From Blasia pusilla (Eukaryota): a DNA stretch of 64,000 nt. Both the position numbers and the translations under genes were made by a program. Position 1 is the first letter of the stretch. Each line of letters starts with the position of its first letter. Positions 1 through 64,000 of this stretch are shown piece by piece. The stretch spans positions 22,196,001-22,260,000 of the forward strand of contig CM114271.1 in NCBI GenBank assembly GCA_050084515.1, given 5' to 3'. Below the pieces are notes generated by a model. That model did not search any database, had not been told where the DNA came from, and saw only the letters and a list, made by a program, of their open reading frames with translations.

Positions 1-34
1 AAAAAAATACAACGATCAAAGGTGATAGAATTAC

Positions 35-574
35 TCTAAGAGTTGCGGTGAGCTGATTAGGAATGCGGCTACCACCGGCGAGAGCTCGATCAGCTGACTG
101 TTGGAGAACAATGACACGATCATATAGCCTATCCACCCTATCTCGCATTTCGGGGCCAACAGCTCGATATCCCGTAATAATTACACGTTTAAGAGAATTC
201 AAATTCTCGACCAAATCAGCAATTTCCTTTACGGTGGCCTCTCTCTCCTGCGCCCGCGCGTCGACTGATCGCGGTAATCGGTACTGCGCCCTTCCATGAC
301 GCCTTCCACTCCTTCTATGACATAAAACAAATTGCCACGAGCCTCTCGAGAATCCATACTCGCCAAAAAACGCTGCCCTCGCTCGGTCCGAGCAAGAGGC
401 TGGATTATTTGAATCACCGCAAGAAGAATCACAAACCTCCGAACGAGCTCTTAATCTAATTGCTGCTAGACTGCTTCCACAGATCTCACGACCCCGAGAT
501 TCCAAGGACGCTGTGGAAATCGATTGCCAAGCGCCAGAGCTCGCCGCGCTATAAGCTCGAGGCATGGCTGCCAT
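35..574 (-). CDS. First coding exon (180 codons) of a probable plastid-targeted protein of unknown function; gene continues beyond the window start
   Basis: Manual translation from ATG at 574 is open: MAAMPRAYSAASSGAWQSISTASLES...AQEREATVKEIADLVENLNSLKRVIITGYRAVGPEMRDRVDRLYDRVIVLQQSADRALAGG...TATLR, followed by a GTAATT donor at 34. The Ser/Arg/Ala-rich N-terminus is transit-peptide-like. It is absent from the ORF track because it runs off the edge. Confidence 0.7.
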
Positions 575-929
575 TCTCTTTTCCTTCAACCCGTCGCCGT
601 ACGCTCCCGCTGCCCTGCCACGATATTCACCAGATCCGAGCCTGTGGGTTCGGAATCACCGAGCCTCCCGCTCGTCAACCCATGCGAAATAGCCCGCCAA
701 TAGGCATTCTGCTGTGGCGCAAAGGGATTGAACGTCGCTACAAACAAATGGAGCTAAATTCAAACGTTCTTCTTAAGAGCTAGATGAACGCTTAATGGAA
801 GGTGCAATGCACGAAAAATTCAAACAAATTTTACTATTAAGAGAGGTGCTTGCGCGATAAGAGAAACACATGAAAAAAACTTTTCTATAAAGAGCATAAA
901 AAATATACAAGATTTTTATTTCATAAAAA

Positions 930-3900
930 GAAATTTATACACAACATTTCGAGTGTAATTACCTTTTTCATTGGAATGTGTATCACTACCCGTATCATTA
1001 TATGAATTGAATTCTTTTCTCCTACTCTAGATGATGCAACATATAACTGCCCATGAGAAAGTACAGGTATGGGTAAAACATATTCCAACCTTTCATAAAG
1101 TTTGACCTTGTGATTTATTAATAGTCATAGCAAAAGTTGGACGGATAGGGAATTGGAATCTACGTAAATCAAAAGGCAACCATGAGTAAGAAGCAATCAA
1201 TGGAATATGCAAAATGAAAATTTGATCTCCAATGTTCTTCCATGTAATAATTTCAGCATCAATAATATGTTGCATGAATCCACGCATGATTAGCCGAGTG
1301 TCATTCGCTTGTCCTTTTGCCCAATTCATATTCCGTAAAAGCATAATTTGTGCACCAATCTTCAAACACAAACGATGTGGAGGCAATCCAGAAGGTAAGC
1401 AAGTATCAAGAACTCTGTTGGATAGATATAACTCATTCCCTCATTTGGAACAGAATCAATACTAAGATAAATATGCTCATGTATATAACACAAATTTGTT
1501 AGAAAATATATTCCCAAAAACTTAGTCTAAATTTGTTAAAGTAGACAAAATGAAGTCATTTTCGTTAAGAGTAAGAATAGTAAGAGAAAAAATTAGTACC
1601 TCTCCAGAAAATCGAGACATGACTTCCATATTTATGTCATCAATATCTCTGTTTCTTGGTGTGAGAATGGCCGTATCTCTTAAAAAGTTGATGGCATTAA
1701 ACCTTTGAAGATCATTCTCATGTATCATATGAATAAGATCATTTACATTCTTGCTATGAACAACCATGTTAAACTGCACGGATCATATCTTCTCCCAAAG
1801 AAGTGTGTAATGGCACATGACCCTCTCCAACCTCCAATAACCAATCAGCAAAAGCTTGTTAATCAAAACGCATATGCCCTTCTAAATTTTGAACTCTCAT
1901 GTTGTAGTAAGCTTCATCACCTTTATATGGGACCATAAATTAGATCTTTTTTAAGTGGCTTGGATAATTTTAGGATGATCCCCATGACGAATGATAGGTA
2001 AAACCTTTCGAAAGTCACCACAAAAAAAGGACCTTTCCCCCAAATGGCATGTCCTTGAGGTCATAAGATATCACTCCCATAATATCTTGTAAGGTACGAT
2101 TCACAGCCTCAAATGCACGATGATGAGTCATAGGTGCCTCATCCCATATAGTAAGCGTAGCCTTTTGGATCAAATGTGCTGCATCGCTATTGACAATCAT
2201 ATTGCAAGTGGAGCTTTCATCAACATTTATGGGAATCCTAAAACTTGAGCGTGATGTACGCCCTCCATCTAAGAGTAATGTTGCTATCTCAAATGATGCA
2301 ACAACTAAAGCAATACCTCCCTTACTTCTTACACTTGCAAGGAGAAGATTATATAAGAAAATCTTTCCAGTTCCACCTGGCCCATCTATGAACAACAAAT
2401 TTCTAGAAGGTATAGCATTATGCATCATTTTATGCAATTGATCATGGATAGCATCCCAAATGATCTGTTGTCCATCATTCAAAGATGCCTCTCCACTTCT
2501 AACTTGCTCACATAAGCCATTTTGATCATATAAGAGTGTCTCTTCCTCCAAAAATGTTCGTGAATGAGGGGATTCGAAGTTAGGTTGTGGCATGTCTGGA
2601 AAATTAGACAATCGCTTTCGAAGATCTTGCATATGATAATGTACTTCCAATAATGCAATGTTAATGGTAGGAGATTCAGGTGGGAGATTAGGAATTCATG
2701 TTTTCTGCAAGAGCAACCAATATATATGAAATAATCAAAGCTTACCTCACGTCGTTCATATAATATATCATCTATGAGTGGAGCCAAAAATTGACTCCAT
2801 AGTACATGAGGTCTAGCATGTGTATTATAAGCTAGAATGATGGCAAATAATTGGCGAAGTGAGGGACCGATGCGAATCTCTGAAGCTTCTTGTAAGCAAG
2901 AGAAGGCTTCATTATCATCCTCAAGAAAGTCCCAATTGAATAGAAGCTTCCTTAAAAGTTGGATATACGACTCCATGTACAGTTCTCAAGTGTTCATAGG
3001 AAGTTGCACCTCGAACATGATGAAGAAGTAATCGCAGCCAACGAAGTTCTCCATCACCTGTAGAAACTTATGTAATTGGTAATATCATTTAGTATTATCA
3101 AAAAATCACTCATTTCCTAATATGAATATTTATAAAGTGAGATAAGAAATTCACTTTCATTATAACATAAGCACAATACGACATGTAGTGTTTACTTGGA
3201 TGAGTAAGGTATAAACGTCCAATAGGTTGACCGCACCCATTTCTTTTTCGTATTCTACGAACCGATTCTCTTTTACTCCAATGATAATATAAAGGGAACT
3301 CAAGATATAAATACTCTCAAACCTTTTGATCAAGTTGATTAGTAACAAACCATTGAGCTAAGGGGGTGTCCCTATTTCTTTGTAAAATATTCTCAGGCAT
3401 ATCAGAATCATTGAAGTAAACCGTTTGTGCCTCGGGTAGATGAACAGCCAATCTCATAACACCTGGTTGGTCGGCATGCAAATTAAACTTGAAAAGTTGC
3501 CAACATGCCTCTGAAGAAGAGATATATCTACATACAATTTCATGATTAATTACTTTATAGACTTTGATGTATATCATGTCATTAAAAAAAAAGTCAATTA
3601 GAATGGGAAAGATAATCAAATTGTGTTAAGGGTACCTAGCATCGAGATATTGGTCAGTCTCATCAATGATCTCCATTGTCATGGAGGTATCCATATCTTT
3701 TGAGACCTTAAATGATACAATATGAGATTCCTGATATACGTATTTATATAAGTATTTCACCGTAGAAATATTTTTTGTGATCTCCAAATTAATATGATAA
3801 TCAAAGAGGGTACATAATGAAGGATTATAAGGCACAACCCATCGATTATCCAAGCACTTGATGCACTTCATTGCCTTCTTTCCATCGTCCAATCTAGAGT

Positions 3901-5920
3901 ATGTAACAAAGAACACAATATTAGAAGAGATGAAAGACATACGTAGGATTTACAACCAAAAAAAAGAGAATTTCATATACTTATGGAAACTCATTTTCAT
4001 AGCAAACTAAGAAATTAATAGTTGAAGTACCTTCGATAGATTGGGTAACCATCTTCAATCTCCGAAGTCACATCCGCAAAAGCCTTGGAATACCATTTAA
4101 TACATTTTTTGTTTCCCTATCCATGCAAGGAGCATTTGGATTTAATTATCCGCATGGACCATGAATCATACAATTAGCCATATTAGAATAGAGTCTTGGA
4201 TGCGTGATCAGATTTGGAAGTTCAGCTACAATAATATCATCATAATTAGAAGTGGTATGTGGCTTGTCCCCATGTCAGAGAATAATCAAGACATTGACAT
4301 GAGGTAAGCCTCTTTTTTGAAACTCCACCACATGAATGCATCCCAAAACTCGTCCCAAAATATGCTTCTTCATAATGAATCGTATTAACTCCCTCTTTTT
4401 TTTCTCAAAAACTCTCACAACCAAATCGGGTCGATCTACAACAGTTTGGCCGCGTATAATGCTAACATAATCTCTTCCCACTTAGAATTGTATATCATGG
4501 TCAAAAACAAATCCGGTTTTCCAAAATGCTTCACAATAGCCATGCATCTTGATAAAGTTGATGCATATGACGTGGCCCCCCACTAAAAGAAGAAGGCAAA
4601 ATAATGAGTCTCCCAAACCTTGCCCCATCCATATCGTGTTGATGTAAGGCGTTTTTTACATCTTGATACAATTCAACTCGTAACTCTTTTTGATTTAATT
4701 GAACCCAACATCAACTTTGCATCTCTATAGTTGCATAGAGTTAAACCATGTACTCTTGAGTAAGGTGACCAAATCGAAGTAATCGATTATCATCTTCACC
4801 TCCAAGTCGTGTATGTAGTCGAAAAGAGGCAAATTGCAAGGCTGTTATACACTTTTGATTCCTTATGAAGGTCTCCTCATTTATCTCTCCATCAACTCTA
4901 TCCTCCTCCACTGAGTCATTAGAACATTGTTCATCTCCACCATGCACTATATTATCCCTCGCAGCGGTACTGGTTGTAGTTTCGAGAAAACCCCCAAATG
5001 GTATTCCAGGATGCCATCCAACTTCACCATAAACAAACGACAAGAAAAAGTGTAGCGTAACATATGCTTCATTTAGGTCTAATATACGTCTTGTCCCCCC
5101 TCCATGTAATTGCACAATAATATCACCGCGATCAACACAATCAATTCCATCAATTGGAAAAAATTGGTACAATTTCTGAAGCCAATGGTAACTTGTAACG
5201 TTTTGCCTTAAGACCACCCTTACTTGCCTTTAGGATGATGCACACATTCCGATCACTTGCCGTACTTGCAATGTTACGAAATACTTTAACATAGGGATTA
5301 TGCTCATATAATATCTCTTGTAGCCCTTGTAGGATGTCAAGTCGGAGATCATATGACATAACTATTCCTCGATGCTCCAACTCATTCTCAGTATCATGAA
5401 TGTAGATTTGAGCAAATCTATGATAATCCCCTTCCTCAGGATGTAGTCCTCCAATAGTATGGTACATGCCACCTTGAACCCTAAAGTGTCCGATACCACC
5501 AATTTGCTCTGCCACATGAGCTCCGGTAGAAGCTAATTGCAATGCAGAATTATAAGCCCGAGCATGGGAAAGAAAATGACCACTTTGAGCATCAATACCT
5601 GAAATTAATAATTGCAAGAATGGAGGAGTATTTTTCAAGAGAGGAAGTTGTACTCTTCCATATTCGCAACACATGCCAAAAGGAGAGTTGTGACATCTTG
5701 TCGCTGTCACCTTCTCACATTTCCAATGGAGAGCATGGCACGAAGAACATATTTCAGTCATATTCCCAATATTAAGACGGCCCGTTGTTTGGCTTACAAT
5801 TGATGGAATTCCAAGCTTTTTGACGTCACTTTCTTGGAAGTTTGTAGTCCGTGCAATATTAAGTAACTTTTTGACTCTCACAATCCTCCCAATATTAGTT
5901 GATGTCTGCAAATTTGTCAA
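930..5920 (-). pseudogene. Helitron RepHel (HUH Rep + PIF1 helicase), broken by many frameshifts and stops
   Basis: ORF pieces in the expected order: Cys-rich N-terminus (CSSCHALHW...CC), RPDLVVRVF / VEFQKRGLPH Rep motif, VKYLYKYVY, RYISSSEACW, Walker A GPGGTGK, IWDEAPM, ILTPRN, FAMTINKSQGQTL. Confidence 0.93.
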
Positions 5921-6464
5921 AATAGGAGCATAAGTCCATTCGCTAATGGGTTATCCACTCCATTAAGCATAGAAGGTACGTCCTCAATTCTTGATGGAAG
6001 TGTGGGAGCATCAAATACAACTTCATCTCCTTGATCTCTAGGTAATAGTATCTCCTCTTCAATACTTATGATGTTAGGGACCTCAACCCCATTCCCTCCA
6101 ATATGCAATTCCTCAACCAAAGCAGGCATGGGAGTAGATATGTCAAAAATAGGAACTCTGATATTATTCTCCTCAGTCCTGCATCTACAATGGAATTTGT
6201 AAGTACGACTTAAAGAAATACTTGCAATCAAAAAATCCTAAAGCAAGTTCATAAGGCATTCATATAAGGTTGTATACCTTGGAATATCTTGAATCGGGGT
6301 CTCCACCACAACAATATTTCTATCATCTTCAATTCCTCCAATAATATAAGAAGATCCTACATAATGTTGAAGGGCACACCTTCTTCTTTTATGTTCTCTT
6401 TAGTAGACCCTTCTTTTTTCCTTTCGAAGAGCGTCATTTTGTATACGAATGACACGTTTTCTCT

Positions 6465-7085
6465 TTTGTGGCTCGCCTCGCAACACTTTTTAGATTTCAC
6501 GTATATCTGTAGGATTTTATGGAATGGGAAGTCTGCAAGAAGAGAATTCAAGGTATTATTAAGTTATTACTTTGGACTTACCATAATCTCACAAAAGAAT
6601 GGCCATAGAGAGAAATGAAAGCAAACTTTGATATGTTGAATATATGAGCATACGTCGACGTATCATGAATTTCTCGAAGATTAATTGTTTCAGTTTGCCT
6701 TGCTAATTTTTCTACACGAAGAGCTCACTTCCGTCTTTGTGCCTCGCCACGCAACACTTTCCGAAAATCACATACATCTGTTGGATTCAATGGAATAGGA
6801 AGTCTGCAAGAAATGGTTTCATCCAAGTAAGTTAATAACTTTGTACTTATCACAATCTTCGAAAAAGGTGGCCATAGAGTGAAATAAAGAAAATTTTGAT
6901 ATGTTGAAGATATGACCATACCTTGGTATATCATGAATTTCTTCAAGATGAATTGTTTGAGTTTTCCCTTCTAAGTTTTCCTTGCGAAGAGCACGTTTTC
7001 GCCTTTGTGCCTCACCACGCAACACTTTTCGGAAGTCATGTATATCTGTAGGATTCGACGGAATAGAAAGTCTGCAAGAAATGAG
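6465..7085 (-). repeat. Tandem triplication of a ~270-bp exon+intron unit inside the Helitron
   Basis: TTTGTGxCTCxCCxCGCAACACTTT...GGAATxGxAAGTCTGCAAGAA recurs at ~6466, ~6737 and ~7004. Each copy has a CTTGCAG acceptor on the - strand. Confidence 0.8.
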
Positions 7086-10000
7086 TTTATAAAAACCATG
7101 TCATATCATGTTAAAGGTAGGTAGAAAAATTCAAGTACAATTTGAAGTGCAAATTTCTCTATCTCTCACATGCAGGGTAAATATAACGTGACCTTACGTT
7201 GGAGATATTCGAATCCGTAAAGGATCTTGTTTGTTTCTTGTCGAAGATGAAAGTGAAAAATTTGTGATGTCTTGAAGTGACCTGTCCTCCATCCCTAGTC
7301 CCTAGAATAATTTCCTTATATCTTTTTTTCTCTATAGAAAACACATAAAAATAAATAGAAAATATTAAGTAAACATTCAAAATAAATCAGTTCGGAATGA
7401 AAATGAGAAAAAATACTTGAAATTATTATTGAATAAAGAGTGACATGAAATCTATGAGCAAAACATAAAAAAATTGAGCATGGAGAGTGCGTTGCACGGG
7501 TAGAAATGTGGAGAGTAGTTGTAGTAATATTTGAGGAAGGTGACATTTAAGGTATATCACGACGCTTACTTGGATCACCAACCAACTACCGATGCAACCT
7601 ATCTCTATCATGAAGCATCCCATGCACTGCCAATGTGAAATTCAAGAAAACACGACTATCAATGCTTTTGACGCATCGATGGATGCAATTCAGGAGCATC
7701 ATATTCCATCCCAAGCTATTGGCCCCGCGTACGTCCAACTACTTTTATGGGACGAAGGCACTTAACATGCCATTTCACTTTCAAGAACAGAAGAAGACCG
7801 ATGGATGATGACCATAAGTCATCTTCGAGTCACCAAATATGAATTTTTTTTCCTCTTCCCACCCTTTGTTTTTCCTCCTTCACGTGGTTCGAATCTGTTG
7901 AGATCTAGTTGTTCATATCTATGAAGATCTGGCCAGATTACGCCGTTGAATTTAGCGCTACCTTTAATGGATCCTAACTTTGGTCCATTGTCTCCCAAAC
8001 CCCGCAACCCCGATCTATCCCGCCCACACTTTCGCTTTGGGGCATGCCTCTCAACCCGTGCTCCTCCGAATTTTGAGTCTCTCGTACCATGCGTTGCTTC
8101 TCCCTTTTCGTCACCTCTCACCATGCGTTCTTGGTCTCAGAGATTTGCGTCCTCTCTCACCCAAGCACACTCGACTGAGGGCTTTACGTAGTCTCTCACC
8201 TGAACTCACTCGGCTCCCGGCTTTGCATCAATCGATCAACTCTCTCAACCTGCGGTGTTTTTTTTCCCACTTACAATTTTTGCTCTTCCGCTTTTAGCTC
8301 CAGCATTTGCGTGTTCGTTTCCTTCAAGGCGCTTAGGTGAGCAAGGAGCAAAGTGGCCATGAGTCCGAGCTGAAGAGCTCCATCTCTCAAACACTTTGGC
8401 TTTGCGGCGTGCTGAAGAGCTCCATCTCTTCTATAGGCTTGATTGAGCACAATCTTGCGCTTTTTACATGCTTGATCGAGGACCACCTTGCACATTTAGT
8501 GGCAATAATCTCTTATCTGTAGGGACATGCCATGTAGATTGACTCCACTCCCCACCCTGTGCACCTCCCGTATTTGCATCCTCTCTCACCTTGTGCTACT
8601 CGCCGTCCGGATTTGGCTTGTCTCCTATCATGGGTTCCCTAGTTCACGGGAATACCTTACTGTTTTTCACTTGTGTTTCATTTAAGGTCTAAGGTCTAGC
8701 ATAATAGAGGAGAGTGAGGAATACACTACTTCTTAAGAAGCTCTATGCATGTGTGTGAAGCCTTGTCACGTGGCATCATTGGAGACCTTTAAAAATTAAG
8801 GATGGAGACCTTCACAATTAAGGAACCTAAACCGATGATAGTATAATTAATTTCAAACCCTAAAAGTTACTTTGTGTAAAATTTAAGTACAAAATGCTTA
8901 TGATTATGGATGAAATGCAAAATTTAGCGATGGAAATAGATATGAAGATTATTGATGATGGAACAAGGATCCAAAGTTGGGAGAGAGAAAAATAAAGAGG
9001 AGAAATCTAAGGTTTGGGAAAGAACAACACCCACTAAAAAATGGTGATAGATTATGAAAATGGTAAATTCCTCCACAAGAAAACAGAAATGAAAGTCCCA
9101 CAAATGGAAATAAAAAACCTCCAAGAAATTATGATGCTTCAAAAATTATCAAATGGATATTTCAACCCTAATCCACAAGAGAATCCACAATATTCCATTT
9201 TTCCCAAATATAGTCATTATTCATACCAACAAGCCTTCCCTAACTATTTCCCTACACATTTATCCATCCTCACCTCTACTTGAGACGAGAGTTAATTTGT
9301 TGTTAGGTTAAATCCTATTTTGCAATCATATAAAACTAATAGGATTTTCAATATTATCATACAAGATGATGTGATATAGTGGGGACAACCTCCCTAGTAA
9401 AATAGTAGGTATAGGGTTAGAATCCTCTCCAATATATATAACATTCACTAACTACATTCTTAGTTAATTTTAGTTAATGAAGGCATTTCTCTTTTCTATT
9501 AAAATTCATTTTCCTTTCACAAAATATCACATGTGAGTTAACATGATTATTTTAAAAAATAGCCATAAATTTATTTCAAAATTTAAATATAATTTACATT
9601 TTCTTAAATCTTAGAAGATTTCTAAAATTCCACTATTCTAAGTAAATCCACTCTTCAATTAAAATTTAAATGATATGCCAATCCTTAAATAAATCCATCC
9701 TTCAATAAAATTTAAACATCTACTCCTTCTTCATTAAAATTCATTTTCCCTTCCCATCAAATACGAGTTAAGAAAAACATGGTAACTTTTAGTTATTTTT
9801 TATAATTATCTCATCTTCTTATCACTTAGTATCACCTATTAAAATAAAATTAATTAAAAAATTAATTAATTAAAAAAAGTAATTTTCGTCTTCCATTCAA
9901 ATTTGTGATTCAAGAAACAAATCAAACATGTTACTAGTTTGTCTTATTGTACTTGTAGGGCTGCCCATTATAATATAGATAGATAATTCGATATTTTCAA

Positions 10001-13000
10001 CCCTTTTTTTACTCTCCTCGTGCTAACATAAGGAGGAATATTTTGATGGAGGTCTCTATCCAATCAATTGAGTTTAGGGATTTTCAGATCTTGACACATC
10101 ACACAAATTTAATATCGATGATACGCAAGATCTAGTCAAGGAAGAAATAAACTTGATTCTCATGGTTTTCTTACCACATGTATATATGATGTATATTAAA
10201 ATAGAAACTTATCTTGATTTGCCAAATGATGAATATCTAACACTGTAAATTTCTTCTTTGAAGTAGTTGACTAATCCTTCCATGAATGCCTAAGGAGTAT
10301 AGTGGTTTTGCATATTTTGTGCATTATGCAAGTTTCAAATAAGTATATTCTTCTGGTGGAAGTCTTTTTATAAAGAATAGTTCACACATATCTTTATAAA
10401 AAAAAGTAATGTTTAGACAACACTTTTATAACTGAAAATTTTTAATTTAAATATTTTAATATAGAAAATTTGCAAACAAATAATTATAAGAAGTAAATGC
10501 ATCACACAAGAAATTTGGTAGTCTTTTGGATAAAAAGATAGCAAAAGCAAGGAAGGAACGATCCCTTAAACGTAATAAAATCACAAAGAGTAAATGGAAT
10601 AAAATTTTTATTTCAAATTTTTTTATGAGCAAACTTGATTATCATCATAAAATCATGAATAGTTTGTGATACAACCACAAACCAAATATGAAGACCATTA
10701 AGATTAGTCTCTCCAATTCTATACTTTTAGTATTCCATTTTAACATAGTAATATTCCTCTTGCTTCATCTACACTAGTAAGCAAAAATGCATATACCACT
10801 ACAAGCAAAATAAGTCAATAGAGATAAGAATTTAGGGTCCACATGACATACACACATGTTGAGCTCCACATTCGAATGATTTTGGGAGTTACAAGCTTAA
10901 GAGGTCACTTGCTCTTGGATTTGCAAATCCCTCCTTTTAAGACTCTGCCCCAAATTTTTTAGTGTGCATAGTATGGGCATACCGCCTAATATTGGAGAAA
11001 AAGCGCTTAAATACAACATTTGCTAAAAATTTCCATTAAAAAAATCCTACATTTTATCATTACTCCTTTTTTTTTTTTATTAGAAAGATGTCAAAGATAT
11101 AAGTAAATCATTTCCAATAAATAGGAATCAATACTTAAGTGCATATATGATTTGTACCCATTGAGTTGGGGTATGTGGGGAAGAAGATGAAAAATGATTT
11201 TCATCTTCATCCTAAGGGACCACGGATCTTATTATCATTTTCCCTTTGCAGGTTTTTCCATATATTCATTTCCCTTATTACTTCTCATAAATAAAAATGA
11301 ATAAGTGGGATAATTTTTAATATAAATTTCAAGAAGTTTTTTCCCATGTTGGAAATCAAATTTGAAAACCACTTGAATACTTCTAAAATGATAGTTGTCA
11401 TTTTTCAAAAGGTTTCACACTTACCTCATAAAGTATGAAAATTTGATAAGAATTAAGCCTTTAACTATGTCAAAGTTATGAAATCTAACATGAAATGTGC
11501 TATGCATCGAGCTAACAAGCATGCTAGCAAAATGAAAAAGAGTATTCTTGTTGCCTACATCATATAAAACAAATTTTTGTTACCTTGGTGCCATGTATCA
11601 GGCAAAGAGGCTCCTTGAAAATCAGGAAGCTATTTATGCGAGATTTTTGGTTAGTACATGTCACATATTAATAATGTTATGTGCTTGGTTTCCAAAATGA
11701 TTCATAAAATGTGGTGTTTTTTTCCTCAAAGGAGGGAACCAGCGTTTGGCCCTTTGAGGAGGGGGGGTGGTGTGAGGGGAGGGAAGGTTTGGGGGGTTGT
11801 TTTGGGATTAATTATTAAACATGTGGATACACTAGATGGAGAGAAATAAAAACAGCAAGTGCTTGTAGGAGCAATAAAGACAGAAATAAGGGAAAGAAAT
11901 AAGGAAAAAATTGCTTTAATAAATAAGGGCTCCATAAGAAAAAAACTTCCCTAACGATTATATTTTCAATAAATGAGGGGAAGAGCAAGGGGAAAAAAAT
12001 CAATTTTCCAGAAGGGAAGACTTAAAAAAGAATCAAATAGTGTTTTTTTTTTATAGGAGATAGGAGAGGAGGAGTTAAGGTTTAATTTTGATTATGGGAA
12101 GCAAAGGAAGGATCTTAATTCTAAATAGAGGAGGTTTTTTTCCAGAAATGTTTTAATTTTTTATTTATGTGAGTGAATGAAACATGAGAATTCATCTTTC
12201 AATTGCAATACAAAAGGGGAAAAGAAAAATGGAGGGTTTCACAAAGAGTACTTAAAGGGAGGGAATGGGAGAAAGAACTAAATTTTTCAACAATGAAGAC
12301 TTCAAAAATAAATTCTTTTCAATATTAAGTTTTGAGAGGAAAGGAGAGGAGAGGAGAGACAATGCATAAAACATCAATATCGTAGGTAGATGAAACTAGT
12401 AATTTGTTGATTGTGCCATGTTTATTGTGTCATATAGATGGACATGAAATGATCCAACATATGTAGAATAATATTATGAAGCTATTGGACAAACATTGAA
12501 TTTCTACAGTTTGACATCCAAGAAGATGACATAAAATAGTTAAGATAGATTCTAGTTTGAATGTTAGTGATAATTGAAAGAAATCGTATCTTTTACCTTA
12601 TTAGTTGGGGAGAAACAAATTTATTGATTCCTTTTCCAACCCCATCTCTCAATTAGGAGAATATCGGTCATTTCCATATTTTTTTTCAAAATTACAGTTG
12701 AAAATTTCTTCCCCACAAAGTTTGAAAATCAAACATAATTTAGAAAATGAAATCACTTTCATCATTTTGAAGAATAATTCTTGTCCCATCCTTATTTTCT
12801 TTCAATTTTCTCAAAATATTATTTAATTTCCCTCCACATTAAATTATAGAATTAAAAAATTTAATTATTTTTTCATAAACCTTTAAAGAAATAATTTTAT
12901 TTTAAAATGGGAAAAGATAATGAACCTAAGAGACTTAGGAATATTTTCTGAGAATATGTATCCTCATGGTATATCGACCACTTCTTTCATGATAATATAG

Positions 13001-13350
13001 ACGTTAACTAGTCCTCCTTTGATAGGATGGATTTTTTAGGGAATATGAAATTATCTTAACAAGGATTTTTCTTACAACAAGCTTGCTAATGGTTGGTCTC
13101 CTCGTGATGAAATGATTCCCTGTTTAGTGGAAGAAATATGGACAATTATGTTATCCGAAACAAAAAAACTTGAATTTATATAATTATTGGAGAGTGCCCT
13201 TTTATTTTGCAAACTCATCTCCTTTCGACACTTGGCATTTTTAGCCAATAGAATCGCTCCCCTTATGAACCAATGGGAATACTCTGTTTGTGAACCATTA
13301 GTATCATCATGTGTATTATTAGTGGAGAGTGCCTTTTTTATTTGCAAACA

Positions 13351-13949
13351 TGTCACATCTTATTTGGACGTAGGTAGAGTTCTATCGTGTCGACGACATA
13401 GTGAGTCAGCGGGTTGTTTGGGTGTAACTTCATCCAGAGATGTCGGATGAGGTTGGTGACACGTCTGTTGTGTCGGGAACGTAGTTTAAGGTGATTTCCC
13501 TACTTTGGTTTTAGTCCGTCAGGTGACATCACCGTTGACCGAGTCAACGGATCCCGTGATAGACTAAAACCATAGATTAACGTTGGGAAGGCTATTTTTG
13601 GGGGTAAGAGTGAGAGAGATCCACACAAGCCATCTTTCTCATGTTGAGCCTTAGGAGCGCCTCTCTTGCATAGATGTCTGTGGGTGTGTAGGAGTTAGGG
13701 TGGTAGCGTCCGGATTCCCTCATAGCAGAGGGTGGATGTGGTTCGATAAACCGGTGTAGATTCATGAGTGGATTTTTAGGCCGGGTTAGCCATTTTTATT
13801 ACTCTTGATTTTGTTGTGGGGTCCCAGAGTATGTGCGTGAGTGTATTTCGTTTATGTGTGGATCTACCCGTATGTTGGGGAATATCGATGTTGTGTGGTG
13901 TGTAGATGTGACCAGCGATGTGGGTTGTGCAATGTGTATGCACACGACA
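13351..13949. mobile_element. Probable solo LTR (599 bp) nested in a family-A repeat
   Basis: Termini TGTC...GACA. It interrupts the host string TTTGCAAACA|CCTCTTTGC, which is intact in the 14024 copy. Flanks AACA/AATA give a 4-bp TSD with one mismatch. Confidence 0.65.
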
Positions 13950-14129
13950 AATACCTCTTTGCTTCACATGTGATGATCGGGCAGAAAAAAATGTTTTCTC
14001 TTCTACGGGAAACAAGAAAAATATGTATATTACTATTGGAGAGTGCCTTTTTGATTTGCAAACACCTCTTTGCTCAACATGTGATAAACAGGCACCAAGA
14101 AAATGTTTCTTCTTCTATGAGCAGCAAGA

Positions 14130-14221
14130 AAAATATTTTGTGTGCAACATGATTAGTCCCTTCACACCTGTGTCATGCACGGGAGTGAAGGGACTAATCA
14201 TGCTGGACACAAAATAATTTT
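14130..14221. repeat. Long hairpin (about 36-bp arms, 19-nt loop)
   Basis: CATGATTAGTCCCTTCAC...GTGAAGGGACTAATCATG is an 18-bp perfect stem and extends with few mismatches to AAAATATTTTGTGT / ACACAAAATAATTTT. Confidence 0.85.
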
Positions 14222-14499
14222 CAGCAGACCCGTGGGTATGCTAGCTCAAAATCAATTTAAAACGGCACTCCAAAGTCGTGAGATCTAACTATGGAAGATA
14301 AATCTTAGAGGATACGCCTATTCTACTAAGAGCTTGTGAGTCTACGAAGGCTGGGAGGGAGGAAGTAAGAGAGTCTCATTGAATTAAGTTGAATCGAAGA
14401 ATGAGAGAGGTCCACTTGAGTGATTGTGAGTGGCCTCACAAGTGCTCATGTTGAGTTAGTAATTCACGCCAACATGCGTCTCCAAGGTTGTATAGACAT

Positions 14500-15450
14500 T
14501 TATCGGTATATCATAATGCGTTAGGGTATGGAGAGCGATCATCGACCAATGTTTTCCCCCCTGGGAGTGACAACTCCCAGAGGGAAAAAAAAGGAAAACA
14601 ATGTCACCTCTTACGACCTGTCGGAGGCGACAAGGGAACGCTGTGTGGCCTTCTTCTCTATTCGGATTTGGATCCAGTTGCGTTTGGCGAAGCAACAGGA
14701 TTGGTGCACTCGCCGTGCGCTTTTGCAGAACACGACGGGATTTTGGACGAATCAGAAGGTGTGGACACGGCCCGCGCAGGTCATGTCGGAGGACGCCATT
14801 CTACCACAAAGACGGAATTCTTCGGATTTTAGGACGTCACGACTTCTGTGACTTGCTCCAGCAGCGAAGATACCGTGTTTTCATGCTGCTTACCCGGAGA
14901 GAAATAATCGCCTGCCTCGGCAACCAGACAAATATACTATTGATCATAATACCGAGAATTTCATCACTTAACCGCAAAGTAAAACCTCTCGTAGATTTGC
15001 TTGCAATTGAAGGAGTTTTGCTTGTGCTTTCTTTTTTTCCGTGACGAAAACTGACGCTCATGAGAGTAGTTATAGAAGTTGGCATTCAAGCGTATCCACC
15101 CATGCTAATGTAGCGAGTTGCTGGTCAGCGGGTTCGCCTCTCATCTTTTGAAGGAGTCCTCACATTGTCATATTTCTTGGCCAAGAGGAACACCCTTCTT
15201 GTGTCAGGCTCAAGAATAGCGCGAGTATCGACTAAGATTCTCGGCTCCGCTTCTTGAGAAGAGGCTGATTTTGACTTCGAAATCGTAAGCGTAAGGCTTT
15301 TGGTGGTGCCACGAATCCGCAAGTGACGGTGACATCAATCCAAAGTCGATTCCATGTTGATCTTACAATTCGAATTTTGGGTAATAAGATCCTGTGGACA
15401 CTCTCACTGATCTTCTAGTATCACAATTATCTAGACGTGATCTTGAGTAT
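14500..15450 (+). mobile_element. Possible decayed L1-like LINE 3' fragment
   Basis: WIQLRLAKQQ/..IGALAVR resembles the W..LC..K..GGLG block of plant L1 ORF2. Otherwise highly degenerate. Confidence 0.3.
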
Positions 15451-15597
15451 GGAGGATTCGGCTCTCCGGATATTGTGCTTTGTGGCCAAGCTCCGAGAGA
15501 CGGCGTTTCCTTACGAAGGATAATACTCTACATCTAGCACGCTACTCTCGGAGTCGATCTTCCACCGGTCCTACAACAGAAATGTACGAATCTCAAC

Positions 15598-18574
15598 TCA
15601 ATGCGCATCAAAATGTTTCAAGTAGAAGTCGGTGAGATGCGTCTTGGCTTCCCCCAAGATGAAAACTGCAAAAATGATTCGTTGCATACGAGGAATGATG
15701 CCAGAGTAAAATGCTCGTATTCCTCTTTCCTTCCAAAGAGTCTTGGCCGTTGACGATGCTGTCCTGCAAAAGCACTTAAGATCATCCACTGCAGTGTATA
15801 GGTCTCGAGTTCCACGTCGACATGTTGGTGCTCCACTTCCTAACATAATCATTCTAGCGAAGTCATTGTTTTTAGTTCAGCACCACTATCTACTATCTAA
15901 GAGAAGTGATCTCATGGCTATGCACATTTCTGCGCATCTCTATTCGTTTAGTTTGAACATGTAAGTTGAATACGATGCACAACCGCTCCGCATAAAATGG
16001 TTTTTTTTTCCCGGTTGTGTTTCGAAAACAATCGTTCCATCCATCGTCGTGTGTTCAACAATTATTCTATCCTCCGTTAATAATCTCGAACGCGTATATT
16101 TCTGTTTTAATATCTATTTTTTAAATGCCATGCGTCAAATTTTGGATGACTAACAAAAAACTTATAGATGAGAGCATTTTCTAGCAATGTGGAAGACATG
16201 ACTTCCCCACTCCTAACTACTCTACAAATAGTCAAAGTTCGTTTGTACTCCTAACAAATCCACTTACGTAACTATCCACAATCTAATTGTATGAATCATG
16301 TAGTTTTGTAATGGCTACTGTGCAGTGGTTCAATCCTGCTCTAATTTTATAAGAATGGATGGTGGGACTTTTCTTACCAGGTCAACGATGTGGCGAATAA
16401 AATGTACCTGTAGTCTGGCAAGCTTAGATTTGCTTGCATCCGGGTCTTCATGGTATCAAACGGATGAGTGACAATTGTTGAAATTGAGCCGGATACAACC
16501 GCAGCAGTGACCGTTGTGAGAGTGGGTCGATCTCTGAAGTTGGCAGCAGAAGTCCTCGTCAACTTCTCTTGCAAAAGAGGGTTTACACCTAGGTATGCCG
16601 CTGTGAAAACACCTTCTCTCACCACAGTTGGAGGCTGATCAGAATACCAGTTAGTGGCAACAGTCAGTAAGCCAAGACTTGTGGTAACCAAGAAATTTGT
16701 GCAGGACCTTAGTCCTGCTTATGGTGTGGAAAGAAAGCTTTTGGATAGAGTCATGTATTGTAAATTCAGCATGTTTCTGTGCGGTTGGAATATTTCAAAG
16801 GGTCAGGCAGTCTCAGAATGCGGAACGGGCATTGGAACAGATTGGGGGAGACCTTTCTAATGTTATGGTTGCTGCCATTGAAAGGGTACTGTGCTCTTCA
16901 TAGTTGCGCGTCCCAAACTAAAATGTCTTCCCTTTTCGTGAGTGACAAACTTTACCCTTTCAAAAGTCGAGGTACACCAGAAGAAAAAGGCTGGAGGTGT
17001 CCTAAACATATTCGTGGTAACGCAAGAGAAGGTTTCTGTGGGCTGAAAGTGTGGCGAGTGAATCTTTCGGAGTCGGTCCAGATTTTGAATCCGGACTAAC
17101 TCCGAAAGAACTGTCTGAAATATATTTACATCTCGGGAGTCCAGCTTGAACCCGGACAAATCTTTACGAGAAAAAATGAAACTTGAAAACAAAATGGTAC
17201 GAACAAAACAATCCGGAAGCCAAACTCAAAATTTCGGGCACCTCTTTGAAATGCCGATTGAAGTAGCTTTGATTAGAATGTGAAAAGCTAGAAACAGGTG
17301 TAAAATGTGAATCCCTGATCAGAACAGATAGTGAAAATTCTGCTGAAGCGAAGTAGCACTGTGACAGAATCTTGAGCCAAATTCCGTATTTTTTGAGTGC
17401 CACTGGAGTATTCATAATTGAACTGGTTAAGGACGGAAAGACACTTTTGGAGAGAATGAACGAATAGATTGATTGGTCCACGAGAACTCTGGAGGGCATT
17501 GAGACTTGAACTTACTGTAAAAGTGGGCAGAGGACAGAGCGATGGGCAAAGTTTGACTAATTTCTTGCATGATAAGATACACTTTCAAAATTAGAAAAAC
17601 AAACACTGCAGATCATCAGGATGCCGCTTGAGACGAACGGTTCGCACCATTCCTCGAAAGAGAGAGAGAAATCCGTGCTTGTTTATCACTGTCTGAACCT
17701 GTTTGATCAGGCTCAAGCCTGTTCTCTGTTGTTGGATCATGAGGAGCTCCGCAGGGCCGGAGCACGAGGCTGAGACCATTCCTGCTACACCAGCCATGGA
17801 TCCCTTTTGAAGAGGTGTTGGCGGATCTGCAAGCACATGTGACGACCCCAGGCCTTGAGGAATATCGACCTTGAAGGCAGGGACTTCGAAACGTTCAGAA
17901 TCAGCTGACGTGATTTTGGCAGGAAGGCTTACTTGGTATGCTCTTCTCTAGAAAGCTGTTCACTCCGAATTGTAAAGCACTGACCGGAGCTATACTCCCT
18001 GCATTGACTATGAGTCCCCTGTACAAAACTCGAGGATGGAAATTGAGAGGCTTCTTATCCTGCAAAGCCATCATGGTTCAAAAAGTTATCTAAACAATTT
18101 ATGAGCACAGCTACCTAAAGTTTTAGAGCGCTTGACGTGTAAGAGCAATGCACCATCAGTAGGACGTCACGAGCTTTTAAAAGAGACACGAGCGATTATT
18201 GTCAAAGCGGACATCTGCCACTCCTTTTCGCAGTGGATTTCTAAATCGAAGGCAAGCTCATCCGTCCACCCCCTGTTACCACCAAATTCTTTACGATCTA
18301 GTTTTACTCTGACAGTTTTTTCATGGCCCTGTCCCGGAACCAGCGTGTCGGATCAATAGGGATTAGGTTATCAGGTGGTCTATCTGAATCAAGTATTTGA
18401 AGTTTGTGGTGATTAGTTTTTCTCCGAAAGGAGATCGTATCAGAGACAGAGTTTTAGAACTACCTGAATGGCATTCTTGATAGAAACAGAGGGTTGTTGA
18501 AGGATTACTTCAATAATACCAGAGAGTGCCCCAATACCGGCGGATTCCATGGAATTCAACTCACGCGGAGGCAT
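15598..18574 (-). CDS. Mitochondrial carrier family (SLC25) protein, 5 exons, 269 aa
   Basis: Exons 18574-18464, 18059-17933, 17826-17648, 16634-16408 and 15763-15598 all have GT/AG borders and sum to 810 nt in frame. Three carrier repeats: QPSVSIKNAIQ...LYRGL, GPAELLMIQQQ...LFRGM, HPFDTMKTRMQ...FYSGIIPR. Confidence 0.93.
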
Positions 18575-18899
18575 ATTGAGCCCTTAGATCACCTGACTGG
18601 CGATCTACAACATCAACTCGACCAAGATGGCGGAAATGTTTCAAAACCAGGACTCGTAAGCAACGACACCATATAGTTTTCTTCTGTTGGTAAAGGTCAT
18701 ATCCCCGGACATTAATCCAGGGAATTTGCATCACAGACAGATGCGCTAACTAGATACTTGTGTAGAAAGAGTGGGATCTACTTTCTTCGTCAAGGACGCG
18801 GGCAGTCCGAAAGATTTCCTTCACAAGACGCAGGACAAACAACGGCGTACACGATTGGGGCACGCCACGGTAGGTTGTAGTACTGCGTACTGGTTCAAA

Positions 18900-21800
18900 A
18901 TCTGATGCGTAAGTGCTGCAAGTACGGAATCACCAATCATCCTTGAGATGCTCGTGAAGGGCGCTCCTCCATACCGTTCTCGTGCATAAATTTACTTCAT
19001 TTCAATCAATGTCGACACAGACGTACTCTGTAAGGTTGTATTAACATCCATCGTACAGATCTCACTACCATCCACAACAGATTCACAGGAATTTTTTGTA
19101 AAACTGACAAATCATCAATCGCAACCACTCCAAGGAGTCTCCAGATCCGCTGTTTCCCGATTGTGACCAACTGAGAAACGATTCAAATATCTACATGACA
19201 TCTCACGGAAAGACGTTGGATTCATCAAGAAGCCGAGCCTTCGTCCCTCTCTCTCCGCATTGTGCAAGTAATTGAGGTCCTACTTCAATGACAGTACACA
19301 TCTCTGGTAATGAATTTCAGTTTCTGTTCAAGCGATTCATTCCATTTCGATTCTGTCACCTGAAGGTGCCTTCTGATGGACATCAACAGAACGTTCTTAC
19401 AGTACGATAGGGACATGTTCTTGTAGGAAGTAGAGGCCGAAACTCTGCCTCCGTCTGGAGGCGTTTCGTGAAGTACAGTGCGAACGGAACGTGTACTTGT
19501 AGACACGTGAACCAAAGCCCTAATCGCGTTGAGCAAGCCCTTCTTCCTCGCTCGGAGGATGAATTTGTGTCCATGATCTCGTGCTGGGATTGATGTGAAA
19601 ACGGTCAGGGAATGGTGAGTTGGAATGGCAATGAAGAAGGCAGGAGTCCGTCCGTTATGCGTGGATCGCCAAAAGCAACTGCTGTTCGACCGCCGCTACG
19701 GATGGGTGTAAGTACTAATGTTCTTTTCTGGTGCCTTAGTTTTGTGATTACTTCCTGGAATCCGCCATCTATTGAGGTCAGTGATTCTCATGGCTTGCCG
19801 CTGCGGAGTATGGATTGACATACGTGTTTGAAGAAAGATTGTAAAAGCAGAAGTCGGCCAGAATTGTTAAAACAGTTCGCTTCTCCAGAGGCGTGAGATT
19901 CTTTCGTCAGTTTCTAAGTTCCCGCGCCTGTTCATGTGACATCGTTGTCCCTAGTCTCCCCAGAGGGTGTGAGCTCCCACTCTAAATTATCGATTTGCGA
20001 TGTTGAATTTGATTTGTGTACCGTAGTTATGAAGAATGGACAGATCCAATCGAAGTGGCAAATATCGGAGGTCGAGGAATGTGAGTAGACGCTTATCCTA
20101 AAATGGTTTGGGTCGCTGCACTGTGTCTGTCAAGTTGGACGTGTGTTTGCAATTTATGAAATATGAAAGCAACGCGAGTTTGTGCGTAATCTCGGCAGAA
20201 AGGAGGGTGTTTTAGATACGCAACTGCAGGTCTTAGTTCGAGCTCTAAGTTTTGCAAAAGAATTGAATGTCCATTTCTCCTTCATTAAGTTGTTTATTTT
20301 TGGTTCTGGTCAGTCCATATGAAGTTCCAATGCTAACGTTGACTTCGGCAAAGAGTTGATGGAGACGTTCAAGAGGACTAGATTTGGGAATTCAAAATCT
20401 GTCAGTACATTGCTCGAGTTTGTCCAGACATGAACACGCTATTATGGTAAGCATGATTAGTGGACCGATTTGTTCGGAGTACCTCCATCAGAAAAGAAGT
20501 CACCCCCAGGGCTCCTTGGCTGACTGAAATTTATCTCTTGGATCAGGTTCTCTTTGGTACCCTTGACTGCATCCACTTTGGACGGAACCCTTCATCTGGT
20601 ATGAATCATTCTGATCCATGAGTTTAACCATTGGCTCTATTCGGAGCTGGAAGTCGCTTCATGTTCGCCAATTTCTTGTGTTGAGTACATGCTATCAAGT
20701 ATTGTCGTTGCTATGGGGTCTATGGAGGTGTGAGACACGTCTGACCTTTTTCTGTAGTTCAGAGGTCTGATTGGGTCAGGTGGACACGTAAATGGAATTT
20801 TTGCAGGCAAATCGTGCTGCAGATTTAATGGTGCATACTGTACAGAATCGTGAGGAAATAACGTTAGAGCTTCACAACAAAGCTAGGGCCCTTAGAAACA
20901 GGACGTCCCAGGAGTGGAGAAAACTGATTCGTAAAGTTTCGTCTGTTGACCTGAAGTCGATATGTGATGCACCTGGAAGGGTTTTCAAGGAGTCACCACT
21001 GCAGATGCTTCCGATTTTGAGACCACCTTCTCCCAGGACTACCAATGCAACGAATTTGGAATCGGGGGATGTTAAAGATGATTAAATGTCAGTGTACTTT
21101 ACTACAGCAGGACAGTGGTCCAGAAATGGCTGGTCGGTTGGCACCGTGGTTGTATATACGGTGAAGGGTTTCTTGGCCTGGTCACTGGTGTGCACCGATC
21201 ACTTGCTGTCATACCTACCGGAGAGATATTTCCAGAGATGCTGTAGGATTGGCAGATTAGAAACAATGTCGTACTCGTTTGTAGTCAATGCATGCGAAAG
21301 AATAGAAGATGTGCAGCTTTTGTTTACTGCAGTGTCCACATGGTCTCACATCAGCCTCCGTTTGAGCACCTAAGGACACTACTCTCTAGACTCTGCGCTA
21401 CGCTGCCTGTCACAGAGGGATCTATTGGCTGTATGGTAATTTCTTAGGCTCGATTCTCTGGTTGATTGGGAGATCCCCAGGAGACGGTTCACACATTATG
21501 AAACAGAAGACGAGGAAAGTCCATCGTTGGGACAGCTATGGAAGTATCTTCAATCCAGATGCGCTAATCTAATCCCCGTAGAGTGAGTGAGTTGTCATCC
21601 TTCCGTAGCGTAGCCTGTAATTCGTCATCTTGCAAGGCCATGGCGTCCAGTACCCACCGCAGGGTTGGCAAGCAACCCAATGGGGCCCATACCGTGAGCG
21701 AGTTGGGGAGACATGATTGGAGACGGATGTCCGAAGTTTTATATAACACGAGCGGCATTAGTTTAGGAGTCTTAGGATGCGGGAATCTATGTGGTAGGAT

Positions 21801-22720
21801 ACCCACCTTATTCTCCCGCACGGCCGGTGAGTCCTCCGTCTGCAGGACCGACGCCAAGATAGGTCGCCAGATGGCCTACGATACCCAAGTTTCTCTCGAA
21901 CTCGTGAAAGTGTTTCTGTCGTGTCGAACTCGTGAAAGTAAACGATGTGGTTCAGCAAATCGCTTCTCACGTAGTTGTCCTGAATTTTAGTCTTCGGAAG
22001 AAGTTGGCATTAGTATCCTAGGGAGACAGGAACGAACCTCTCCATAACTGGAAGTGGTCAAATGAGCACGGTTGGTGCACGGCACGGCTGGTTCGAGTTG
22101 GTGTAGAGGTACTCGATGCGTGTCAACCAGAAAGAAAGCAAACAGTCACGAAGATCGCTTTCCTATGCGCCTTTCGAGACGTCTGGACTACCTCATGATG
22201 ACAGGTCCTCCGCACAAATAACTTGCAAATGTTCCCCCTCTACAGATAGAAGCCTAGGCGAGATCCGTACCACTGCAGCACGACCTGTCTATCTGCCTGC
22301 ATATGCTTGGGTTCGCCAGAGGATTATTCAGCTTGTTAGGAACGGTGGGTCATTGACGTCCCCTATCTGACGGTCGTCTCCATCGGTAGCTGGGAGGTAT
22401 GCCTTTCACGTTACCATATGAGCGCTCGTTTGACCGCGTTGGACGACCAGGCCTGTCGTGGATACCCCACAAGTATGGGCTTCCGTATGGAGAGAAGAAA
22501 AGAAACCAGAGCTCCTGCACTGGAAGAAACTGCGTCGGTGGAAAAGATCCCGTGCATGAGCGTTTGCCGTAAGATTGATCCCCGTTCACTCAACATGAAA
22601 CTCGTGCGCAGCTCGAGTACCACGTACATCTATGAGACCGCACCTACGTGTACTCTTGTAAGCCGCCGCGTTGAACTGCACAGGAGATCTGTGCAGCTCA
22701 ACGCGGTTTCCATTAACCTA
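18900..22720 (-). mobile_element. Highly degenerate L1-type LINE
   Basis: Fragments in ORF1-EN-RT order: CxxC..H knuckle-like relic at ~22210, endonuclease-like stretch 21564-21857, SPG.D-like relic at ~20500, LIPK at ~20385, SGRLLLL at ~19850. No intact ORF; boundaries approximate. Confidence 0.6.
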
Positions 22721-23223
22721 ACAAGAGTGGGACTTATGGGAAAATTCCATCCCTTAAACCCTCACCTCCGGCAGGGGTTAGGGGATGGTTTTATATTTTT
22801 AATGTTTAAAAAGATAAAAATATAACAAATTGTTGTGGTATTGTGAGAATTAGATCTTTTTGAAAGGGTGCCGGAATAATTTAGATCCTTTTTAAAGGGC
22901 GTGGGAATAACTGAAAATTTTTATTAAAAAAATCACATTATATTTGGGTCTTAAATATTGTGGAGGTAATTCGATTTTTTAAGAAGTGTTTGACATCGGG
23001 TGATCTAAAAAAATGTTTCATATATTACGAGCATGAAGAATTTTTTTTAAATTTTATATGTAATAATTTTAATTTATTATTTTCACGGAAAATATTTTAA
23101 TTCTTCAAACACCTTTTTTATTTCTTGCACATAAATGAGATCTCATTTACAAATAGTTGAATTAAAAAGAAAAAGAAAAAAAATTATAACAATTTAACAC
23201 TTGCCTTTTGAAAATTCTTTTAA

Positions 23224-23300
23224 TCTATATTATAAAAAAAACCTCCTTGATGATGTTGACAAGTAGGCGTTTTGAAGCGGCTGGGCGTTAGAGCCAAAGC
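23224..23300 (+). mobile_element. Helitron-type 5' terminus; matching 3' end not identified
   Basis: A|TCTATATTATAAAAAAAACC...TTGACAAGTAGGCGTTTTGAAGC parallels the 5' end of the complete mini-Helitron at 52916 (TCTATACTATTAAAAAA...TTGACACATATGCATTTTAGGC). Confidence 0.55.
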
Positions 23301-25266
23301 CCGTGGCATTGAATGCAAGCCCCGGTCGCCCTACATGGACGGGTTCCCCCCCTTGGGCGGGTTAAAGTTGCTTTAGCTTAAGCCGTAGATGGGTTAGCTT
23401 AAGCGGGTTTAGGCTACACGGAGAACGTAATCGCTTGCCTCCGATATCCGAACGGGGATTGCCAGTTCCGTCATTTACCATGGTCATGACTACGGAATGC
23501 ATCTACATGCATCCATCATGGTTGATCTTGGATCATGCCCTTGCCTCCATCATCATGTGTGGCAAAATTCAAATTTGAAAGGTTTAAAAAGGTTTGGGGA
23601 CGCTGGGACAGGGTATTTCGTGGTGACCTCGTTTCTGCTTGTCATGCCGCCCCGCCACCATGTGCTCCTATCGCTGCTCGTTTATGGTCGCTCTCCATCA
23701 CAACGTTGTTCCATTGGGGCTCCGTTGCTGTTGCTATCGTTCTTGTTTGCTCAGGTGATTCACTGAAGTAGTTCTGATTCTGCTCAGATTTTTTTGTTTT
23801 GGTGTGTTTCCGCACCTTGGATGTTTTGCCTTGATGTGCACCTTTGTGCGGATGCCGATGTTTTCATATGTTTTCCGCACCCTTGCTTGCAGCGGATTTG
23901 AATTGCAGCTCGTCTGTTTGAATCAAAAGTGTTTGCAACGCTGGCATTCTCTATCCATTCTCTCCACTGCAGATTTCGATGAGGGAGCTCAATCGATTCC
24001 AAATTTGAGGCCCAGGACATGGGCAACAATCCGGCTGTAACTCATGTTCTTTAGGAGCGTTTTTCAGCTCATGCTTCGAACCGTATTGTTCAACTGTAAT
24101 CAATATTAGCTTCTGATGGAAGAATGTGTACTTACCATGTTTCTTCCTTCCATCTACGGGCCCTATATTTTTGCAGGTTCTTCATATGCATCACGCCGTC
24201 CTGCAAGAACAAAAATTCGTGTATGTGGAGTTGGAAACAGCCACAGTCCCCCACATTGAGTTTTTTCGGTAGAGATTTGCCAACGCCGCGGCGCGCCGAT
24301 TATCCGCTTCTATTTGCGTCCTCATCTTTTCAGCCAGGATTTGTTTTTGCCTGACACTCGAGCGGAATGCGTTTTGCATTAATCCTACAGCAACCATTCC
24401 ACATTCCTTATCCTGGCTAGAGTCCTTTCCACATCCTATGCTTTACGTTAACGTTGCTACTCTGCTCAACTCCTATTGGTCCGTAGCTTTGATGAAGCAA
24501 TAGCAGTTGGCTCCAAGGCCCGGAAAACCTTATTATCTTTACAACTTCACACCATTTATTATTGAACATACATAAGTAGAAATGTTGTTACACTTGTAGC
24601 TGCTGGATCATTTCCTTTTTGTATAGGTAACCTGAGAATCAATTTCATTGCATATGGAATCTCTGCTGTAATCCCTCAAAGATGAAGTGGAATGGTGTCC
24701 TCGGGAAGTGGAGTATTGCCCACTAAAAGGTAATTCAGGATTGGAATCCATGCCACATGCATTGTTTTGAATGATTTTCAGGATTTATGGCATTATGTTC
24801 ACCACACAAAACAAGTGGTTTCAGAGTAGCTTAAAATCCCCGAAGGAAGGAACAAAAAATGGTGAAGTTTCGTGAGGTAGTTCTGCATGGAGGATGACAT
24901 TCACATACAATGGTAACCTAAGAATCGTATCCTGAGTTAAGATCACATGTGGTTCTCACACATAAGATATTTTTATTATGGACAACTTCTGAAGTATGTA
25001 AGGAACAAAAACAAATATATTGAACATTATAATGTACCGTGGAATGGTGTCCATCACATTCAGGTGACTGTCGACAATTCAGAAGACGTCATTCTTCATA
25101 TTGAATAAAATACAAAAATTAATAGAATAAATACAATTCTCGATCTCCTTTATGTCCCAACTCCAAAATGTTCATGAAAATTCTGCAACAAAATTTCATC
25201 CATTACTTCCTAAAAGGATAGAATGTCATGTGATATTCAAAATTCTTCGTGCCTGCTCCACTTACA

Positions 25267-28200
25267 CTACGTGTTTGTACACGTTGATGAGGCAATGGCT
25301 GCTTCTCTATCAAGTTGGGCTTGTGGGCCCAACTTTGTTTTTCTAGACTTTGCTCTGGGGAATAAAGATAGGTCAGTGAATGAATTTGGGTTTTGCCTAT
25401 CATTCTGGTCTGTCATGGATCTTGTAGATCTTCTTCTACGTCGGGACCAACGTTCAATGTTTGATTGAACTCGTGTAATGGAATTATTGTTCAGGAATCC
25501 ATCTTGAAAACTGGAGAATGGATTACCTGGTTGAGGTGTCAACCCATTTTCAGCTGCTATTTTTGCAGACTCGATCCTTCCACTCAGCTCCTTCAAAGCC
25601 CTTGCAGTTAAAGTAAGAAGGCGAGCATTGTGAACACAGGAAAGTCGTATGCTTGAGAACAAGTCGTCAATTTCTTCAATAGTGGAGTTTGTTACAGGGT
25701 TTGCACAGTCCGATGATAATCGACATCCTGGTGGAATGGTGTCTATGTGCCAACACCAGAGATGGAAAAAAATTAGTTTAGCAGTAGCCACCACTAATAT
25801 CAAATCCCATGTTGAAATATGAACATATTTATGATCTTGGAAGTATTCATGGCCTGCATGTAGAAGTATACATGACCTTATTCTTGAAGTATACATGACC
25901 TGGTTCTAGACCTGATCCTAGAAGTATACATTACTTGATCCATGACGTAAACATGACATGGTCCTAGAAGTAGACATGCCTTGATCCCTGAAGTTTACAT
26001 GACCTGATCCACCAAGTATACATCACTCGATGTTCACTATTGTTATTTACCTCCATTTGGATGCATGTCAAACATCTCAGGTTGGCATGGATCATTCTCC
26101 AATTCCTCATTCGATTGTCGTGTTATGAGCTTGAGATGAGCCATCCCACTCTGTCTTGTTCCTAACCTTGTTCCCAGAATCTTCACCAAATCTGCTTCAT
26201 TGTAATTTTCCTTCAATAAAGAACAATGCATTTTGGCATACTTTTAAAAAAAAGTCAGTATAATATAATACCAATTTTAGTACATATGTAAAGTAATATG
26301 TTCAATTCACTTTGAAAAGAAGGAGAATATAAGAATGTAAGAGGCCCTTACAATATGCTTGCAAATGTTCCCCTTTAGAGACCATGGACAGTCACAATGA
26401 CCCCACTCTGTATCGTAGTTGTAGACTTCATACCATTTATTCTCCAATGTCTGACTCCTAACTCTTGCCATACTCACCTCCCCCCTGGTGCGTATGATCT
26501 CTACATCACTACCAGAAATTGCTTTCCCTTTCAAAACAACGTTGTTTACATATTTTTCATGTGTCGCATTTGTCACAAATCCTCTCCTTTTCAACAAGTG
26601 GACGTGGAAATACCATGCCTCAATGTCATTGATGAGTTTCCAAACTAGGTAGTCCCCTCTTCTCTGTGATAATGTTTTGTGGTCATCATGTAAGATAGCC
26701 TTCATGCTTCCATGATAGTTCTCAATTGCCACATTCCTGTCTTGATTTGCATGAGGATAGTCCCTTGCTGCTTTTACCCACTTTGCTGAAGTCATTGCAC
26801 CAATGAGGAAATGTTAATTCAAATTTGAATGCATAATTGAATGCGACAACCAAACTCAAAGTCAAGAAACAACAATGATACTCACCAATCTTGGGTTCCC
26901 AATATGTTTGTATGTACTTTACAAACTTTGACTCCGCTTGATAGTCTTCATAGAATTTCTCTAGGTCCCTCTTTGCGTCATTCAAAATGACTTGTCGTGT
27001 GTATGTGCCACATCGATTCACATACATGATGTCTCCTAACCTTCGCGACATTTCAGCTCTCATGCCATGACTACGCACCTTTTTCTTCAACTGCTTTAAC
27101 CAGTCATGCCGTACATGCCATAGACATAGAATGATGTGTGCTGTTGGAAATATTGCCCTGTTCAAAGGGTTCCAATCATTTAGTCTGCATTAGAAAAGAT
27201 AGAATCGCTTCTATGTTGGTGGAATGGTTTCCCTTCTTGAGGAAGATTGGTTTCCTACATGTTGGAAAAATAATGAATACAACTTCATATGCATAGCTAA
27301 TCTTTCGCTTAAAGCACTCATACCATAGAAGGATATTGATGTTTGTTGGCGGAAATGATTTTTGCAACGGTGGAATGGTTTCTTCCACCGTGAGAGTAAA
27401 TGTGAGAAGATTATCCTATCCAAATCTGATTAACCCATCATGCCAATTTTCGTTAATGAATACAGAGGAATTTATTCTCACCTTAATGCATTCTCGCTCG
27501 CCAAAGCGTCGTCAACAATGATCGCATTTGGTTCCCAATTCGGTTGGATGACTCTACATTTATCCAAGATAGCTTTCAACCACTTTCCCAAATACACTTC
27601 TTTTGCACTAGATGTGAGAACCAGGCCACGGGTATCCCCGAGTGGTGATCATCAAACACCAACAAAGTATATAGGGAAACTACAAAACATCAATACAAGT
27701 GTTAGTACCATGATTATATGGAATCATTTTTACATGAATGAAAGTAATAAGAAGACTTACTTCACATGAAATATCTCTTCAACAAAATAAGTAAGAGCAA
27801 GTACCCATTGCGATTTGTGCCAAATGTGCTATCCATGCTCAAAGCGCTGCCATGTCCATACTTTACAAGAGCATTCAAGCGCCATTGGCTTTGGAATCCC
27901 AAAATGAATGGATGTGTCTCATCCATGTAAGGCTAAATAAATGAACACCTTTCAGGAAGAATACTCAACAAACAAGCTCAAGGACTCGTTCTCGCTCCTA
28001 GCATATAGAAATGTCTCCTCATTGAATTGTTTTTATGTTTCAGTATATCATGCATTTGCATGAAGTCATCTCAGGTCAAACTCTCTTCAAAGTTGGTATC
28101 CGTCAACGAGCGCTCTTTCAACATCTTTGAATGCTCGGCTTGGATCTGGTGGGGCTTAACCCCCAAGCGAAGCCTCTCTTTCACATAATTCTTTAGATCA

Positions 28201-28900
28201 TCTGAAATCCTAGGAGCAAACATCTTCGGTGTATCTATGCATGCTTTGTCGTCCTTTCCATGGCATGGCTTGTTGGCTTTATCCACGTGAGCTCTATTTT
28301 TGTAGGTGATCTTTGCAACATGCGGAGGAGTGTTGATTTCAAGGACTGTAAAATGACATTGACACCCACGTTTGCAACTATCGCCTCTACTTATGATTTG
28401 TCCTCGGCCTACTACCTCTTCCACTTTTGGGGACAATGGACAGACTGTAAACACAACAAAAGGAGCGATGTGAAATTAACACACTAAAACCATTTCTAAC
28501 TGAATGGTCATCCACTCTCCTCAATAATCAAAGTTTGAAATATGTGAATGGATAGGAGAAGATAGTGGGCACCTATGCACAATCTCTGATGCATTTGGCG
28601 CAGATCGGTTGGGCCATACGCACAATAGTATATTGTGTACAATGGACCCCCTCCATCCATGTCTCTGGAGCAGCCCTTGCCCAATCTTGACATTCCTTTC
28701 CGAATGTTGTTGGGTTCCTTCCATCGCCATGCCCTCGCCAAGAATGAGATCATGTAATCTTTCCCAAGGTATGTATGCTACATGATCGTCATCCCAGAAA
28801 GCTTGTTGGTGAGATAAGTCCCTGGAGGAATATCGGTTTGAACAAAAATCTTGTTCATGGATAATATCCTCCTTGTTAAAGAGCTTCCACTTGCAAGCAT
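25267..28900 (-). pseudogene. Multi-exon Mutator-like (MULE) DDE transposase with SWIM zinc finger; at least one frameshift
   Basis: SCKRGCQCHF (FAR1/WRKY-GCM1-like), MDSTFGTN (~27836), GIPVAWF (frameshift follows), IIVDDA, CLWHVR (CxxH motif), NVAIENYH and SWIM CDCPWSLKGNICKH, in the canonical order with GT/AG introns. Confidence 0.88.
25840..26030. repeat. ~23-bp minisatellite (GAAGTATACATGACCTGATCCTA-like, about 7-8 degenerate units)
   Basis: Visible recurrence of GAAGTxxACATGxC between 25840 and 26030. Confidence 0.8.
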
Positions 28901-29129
28901 ATCAGATGTGGCCATGGCGGGGAGGCCAATTCTGTGATCAATGTTTCCCTGTATGTTAATAAGACAGAAAGAACAGGTGTCAAAAGGTGCTATTCAAACA
29001 TTTACTAATCTGGTTGGACATGGTTTAACAAATGGCATGTATTGGGTTTTTATGTGAATGAAGAAGTCTGCATTAGGTGCCCATTCTCGCATTTCGCTTT
29101 CAAACAGATCCTACTCCTGTCCATTACCA

Positions 29130-29290
29130 GTGGAATGTCTTCACTGACATATGGAATGGCTTTGCATTGTCATGGAATGGCTTCCCATAGACATGGAATG
29201 GCTTCCCATAGACATGGAATGGCTTTCCCTTCACATGGAATGGCTTCTCTGGGAGCTGGAATGGTTTATCAGACCCATGGAATGCTTCGG
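29130..29290. repeat. 21-bp minisatellite ATGGAATGGCTTCCCATAGAC, about 7 units
   Basis: Two identical units and several diverged units are directly visible. They explain the spurious HGMAS/MEWL ORFs. Confidence 0.92.
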
Positions 29291-30076
29291 TGATGATTTC
29301 CTCCTAAGCATGGGAAGGAACAGGAATTTCTTAGAATAACTTTACTCGTTTGGATTGCCCTCCAATCTGCGTGCTACATTGCTCTCGAACCTCAGGAACT
29401 TGCTGCCCAAATCGTACGCAGTGTATGAAAAAAATCATGGAAGTTTGTGAACTCCCACCACTTTGAATTCAGAATCAAATACTTTCTGTACAAGGTGGTG
29501 GCATTCCTAGTGGTAGCATGTCCCACTTGTGTAAGCCTCTTCTAACTCTACTACTATGGGGCATGTCACTCAAGTATAAGTGAAGAACCAACTGTATACC
29601 TGTAGTAGATTCTTTAAGAGCCCATGTACAAAATTACTTTCAGGTAAGGTCCGAGAAGTACAAAAACTACTGCGCTAAGGACAAAAACTAACGAGGGTAT
29701 ACTTCTGCCGTGAGAGAAGTATCTAAAAAACCACAGGGCAACGACTCTGGAATCTAGCTTCCCATATCCAATATGGGAACATCTCCATCTACGCTATGTG
29801 CAATGACAACACGAGAAAAAAATCAGAGATAGGAATATCATTACTATCCATGCTAAGCTATTTTGAAAGTAAAATAAGAGAGCAAAATTGGAGGTAGAGA
29901 ACAAGGACTCTTGCCATAATCACAAAATCACATAGAGAGTGCATACTCATACATATATTCATACCTTTTTTTTTTCTTTTCCACTCCTGGGTTGAGTCAT
30001 TTGTACTTGTTCTTCCGTTTAGCCATCCTGGTTGGGGTTGCCATCATTTGTTGGAGGACTTCAAACTTCGACTTTC

Positions 30077-31990
30077 CTAATTCCCTGCACTCCTCGCAAG
30101 AGGTGTCAAACCTATTCGTGTGGACTTCACGTTCTTGGCCTTGGTCACTTGTGAGTGAGTGCCAAGTTTAGGTACCTCACTTCTAATGTTGTCATTGATA
30201 TCATTCAACAACGTCTTGCCCAAATTTTTCTTCAAAGCTCTCAATTCTCTAGAGGATAGTTTTTTCTTGAAGGGTGTCATCATCAAGCATCTTGAGATCC
30301 TCCAATGTTTCCGGATTTGCAAAAGGAATCTGCACGTCTTCATGAATAGGGGTGCGAAATGCAGAGCCGGTTGTGTTGACCAAATGTGGATCGTCTGTAA
30401 CCCCTTCATGATGGATGGCTGCCCCATTCTCACCACATGGAGTGTGTGGAATGGGTTCCATAGGTGTATCACCTCGACACTGTGCATACACACTTTCGGC
30501 TCCCCCCTCTGGTGGAATGAATTCCGCTGAAGTTAGGTCAAGTCCCGGGAGGTGGAGTGGCATCCGCATTGATAGAATCCCCACCTGGTGGAATGGGTTC
30601 CATCATTTGATTCTCTCTCGGCCGTGGAGGGGGATCCGCCCTTGAGCCTCCCCACTTGGTGGAATGGGTTCCACCATTTGATTCTCTCTTGGCGGTGGAG
30701 TGGGTTTCACCATTGAGCCTCCCCACTTGGTGGAATGGGTTCCACCAATTCACTCTCTCTCGGGATGGGAGAGATCTTTTCGATCGTGTCTGGGGACTCG
30801 GCCGCTTTGTAACAATCTTCCCCGCCAATTTTGGTGTCTCGTTCCTTTGGCCCTTTGAACGCTGTGGTACTTTGCAATTAGAAGCCTTACCCGCCTCTTT
30901 CTTTTTATCAGTTATGACCTTACCAGCGTCGTCGCCTAGCGATGACGCGGGTGGCAAGGGTTGAAATCATCGCTATCCGATTCAAGACTTATGTAAGTCT
31001 CCACCCGTCTCCTCCGCTCTCACTTTCAAGCCCTGTTTTCCCTTCTTACACCAGGTGTCTTTGTCATGTTTCCTTTGACTTGGAACATATGCACCAGCTC
31101 TCTCCTCACAAATATCTTTTGCTTTTTTGGAATTTCTAGTGGCCAACCATTCCTCATATTGTTGCTTGGCCATAAACTCAGAGTACTTGGCTTGATCTCG
31201 CTCAAGCCAACCCATTAGATTTTGTTTCTTGCGTGCTATCCACGCAACACTCGCTTGACTTGTGCCTCTCTTTCGACAAAAACTCGGTAGGTAGCTCCTG
31301 TAGAGACACAACGTTGCCTTTTTGAACTACTCCCCACAACTTCTTAACCATCTCCAGATGTGTGAAGTAACCCTTACCCCTCCCTATCAAGTCCTTAGAA
31401 CCTTGTAGACTTGCTCTATCAATGGCTGCCAAGCAACCATATACTACATGCTCCATCATGGAGTTACTATTTTGGCAATCATGAACTCTCACCAAGCACT
31501 CACGGTATTGTTTCCTGTCTAGGAGGCCATCCCAATCCCGAATATGCAAGGAATTCACCAAATTACACTCCATCAAAGCCACCAGTGATGGCTTCTTCCC
31601 TAGTATCGGGATATGAGGACTCCGCTGCATAGACAACCACCTCTCCGAGTGGAATTGAAGCAACCTGTACATTTTCTCCCTCCTGATTTTAGCCTCCCTC
31701 CTATGAGCATCCCCGGATTTCCTAAGGAGCTCTCTCTCTCTCTGGGCATCTGTCACTTCTCTCTTACGACCCATCACTGGGTCGTTGGCGCGCCTACCTG
31801 GATTTTCTAGTGGGACTAGCAATGCCTCGTCCAAGTCAGGGTGGTTTTTAATCAAGTGCTGATTGCACTTGGTTTTATTTTTGGCCTTTAGGATGCGATT
31901 ACAAAGCATGCACATCCACTTTTCCCCATCCTCTATGTATCTCCAATATGTGTTCTCCCCAAGAGCAACACCCCACACAACTCGATTCAT
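30077..31990 (-). pseudogene. Transposon accessory gene with N-terminal BED-type zinc finger, frameshifted
   Basis: YWRYIEDGEKWMCMLCNRILKAKNKTKCNQHLIKNH matches the BED pattern W..(F)...C..C...HL...H. It continues through overlapping frames 31311-30982, 30957-30538, 30584-30249 and 30493-30077, on the same strand as and upstream of the MULE gene. Confidence 0.6.
30580..30765. repeat. 71-bp tandem repeat (about 2.5 units)
   Basis: CCCACxTGGTGGAATGGGTTCCAxCA starts at 30580, 30651 and 30722. Confidence 0.9.
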
Positions 31991-33278
31991 ACTGGTGGCT
32001 GCCACGATTGAACTCTGACGGAAGATATACCGAGACCTACGACTGCCAAACTGACACCACACAAGCTCCTCCATAAGCACTTCAACAATAGAGTAGTACT
32101 CAAACATCAGGCCTGATAAGAAATCCATGCTATGAAGGAGAAAGAAATAGACCAAACATACCAGTTCCCAACTGCCCTTGCTTCCCTCGAGTTTGTATTC
32201 TCAGCGATCCTTCAGCCTCTGATCCGAACTACCCCCTGGAGTTTTCAAGTACACGAGTGTTAACAAAGCATAATCACAATCTTACCCTCACATTTCCAGG
32301 TGAATAGAAGCTTACTGTACTCAGCCACTGCTTCCGGTCTGATTTCTACCACTCATGCATTACACTTCGCGTAGACCTCGTGTTAAGAAATGGTATCCAG
32401 GGCAAAGAAGTCCATGAGATTCCATACAGGAAAGGTGGGCATAACTGCTCAAGAGTCCTCTTTGTTGGAAAAGAAGTCTTCACTCACTCTCCAAGTACGA
32501 GCTAACACGAAGATACTCACGGTGGCCACCTAAACTAAGGGCGCCCCGCTCAGATATTTTATTAGATGGAACAGAACAACGCTGAACGCCATGTCTTAGT
32601 CACTACAAATCTTATGCCAATCAATGACAACGGTGATACACATTCTACTTACGGCCGTCACTTAACTGTCATTTCTTGTAACGATCGAGAATGAAATGAC
32701 TGCATACAACATTGAACAATCTTTCTCATTTCGCACCTTCGAGCTAGCCCTTTCCATCAAGCGTTTTTATTGAAGTTCGTTTTCCATCTTCATAGGCTGA
32801 AGAGTATCTCAACATCGAGACTCGGAGTTTCATGGCATCAGTCAAACGTGCTGCTGCTGTTTGCTTGCTGCTTATGACATTCGGAGAGCGATATTGCCAA
32901 AGCCCGGAGCACTAATTGCTCCGTGCTTAGGGGCTCAGAGGCAAGACAGGTGAGTGAGCGATGCACCAGAGAAACTTGCAAAGTGAATGTCGATCTGACA
33001 GCAAACCCCTCCCTAAATGCGAGAGCGACACAAACCGAGCGCGATTTCACAACAAATTCTTGGAGCCCAATACTCCAGCCACAACTCGTGACGGACGGAT
33101 CGTGTCTATTTCAAAGCTTTCTCGCTGATCCCTGGCCGCCGGTCATGAGGTATTCATCGGATACATGAATAGGCTCTTTCTGGAATTGAATTTTGTGAGA
33201 GCGGAGTTCTCGGAGCAGAGTGAGGGAGAGGGAAGTTCAGTCTAGAATTGGTAGCGAAGAGCAGATACCGACAGGACG

Positions 33279-33785
33279 ATGGAACAAGGCCGTGGCCTCA
33301 TGAATTCGACCACGCATTTGGCAGACGCGCCCATGGGAGGACTGGAGATGAACAATGGGATGCGATTACCTTTCTTTGGGGTAGCGGGTGACATTCTTTG
33401 TTCCAGGCTTGGGAGATTTAAGACCGCAACGCAATACGCCCAAATTGTGTTGGCCTCGCTGGTCATCGCCATCCGCACGAATGGTCGTCGTATTTCGGGC
33501 GTCATTTGTTGAGAAAGGCCATGGATCAACTGTGAAAGACTCTGCGCCCCGCCCGCCTCACTTTCTCCCTGTCGCACTCCGGGTGTTTCTTTCGATTCTT
33601 TTCGCGATCAATGCTACAACGGGTACTTCCTCATGTTGATGGCCATGTCTTTCAACAATGGAGTGTTTATCGCGATCATCTTAGGTCTCACGTTCTCGCA
33701 TTTTGTCCGCTTGATCGTCGAAAATTGTCTTCAGAAGTCGGACGTAACGTTTAACCTTTCCATTTTCCATTCCCCCGGTGTGTAG
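33279..33785 (+). pseudogene. COPT: COPT/Ctr copper transporter relic 1 (frameshifted)
   Basis: Met-rich N-terminus, TFLWGS.VT.LFQAWE..TATQYA, HEW, then LRVFLSILFAINATT-YFLMLMAMSFNNGVFIAIILGLTFSHF. YFLMLMAM starts at 33624 and carries the Ctr MxxxM motif. Confidence 0.88.
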
Positions 33786-33795
33786 TCGGAGCTGT

Positions 33796-34075
33796 CTACT
33801 CAGAAATGCACGAGACAACGAACCCTGGAGGCCCCGTAACGTTGCAAAGAATGAAGGCCATCAGCGGAAGGTGCAATGTGCGAAGGAAGCCATTCCTTCC
33901 TTCGTTCGAAAGCCATTCCACGAGTGGTCCCAAAAAAAACGGCTCCGAATGGGTTTAGGGCTTCGGATGGAAGGAGGTCATTGGACGATGTCAGAGGCCA
34001 TGGGTAAACAGCGGGGATCATGTACATGGTATGGTCCCCATGTAAGTTTATGTACATTACCATGCCATGGGGATG
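33796..34075 (-). pseudogene. COPT: COPT/Ctr copper transporter relic 2 (more decayed)
   Basis: Across frameshifts: HPHGMVMYIN-TWGP...LFT-WPLTSS...AVFFLGPLVEWLSN...GFLRTLH. This parallels plant COPT MMMHMTFFWG...LFSGWPGTSS...VFFLAVLTEWL. Confidence 0.6.
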
Positions 34076-35214
34076 TCTACGACGGATATCCGTGGCGGTC
34101 TGGTCGACACGGTATCCCGGAGAAGGGTCGATTGACGGGGGCGGAGAGAGCACGTCGGGATAATCCTGGGGTTAGCAATTAGTTAAGGACTTGCAGGTGG
34201 GTTAGGAGATAACGGGTAGGTTAGGGCGCTTGGAGGTTCCCAATTAGTGGGAGCCCCTAAGCCCGGAGCAATTAGTGCTCCGGGCTTTGGCAATATCGCT
34301 CTCCATTCCAGTGCGGCCAAACTGTTCGTAGAGCAGATGAAGATCAAGACATGCTACGGTTCGTACAGTTCAGTGCAATAAGAATTAGATGGACTACATT
34401 ATCCAAAATCAACTGCATCGAAGCATATATCTCTCTCTAGGTCGGAGTTGGCGTCGGAATCGGTCCATTTTTTTCTCCTCTTGGACGGCTCTCGAGTCCT
34501 CTACATGCGCACGCGTAGGCCTCGCTCAAACTGTCGATATCAAAAGGGCAACCTCAGAAGCAGCAAGATCATTATGGTTCCATATCCATGCCCCTTCTCT
34601 TATCTCTGACCAATTTCACTTCCTGTCCGCCACCGCTACTTCGCCCCTACTAAACCTACTTAGCTCTCTTTAACCTCTTTACTCACTCCTCCGTGCACGC
34701 ACAGCTGTCTGGTCCGGCTCGCTGTACCGGATGACGCTGGCCTCCTGCGACTGTACCCTTCCGGAGGATCGGACAAAAGGACGGACCGACTGCGCCCGCG
34801 GCCCCTCGTCGGAAGACGGTAACAGTAGGCTTATCCGTGTCAGGCGACCGCCGTCACTATTGGCGGCCGACGACCACAGTTACTGACCTACTTCTACGTA
34901 GTTCATTACAGGCATGACGTGTATTACTCCCTTACGACGGAAGACGTGTTGATCTAATCGGATGAGTTTTAGAATTTTCGGTTTCTCAAACACCGGCAAA
35001 ATATCGTCGGGATATTGGTGTCTCCTCTGACTTAGTATCAAATTAACCTACCGGAATTAGAAAATTTTCAAATTATACATACTCGAAATATATCGGTTGT
35101 TTGGAAAACTTCGTTGCTTTATTTTGGTTACTATGCTAGTAATAGAATATGGTTAAGCTCCTGGTAATTGAAAAGATTGTTAAGTCCTTAAGCTCCTCTA
35201 ATAACTCCTCTTAA

Positions 35215-35337
35215 TTTATATTATTATTGGAGAGAGCCTTCTTGATTTGTGAACACTCTTTTGTTCGACACGTGGCAACCCGGTAGGAAAAAAAAATGTG
35301 CAACAAGATTAGTCCTTACACTTCCGGTATACACTAG
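35215..35337 (+). mobile_element. Short family-A Helitron-like copy
   Basis: A|TTTATATTATTATTGGAGAGAGCC...TGTGCAACAAGATTAGTCCTT...ACACTAG|T. It shares blocks with the 14024 copy and sits between A and T. Confidence 0.6.
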
Positions 35338-35839
35338 TTACTCGTTAAGAAACAACCTAACATCTGTTACATTAAAATCCGTTACATAAGAATGATCTAA
35401 CCATGGTCCGGGGAGTTTTTTCAGGAGAACCCGTACTTTTTTGGTCTATACAAAACATGACTGCAAATCTTCAAGTTTTTCCAATCATGGCCGGCCATTT
35501 CGATACGAATGCAAAGGAACCCTAGTTAATCTGATCGGTTTTTGGCTGGGAATTCAAAATTTGAATCGGAAATTTCCAATTTCATCCTGCCAGCTAAACA
35601 CTTAACCCGGGTTCTCCCCGGACATTGGATCTAACCCTTTTATATCCTAGCAGTCCTACTCAAGTGGGGAGCATTCTTCCTCTTCCTAAAATAGCAAGCA
35701 TCCATATGGCAGCTACACGAATATACATCGTGTCCTTCAAAATGTGCACCAACACGATTGCTTCAATTAAATACTTCCTTTCCTTCGTACTAGTATGATG
35801 TATGTCATATGGATAGTGAGGGGAATTTTAGAATTTTTA

Positions 35840-36030
35840 ATTATATATAATTAAAATAGGATGGTGTTAGAAGAAACCTTCCTTTGGTGGTGACACTTGT
35901 CGTTTTAAGGTCTTTCTATTGTTGACATCTCTCCTCTTGAGGCCCTTCTATTGTTAACGAGTGTCTTTTAAAGGTAATTAAATTAAGAGGAAAATTTGTC
36001 ACCTTGCAACGCACAGGCAACATAGGTTGA
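35840..36030 (+). mobile_element. Degenerate mini-Helitron related to the 52736-52916 element (family B)
   Basis: TATATAATTAAAA...TGACACTTGTCGTTTTAAGG...AATTAAATTAAGAGG...CACCTTGCAACGCACAGGCAAC mirrors the blocks and hairpin of the 52.8-kb copy. Confidence 0.5.
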
Positions 36031-39000
36031 TTATAATTTAATTACTCTTTAACCTTAACATGTGTCCGCTTTCAAAGGATACGTGTTTCTCCAATCTCAT
36101 CATCTATTAACTTTTTGACATTGGTTTTGGTAAATATCTACTTAGTATTTTCTTGAGAGGATTGTATGAAAATTTGTTGCTTGGCCGTTCAATCAAAATG
36201 ACGTGACGAAGAAATATTAGAAGGGACCACGAAAATATTTTCTGCTTTCTATGGTCACTCAGATTTACAAAATATTTACCCCTCAATCAAAAATAGCAAG
36301 AGCAATGTCATGAATTTCTAGTTTAGATATGGTTGAGGGATCCTAATTCGCAATAAAGTCTCACTTGGACTCTAATAAAAAAAATAACTATGGATATCCT
36401 TTCACGAGTGAATTCATGGTTCATTTATCCTATTTTATAAGCTTTAGATTTTATATCATGAAGGAGATATGTTTAGGTTCCTTCTTATGGCATGGATTTG
36501 GAAGGAGAATGGGTAAATACCTCACATTGTCTATCTTCGTGAAAAATATTATAGGGTGGGATTTTTTTAGCCTTAGCCTAGTACTTTCTTGAGAGGGTTT
36601 ATAAGGAAATTATGTTCTTTGCTATGCCCTTAAAAAAAACATTTTCTGGTGAGACAATTAATCGATGTCATGCTAGCGTTTAAGAATGAATTTGTGGATA
36701 AGAGAGACATCGCATCCCATTCCATCGAAGAGCCACCACGTGAACGACTACGAAAGTTGTTAATTATTTCATGGTCCCAATCTAGTGAGTACTAGAGTAC
36801 CTACTCATTTGGTTAATGTCAAACTACCGTTTAATTTTATGGTGGTCTATTACTTTTAGTTATCTTCATATTCCTTAAACCCCTTTGGTACCTAATGTAA
36901 ATTTTCATTTTCATTTGGGAAAAAAGTTCTGAACTTATTTACGAGAGCTTGAGGGTTTCGTTAAGAGTCGCATCCTCAACTTAAGCATTCTCATCGTTAC
37001 ATGAAGCGAAAAAACTCCCTTGATATACCTACAAGAAAAAATAGAAAACGTTCTTTGAAAATAGTTTCAATTTTCATTGATAAACTAAGTTCTTAATTTG
37101 TTTCTAAACGTAGAACTTAGTAGAGGGCCTAACATTTACGCAAGGCCAATTATGAAATATTCGAACACCTTTTTCTTAAAGATGCCTAATTTTTCTTTTA
37201 TGATGTTTGCATCTTTTCATAAGGGGAATGAAGAGTGGTCTTATGTGACATTATTTCCACCCATTTCTTTCTTTTCATCTACTCTCACGGGGAGACTTTC
37301 TCCTCTTATTTATGAGTATGGCAAACTTTGCGTGACTTATTTTTCTTCCTCATTACGAAGTAGCCACCTTACGCAAACATCACAAATGTAGGTGCATTGG
37401 CTACTTCATTTCAGCTGTTTACGATGGCGAGTGAGAAACAATAATCCACAGCAATGTCCGGGAAGAACCGGGCATCGCTATGGTTACGTGTTGAGCTAGC
37501 CCGGAGAATTTGAGAATTTTCGATTCAATTTCTCATTTACTGGTGAAAACTGATGGTTCAAACAAGCTTTATTTTGTATTTGTTTAGCCGGCCGGAATGA
37601 AATTTTTTTTCGAAATGTATCCATTGTCGCAAAAAAAAAAGGGACCCTGATCCATAGCTTGCATAGTTGTCCACCTTGTTCATGAGCTACATGTAATTCA
37701 TTGACGTGGCAGCTGCCATATTCATGTCTCCACATCCCTCGTTTCCAATAGAGTGAGCACGTGACTAGAGTGGATGTGCACTCCCGACATATACCACTAC
37801 CAAGCATCTGGCTTTCGTTATATGTCTTGATCTTGTCTTGAAGGTGTCCTAATGGTAGATCTTTGGAGTCTTGGTGTTGTCCTAATGGTGCATTAACAAA
37901 TAATATTAAATACTTGGGTATTATAACACATTTTTCACGAAGGTGTGGAATTGTGTGTTACACCCGATTCCTTTTTAATGTGAAATCCAGTCAACGGTAA
38001 TCTTTTGACAGCTTGATTACTCGGGATTACTCGAAGGGAACCATAAAAAGCGGGAAGTCCTGAAAAAGAGTGACACAAATAAATAATCTTTGATCTCATC
38101 TTCGAGATTTATGGATTTGCGCGTGAGAATAATGAAACAAATATACCGATAATTTATAATGAAGGCCGAGGGACTGCTACATGCACAGCTATTTTGCTAT
38201 TATTAAAAGTCTTCAAGGGTGAGCATCATGAAAATAAAGGTGAAAGGACCCACAGGAGTATGTATGCATCATAACTTTTACTTCCAAGCGGAAGTATTCT
38301 TCCAGGAACTAAGAAGGAATTAAAAGAACTCTCGTAATTTAAACTGTGAAAAAGGAACCTATAATTAATCATTCATCTATAGAATAATGGGGTGACTTTT
38401 TATAGATAATAACACAAAAGAATGGGATAATAAGACAAAAGAGGATTTTATAATCTACTAAGTTCATGCATGAGTGGTGTTTGGAAGAACCCCCACAAAC
38501 CGCCGAAGGTGTGAGTTGTAATTCTTCGAATGACCTTTAAATGTCGAAGTTCAAGTGAAACTTTGGCTTTCCGACTAAGATAAGTTAGGAGTTCGCATAG
38601 GAATAAACCATTGTAAAAACTCTCATCTCTCTTAGATGCTTACCCTAGATGTGTTTCATAAAATTGGGGGTTCACTATGATCACACACCCTTTCTCACAA
38701 AGGATTAAGGTCCTAGAAACTTTTCATATGCCTGCTTCGATAGGGTTAAGATAATTCATCACCACTACACCACCCTTCATTCCAAGCTAATGCACTTGTT
38801 TTCTCTGAGCAATGTTTGGTAAAGCTTTCTGCAAGACAGTCTATGAAGTAGGGATTCCACACAACAATTCGCATGAGAAGAGGCCCTGTTATTGGAGAGG
38901 CTACAATCGAGATTTGGTGTACATCCGCCGTAGCAGATAGTAGCTCATCTCGACTAGAAGCGGTGTTTCGTTGGAGAGATGATGGATCCATTTCAGATGG

Positions 39001-42000
39001 GAAGAGGCAGTGCGGTCGATTAGTGCAACACCAACACTCCCGGCCGAGGAAAATCAGCGGTGTGGCTATCTATGACTGTGCGCGAGTCAAGTTTCTATGA
39101 ATCCATCATCTCTCCAACGTTTGGATCATCGTTACTATGATCAGCGGCGCGGCTATGACTGTGCGCGAGTCATGTTTTTGAACCTTTGGGATTCAGATGT
39201 TGAGTTTCGCTTGGAGACGGCGTTATCTCCTCTGCAGTGCGTCCTGTGCTCTTCAGTCTTAAGGGTTCTGATTTAGAGTTAAGTCCCCTTAGGAATGGCG
39301 AGCGGAACTGGCACGAAAAAAAACAAAAATAAATTTTGGAGCTGCAAGCGGGGCATGTGTGATCTCCCGAGATGGATCTTACGGTGACTCGGATGAGTGC
39401 GAAAGTGAGTGCTACGCCAAACACGCTTCGCGTGGGGACTGGAATCGTCGGCAGCATCATGAGGGAAGGAGGGGAATCGACTGGGCAGTGGGTCAACTTT
39501 GGGCCTGGAGGTCGGGTACAAGGGGCCTGCGAAAGCGAGGAGCTCTTAAGTGCAGGTAGAATTTTGATCATGTTTATGTGCGGTTATGCGCCGCGATTCA
39601 GGAATCGGGAGATCGCTCGAATACGCATGATCGGATCATCGGAGCTGGACTTGGGACCGGACCGAGTCCAAATTTGACCCGTAACGTCGATAGAAAGGAA
39701 GCAGGGGAAAAAAGGAAGCAGGGAGGAGAAACTGGGATCCAGGCGAGGTGACAGGAAGGAAGAAATCGTATTAATAATGTCGCAGAGCTGGTAGCGTCGC
39801 TCCACATTAAGGAGGGCGACGTATACGCACACGATCCAGTTGCGTGTCTGGCCCAGCAAAGCTGCAAGGGAGAAATTTAAGTAGACGGTACGGTTTCCAA
39901 TCAATGCACTTCAATTTTAACTGCAACTTATTCTCCAGCGTCTATCCTCGACAGCTCCCTGAGTCCCTGCTTGCCCTCTCGTAGCTGGCACCAATCTGCT
40001 CGTGAAACCCTGTGTCATTTATTTCCCGATCGTGACCTGCTAGCCTCCTCCTTTCTTCTTTTCGAGGCCTCAAGGCTCAAGGAGGTCCGTCCTTCCGCAA
40101 CTTCTTCTGACTCAACAAACCAAAGGCAAAATGGGTTATGAAAGCTGCAAGGCACGATCCAGGTTTAGTCCAATGCTTCCACCGCTCCTGTTTCGAAACA
40201 CCCAAACTGGAAACGAACAAACGAAGGCCGAGAGATGAAGGCACAACAATGAGTAATGTCGATCTATGATAGTAGGTGCAATAGTGTCAGTCGGTCAGAA
40301 ACGTGTGCGCTCGGGACGAAGTTATTCATTCATTATGAGGTGGAAATCTACGATATTCTCTCCCTCATTGCAAATCCGAGTGCAAACTTGCCTCGCGCAA
40401 AGAAGCAACCCTATCATTTATGAAGAGAATGAAGAAAGGGTGTCCACAGCAGTACATTGCCGTTAATAGGCCGGCAGCATGAAGGTCGATACTTTTCATC
40501 CGATCTTGAAAGATGAGTCCCTCAGCGAGATGAGTTACATACCCTGCTTTCCACGATCGAACTACGTCCTCATGATTGGCAACAGGTGAACATCTTAGAG
40601 ACACTCCATGTCCACCGTCTCCTCCTGCCTCCATAGTTGACCTTTCTTAGCCATGGAAGTGAGGTCAATCGACCATTCCTGACTCCCGAAAGCAAACCTT
40701 TAATTTTCTCTTATAAATCCTCTCTTAACGAATCTCCCAATTCTTACTTACTCCTCAATGTTTAAGAAAAGTTGTAATAAACGAGAGAGAAGAAGCTCAT
40801 TCATCGCTCAATTTGACATATGCATACTAAGGCATGACCAATTAAACCTCCCACAATGGATTGGTAAATTTCATTTTTCTTCAAGGATTCTTACATATGG
40901 AACCACCCATAATTCCCATGAATATGGAAAATCATGCCCTATGGAAAATCGAGGTTACCATGAAAGATGGAAAATTAAAATTGGACACTCTAGTCTCTGG
41001 TTTTAAACTTATAGGGTAATAATACATTGTCGAAAGACAACTTCATGAAAATAACTCTCTAGGTCGACCCCAAACTTGACTCACGAAAGTTGCAGTGCTA
41101 AAGGCGGATCAGAAGCTTCATGCGGAAGTACGCAAAGAACCGGAGAAAACACAAGAATTGATTGAAGCTCCAAAGTCGATCCCAAACTCCAAAGACTAAT
41201 GTAAAGATATAAATGTCGAAATCAAAAGGAGAGGTGTGTTTAAACTCTCCCATGATGTTACAAATGAGGGATCCATTTTCACGGAAGTATTTTATTTTTT
41301 TATTTTCCTTTGGATCCATTAGTCTCCCTTTCATATACTTCCAATGGATTCCTCGTCTTCTTTTATTCATTTGATGCATTGTTTTCACTTCCAATTGCTT
41401 CTCTAAATTTGAACTTCTTAAATAAAAGAAGTCTAGGAAAAACTTTGAAAAAAGAAAAACTCAGAAATGGTCTCAACTTCTAAAAGGGAACGGTTGAACA
41501 TGGCAATTGAGTAGTAGAAATCGTTTCAAACAACGCATGCAACCAAAACATGATTCCGAAGTCATGCATTAGACGGGTTCTACACTAGGAAGTAAGTACC
41601 GTGGAGGGAGGTGACCTTCTCTCCACAACCCAAATTCCAACCAAAAATTTGTCAGGCGTACTAAATGCAAGCACACAACTTCCATGCGCAAGACATGCAA
41701 GGGGCCTCACATGATTTGCAAATCATTCGAGAATTAGGAATGCTTCCGATGCAGTCGAAGCTTTCGGAAAACCTAATCCGCGAAACAGCACCAAAATGAG
41801 GATGGATACATTCCGATAACAACTACGAGAAGAGAGGAATCTGATACTCCGTCGGTCGGAACAGAGTGAGTCTAACGACGAGTGCACACGTGGCAGGAAC
41901 GACGAAACGAATCGCGCGCGTGGATCGAAGTGTGAGGAGCTCCCGAAGGCTCCCTCGGGTCACCTGTTAGGGCAGAGCCTTAAGTCATCCATCAATAACG

Positions 42001-44322
42001 ATGTGCGTGCCTCGGAGCCTGAGGCGTCCCTCTGGCCGTCCGATGCTCATCTCTTCCCTTCGACTACGAATAGATGACCTAAACGTCGCCACTGCCACTG
42101 TCGTCACCCGGAGATAGTTATGGTTGTCTACTACGATGACGAGACGTACGTACGTATGGCTTACCTTTCGTCACATGAGATATATACTATAGCGTTCGAT
42201 TCTCGTCCAACCATTTGCAATTGGGTACGTATGCACGTGTTACTCGCATGGTTTTATACTTGTTTTTTTTTTTTCCCATTCGCGCATTGTGAACGGGCTT
42301 CCTCTATATTTTAATGCATTTATTTGTATTTTTTTAATTTTTTTTTATTTGCATTCTTGGATTTTGCGGCGGGCTCAGGCTGTGAGAGACGTCGGCACTG
42401 GAGACCCACTTAGTAGTAGTCATAGTTCTTTTGTTGTTGCTGATATTATCTCTGCTGTTGGTGAGTTTAGTCGTTAGGGGGGGAATGCCCCCTCCTTCCT
42501 TTTCTGGTCCTGTTGTGGCCTTCAGGTTTTGATTCTTTGAGTCCCCCTCTTTTGTACTTCAGATGGGTTTTCCATCGCTCGTTTTTATCGAAGTGCATCT
42601 TTGATTTCTTTATTTAATTTGTGATCGTTGATTTTACCGTGTGAAAATAAAGTTGAAGTGTCGGGACGCAAATCTACCAAAGGCAATGGAGTAGTATTCG
42701 CGCTGGATGGAGATGCTTTTGCTATTGGCGCATGCTACTAAGTGAGAGAACATCTATATAGATTCATCGCCTGTGCTCACCGAAGGCCTTACTTAGGCAG
42801 TTTCGTTATGACACGATTCCGATTCCATTGGAAATGGACGGAGGGGTAACGTCGTTTTACGTAGACAGAGATAGCAGAGTTCGATTCGGATGGCGAGGAT
42901 GTAGGGGTCTACCACTTAGGTACAGGTGGCTACAGGATGTAAATATGGAGAATGTGTTTTGACCTGCTGGAGCTTACCGGAGGTCGCGAACCACACAAGA
43001 CCAGTGGGCGCGCACCTCCCGGTAACCTGTGTTCAGTTGAGAATTGCGCGACCGGGTGAGAGTGATTTCAGTGTACAGAGCAGGACGGGTCCACAAGAAC
43101 GTCCACATTCTGTCAGTTTGGACGAGAGCATGCGTAGGATGTAAGGGACTGCATGCGCTTCGGTTTTCATGCCGCCAACGAGTTCCAGGACGGCTTTTTT
43201 TCGGCCACCCCCATGTCGAATCGCGGAGGCGTCTTCGAACCTGAGCTCCGTAGGTCGGCCAGGGTTGCGCTCGCGGCACGGTCAGTTGATCGGGTGCCGA
43301 GGTCGGAACACGAGCGGATCCCTCGTCGTGCTTACTTAGTGGCGCTCGGATTGACGAGATCGTTCCCACGTGGGGAAGGTGCGGCTGGGGGGAGGGCCGG
43401 AATGCCATCGTTCTTGAGGTGCATGGTGCCATGGAAGCGAGGTAGTGACGCTTCCAATGGAAGACGGTGAGTCAGGGCAGATTATCGCTATGGAAGACGG
43501 TGGGTCAGACCATAATATCATCCCTGGCAGAGGAGAGGGAGGGGCGTTTAACATTTAGGGTGTCAATGCATCAGTCAGGTGGGGGAGATCGCGTGTGTTA
43601 ACGGCACCCGTTGGAGGACCGGGGACCGGCTTTCCAATCAATCACACCATGCATCATTGCAAAAAAAAAATCATCTCGCCATTCTGTTATGAGGAATATA
43701 GACGTTTGACCCATAGGTAAGTACAATCCAACGACTATCCCAGACGTAGGAGGGCTGGCGTTTAAGACCAGGACACAGTAAATCCTAAGAACAATTTAAT
43801 GACCATAGTACACATCGTACAGACCAAGAGTTGTTTCCATCAATGCTCGTCAGGCAACACAGCTTTTGCTCGAGATTTGCCTCTCCATGCCATTTTAGCT
43901 GGAAATAATTTCGTCTACATACACACTTTTTCCTACCATCTGTGTTGGCAACCTTATCTCCATCCACTGGGAACACATCGGGCCGATTCCAGTGAGAATT
44001 CCTGCCCTGGCTCAACTACTGTTCTATCTTCTCCCTTCACATACCGACCGGGGGGCTGGTTAGAATCAGCCAGAAATTCCTACCTACTAAGTAATGCGTA
44101 TCTACTACCATCTACCCTAACCCTACGGCCAGGGCGGAGCATGTCATGAATTTGCAATATGCGACGACGAAACCAGATTATATATATTCTTACAAGGGAC
44201 CGTGGGTGGTGGTGGTGGCCTCATCCGAACCGCACTATCAAAACTGCACTCCATCCATCCTCGACTCATCCACTCCCCTCGGATTTTAGATGGGATCAAA
44301 GCAGAAGAAGCACCATGCTTTC

Positions 44323-45573
44323 TCAATGGTGTAATTCGGGATTTAGACAATCAAAGACCGGTCGAGTGTCCTCGCTGCCACTCCTGCCCGGGCAGTCGCT
44401 TTGCAACGGAGGCAAGCCACAGTTGAACTGGAAACAGAGCGTCACATCCGATGGAAAGCTCATACCCGGTAGCAAATTAGACAATCCGATCAGGTAGTTG
44501 TGCTGCAGGTACAGAGTCTCAACCACCGCCGTCTGCAAATTGGCGGCGTAAACCGGAGGCACCATCCCGCTGAAGCGATTGTCGTTCAGATACAACGTCT
44601 TCACTCGAGCCAGAGCCGTGGGCACTTCCCCGGAGAAGTTGTTGTAGCTGAGGTCCACCACGGGGATGCTGCACGGCGTGGGAATCGCCAGATTTCCCGA
44701 TAGCTTGTTGCGATCCAGCAGCAGGTATTGCAGCGGGAAAGTGAACACCTCCACGGGCAAGTACCCCGTCAGCTCGTTGGAGCTCACGTCCAGATACGTT
44801 AGGCTGCGTAGACCTGATAAGCGCTCGGCCCCGCCGGTTATCCTGTTGTTCGCGAGACTGAGATATTCCAGACCCGCTGGGAGCAACGGTAACCTGCCGG
44901 TGAGCTCGTTCGAGGTGAGGTCCAGATGCCTCAGGGAGTACGCCGACGAGAAATCCGGTACGGCGTCGGTCAGCTGATTCCCGGCCAGCGACAGCGTCGA
45001 GAGCGACGGCAGCTGGCCGAAGCCCGAGGGGATCTGTCCGGACAGGTAGTTCCCGGTTAAAATGACGCTCTGGAGGCGATTGAGATACGACACGGACCAG
45101 GGAATGCCGCCGGTGAACCGGTTCCCGAAGAGACCCAAGAACTGCAGCCTCCACAGAGAGCCCAACGTCGAGGGAATGGGACCGCCGACGATTCCGGGCA
45201 CAATTGAGAACTGAGACAGAGCCGTCAGGTTTCCGACGGCAGGAGACAGGGAGCCACTGAGCCCAGGAGATCCAGCCGTTTGTTCACCGATGTATAGCAA
45301 AACCACGCGAGTGACGCCGTCGACCTGATCGCACTGAACCCCCTCGAACGAACAAGGATCCTGTGCGAAATTCCACGAAGAGAAGAAGTTGGATCCGGGA
45401 AGATCGTCCAAATTGTTCCGAATCTCCCTCAGCGCATCTACGTCGGTCGAAAGCAACTGCGCTGTGCATGGAGACCACGCAGCTGTGCCCAACAGAACCC
45501 AAATCAACACACGGTGAAAAGCAGAGATGACGCCGGATTTCCTGTCGCAAGAGCGGAAAACCTGGCGTGCCAT
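44323..45573 (-). CDS. Single-exon secreted leucine-rich repeat protein (plant eLRR, no TM or kinase domain), 416 aa
   Basis: ATG at 45573 (the track ORF starts upstream at a non-ATG codon). Hydrophobic signal-like stretch, LRRNT LDDLPGSNFFSSWNFAQDPCSFEGVQC, about 10 LxxLxLxxNxLxGxIP repeats and a Cys-containing C-cap. Confidence 0.95.
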   Translation of the reverse strand: MARQVFRSCDRKSGVISAFHRVLIWVLLGTAAWSPCTAQLLSTDVDALREIRNNLDDLPGSNFFSSWNFAQDPCSFEGVQCDQVDGVTRVVLLYIGEQTAGSPGLSGSLSPAVGNLTALSQFSIVPGIVGGPIPSTLGSLWRLQFLGLFGNRFTGGIPWSVSYLNRLQSVILTGNYLSGQIPSGFGQLPSLSTLSLAGNQLTDAVPDFSSAYSLRHLDLTSNELTGRLPLLPAGLEYLSLANNRITGGAERLSGLRSLTYLDVSSNELTGYLPVEVFTFPLQYLLLDRNKLSGNLAIPTPCSIPVVDLSYNNFSGEVPTALARVKTLYLNDNRFSGMVPPVYAANLQTAVVETLYLQHNYLIGLSNLLPGMSFPSDVTLCFQFNCGLPPLQSDCPGRSGSEDTRPVFDCLNPELHH

Positions 45574-46038
45574 GGCCGGATGCGGCGGAAATTGTCTGCT
45601 TTGGTTGAAATCAATCCTATCGGAAACAATTATTGCAAGCAGCCGTCTGGACAGTACCACCGCTCATGCAGCCAACGTTCCGCAATTGCACCTGTGCATT
45701 CGTAATTGACTGATATCTCCTAAAGGTGAGGAGAGCGAGCGACGGCTACTACTCCCCGGCGAACCTCTCCTTCCCTTCCCTATCACGACCACGAGGAAAT
45801 TTCAAGTGCAGTAGTGAGAGTAAATTGCACAGCTCAGCTTAGAAAACCGGAATCTGGGCCCTGCGAGAGTCGGATGCTTGAAGCTTCACGAGTTGGCGAG
45901 GAATCTGTGGCGAATGTCGGCTGGATACCGAGCCCCCGACGACGCTAGTCGGCGCAATTTCCCGCAGAATGAGCACAAAGAGCTACACCCGGCAACTTGC
46001 CAAGAAAATAATCCTTTCTGCAGACGGCATTAAATCGA

Positions 46039-46095
46039 CTCTTCCTCGCTCCTTCACACAATACAACTCTTCCTCGCTCCTTCACACAGTACAAC
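46039..46095. repeat. 28-bp tandem duplication upstream of the LRR gene
   Basis: ACTCTTCCTCGCTCCTTCACACA(A/G)TACA occurs twice. Confidence 0.85.
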
Positions 46096-46299
46096 AGTTC
46101 CCCCTAACACCTAGAAGGCCCAATCAAGACGTTGGAGCGTAAAGGCTGAGTGGGCCCAACCGTTGCACCCCTCAAACGCCTCCCAAATCCTCTTGCGCAA
46201 TTTTTGACTTACAATCTTGGAAAGCCTACAAATATCCTTGGAAAATCCCTAGTGTACGTAAATGCCTATAGTTATGCGTAGTAAGATGTACAGAATCAA

Positions 46300-49200
46300 G
46301 TCTCTATGTACTTACGGATCAGAAAAAAATAAAATCCGTGGCTATACTTCCCTCGTAGGACTGCTCCTGGCTAGAGCTTCGCACCGGTGAGATGTATCAA
46401 CTTGATCAGAAAGGGTGGAAACAATCTTCCAGTAGCATGAACAGCCTGTGATCGATTTCACAAAACGCGTCCCTGCACTTTGGAATCCGAAGCAGGTATC
46501 CAGCGACTTCCTCCTAGGATGAAGCAGCTTATGTGAAGGAAGGAGAGTGCAGAGCATCGCTGAATCTTGAAAACAGAAAATTACACTCTCCCGATGAACA
46601 TTTCGCAGGTTGCCCTGTCCGTTAGACCTCAGAAGTTCGTATAGAAGAAGACTACCGTAGCCACCACCTTCTCTGTCCTCCGAGAATTAAGAAGGGGCGA
46701 ATGTACACTAATCCACCGGCATTCGACCGAGGAGCACAGAAAATCCTCCAGCAGTAACGATCGAGGGTGACAGGTGCGGAAAATGTCCAGAATCTTGATT
46801 GTTCAGCCTCAGCTCAGCCACGCAATGCCACGGACAAGCCCGTTCGCAAGGGCTTCCGAACAATCCCGAACCACCCTGCTAACTTGCATATGCGGTCTCT
46901 TCTTCCAGCTTCTAGGAGATGATCTGTGACAGCATCTCCTCTCTACAACCTGCTCAATCTCTATCTACGTTGCGCTTCTCTGGGCAAGCTTTACCAATGG
47001 CATCCGGCCACCCGGAGCAAGGAGCCTCCGGGCTGATGAAATCCTCGCTCTAGCCGTCTGTGTGCACATTCCTCGTTGCCTATCGGGTCTCTCTCCCGAC
47101 TTGGAAGAAGGAAATGGGCTGAGATGACACCCTCACGCGTCTCTGTATTCGCAGTCGACTTTCTTGAGCAGTGCGCCCAGTTCCTCCTTCACCGACAAGA
47201 CACTGCAGCCCTACCATGGTCGCAGTCAAACCCTCTTCCTCACACGACTGCGTCCAACTGAGCTCACGACCGAACTTCCAATGACGCAAAAGCGTTACAC
47301 ATGTTTCATGAACACACAGTAGTAATCCCGTACGGTAAACGAGAGCGCCAGCCAAATATTGAGAGGACCGTTAAATATAGCACACCGACATATCATGAAG
47401 GGAGACATTATTACTGCGCGACGACCACAAGCTTAGAACAGTTTCATTATCATCGATTCGACATTCAACAAACCTCCGCTGAGTCCGCTCCACGCCCATC
47501 TGTTTGTTAGCGGTCGTGATATTTTCGAGCTTAGTTAGGAATTCCTTACTGGTTGTAGAAATTTTGGAGATCCCCTTGGAAATTTCGGAGCCTCTAAAAT
47601 CTGCTCACCTGGGAGGCTGGGAATTACGAGGTCCGCGCGACGAGTCCGACGAACGGACAGCAAAGCATTCATTCGGCGGTGAGAAGATACAAAAGATGTA
47701 GCCGAGACAGCTCTCTTCTGTCAGTGCTCTGCTGTTCGGGGAAGTCGAGGGTTGGAAGCTCATAGAACCGAGCTCCAAATTCTTGCAACAGGCTCCCAAG
47801 GCCAGTGGCGATCCGGGAAACTCGCTGTTCGCTATCCATCCCTCGCACGAGTGGGGGCCCAAGCATCTTTAGTAGAAGTTTCCGTTTGGGTTCTGGAATA
47901 GGCATCCCATTCTTTTCTATTTCCCCAAGGTAGCTTTCTCCGAATCGGGAAGTTTCGAGGGTTTGGAGTGGTGGTAGATCATTAGGGTAAGTGGTCAGAG
48001 GACTGGGTCCGGACGGGGGGGGGGACCGCATTCCGGAACTTCAGTCGATTATGGCCAGCAGCTTGCACTCGAGATTGAGCTGTAATAATAAGCTTGGTTG
48101 GCATTGTACTGCCGAGTAGATCGACTGATTCAGTGATGCAGTATTTCTTTAAACATGCCTGAAAATCGTTCTTCCTTCACTAGCGGACAGAAATAAACTT
48201 AGCCTTAGAATGGTGTATCCAGAACCACTGATTATTGGAAATTTCCCATGCGAATCGATTACAGGCAGCCGTGAGGAAACCATGTCTTCCTCGTCTGCAA
48301 CGAACGGCTTATGTGAAGGCCTCGGGGAACGACTTCGTCGCGAAGCGGATATCGAGATTGATGGCGCTTTGGCCCAAGTTGGAGGTGGTGATCCTAAAGC
48401 GTGGAAGGGCCGCTCAACCGTGTTTTTGCCCCTAAGGTGTTCATTATGGAGTGTGTGTCAATATGCAGCCTACTTGAATAATGTACGCTGCCAGTGAGAG
48501 ACGATATACACACAAAAGTGCCCACCGTTCAAGTTTCTCGCCGTAGCTTCATTAAGAGGAGCGTCAAGGAGAAGTTTCTCAGCCTGCAGCCTTTCCAACT
48601 CTTCTTGTTTCAGGTGAACAGAGAATGCGATTTCGTGCAACCTCATACAGGCAGTTCGCTGTCTGCGCAACCAGTGCGAAAACCGTGTAACTTCTCGAAG
48701 AAGCTAACGTTCTCCTGTAACGCTTCAAGAACATCCGAAGTGCCTACAACGCTTGCACTACAGTACCCGCAGTCCGTTTGTGACGCATCGTCGCTCTTTC
48801 TGTAGTGTACGACCCGAGCTCCATCAGGCGTTGACGACCATATCGCCGAAAGATACTCCCATCTGTGGTGTAGACATTTTGAAGCGGATTGACGAATGCG
48901 CTTTGTCCAGATGACGCGACAGTTGGTCCCCGCCCGAGTTCCAGCGCATGTCTGGCTGCCTTTCTCGTAAAGGTTACGGCACTTGGTCAACCCTTAAGAA
49001 TGGAGCCGGTTGAAATTTGGCAGGCGTCTCTCCTCCGCCCTCTGCCTTTTTAATGCCTGCGAAATATCGCAAGTTTAGAGAATGTGAGTATGCCATTCCG
49101 CTGTGAATTTTATGCTCTTCACGTGTGGGCCCGTGGAACGCTCGACGATCGACGATCGGATCTTGGCGTTCCCATGCTATAATCCTCGTGAAGTGATCCC

Positions 49201-52200
49201 CCCCAATCGGCGGGATCGGGCCTGGAGACCTCCACAAGTGCAAGAAAATGAATTTTGAATTGTATATCCGAGAGAATTTAATGAGTGCGAAAACCACATC
49301 CGGACTTTTAATCGATGCAAACGGAGTGGACGAAAAGCGCTATGATACCTCGCGGTCCGTGTCGAGCTCACAACCGCTCGAACGCACTCATGAATCATCA
49401 CCGTACGGAAAGTTTTTCTTCAGCATTGCGCGAGGTGGTGAATATACAGGATCCGTGTGCTGGATATGGGTTTTTGACTTATCCAGCACTTACTCGAATC
49501 TCCACTCGAAAATTCTCCTCCTCGATCATCACGGAGTAGGAAGTTCTTCGTCAACACCTTACTGTACGAGCGACGCATCGGTGCTGAACTTCTCCGTCAA
49601 CTTGTGCAGCGCCTTGGGAAGTGTTTTCGGAAATTTGACGACGCTCAGTTCCACAGTTGTTTTAAGACTAGTTATTGGTCATCGGCAGTGACAGGAAGCT
49701 CTACTTGAAAGCTCTATATTTTTTACGTTTCGTTGCACGAACACCTCGGCGATGGATCGACGGAGTGAAATAGCTCTCCCGAACTGTCAAATCATAATAA
49801 CAGGCGCGTCGCAGTCACATCTCATGAGTTCAGAGATCCGTGCACATTTCTCGCAATACTTCGCAGAACTGCCGGTCAGAACATGTGCCCTTGTTCTGAC
49901 CGGCCTCCTACATCCAAATACACTGCTAGAGTTTTCATCTCAGAACTGCCGTTCTGGTCAGCAGCTTAACGAAAGATTTCATCAAACGACCACTCGATTT
50001 AACACGATATACTCACTACTGGTGCTCCGATCGTCTTGCTGGGAAAAAGTACTCTGTGTAATGCGACACTATTTATCGCACAACTAGCTCTTGGCTGAAC
50101 GAACCCCTGAAGACACGGACTCTGCGTCACAGATATGTCTACGCTATCCAAATATAAGATTCTACGGAAGAGTGTTTAGTCACCTGTTCCGTTCTAGGGA
50201 TCCAACTCGCACGCAGGAGGAACTTCCCATGGTTTCTGGCAGCGCCACCACTGCCTTTGGAGGAAACGCGGTGTGCATGTTGTTGTGACTCAGTTCCATC
50301 CTAAATTGTCGATACCGTCTTAGACTATTGACTGGTAATGGGAGAATTGACTCCATACGTGAAAAGAGCAGACCGACTCGAAGCTTTAACAGCATGCAAT
50401 GATTCAATGACGAGATATTGATCGCCTTCTGAAGTTCTGAGAGCTCTCTCCTTCACTAAGTAATCAGCTCTTCATTCGCAATAAAGACCTGTCGTCTTTT
50501 TCCACTCTTTTGAATTACCAGCCCATCGACTTTCGGTGTGAATGGTGACAGCAACTGAGCAACCAGCTCCGCCTGTCCTGTCTGTCCTGAGTGCATAGCT
50601 GTCGTGTATGGAAAGTGATGTAGGAACTTTTACCGTCACGCTTCGGACACGAGGAAGGAAGGACCAGATCAACTTCGAGCACAGCACCATCATTTTGGCC
50701 GAGAGCGTGCGCTGTAAGCACTCGCATGATCGGGAGTCATCAGTAACACACATGGCCGTCCACTTTTAGGGTTCTGACCAGACAGGGCAAGCGCAACCGA
50801 GAGTCCAGAAGTGGCAAGAACATTTCAACTTCTTACTTCCCAGGCAACGGAATGGGAATTGCGTTCTAGAGAACGGATTTCTTAACAGTGTTCCTCTTGG
50901 AAAGTTGACGAACATTCCATCGCTATCCGTTTCCTTGCACTCAGGTCTTCCTGTCCCCCGGGTATTACCGGGACAGCCGCGAAAAGGCGCCAATGGTGCG
51001 AAAAGGTTGTCGATTTCGAATTATTCGTAACGAAGTTGTCTTCGAATGCAGTCATCGGACTACACTCGATTAGGACTCCCCCCGTATCTATGGGACCCCC
51101 GATTAGAGATGATTTAATTCGATTCAGGAGCGCATGTCGATATTCCCACGATATTCCCACATTCTCCCTCCAAGGAAGGATGAGTAATTTTTTTTCGTCG
51201 AGGATGACATGGAACCAGGAAAGGAAAGCGATTGGGACCCGTACAATAATGAAGATTTTGCTCGACATTACACCGATTTCGTGAGGTCGAAGAAATGAAG
51301 CTCCATACAACGCATGAAAAGGACGTTAGCTTTGTCTCCTTGCATCACGTGGAAAGCTCGACGAATTTTCCGTGGATCAAAAGTGCGAGAAAGGCCAGAG
51401 AAGCGATTTGGAGCCATATGGAAGGCCGACAGAGGATTTTTCAAGCAGCCACATCGACTTTGGCTACATGAGGAAATCAAGCTATGCAGCAATCAGCAGC
51501 AGCATTGCAGAACGCATGAAACTGTGACGATTTTCCGTCTCGTAGCACAGGGCCCCCATACGAGTGACGACCTTTTCATTCTATTTTTGAACTCACCAAA
51601 AGAAGGGGCAGGGGGGGGATCCCCGAAGCAAGGCCTCGTCGCTTTTCAGATCTGGTACTAGAATAGGCCATCCTCTCTTTTTTTCTTTTCCATGCACTTC
51701 CTTTGTCCCTTGGGAGCCAAACACTTCAGGTGCCAATTTGCCAATACGCCATGTGCCGGAAAGAATTTACGCAGAGCGTCGTCAGCTTTGGGACGATAAA
51801 GGAGACGCAATGACTGCAGCATTGATGGCGAAGACTGCAGCATTTATGGCTTCAACCTGTGACCTTGTTCCCCATACTTGCACGCATCTCATTCATTGTG
51901 AACTAAACACTGAGGACACCACTATTTAACTCCGTGCATATGCTGTAGCACGCGGATGTAGAGATTGTACTATGAAGAGCACCTCTCAACGGAAGACGAC
52001 AGAAAGCAAGGTTCGATTATGGGCAACTCCTCTCTTAGGCTCTCAAGAGAAAAAAGAATGAATGACCTGCTATAGAGGGTTCCTAGTTTGTACGTTACCT
52101 GTGAAAGCAGGTTCCTGTGGTAAACTGGCTAATGCGGCTCGTGCACGTCCTCTTGACAGATACTCCACCAACACATTTATTACCGGATCTCAACGCACGA

Positions 52201-52250
52201 AGAATTGAAAGGATCTTTGGTTGGGAGTTTAGACGCGAGTGAGGATGTCG
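46300..52250 (-). mobile_element. Highly degenerate L1-type LINE
   Basis: Colinear relics: knuckle-like region ~50590, RSPGP (KSPGPDG-like) ~49220, RT-like blocks 48650-48800, W.K...PIP-like block ~47900. Many stops; boundaries approximate. Confidence 0.55.
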
Positions 52251-52735
52251 CGGCGGCGACGGGGTCTCCCCGTACTGTAGTTACGTCAGTCTCGCTCTGA
52301 CGGAGCCATGTGAACGGAGTCCTAAAAATGTACGTCTGTTGACGTCGTTAACAGCTGCACGTTCAATACAATACGACGACATTGCGCATCTTCCGCTCAC
52401 AACGAACAGGGAACATCACCTCTTCCGAAGTTCCGAACCTAGCGATTATTTATCCGAGGTTGAGTTAGTTAACCCTCCGCCAAATTCGGAATTTTCTTCC
52501 CAAATAAAGATTAAAATTCTATCTTCTCCTCACTAACGTGCAAGAGATTGTGGCACAATGGGCAACTCCTCCTTTCGGCAGTTGGACATGAGTCGAGTCC
52601 CGTTGAGAAGTCCAGTTTTGCCCAAGCGCCCCTCCCCGTTTGACTGGACTCTCACCCTCCCCGACCACATCCGAAGATAAATTCGCAAAAGGTTTTCGAA
52701 ACATCGGAGTCTCACGAACTAGCACTAATAGAGCA

Positions 52736-52916
52736 TTAGCCGGTGCCCGTGCGATGCACGGGTGAAACCGGCCCCGTCCCCCTTAACTTAATTGTTAGCT
52801 CCTAACTATTAACTCCTATTAAACCCTCCGCATGTCAGCACGGGAAGGGCCTAAAATGCATATGTGTCAAGCTGAGGAAGCCCATCCTGAAATCCAGACT
52901 TTTTTAATAGTATAGA
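52736..52916 (-). mobile_element. Complete 181-bp non-autonomous Helitron
   Basis: A|TCTATACTATTAAAAAAG 5' end at 52916, 3' hairpin CCCGTGC-ATC-GCACGGG (52762-52746), then CTAA|T at 52739-52735. All Helitron terminal hallmarks are present and there is no TSD. Confidence 0.88.
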
Positions 52917-53498
52917 TGGCAAATGGCATCCAATGGGATTTTCTCGTGCTTTTATCGTCTCGGGCATTATCCTCGTGGAACTCGGGACGATTCTATTTGT
53001 GAAACAATTCACGCGACATTCCACTTTGGACCCGTCCCGTGCCGATGGGGTTCCAACCATTTTCAAATTTTTCAGACGGGAATGGAATATTTTTTAGTTA
53101 CATTTGAAAATTGCATGCAGTGGAGTTTCCCTCCATACCCTCTTTTGCTATTTCTCTAATTTCTATAGATTATAATGGACTAGTTTAAGCCCATAATTTA
53201 AATTTACTCTCATAGTTCTCAAGAGTACTATTTTAAATTAATTTCAAACTATCTTATCAGTTTAGAAGACGAGCAATCTAATTGGCTGAAAGGGACAAGT
53301 ATACAAAGTTGTCGTGCGCATACACATCGCTACACGACATACATCGTTGTCATCGAACACACACATACACACGCACGCTCCCATGCTAACTCATGGCATC
53401 CAAACAGCGAGACAAGGAGTACCAAAATATCTGCAATAAATCAAGTAGATCTCACATCACATCTCTCTCAACATCTTACACCAAGCTCTCCATGATGT

Positions 53499-53500
<2 letters not shown>

Positions 53501-53558
<58 letters not shown>
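53501..53558. repeat. (TC)29 microsatellite
   Basis: Direct read; it produces the ERERER/SLSLSL ORF artefacts. Confidence 0.98.
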
Positions 53559-53560
<2 letters not shown>

Positions 53561-53699
53561 TGGCTTGGGTTACACACACAAGGCAAGCAAAACCATAGCT
53601 CTGCCGCCTCTTGCCAAGAGGTTCTACAAAGAGAGAATGAGCTCTCAAGCTCTCTCTCCTGGTGGTATACCCCCTTCCCTCTCCCAAGCCCTCTCCTCG

Positions 53700-56235
53700 A
53701 TAACCTATGCTTGTAGGTCATCCATACTCGAGTATGAATTGGCTCAAACCTTTTCTTATATTTTGTCACAAATCCCATAGCTTCATCTAAAATGTAGGCC
53801 TCGGCCATACATGCTTCTGGGCGGGCTTTTGACCTCACATATTTCTTCATAACTCCCATATACCTTTCAAAAGGGTACATCCATCTACATGCTACTGGCC
53901 CACACATGTCTAGCTCCTCCACTAGATGAATCAGCAGATGGGTCATTACATTAAAAAAGGCTAGAGGAAAATATATATCGAGCAAACACATGGTGATAGC
54001 TACGTCTTCATGAAGTTGGGGATAATATGTACGGTCCCAAACTTTTTGTGAAAGATTCCTCATAACTCTACATAATCTCATAATCGTGGTCCTCACATCT
54101 TTGCTCATGAGATCTCGAAGACAGAAAGATAGAATTTGTTGGATAAATACATGGTGGTCATGAGACTTCATGTTCCCTAATCTCTTCTTCACCACAAGTT
54201 TTTTCAACTCACCACTATAGCCAGTTGGCACTTTCAAAGATTCAACCCTTCCCAAGAAAATGACCATTTCACTAGCAGAGAGAACATAGTTTGCTACAAG
54301 TTTGACAATACTTCCACTTCTAGAAGGGTGAGGTTTTAGCCATAAGTGGGATCTAATTTGTCTCTTTTCCATATCTCGCCTCACTTTCACTGTATCATGT
54401 ATCCCAAACAGTGTTTTCACAACATTTTCAGAAATATTCTTCTCTACATGCATGACGTCTAGGGTATGTCGAATCAATAAATGCTATTGAATTACACATA
54501 GTTAAGGAAAAATCCAGTGTACTTGGATAAAATAAAATAAAATCTTCCTTACATAATGCAAAAACTTATAATCAAGTAGGATACTTGCCAATAGGGCAAT
54601 GAAAAAAGGATTCCTCTACGCTTAACTCCAATTTTCTTGTAAGGGTCATCAGGACCGTCTTCTCTACCCCCTCTCTGATGGTTTTTTTTTTAATACTCTG
54701 CCCATCGAATATGCTCCATTGCTTTAATCCTTGTGGGAGGTGGCCTAGACTCTCCTTTCCCATTGAAAAGTGATCCATACTTCCTCCCTTGCCAATGATG
54801 GTTTTGTTTGAGATAACGACGATGACCAAGAAATATTGGTTTGCCACATTATTTAGAGAAGTAGGAATCTACTTGAGGCCTACACACTTTGCATGCTAGC
54901 TTTACATCATGGCTTTGTCGTGAGATCAACCCATATGCAAGGTAGTCATTGATGGTCCACAAAATCAAGGCTTTGAAGGTGAATTTCAAATGTCCATCCA
55001 ATTTCCTCACATCATGGAATTCAACACCTTCCCACAACTTTGCAAACTCCTCTACCAAGGGAGCCAAGAAAGTGTCAATGTTCTCACTATTGACACTCTC
55101 TTTTCCAAGGATGATCAAAGGCAATTGGATAAAATAAAAAAAATTTGCAACCAAGGAGGTAAATTTAATTCACTAATAACACTGGCCAAGTTGACCATGA
55201 ACTTGCCTTCTCCGAGAACGGATTCACCCCATCTAATGCTAATCCAAATCTACAATTTCTCTTCTCACTCCTAAAATCAGGATATATATGGTCTACATGC
55301 TTCTAAGCCCTAGAGTGTGTTGTATGTAGAACTAAACCATCTTTGCTTTGGTTAAGAGGACCCCAACACATCAACTCAGACAAGATGTTGGATCTGAACA
55401 TGCGTCGCAATCTAGGAATGAGTGGGAAATGACGAAGAACTTTGCAAGGTACCAATGACTTTCCAACTTGTCTAAATATTTCTACATAGCACTTTGGACA
55501 TTGATTAAGAGCGTGTAAATCCCCTCGGAATAATACGCAACCACGTGGACAAGCATGTATGGTATCATAACTCAACCCCAATTTCACCATGAGTTTCTTA
55601 GCTACATGATGACTTTGCGACGCATTGTTTTCGAGTGGAAAGACATGCTTCCCAAGAAACTTCAAAAGTTCATCTATAGCTACATTGGGTAAATTCTGTG
55701 CTCCTGCAATATTAAAAAGGTGCATAACAAATGCCAACATTTATACTCTAGCACTAGAATAGAGAGGCTTACATGCATCAGCCATCTCGTTATCTATATT
55801 TTTAGGGTCTTCATCCATGTCAACCTGACCATCGTTCCCCTCTCTTTCCCCCCTATCAGATCTACCTTCTTCGTCATGAAGATCATCGTATTGGGAAAAA
55901 ACTTCATTCAACATTTTGTGCACATCAACTTTGTTGTCTACGCCTTCTTGGTATGCTAGAGGTTGAGATTTGGTGAAATTTGCGGGCTCATCATGGGTCT
56001 GGATATTCACAGGTTTAGCAAAATTCATGACACTGGCTTAATGAACTATTCTCTCATGCTCATCTTGTTTCAACAACTCATCATCAGATGAGTCCCATTC
56101 TTCTCTACTTTTCCATATCCCACACAAAGAGAAACCTTGGTTTTTTTGTAAATGTTCCTCCACTTTAGGCAAGGAAATACTTCTTTGTCCTTTGCATACA
56201 CTACAAGGACACCTAACTCGCTTTATACCATCCAT
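53700..56235 (-). pseudogene. CACTA/En-Spm TnpD transposase relic
   Basis: RCPCSVC (transposase-associated domain), IHACPRGCVLF, LRHFPLIPRLRRMF, IDTFLAPLVEE, WTINDYLAYG, LDVMHVEKN, MKSHDHHV, FFNVMTHLLIHL, RWMYPFERYM. Fragmented by stops and frameshifts. Confidence 0.93.
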
Positions 56236-56599
56236 TCTAGCCCGAGCCTCCTCTCAGCGCCAAAGTTTGAAGTCATGTCATGAAATTCTATCCGAATGAT
56301 TAAGTGGTTGTCTACCCTTGCTGGCGCTCAACGTTTGGCTCATGGTGATCTTGGCTAGTCACTAGGGGATGCAGAGCTCCTAATGAACTACAAAATAGAT
56401 TTTGATTAGCTCTATTGATCATATGGAGTTTTATGATTTCAATGACTTAAACATTCATCAATTTCAGAGACTCTAAGCTCCACTTGTCAACTACAACACC
56501 ACAAGATACATACATGATCCAGTGAGTTTCAACGATTGTTATGTCTCACATCTACAAACATGAAATGAGTCTACTCCTTATATAAGCATAATGTATTTT

Positions 56600-58900
56600 T
56601 GAAAAACAAACTTACTTCTTAGGAGACCAATCCTTAAGATTTCTGTGCAACCACTCGTCCTTCAAATTTTGTACGCTTAGTATAGTCTGCACATACTTTT
56701 TCCCAAGTACATTCCTGCCAATAAGCTAATGCTTTGGCCCCTTCAGGCCATCTTTGTTCCTCCTCTAGAGCAGCAATAGCTCCTTGCCTAAAGTGGAGGA
56801 ACGTTTCTTCTTCAGACTCTTCTTCTTGCTTCCTCAAATTTTCTTCAAATTGCACAATTTTCTCCAACTCAATCTCCTCCTCTTCTAGAGCCAATCGAAT
56901 TGTAGACTTTTGAGGCTGATTACTCAAAGTCTTTCCATTTACACTCTTTTCCATATGTCTTCATCCTCCTGTCTGAACATGAAACATGGTTATCACCTTA
57001 CCATCCAAATCAGTTAACACCAGCACCGTACCCTATAAGGGGCCCATCTCTACTTTATAAACCTATTTGCAATTGGGATATGTAAAAATCCTAGCGTGGA
57101 GAATCCTAATATTTTTAAAAGGCAAAAAGGAAGGAGCCACACAACCTCCACAACAAATTCCAATACCTGCATGTATACTGCAAAATCAATATGGGATCTA
57201 CGATGATACATAGAAGGCTTGTTTCAAGTTGTGGATGTTAAGGATTGTCACTCGCTGGCTGAACGGTTTAAGAGTTGGATGTATTCGTGGAACTATAAAC
57301 CATGGCTAGGAAAATTGGTCAAGATACCAAACCCCTAGTGGAAGAGAAGCAGAAAAGGTTTTAAGAGTTGGATATGTATATATGTTGAATGGACATGGAC
57401 TCTTCTGCACCCTGGCCAGGAAACTAGTGTGGATTGGCTGGTTGGGCTCGTGGGTATGATGGCAGTGAGGAATCTATGGAGTCATCAACCTGATCAACAT
57501 AATGAGTCCCCACTGGATGACTATGTTGAATGCACGTGAAATTATGAATCATAGTCAGAGAATTGGAGTGATGGGCTTGTAGGTTCCATGTAAATGTTGG
57601 CAAAGAAGATGGAGGTGTCAGCTTGATCTAGATTAAACCCATAGCAAAGCACTGGGCAAGGAGTCACAGTTGAACAACATGGAAGAAGCCATGAAAATAA
57701 GAATAACAGTAGGATGAAAACACAACTAAAACTCTTGTGAACTTGCCTTCTTTACCTTCTTCACGTGCAAAACACATTAGATGTGTAGCCAGTCCAAGTA
57801 ACTATGAAGTATATACAGTGTCAACTGCATGCTCTAGATCAACTACGTGTTATACTTATAAAATAGAGAGAGCAAAAGTATATTTTCAGTTCACTAAGAA
57901 ACATAAATGCGGATTTTGAATTCATTTGTAATATTTATATTTGCAATTGCTCAAAGCTGCTGCCCTGAAAGCATATGACGAGTGCATATTTAATCTTGAA
58001 AGCACTCCATCAACAAGTATTGTAGAAGTTGACTCTCTATTAAAGCTGGCTCTGTGAAAGCCGCTTTCTTCGCTTTTCGCCCTTCCTCCCTAACGGGAAG
58101 AGAGCGCCTGTCGGCCTTCAGAGGAGAAAATACACTCTCTCAAAGCGAAGGCCAAAGCTAATCAGCAACGTACATGTACTTTTGAATGACTCCATTGACT
58201 ATTGTCTATACAAGGAAATAACTCAGCAACAAACATCAAAATCAATTACTTACAATGTTCTTCTCTCTCCTCTCATTGAGTGAAGGTTGCTTCCTTTTTG
58301 GCTTTTTCTTCAAAGCATTTATCTTGTTGTTCATAAGCTCCAAAACTTTAACATCTTGGTTACTTGTCTTAATTCTAACACCAGAAAGCATGAAAAAAAT
58401 ACGATCAATTGTACTCTTCTTGATCACCTCCACATTGCTCCCGACATCATCAATAAAAAGAGGACTAAAAAATAACCTACAGAATCCCCTTCTAAAGCCA
58501 TATGAAGATCTCTTGGATTTTCTTTTGATTCTAACGCCAAGGGAAGATTCACATCGTGGAAACATATGGGAGAGAAGCTGATATAGTTGGAACTACCACT
58601 TCTGGATGAGTACTAGTGGTGTTTTCAGGCACCACATTAGTGATCTTTGAAAATATTGCCATGATATGAGAAATATTCTCCTTGATATCAACAACATCCA
58701 TTTTTTTATGCACTTTCTTTCTCCATGGCATCTATCCTATGGGTCAAAGTTTGTCGTAGAACTCTACATTGAAAAACATGTGCATGCATCAATCAATAAT
58801 CTTGAAAGCCAATATTAAATCCCAATCTCATGTGCAAAACCCCCAAGAGATACCATTGCTAGAGGCAGGTCAACCGTCACCATCAATGGTCAATTGTCAC
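56600..58900 (-). mobile_element. Probable second (accessory) gene region of the CACTA element, degenerate and multi-exon
   Basis: Coiled-coil/charged ORF pieces (56634-56954, 58242-58731) with splice-like borders on the same strand, directly upstream of TnpD. Confidence 0.4.
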
Positions 58901-59987
58901 CATCAACACTCCGCCGTCACCATCCACGGTCGGGTGTTGCCATCGCCTAGCAGTGCTCAAAGCCGCGTTCGAACGTTGTCCACCCTTTGGTTGCCATTGC
59001 CGCCGTTACAAAGTGGAGGATCTTCCACGACCACCGTTGATTCTCAGACTTGCGCCGCCACCGTCATCACAGTTTTGTCATCGACGAGTGATGGCAGGTG
59101 ACCTCGGGTTATGGTGTTTGAATTTTTATTTCATGTTGCTATGTTGTGATTGGTAGCCGCTCGACGACGATCGAGTAACTTTTCGTGACGCCCGTAGTCG
59201 CAACGCGCCACCGATTGCCGGGTCGTGCCGCTTGTGGCCACACTGCACCGTCTCGATTGCAGAGCCGCTCCTTCACTAAGGTGCAGAGCGTGTGAATATC
59301 TGATTGAGGAGGGTATGTCGTTGAGTGCAGCATCCCATTCCCGAGTGCTGTGTTGTTTTTAGCCGTTCCGTGGCGCCAGTGTCGCACCAGACCGCTGAAC
59401 CTGCACCGTACATCGAGGAGGTTTGAGCAGCGTCAATACAAGAGGAGTAAGACTTGCTGATTGGAGGAGTTGTCTTCATGACCGAGTTGGGATCAAGATT
59501 TGCAATTGCCGAGGAGTGACATCGACATTATTGTCAGGTTACCCATTCTGGTCTCTTACCCTGCACATGTGAGGGATTTCCAGGTATTGGAAAGTTATTT
59601 GGAATATTGGGTTTCGTGTTGATGCTAGAAGCATCGATGATGTATGGGTTTAGGGGACATAGACATGTGTGGAATGTCCAGAGTTGAGGATGGTTTGTCA
59701 ATGAGATGATAGGTCAGTTGATTTGCCGCACCACGCTGCTTGTTGCCGCACAGCACACGTCTCAATGAGAGAGTGTAGATTGAGTGCCGCATGTTTAGTT
59801 TGAGTGATTGAGGAATTACTTGCGAGATTGAGAGTGATCGTGTGAGAGGGGCACGAGGGCCATCACGGCGTCCTTTCAAGATTTTGAGAGGCAAGATAGT
59901 GGATGTAAGAGTAGCTCTATAGGGTTTACCCGGAATGGTGCGAGGTTTCAAGGGTCTCCACGTGAGAGACCACCTCGATCTCCTTGT

Positions 59988-60595
59988 GTGTCGTCTTCAA
60001 ACAAGGGGGAGCATGTAGAAGAGTGTGTTAGTGATCCACCGTACATATTGAGTGGTCTTACCACTTGGGCGTACGAGATGGATGACCACGGTAGAGGACC
60101 GCGTAGGTTTTTGGGTGATGTAGGCACCATAGAGCTACACGACTTCATTGCGGAGTTTAGGAGTTGGTGTGACTCACAACGGGCTAGGAACTCTAGAGAG
60201 TTCAACCGGTTTACAACATGGAATAGTATGTTCCAGCATTTAGAGGGGGCACCCATGGACGATTACCATGAGTTCTCTCACAAATATGCCCAAGAGATTG
60301 AGGCATGGCGACTCTACTATGATCCACACTATGTGTCATGGACGGAGCCGTTCCCAGATGAGGAGGAGGAGTCAGGAGATGCTACTTCCTCTTCCACTAG
60401 TGATGTTTTAGGAGGGGTCACTCATACTAGAGCAATTGCACCGTCTAGTCGTGTTCATCCTAAGTTCAATCCCGTGGTTGAGTTCTTCGTTGAGTTGAGG
60501 GCGAGCTACTAGGGGGTACGGACGGAGAAGTCGCGGAGCATCCATAACTTCTAGAGGCGCCCGGGTGAGAGTTTGCGTGAGGCTTACACTTGCTT
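59988..60595 (+). pseudogene. LTR-retrotransposon (Ty3/gypsy-like) gag fragment
   Basis: PRRFLGD...DFIAEFRSWC...FQHLEGAPMDDY...EFFVELRASY*...F*RRPGESLREAY. The R/QxxGESLxxY motif is typical of gag. Contains in-frame stops and is truncated. Confidence 0.7.
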
Positions 60596-60599
60596 CCGA

Positions 60600-61300
60600 A
60601 ATTCCATTCTTTGGAATTGAGATGCATGGCGATATAAACACTTTATCAATCATGATCAAAGTGGATATAGAGTGTCATCCCATAGCACTCGTTGAACTAT
60701 TTATATAAATCCATCATTGACAAGGATTATTATACATGGTCCTTGTAGGATTTTGGAGTTACCATCCAGTTGCTATAAGTTCAATAACCTCAAATGTTTA
60801 GCATTATGAGTGAATTCCATAATGGTATAATATGAGTCCCAAAACTTTTGTTTAGAATCACATGCAATTTTGATTAGCAGAATGAGTGTTGATAATCGAT
60901 AATATTTTTCGTCCCCAAGTCTGACTGATACCGAAGGGAATTGTGCTTACTCTGAATATCGTCAACCGTCACAAGAGAAGGGTGGAAAATTATTGCCACA
61001 TCATATGAGAGCCATATGTTGCACCAATGATTTATGGAATTCTTGTAATCTATTCAAACTTTGTCATAATCTAAATGCAAAAAGTAATAATCGTATGCAT
61101 GATGTAATGTGAGTATAATTGGAAATCAATGGCAAGATTTTCAATAAAATTTATGATATTCTTAGTGTTAGTGGCGTCTTCAAAAAAGTATAGGCCACTA
61201 ATGATTGTCAATGGTACATTATGAGGGAAACAATGTGATACTATTTTTCGATTTCCATCCTTTTTTGTATCATCGACCACTCAAAAATTTAAGGCTTAAC
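60600..61300 (-). mobile_element. Possible very old hAT transposase relic
   Basis: KIVSHCFPHNVPLTIISGLYFFE resembles the hAT/DUF659 block FFY.NGIPFN..SPYF. Downstream blocks match only loosely. Confidence 0.3.
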
Positions 61301-62853
61301 ATGTCCAATCTTATTGAAAAGTAGCACAAAAGAAGAGTAAGGCATTCACTCCCAAATTTTCATTTTTCTATCTCAATACTCTCTGGACTTATTCAAAAAA
61401 ACAAATTATGAAATTTTCCCAAAAAAATTTGTTTGTCATAGAACAATCCAAACATCTTGATGTTTCTTGATATAAGATCTTTTGATATTGTCTCAATCCC
61501 ATCCACACATTATTAATGGAAATTATTATTTGATACATCTCTATGTGTTGGATTTCAATCTAAATCAACATGGTAGCAATCTCCAAAGATTGGGTTGTTG
61601 ATTACGAATAGTGAATCCTTATGAGATAATCATAAATATGAGATGTATGGGGTCATGGAGGAGAGGTTTGACTCATTAACGAGATTATTGATTGCGCTCA
61701 TCATCTCCGATCGAGAAATGGGTTGTCCTCATCTACTGTAATTCTTTGTTGAAGATAACGTGTATCCATCGCTTTGCAGCGTGCCCAAGCTAATTGGCTT
61801 ATGCGTCGGACTCAAGTTATGGAAGATTACGACATTAGAAATCCACTTAACCGTCATCATATCTCTCTCTGTGTGGCTAAAATTGTGTATGATGTTTAAC
61901 AAATTTAACCGACAAGGATTCCCCGTTTTGTTTTTCGGGTGGGTTATAGCCTTTACATCCTTTTAACTATTTGAATCCCCTCTTTTTAATTTCCGATGGA
62001 TTTTCTATTTCTATTTTTACGTGTTTGCAAACGTTCCTTCGTGGAGATCGGTAAATCTTGCCGGTTAAACTTCCCGTAACGATGGTCCTCCCGAGTGCCG
62101 TGTATCCAAGCGTTAGCCCGATGTAATCCCCCTCCGGTCGACAGCTGAAATTTAGCGGGAGTGGGGAGGGGCTTGGGGAAGAGCGGCGCCGGAGGCGGAT
62201 CCTGTAGCCAGCTAATTTGGCAGAGCGTGCGCGGTGGAAGAATGGGGGAGTGCGAGGCAGATTCGAAGATGATTCCGAGATTCGCGACTTAATCGGATAG
62301 TGCGAGAAGTGTGCTTCGTTTTGCCGGTTTCACTTCTTTCCTTCTTTCTTGATTCTTCACTGGTTGCGCGGCGCAATGGCGCCCTCGGAATTTCAAGGCG
62401 GGCCTAGGGAATGTGCGATTTGCGACCGCACTTTTGACTGTCTGCGGCGTTCTTTGCTTGCTCCCCTCATATCAGATCTAAGGGAAGGAGGATGATGATT
62501 TCTTAGCTGGAAGCTTTTTGCTGTCTGGTTTGCAGGCGGAGCGCTGTACATGGCCTTCGCTTCTTTCTGCTAGTAGTAGTTCCTTGATTGGTGTTTCCTC
62601 CTAATTCTAAGAGAGCAGTGATTGGACTTTCCTTCTCCGCCTCTGGCTTCTTACCGTTCTGGGAGGGAAGCATAGGCGGTGGAAGACGGAGCTGGAAGGG
62701 ATTTGAAATCCTGTCATGCGAGCCCGAAACTAGAGGATCAGACCTGACTGGATGGCCTAACGCAGCGAAAAGGAATTGGAGAGAAGTGTAGTGAGTAGTG
62801 GTGTAGTGCAGCGGATCGGACTCTGGAGGTGGCATTTCAGGGATGCGATCGGG

Positions 62854-63818
62854 ATGGGTGATGTAACACAATGCAGGCTGTGGTTGCCCCGGCATCTATG
62901 CAGCACGCAGCAGGACCGGAGCCTGGCGTTGCTGGGATGGATCAATGGCGGGCTCCAATCTCTGGACTTCGTGGTGGTCACTGGAGTGCCAACGTGCGAG
63001 AATGCTTGCGCGGACTTTCTCCAATTGCAGGTGCCCTGCATCCTTTTCCCTTCCTGTCTAGAAGAAGCTTCCGATTGAGCCCCCAAGATTGCCTTTTCTA
63101 AGACATGTCACAAATGAATCTGCCCATGTATTTGTATAAATAATTCCTCTGAATATTAATCACTTACAAATCAATTCAGTCGAGTGATGTATCTGTAGAG
63201 ATATTATTAAGAAATCAATTCATCCATTCAATCGTAGATCATTTTATTTGTCTTTAATGGAAGACTTTCTCGTGCATCAATTATGCCTCGCACCACCACA
63301 TTAGATGTGTCAAGTATAAATTTAATGGGCCCGTTCTTCTCCGTGCGTCGATCGCTTGTTAAGTTTGAGAGGGTTGTTAATTGTAGAGAATTCTGGATGC
63401 TGCTGCAACGAAGTTGCCTTGGACGCTTCAGAATGAGCAGAATTTGCGCGTCATAGGGGAGTATCTGGTCCCACATGAATCTGATCAGCTACCTAAAGAT
63501 AAGTCAAAGAGTAATTACCAGCTTGACGGCTGCAGCATGCGACCCGGGTACGAGATCAGCAAGGGGGTGGAGAATGCCGGTGCGCCTGGGATATCCGGAG
63601 GCTCAGAGAATATTGGGAATTTTGACGTCGTCCGTGACACAAAAGAAAATCGTCCAGATAATTCTCAGCGAAGGGTCGATTGTAACAAACGCCCGATGAG
63701 TAACGTCTGGGCAGTTCTCTCTGGCTGTATTCGAAGCGGGGACAGCATGAGATCAGACTGGATACCAAATATTCATTCCATCACACGGAACGGTTTTCAT
63801 CTTCCCATCAGAAAACAC
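62854..63818 (+). CDS. PIG-Q: Phosphatidylinositol N-acetylglucosaminyltransferase subunit Q (GPI1), exons 1-2; gene continues beyond the window
   Basis: Exon 62854-63030 (MGDVTQCRLWLPRHL...LLGWI...SLDFVVV...LQ|GT) and exon 63387-63818 (RILD...LPWTLQNEQNLRVIGEY...WIPNIHSI...KH|GT) match the recalled plant GPI1 N-terminus CR(I/L)WWP...LFGW...LD(I/V)VV and WIPKLHH. Confidence 0.75.
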
Positions 63819-64000
63819 GTATGTAAAGATGGCATCAAGTTCTTTCTCCGATCGTTGTAATCAGTTTTGTGGGGACATTCTAATCATAATCTATTGTCGA
63901 AGTGACAGAAGGATTTCCTCTGCGAAGTAGTGAATGAATAACTGATTCGTCAAAAAAAATTCCACCTTTAAAAAATTGAAAGAATCAAAGTGTCTAACGT

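Follow-up and report, generated by a model that had tools for sequence, protein, structure and literature searches.

What is known of gene capture by TIR transposons comes almost exclusively from flowering plants and is limited to five superfamilies. Pack-MULEs, Pack-CACTA elements and Helitrons were the gene capturers considered in a sequence-only reading of the present locus, a list that proved incomplete, since Pack-type hAT, PIF and Mariner elements have also been published (PMC8903248). Two models of capture are in print, namely repair-linked copying and the mobilisation of intervening DNA after aberrant excision. Excerpts of a 2022 survey of Pack-type elements contain no mention of Marchantia or Physcomitrella, and excerpts of a 2026 review contain none of bryophytes or liverworts. 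Sola elements, according to excerpts of a published description, have 4-bp TSDs and TIRs of 11-1,124 bp and are present in the moss Physcomitrella patens (PMC10741241). Excerpts of a second source describe AT-rich TSDs for Sola2 (AWWT, ATAT, AAAT, and ATTT), as well as Sola2 elements in amoebae that have picked up Fanzor genes (PMC3627910); for plants, the literature searched contains no case of a Sola element that captured a gene. A gene-carrying liverwort element with a 4-bp duplication would add bryophytes, and probably a further transposase lineage, to the known range of capture.

Here we describe an element of 1,422 bp, at positions 32883-34304 of a 64,000-nt stretch of Blasia pusilla DNA (the window). 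We consider it, with a probability of roughly 75%, to belong to a multi-copy family of non-autonomous TIR transposons in a liverwort, being Pack-type in nature, with a single COPT cargo and a putative 4-bp TSD. Genes nearby assign the window to a liverwort. Among the matches listed for an intact LRR gene of 416 codons, proteins of Marchantia paleacea and Riccia fluitans reach 69-70% identity, and those of seed plants do not exceed 48%.

Structure of the element and its COPT frame

An inverted-repeat search delimited two TIRs of 54 nt, at 32883-32936 (+) and 34251-34304 (-), that are complementary at 53 of 54 positions (98%) and enclose 1,314 nt. The outer 30 nt of the TIR occur at just these two sites in the window when up to three mismatches are allowed (0.00 expected, 100 shuffles). 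The termini read GGAGAG...CTCTCC, and the right TIR includes a 15-nt palindrome of its own. The tetranucleotide ATTC lies flush outside both TIRs, at 32879-32882 and at 34305-34308, and no direct repeat longer than 4 nt is flush with the element ends; matching 4-nt flanks have a chance of about 1/256, in what is a single insertion (n = 1). BLASTN of the element against the window returned no further related piece, and the element occurs there once. Rfam gave no match in the window, and the TIR patterns had no match in the metagenome_contigs or genome_contigs collections, in neither of which liverwort DNA is expected.

The interior is divided into a left subterminal arm without recognisable coding content (32937-33080, +), a 690-bp COPT module (33081-33770, +), and a right arm (33771-34250); with the TIRs included, the arms around the module measure 198 bp on the left and 534 bp on the right. 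The left arm ends at the point where contigs from other copies break or join, and its ORFs at 32878-33168 (+) and 32838-33110 (-) gave no Pfam match. No transposase family in Pfam was matched by the tested ORFs inside the element. Because it encodes no transposase, the element would have to be transposed in trans by an enzyme encoded elsewhere, with insertion producing the 4-bp ATTC target duplication.

Proteins of the Ctr/COPT family are recognised by an MxxxM motif in TM2 and a GxxxG motif in TM3. The COPT frame of the element is broken and intronless but near full-length, running on the plus strand from an ATG at 33279 to a stop codon at 33783-33785, with an in-frame stop at 33510-33512 in the frame of the ATG. 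The Pfam Ctr model (PF04145) matched the frame at 33513-33785 (+) with 34.1 bits (cut-off 25.3; E = 4.9e-8), and within the interior this match above the gathering score was confined to the plus strand. Since hmmsearch of the whole six-frame translations caught the TM2-TM3 piece alone (26.7 bits), we wrote a frameshift-tolerant aligner. With a profile of 120 plant COPTs, the alignment reached 72.7 bits over 33365-33707 (profile positions 5-130 of 149) with five frame changes, compared to a mean of 15.0 and a maximum of 22.8 bits among 84 background pieces. The N-terminal part of the frame scored 26.3 bits by itself, compared to a background maximum of 22.0 (n = 246). The MxxxM motif of TM2 is present as MLMAM; where the profile has G..vG, the element has G-L-T-F-S, the second glycine of the TM3 GxxxG motif being replaced by serine. 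A word-index protein search with the COPT frame turned up two candidates, neither with a score. An exhaustive search of 1.84 billion proteins yielded four matches: two plant COPTs and two unrelated proteins of repetitive sequence. Over the best 29-30 residues, the frame is only about 57-59% identical to known COPTs.

Judged by these profile scores, the plus-strand COPT frame is real; it is probably the only COPT-derived segment in the element and is predicted to be dead in the window copy. Much of the sequence-only reading is upheld by these data: the near-perfect 54-bp TIRs, the 4-bp ATTC TSD (as a flank repeat on both sides of one insertion), the lack of a transposase, the plus-strand COPT-like relic with its start and stop, and the Pack-type character of the whole, i.e., a non-autonomous TIR element with an interior from a host gene. 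The cargo would be a 690-bp piece of host DNA, consisting of about 200 bp of upstream sequence and almost the entire intronless COPT/Ctr frame. Its capture may have proceeded by copying during repair or, following aberrant excision, by mobilisation of the DNA that a pair of neighbouring elements encloses. The match between its flank repeats shows that the element moved after the gene was acquired.

Other copies and superfamily placement

We compared the window with contigs from public sequencing runs of the same organism (X1, X2, X6, and X7). None of the listed runs with this sequence is labelled as RNA; X6 and X7 may be RNA runs. Contigs from X2, X6, and X7 stop matching exactly at 34304 and then continue as CGCG, TTTT, and GATG, respectively; the terminus of the element adjoins at least three other flanks in the run contigs. 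An X6 contig of 2,149 nt contains the COPT module, the right arm, and the TIR beside a different flank, and a cargo-bearing copy is thus present at a second locus. A 112-nt contig from X1 spans the window's own left junction with no differences. The element is multi-copy in the same organism, with no complete second copy bearing both flanks among the run contigs. These contigs leave 34344-34800 uncovered, and the listing has no joint that spans the entire element (an empty site); neither observation counts as evidence.

Some copies differ in their interior. A joint from 33080 to 33771 in X1 and X2 (sides of 20-23 nt) marks copies apparently without the 690-bp COPT module, a second joint in X1 leads from 33080 to 33867, and contigs from X2, X6, and X7 cease to resemble the window to the left of 33078. 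With sides of just 20-26 nt and a detection level of 80% likeness, the module-defining joints are of a kind that can arise from repeats. The copies without the module may represent either a backbone that preceded capture or a later internal deletion. Further out, loose ends at 32918 (X2) and at the mirror site 34269 (X1) lead into the same unlike sequence; elements with other interiors have in common with this one just the outer 36 nt of the TIR (on the left, approximately to 32918). Taken together, the copies that have the COPT piece, those that lack it, and those with different neighbours form a natural series in which the process of capture can be studied.

Superfamilies were excluded by comparison with the TSDs and termini described for them in excerpts of PMC10741241 and PMC8903248. 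The 7-12 bp TSDs of Mutator elements (PMC10741241) are not matched, as the 8-11-nt flanks of the element differ and have just 4 nt in common; the SWIM-bearing ORFs at 26307-28475 of the window have no sequence in common with the element. The element is unlike hAT elements, which have 8-bp TSDs and short TIRs of 5-27 bp (PMC10741241), in having dissimilar 8-nt flanks and a 54-nt TIR. The ends are not of the CACTA/CACTG...TAGTG/CAGTG type. The TTA/TAA target of PIF/Harbinger elements, found in 52-81% of PIF elements (PMC8903248), is seen neither in ATTC nor in the other right flanks. The flanks (..ATTC/GG and CC/ATTC.., the slash being the element boundary) lack the TA duplication of Tc1/Mariner elements, and the termini are GG...CC rather than the TG...CA of Ginger elements, for which the TSD of 4-6 bp would fit by length alone. 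At this one copy (n = 1), the 4-bp duplication does not correspond to any of the five superfamilies from which Pack-type elements have been reported.

A 4-bp TSD (ATTC/ATTC, n = 1), ends that are neither TG/CA nor CACTA, and the lack of a TA, TWA or TTAA target match what is described for Sola, a fit in one feature that does not amount to membership. The element could accordingly be named a "Pack-Sola", a non-autonomous Sola member moved by the DDD transposase of a full-length Sola located elsewhere; we regard this sub-case of the main reading as a tentative possibility with the odds against it. The size of the flank repeat, the 4-bp TSDs and TIR range of Sola elements together with their occurrence in P. 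patens (PMC10741241, excerpts), and the three A/T bases of ATTC, which recall the AT-rich Sola2 targets (PMC3627910, excerpts), all point in its direction. Against this, there is a single TSD, and the sequences that follow position 34304 in the other copies (CGCG, TTTT, and GATG) are not all AT-rich. Our Pfam searches showed no Sola transposase, and Pfam, according to excerpts of PMC5751038, is without a Sola model. Assignment to a family under the Repbase rule calls for termini that can be aligned over positions 1-11 (PMC4455052).

Decay of the COPT frame

The differences between the window copy and its sisters are unevenly distributed. Relative to the sister copy in X1, 21 of the 26 listed substitutions and all six listed one-base gaps fall within a 353-bp COPT stretch (33363-33715), whereas the 310 bp upstream (33053-33362) hold none of the listed differences (Fisher p = 1.4e-5). 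All four runs have an extra base at 33363, 33382, 33495, 33529, 33620, and 33715. The stretch has at least two versions other than that of the window, one in X1, X2, and X7 and another in X6, with 13 of the 21 differences in common. The substitutions are also biased, with T in the window and C in the reads at 11 of 21 positions and A in the window and G in the reads at just one. With the listed differences applied, the read copies score 96.7 and 98.8 bits with two frame changes, compared to 72.7 bits and five frame changes for the window copy, and the frame from the ATG at 33279 remains open for 78 codons (X1-type) or 37 codons (X6-type). These figures cover the listed differences only, a further 95 substitution rows and 35 indel rows lying beyond the listing.

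The decayed cargo had earlier been taken as a sign that the element kept moving long after capture. This interpretation is not supported, given that the differences are confined to the COPT stretch and that the read copies are less broken. The decay is local to the window copy or to its assembly and is thus not a clock for the family; its patchiness may reflect gene conversion or assembly error.

In the case of gene conversion, the COPT stretch of the window copy or of its sisters would have been overwritten, over the coding region only, from a homologue, either the native COPT gene or one of the decayed copies. The sharp bounds of the affected stretch, with the listed substitutions concentrated in 353 bp and absent from the adjoining 310 bp, would be expected from such an event, as would the existence of at least two non-window versions that have many of their differences in common. 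However, a donor sequence is lacking, the pattern could be mimicked by mosaic paths in the de Bruijn graph, and the asymmetry between T/C and A/G changes (11 versus 1 of 21) is not explained. Conversion is a possible origin of the pattern, if a rather unlikely one.

Errors of assembly or polishing could also have produced the frameshifts and clustered substitutions at 33363-33715, a repeated stretch rich in paralogues, in which case the true copy would hold a more intact, or an intact, COPT. The extra base at all six sites in all four runs, where the window version is not seen, is in agreement with this explanation, and so are the restriction of the differences to the COPT frame, the rise in score and fall in frame changes once they are applied, and the X1 contig that has the window's own left junction without a difference in 112 nt. 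On the other hand, normal consensus error falls far short of 21 substitutions, most of them transitions, within about 300 bp, and the LRR gene elsewhere in the window is intact. In addition, Logan contigs drop rare variants, and the missing window version hence proves nothing; two frame changes persist after the listed changes, with the ATG frame open for only the 78 or 37 codons given above. We therefore consider assembly error an unlikely explanation overall.

A bolder reading is that a liverwort family with 4-bp TSDs, related to Sola or new to land plants, has spread a whole COPT with its upstream region to several loci, that near-intact copies are expressed, and that the window copy is a decayed or gene-converted sibling. 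We rate this combination as distinctly improbable. If some copies do keep an intact COPT frame, a transposon would be multiplying a complete nutrient-transporter gene, and if the bolder reading were true in full, a working metal-uptake gene would have been amplified rather than dead fragments shuffled. On present evidence, the window copy is a dead passenger, and the locus is a good lead, not a discovery.

The right arm and comparison with known systems

The sequence-only reading had placed two convergent COPT relics in the element. The plus-strand relic stands, as described above, whereas the minus-strand relic at 34075-33796 is not supported, since it has no Pfam match and the arm around it scores at background level. 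The four minus-strand frames of the element yielded no Pfam match at E <= 1, and its entire minus strand reached 12.6 bits with the COPT profile, below the background mean. The right arm (33771-34250) scored 11.7 bits, a value matched or exceeded by 77% of 258 background pieces, and two laxer penalty sets were no better, with 58% and 55% of background pieces as high; because this profile was built from angiosperm COPT5-like proteins only, a relic of another COPT subtype could be under-scored. BLASTP of right-arm translations against 120 COPTs, a tiny database, gave nothing better than E = 0.42, for a match of six residues. Neither the 123-aa (-) nor the 144-aa (+) ORF of the right arm has a Pfam or profile match; in the protein atlas, the former had no usable match and the latter a best score of 0.84, to MORN-like clusters and under the lead level of 0.9.

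A second, older COPT fragment, consisting of a Met-rich N-terminus and TM1 and captured tail to tail with the first, is thus very doubtful. It would account for a resemblance at the level of motifs only, in which a segment rich in Met and His (HPHGMVMY..HGDHTMYM) is followed, in the correct order, by FFW or FFLG at a run of T8 and by a weakly hydrophobic segment, and for the best right-arm profile alignment, which is sub-threshold and stops where TM1 ends, at profile position 40. The minus-strand ORF also looks by eye like COPT1-type proteins, a likeness not used as evidence. In addition to the null results above, the right arm includes the most repeated part of the family, as is expected of backbone, with contig depth at approximately 33777-33938 above that of the rest. 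The right arm is either element backbone or unidentifiable sequence.

A superfamily with 3-bp TSDs, either CACTA/CMC-like or PIF/Harbinger-like, would fit if the real TSD were TTC and the fourth base matched by chance, for which the probability is about 0.25 (one in four). Many PIF/Tourist ends start with GG, as does the TIR of this element. Nevertheless, the ends are not CACTA or CACTG, the flank is not TTA or TAA, and none of the three other right flanks begins with either trinucleotide, which is typical of PIF elements at the frequency cited above (PMC8903248, excerpts); placement in such a superfamily is improbable. That the locus is instead a native COPT pseudogene lying between two independent solo repeats is so improbable as to be set aside, for while the window holds one copy and no empty site was seen, the two repeats are in inverted orientation, agree at 53 of 54 positions, and have identical 4-nt flanks, and the X6 contig joins the COPT module, right arm, and terminal TIR to another flank.

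Within the reading that we prefer, a Pack-type element with one COPT cargo, the frame of the element has the layout of plant COPT/Ctr proteins (PF04145; the COPT5-like P0001 and P0003 and 118 others). Common to both are a Met-rich N-terminus, an M-x-TF-x-WG region, TM1, a variable loop, a TM2-TM3 portion with MxxxM (MLMAM in the element) and SFNxGVF, and the lack of an intron. Unlike plant COPTs, the frame of the element has five frame changes, an in-frame stop, and a lost second glycine of GxxxG, and it sits within a transposon. The Sola superfamily resembles the element in its 4-bp duplications, variable TIR length, and occurrence in a bryophyte (the moss P. patens; PMC10741241, excerpts), though neither a DDD transposase nor a Sola-like terminus is linked to this element.

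The closest counterparts are the Pack-TYPE elements of rice and maize, i.e., Pack-MULE, Pack-CACTA, and Pack-hAT, -PIF, and -Mariner (PMC6379663; PMC8903248). These are likewise non-autonomous TIR elements with a TSD, an interior of host gene sequence, and no transposase; as here, their families comprise members with common termini and differing internal modules, and relocation follows capture. The present element differs from them in that its 4-bp flank repeat and GGAGAG...CTCTCC ends lie outside the five reported superfamilies, its host is a liverwort, and its cargo is nearly a whole single-exon gene with upstream sequence rather than a few exon fragments.

Structure and surroundings of the element

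The element, a 1,422-bp unit at window 32883-34304, is a real gene-carrying transposon with one COPT passenger rather than two. Its inverted repeat arms of 54 nt (left, 32883-32936; right, 34251-34304) are complementary at 53 of 54 positions, lie 1,314 nt apart and constitute the sole such 54-nt pair in the 64-kb window. The outer 30 nt of the TIR have no further place in these 64 kb at three or fewer mismatches and did not occur in 100 shuffles. ATTC directly abuts both the left arm (32879-32882) and the right arm (34305-34308); flank repeats of 8-11 nt compared at the two ends were unlike, and the inverted repeat does not extend outward beyond 54 nt. A 15-nt palindrome is present inside each arm, and no transposase domain was found in ORFs of the element. 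The inverted repeats, ATTC flanks and lack of a transposase ORF therefore bear out the sequence-only reading of this structure as 54-bp TIRs with a 4-bp ATTC TSD and no transposase.

The insertion interrupts an ORF starting MASVKRAAAVCLLLMTF (32832-32882 and 34309 onwards), the start of which resembles a signal peptide. When the element and one ATTC are removed, the interrupted frame continues for about 43 further codons, which may be chance.

The surroundings are rich in transposon remains, all on the minus strand: a PIF1-like helicase ORF set in several broken frames (2015-5950; E 7e-39), as in Helitron Rep/Hel; SWIM zinc finger ORFs (26307-28475; E 3.5e-4), as in MULE transposases; and a DUF4218 ORF (53476-55740; E 5e-33), whose translation has a terminal run of alternating Arg and Glu. 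DUF4218 is frequent in CACTA-type transposon proteins. These remains also include, 680 bp left of the element, a 332-aa ORF (31202-32200, minus strand) whose match to the BED zinc finger is weak (E 5e-4, slightly below the Pfam cut-off); it has no sequence in common with the element. At 14128-14222 the window also contains a 45-nt hairpin repeat (89%) around a loop of 5 nt, and at 56150-56806 an inverted pair of 35 nt (86%), separated by 587 nt and with no obvious flank duplication. An intact single-exon LRR protein gene of 416 codons (LRRNT_2 plus LRRs) lies on the minus strand at 44326-45573; among the matches listed, its best relatives are liverwort proteins: those of Marchantia paleacea and Riccia fluitans share 69-70% identity with it and those of Riccia sorocarpa and Calypogeia fissa 61-62%, as against 48% at most for seed-plant proteins. 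These identities place the window in a liverwort other than those four species.

The COPT passenger

As had been anticipated for the interior, a Pfam search detected Ctr (PF04145) on the plus strand, in the frame 33513-33785, at E 4.9e-8 and with 34.1 bits where the cut-off is 25.3, with the match spanning the last 30 profile positions only. A word-index protein search with the COPT frame gave no match; an exhaustive search gave four, of which two were plant COPTs, 57% and 46% identical across some 30 residues, and the other two were repetitive and unrelated proteins. We gathered COPT5-like proteins with one COPT query (394 matches, 120 listed) and built from these 120 sequences a profile of 149 positions, angiosperm COPT5-type only. 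Plain hmmsearch of six frames detected 33621-33707 alone (26.7 bits). A custom aligner, which matches the profile locally to DNA and permits frame changes, aligned 33365-33707 with profile positions 5-130 at 72.7 bits and five frame changes, against a mean of 15.0, a standard deviation of 2.2 and a maximum of 22.8 for 84 other 1,422-bp window pieces on both strands. The N-terminal part alone (33250-33500) reached 26.3 bits, more than any of 246 background pieces (maximum 22.0), and the loop part alone scored within background. The intronless frame opens with an ATG at 33279 and a Met-rich leader and meets a stop at 33510-33512. This cargo is a near full-length yet dead COPT copy.

Two convergent relics had been proposed, at 33279-33785 (plus) and 34075-33796 (minus); the former stands, and the latter found no support. 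Pfam found nothing at E ≤ 1 in four minus-strand frames, and the best minus-strand score in the whole element (12.6 bits) is under the background mean and falls outside the proposed relic. Against the angiosperm COPT5-type profile, the right arm (33771-34250) scored 11.7 bits, equalled or beaten by 77% of 258 background pieces; under two laxer penalty sets, 58% and 55% of the background scored as high. BLASTP against the 120 COPTs, a tiny database, returned short matches alone (E at least 0.42), and a protein atlas gave no usable match. The claim probably arose from features of the minus-strand translations that are not distinguishable from chance: a run rich in Met and His, FFW/FFLG at a T8 run, and a partly hydrophobic stretch. 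Within the right arm, the segment 33777-33938 may belong to a more abundant repeat, since contig depth, summed, is 2-9 times as high there as in the remaining element in X1 and X2, two of four sequencing runs of one organism.

Other copies and patchy decay

Contigs from the four runs (X1, X2, X6 and X7) were matched to the window at 80% likeness. A 112-nt X1 contig spans the left junction (32807-32918) with 0 differences. Matches end exactly at 34304, where the contigs pass into other sequence beginning CGCG (X2), TTTT (X6) or GATG (X7), which shows that the terminus is real and that the family is present at several loci. A 2,149-nt X6 contig aligns to 33078-34304 (59 substitutions, 36 gap letters) and runs 764 nt beyond the TIR into a different flank, and thus represents a COPT-bearing copy at a second locus. 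Contigs of X2, X6 and X7 diverge from the window left of 33078. Joints link 33080 to 33771 in X1 and X2 contigs, with sides of just 20-26 nt, and 33080 to 33867 in one X1 contig, with sides within 20-26 nt; all are weak joints. What other elements have in common with this one is limited to the outermost 36 nt of its TIR. Together, these ends, breaks, joints, shared termini and the X6 contig suggest a modular family of left arm, 690-bp COPT module (33081-33770) and right arm. The module-less form may be an ancestor or a deletion, with neither reading ranked above the other.

Compared with a 914-nt X1 contig (32894-33800), 21 of the 26 listed substitutions and all six listed one-base insertions (33363, 33382, 33495, 33529, 33620 and 33715) fall inside 33363-33715, and 33053-33362 has 0 differences among those listed (Fisher p = 1.4e-5). 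The six insertions are common to all four runs. Several read indels coincide with frame changes of the alignment, at 33382 and 33620, and in X6 also at 33399 and 33419. Applying the listed differences alone raised the score from 72.7 bits in the window to 96.7 (X1-type) and 98.8 (X6-type) and lowered the frame changes from five to two; the ATG 33279 frame is then open for 78 (X1-type) or 37 (X6-type) codons, against 77 in the window. Since the decay is patchy and confined to the COPT frame, clean ends beside rotten cargo are not evidence of long mobility, and the proposal that the element kept moving long after capture loses this support. The pattern suggests gene conversion, mosaic paths among contigs or an assembly error in this stretch, which are not separable here. 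The patch between window and sister copies is strand-asymmetric, sharply bounded and limited to the COPT frame; 11 of its 21 substitutions are window-T/read-C and one is window-A/read-G.

Comparison with described gene-carrying transposons

For rice, maize and Arabidopsis, Pack-type elements are reported from the MULE, CACTA, hAT, PIF and Mariner superfamilies (PMC8903248, PMC6379663). The sections consulted of PMC10741241 give TSDs of 7-12 bp for MULE, 8 bp for hAT and 3 bp with CACTA ends for CACTA, duplication of TTA/TAA by PIF and of TA by Mariner, and, for Ginger, TSDs of 4-6 bp with TG..CA ends. None of the three right-hand flank starts in other copies is TA, TTA/TAA or TTAA. Sola has a 4-bp TSD and is present in a moss, according to the same sections, and an excerpt of PMC3627910 describes AT-rich TSDs in Sola2; TSD length is the sole feature of the element that fits Sola, from one insertion (n = 1), and a real TSD of 3 bp plus one chance base is possible. 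The available text of a 2026 gene-capture review mentions neither Sola, 4-bp, bryophyte nor liverwort (PMC13317346), and searches for Marchantia Pack-type elements and liverwort TIR elements returned general reviews only. The misfit to Pack-MULEs and Pack-CACTA noted from sequence extends to hallmarks tested for all five described kinds, apart from the 3-bp TSD of CACTA, which one chance base would reconcile with ATTC. From this comparison of TSDs and ends, the element behaves like Pack-type transposons and does not match the hallmarks tested for those five, apart from that TSD length: a gene-carrying transposon of an ordinary kind in an unusual placement.
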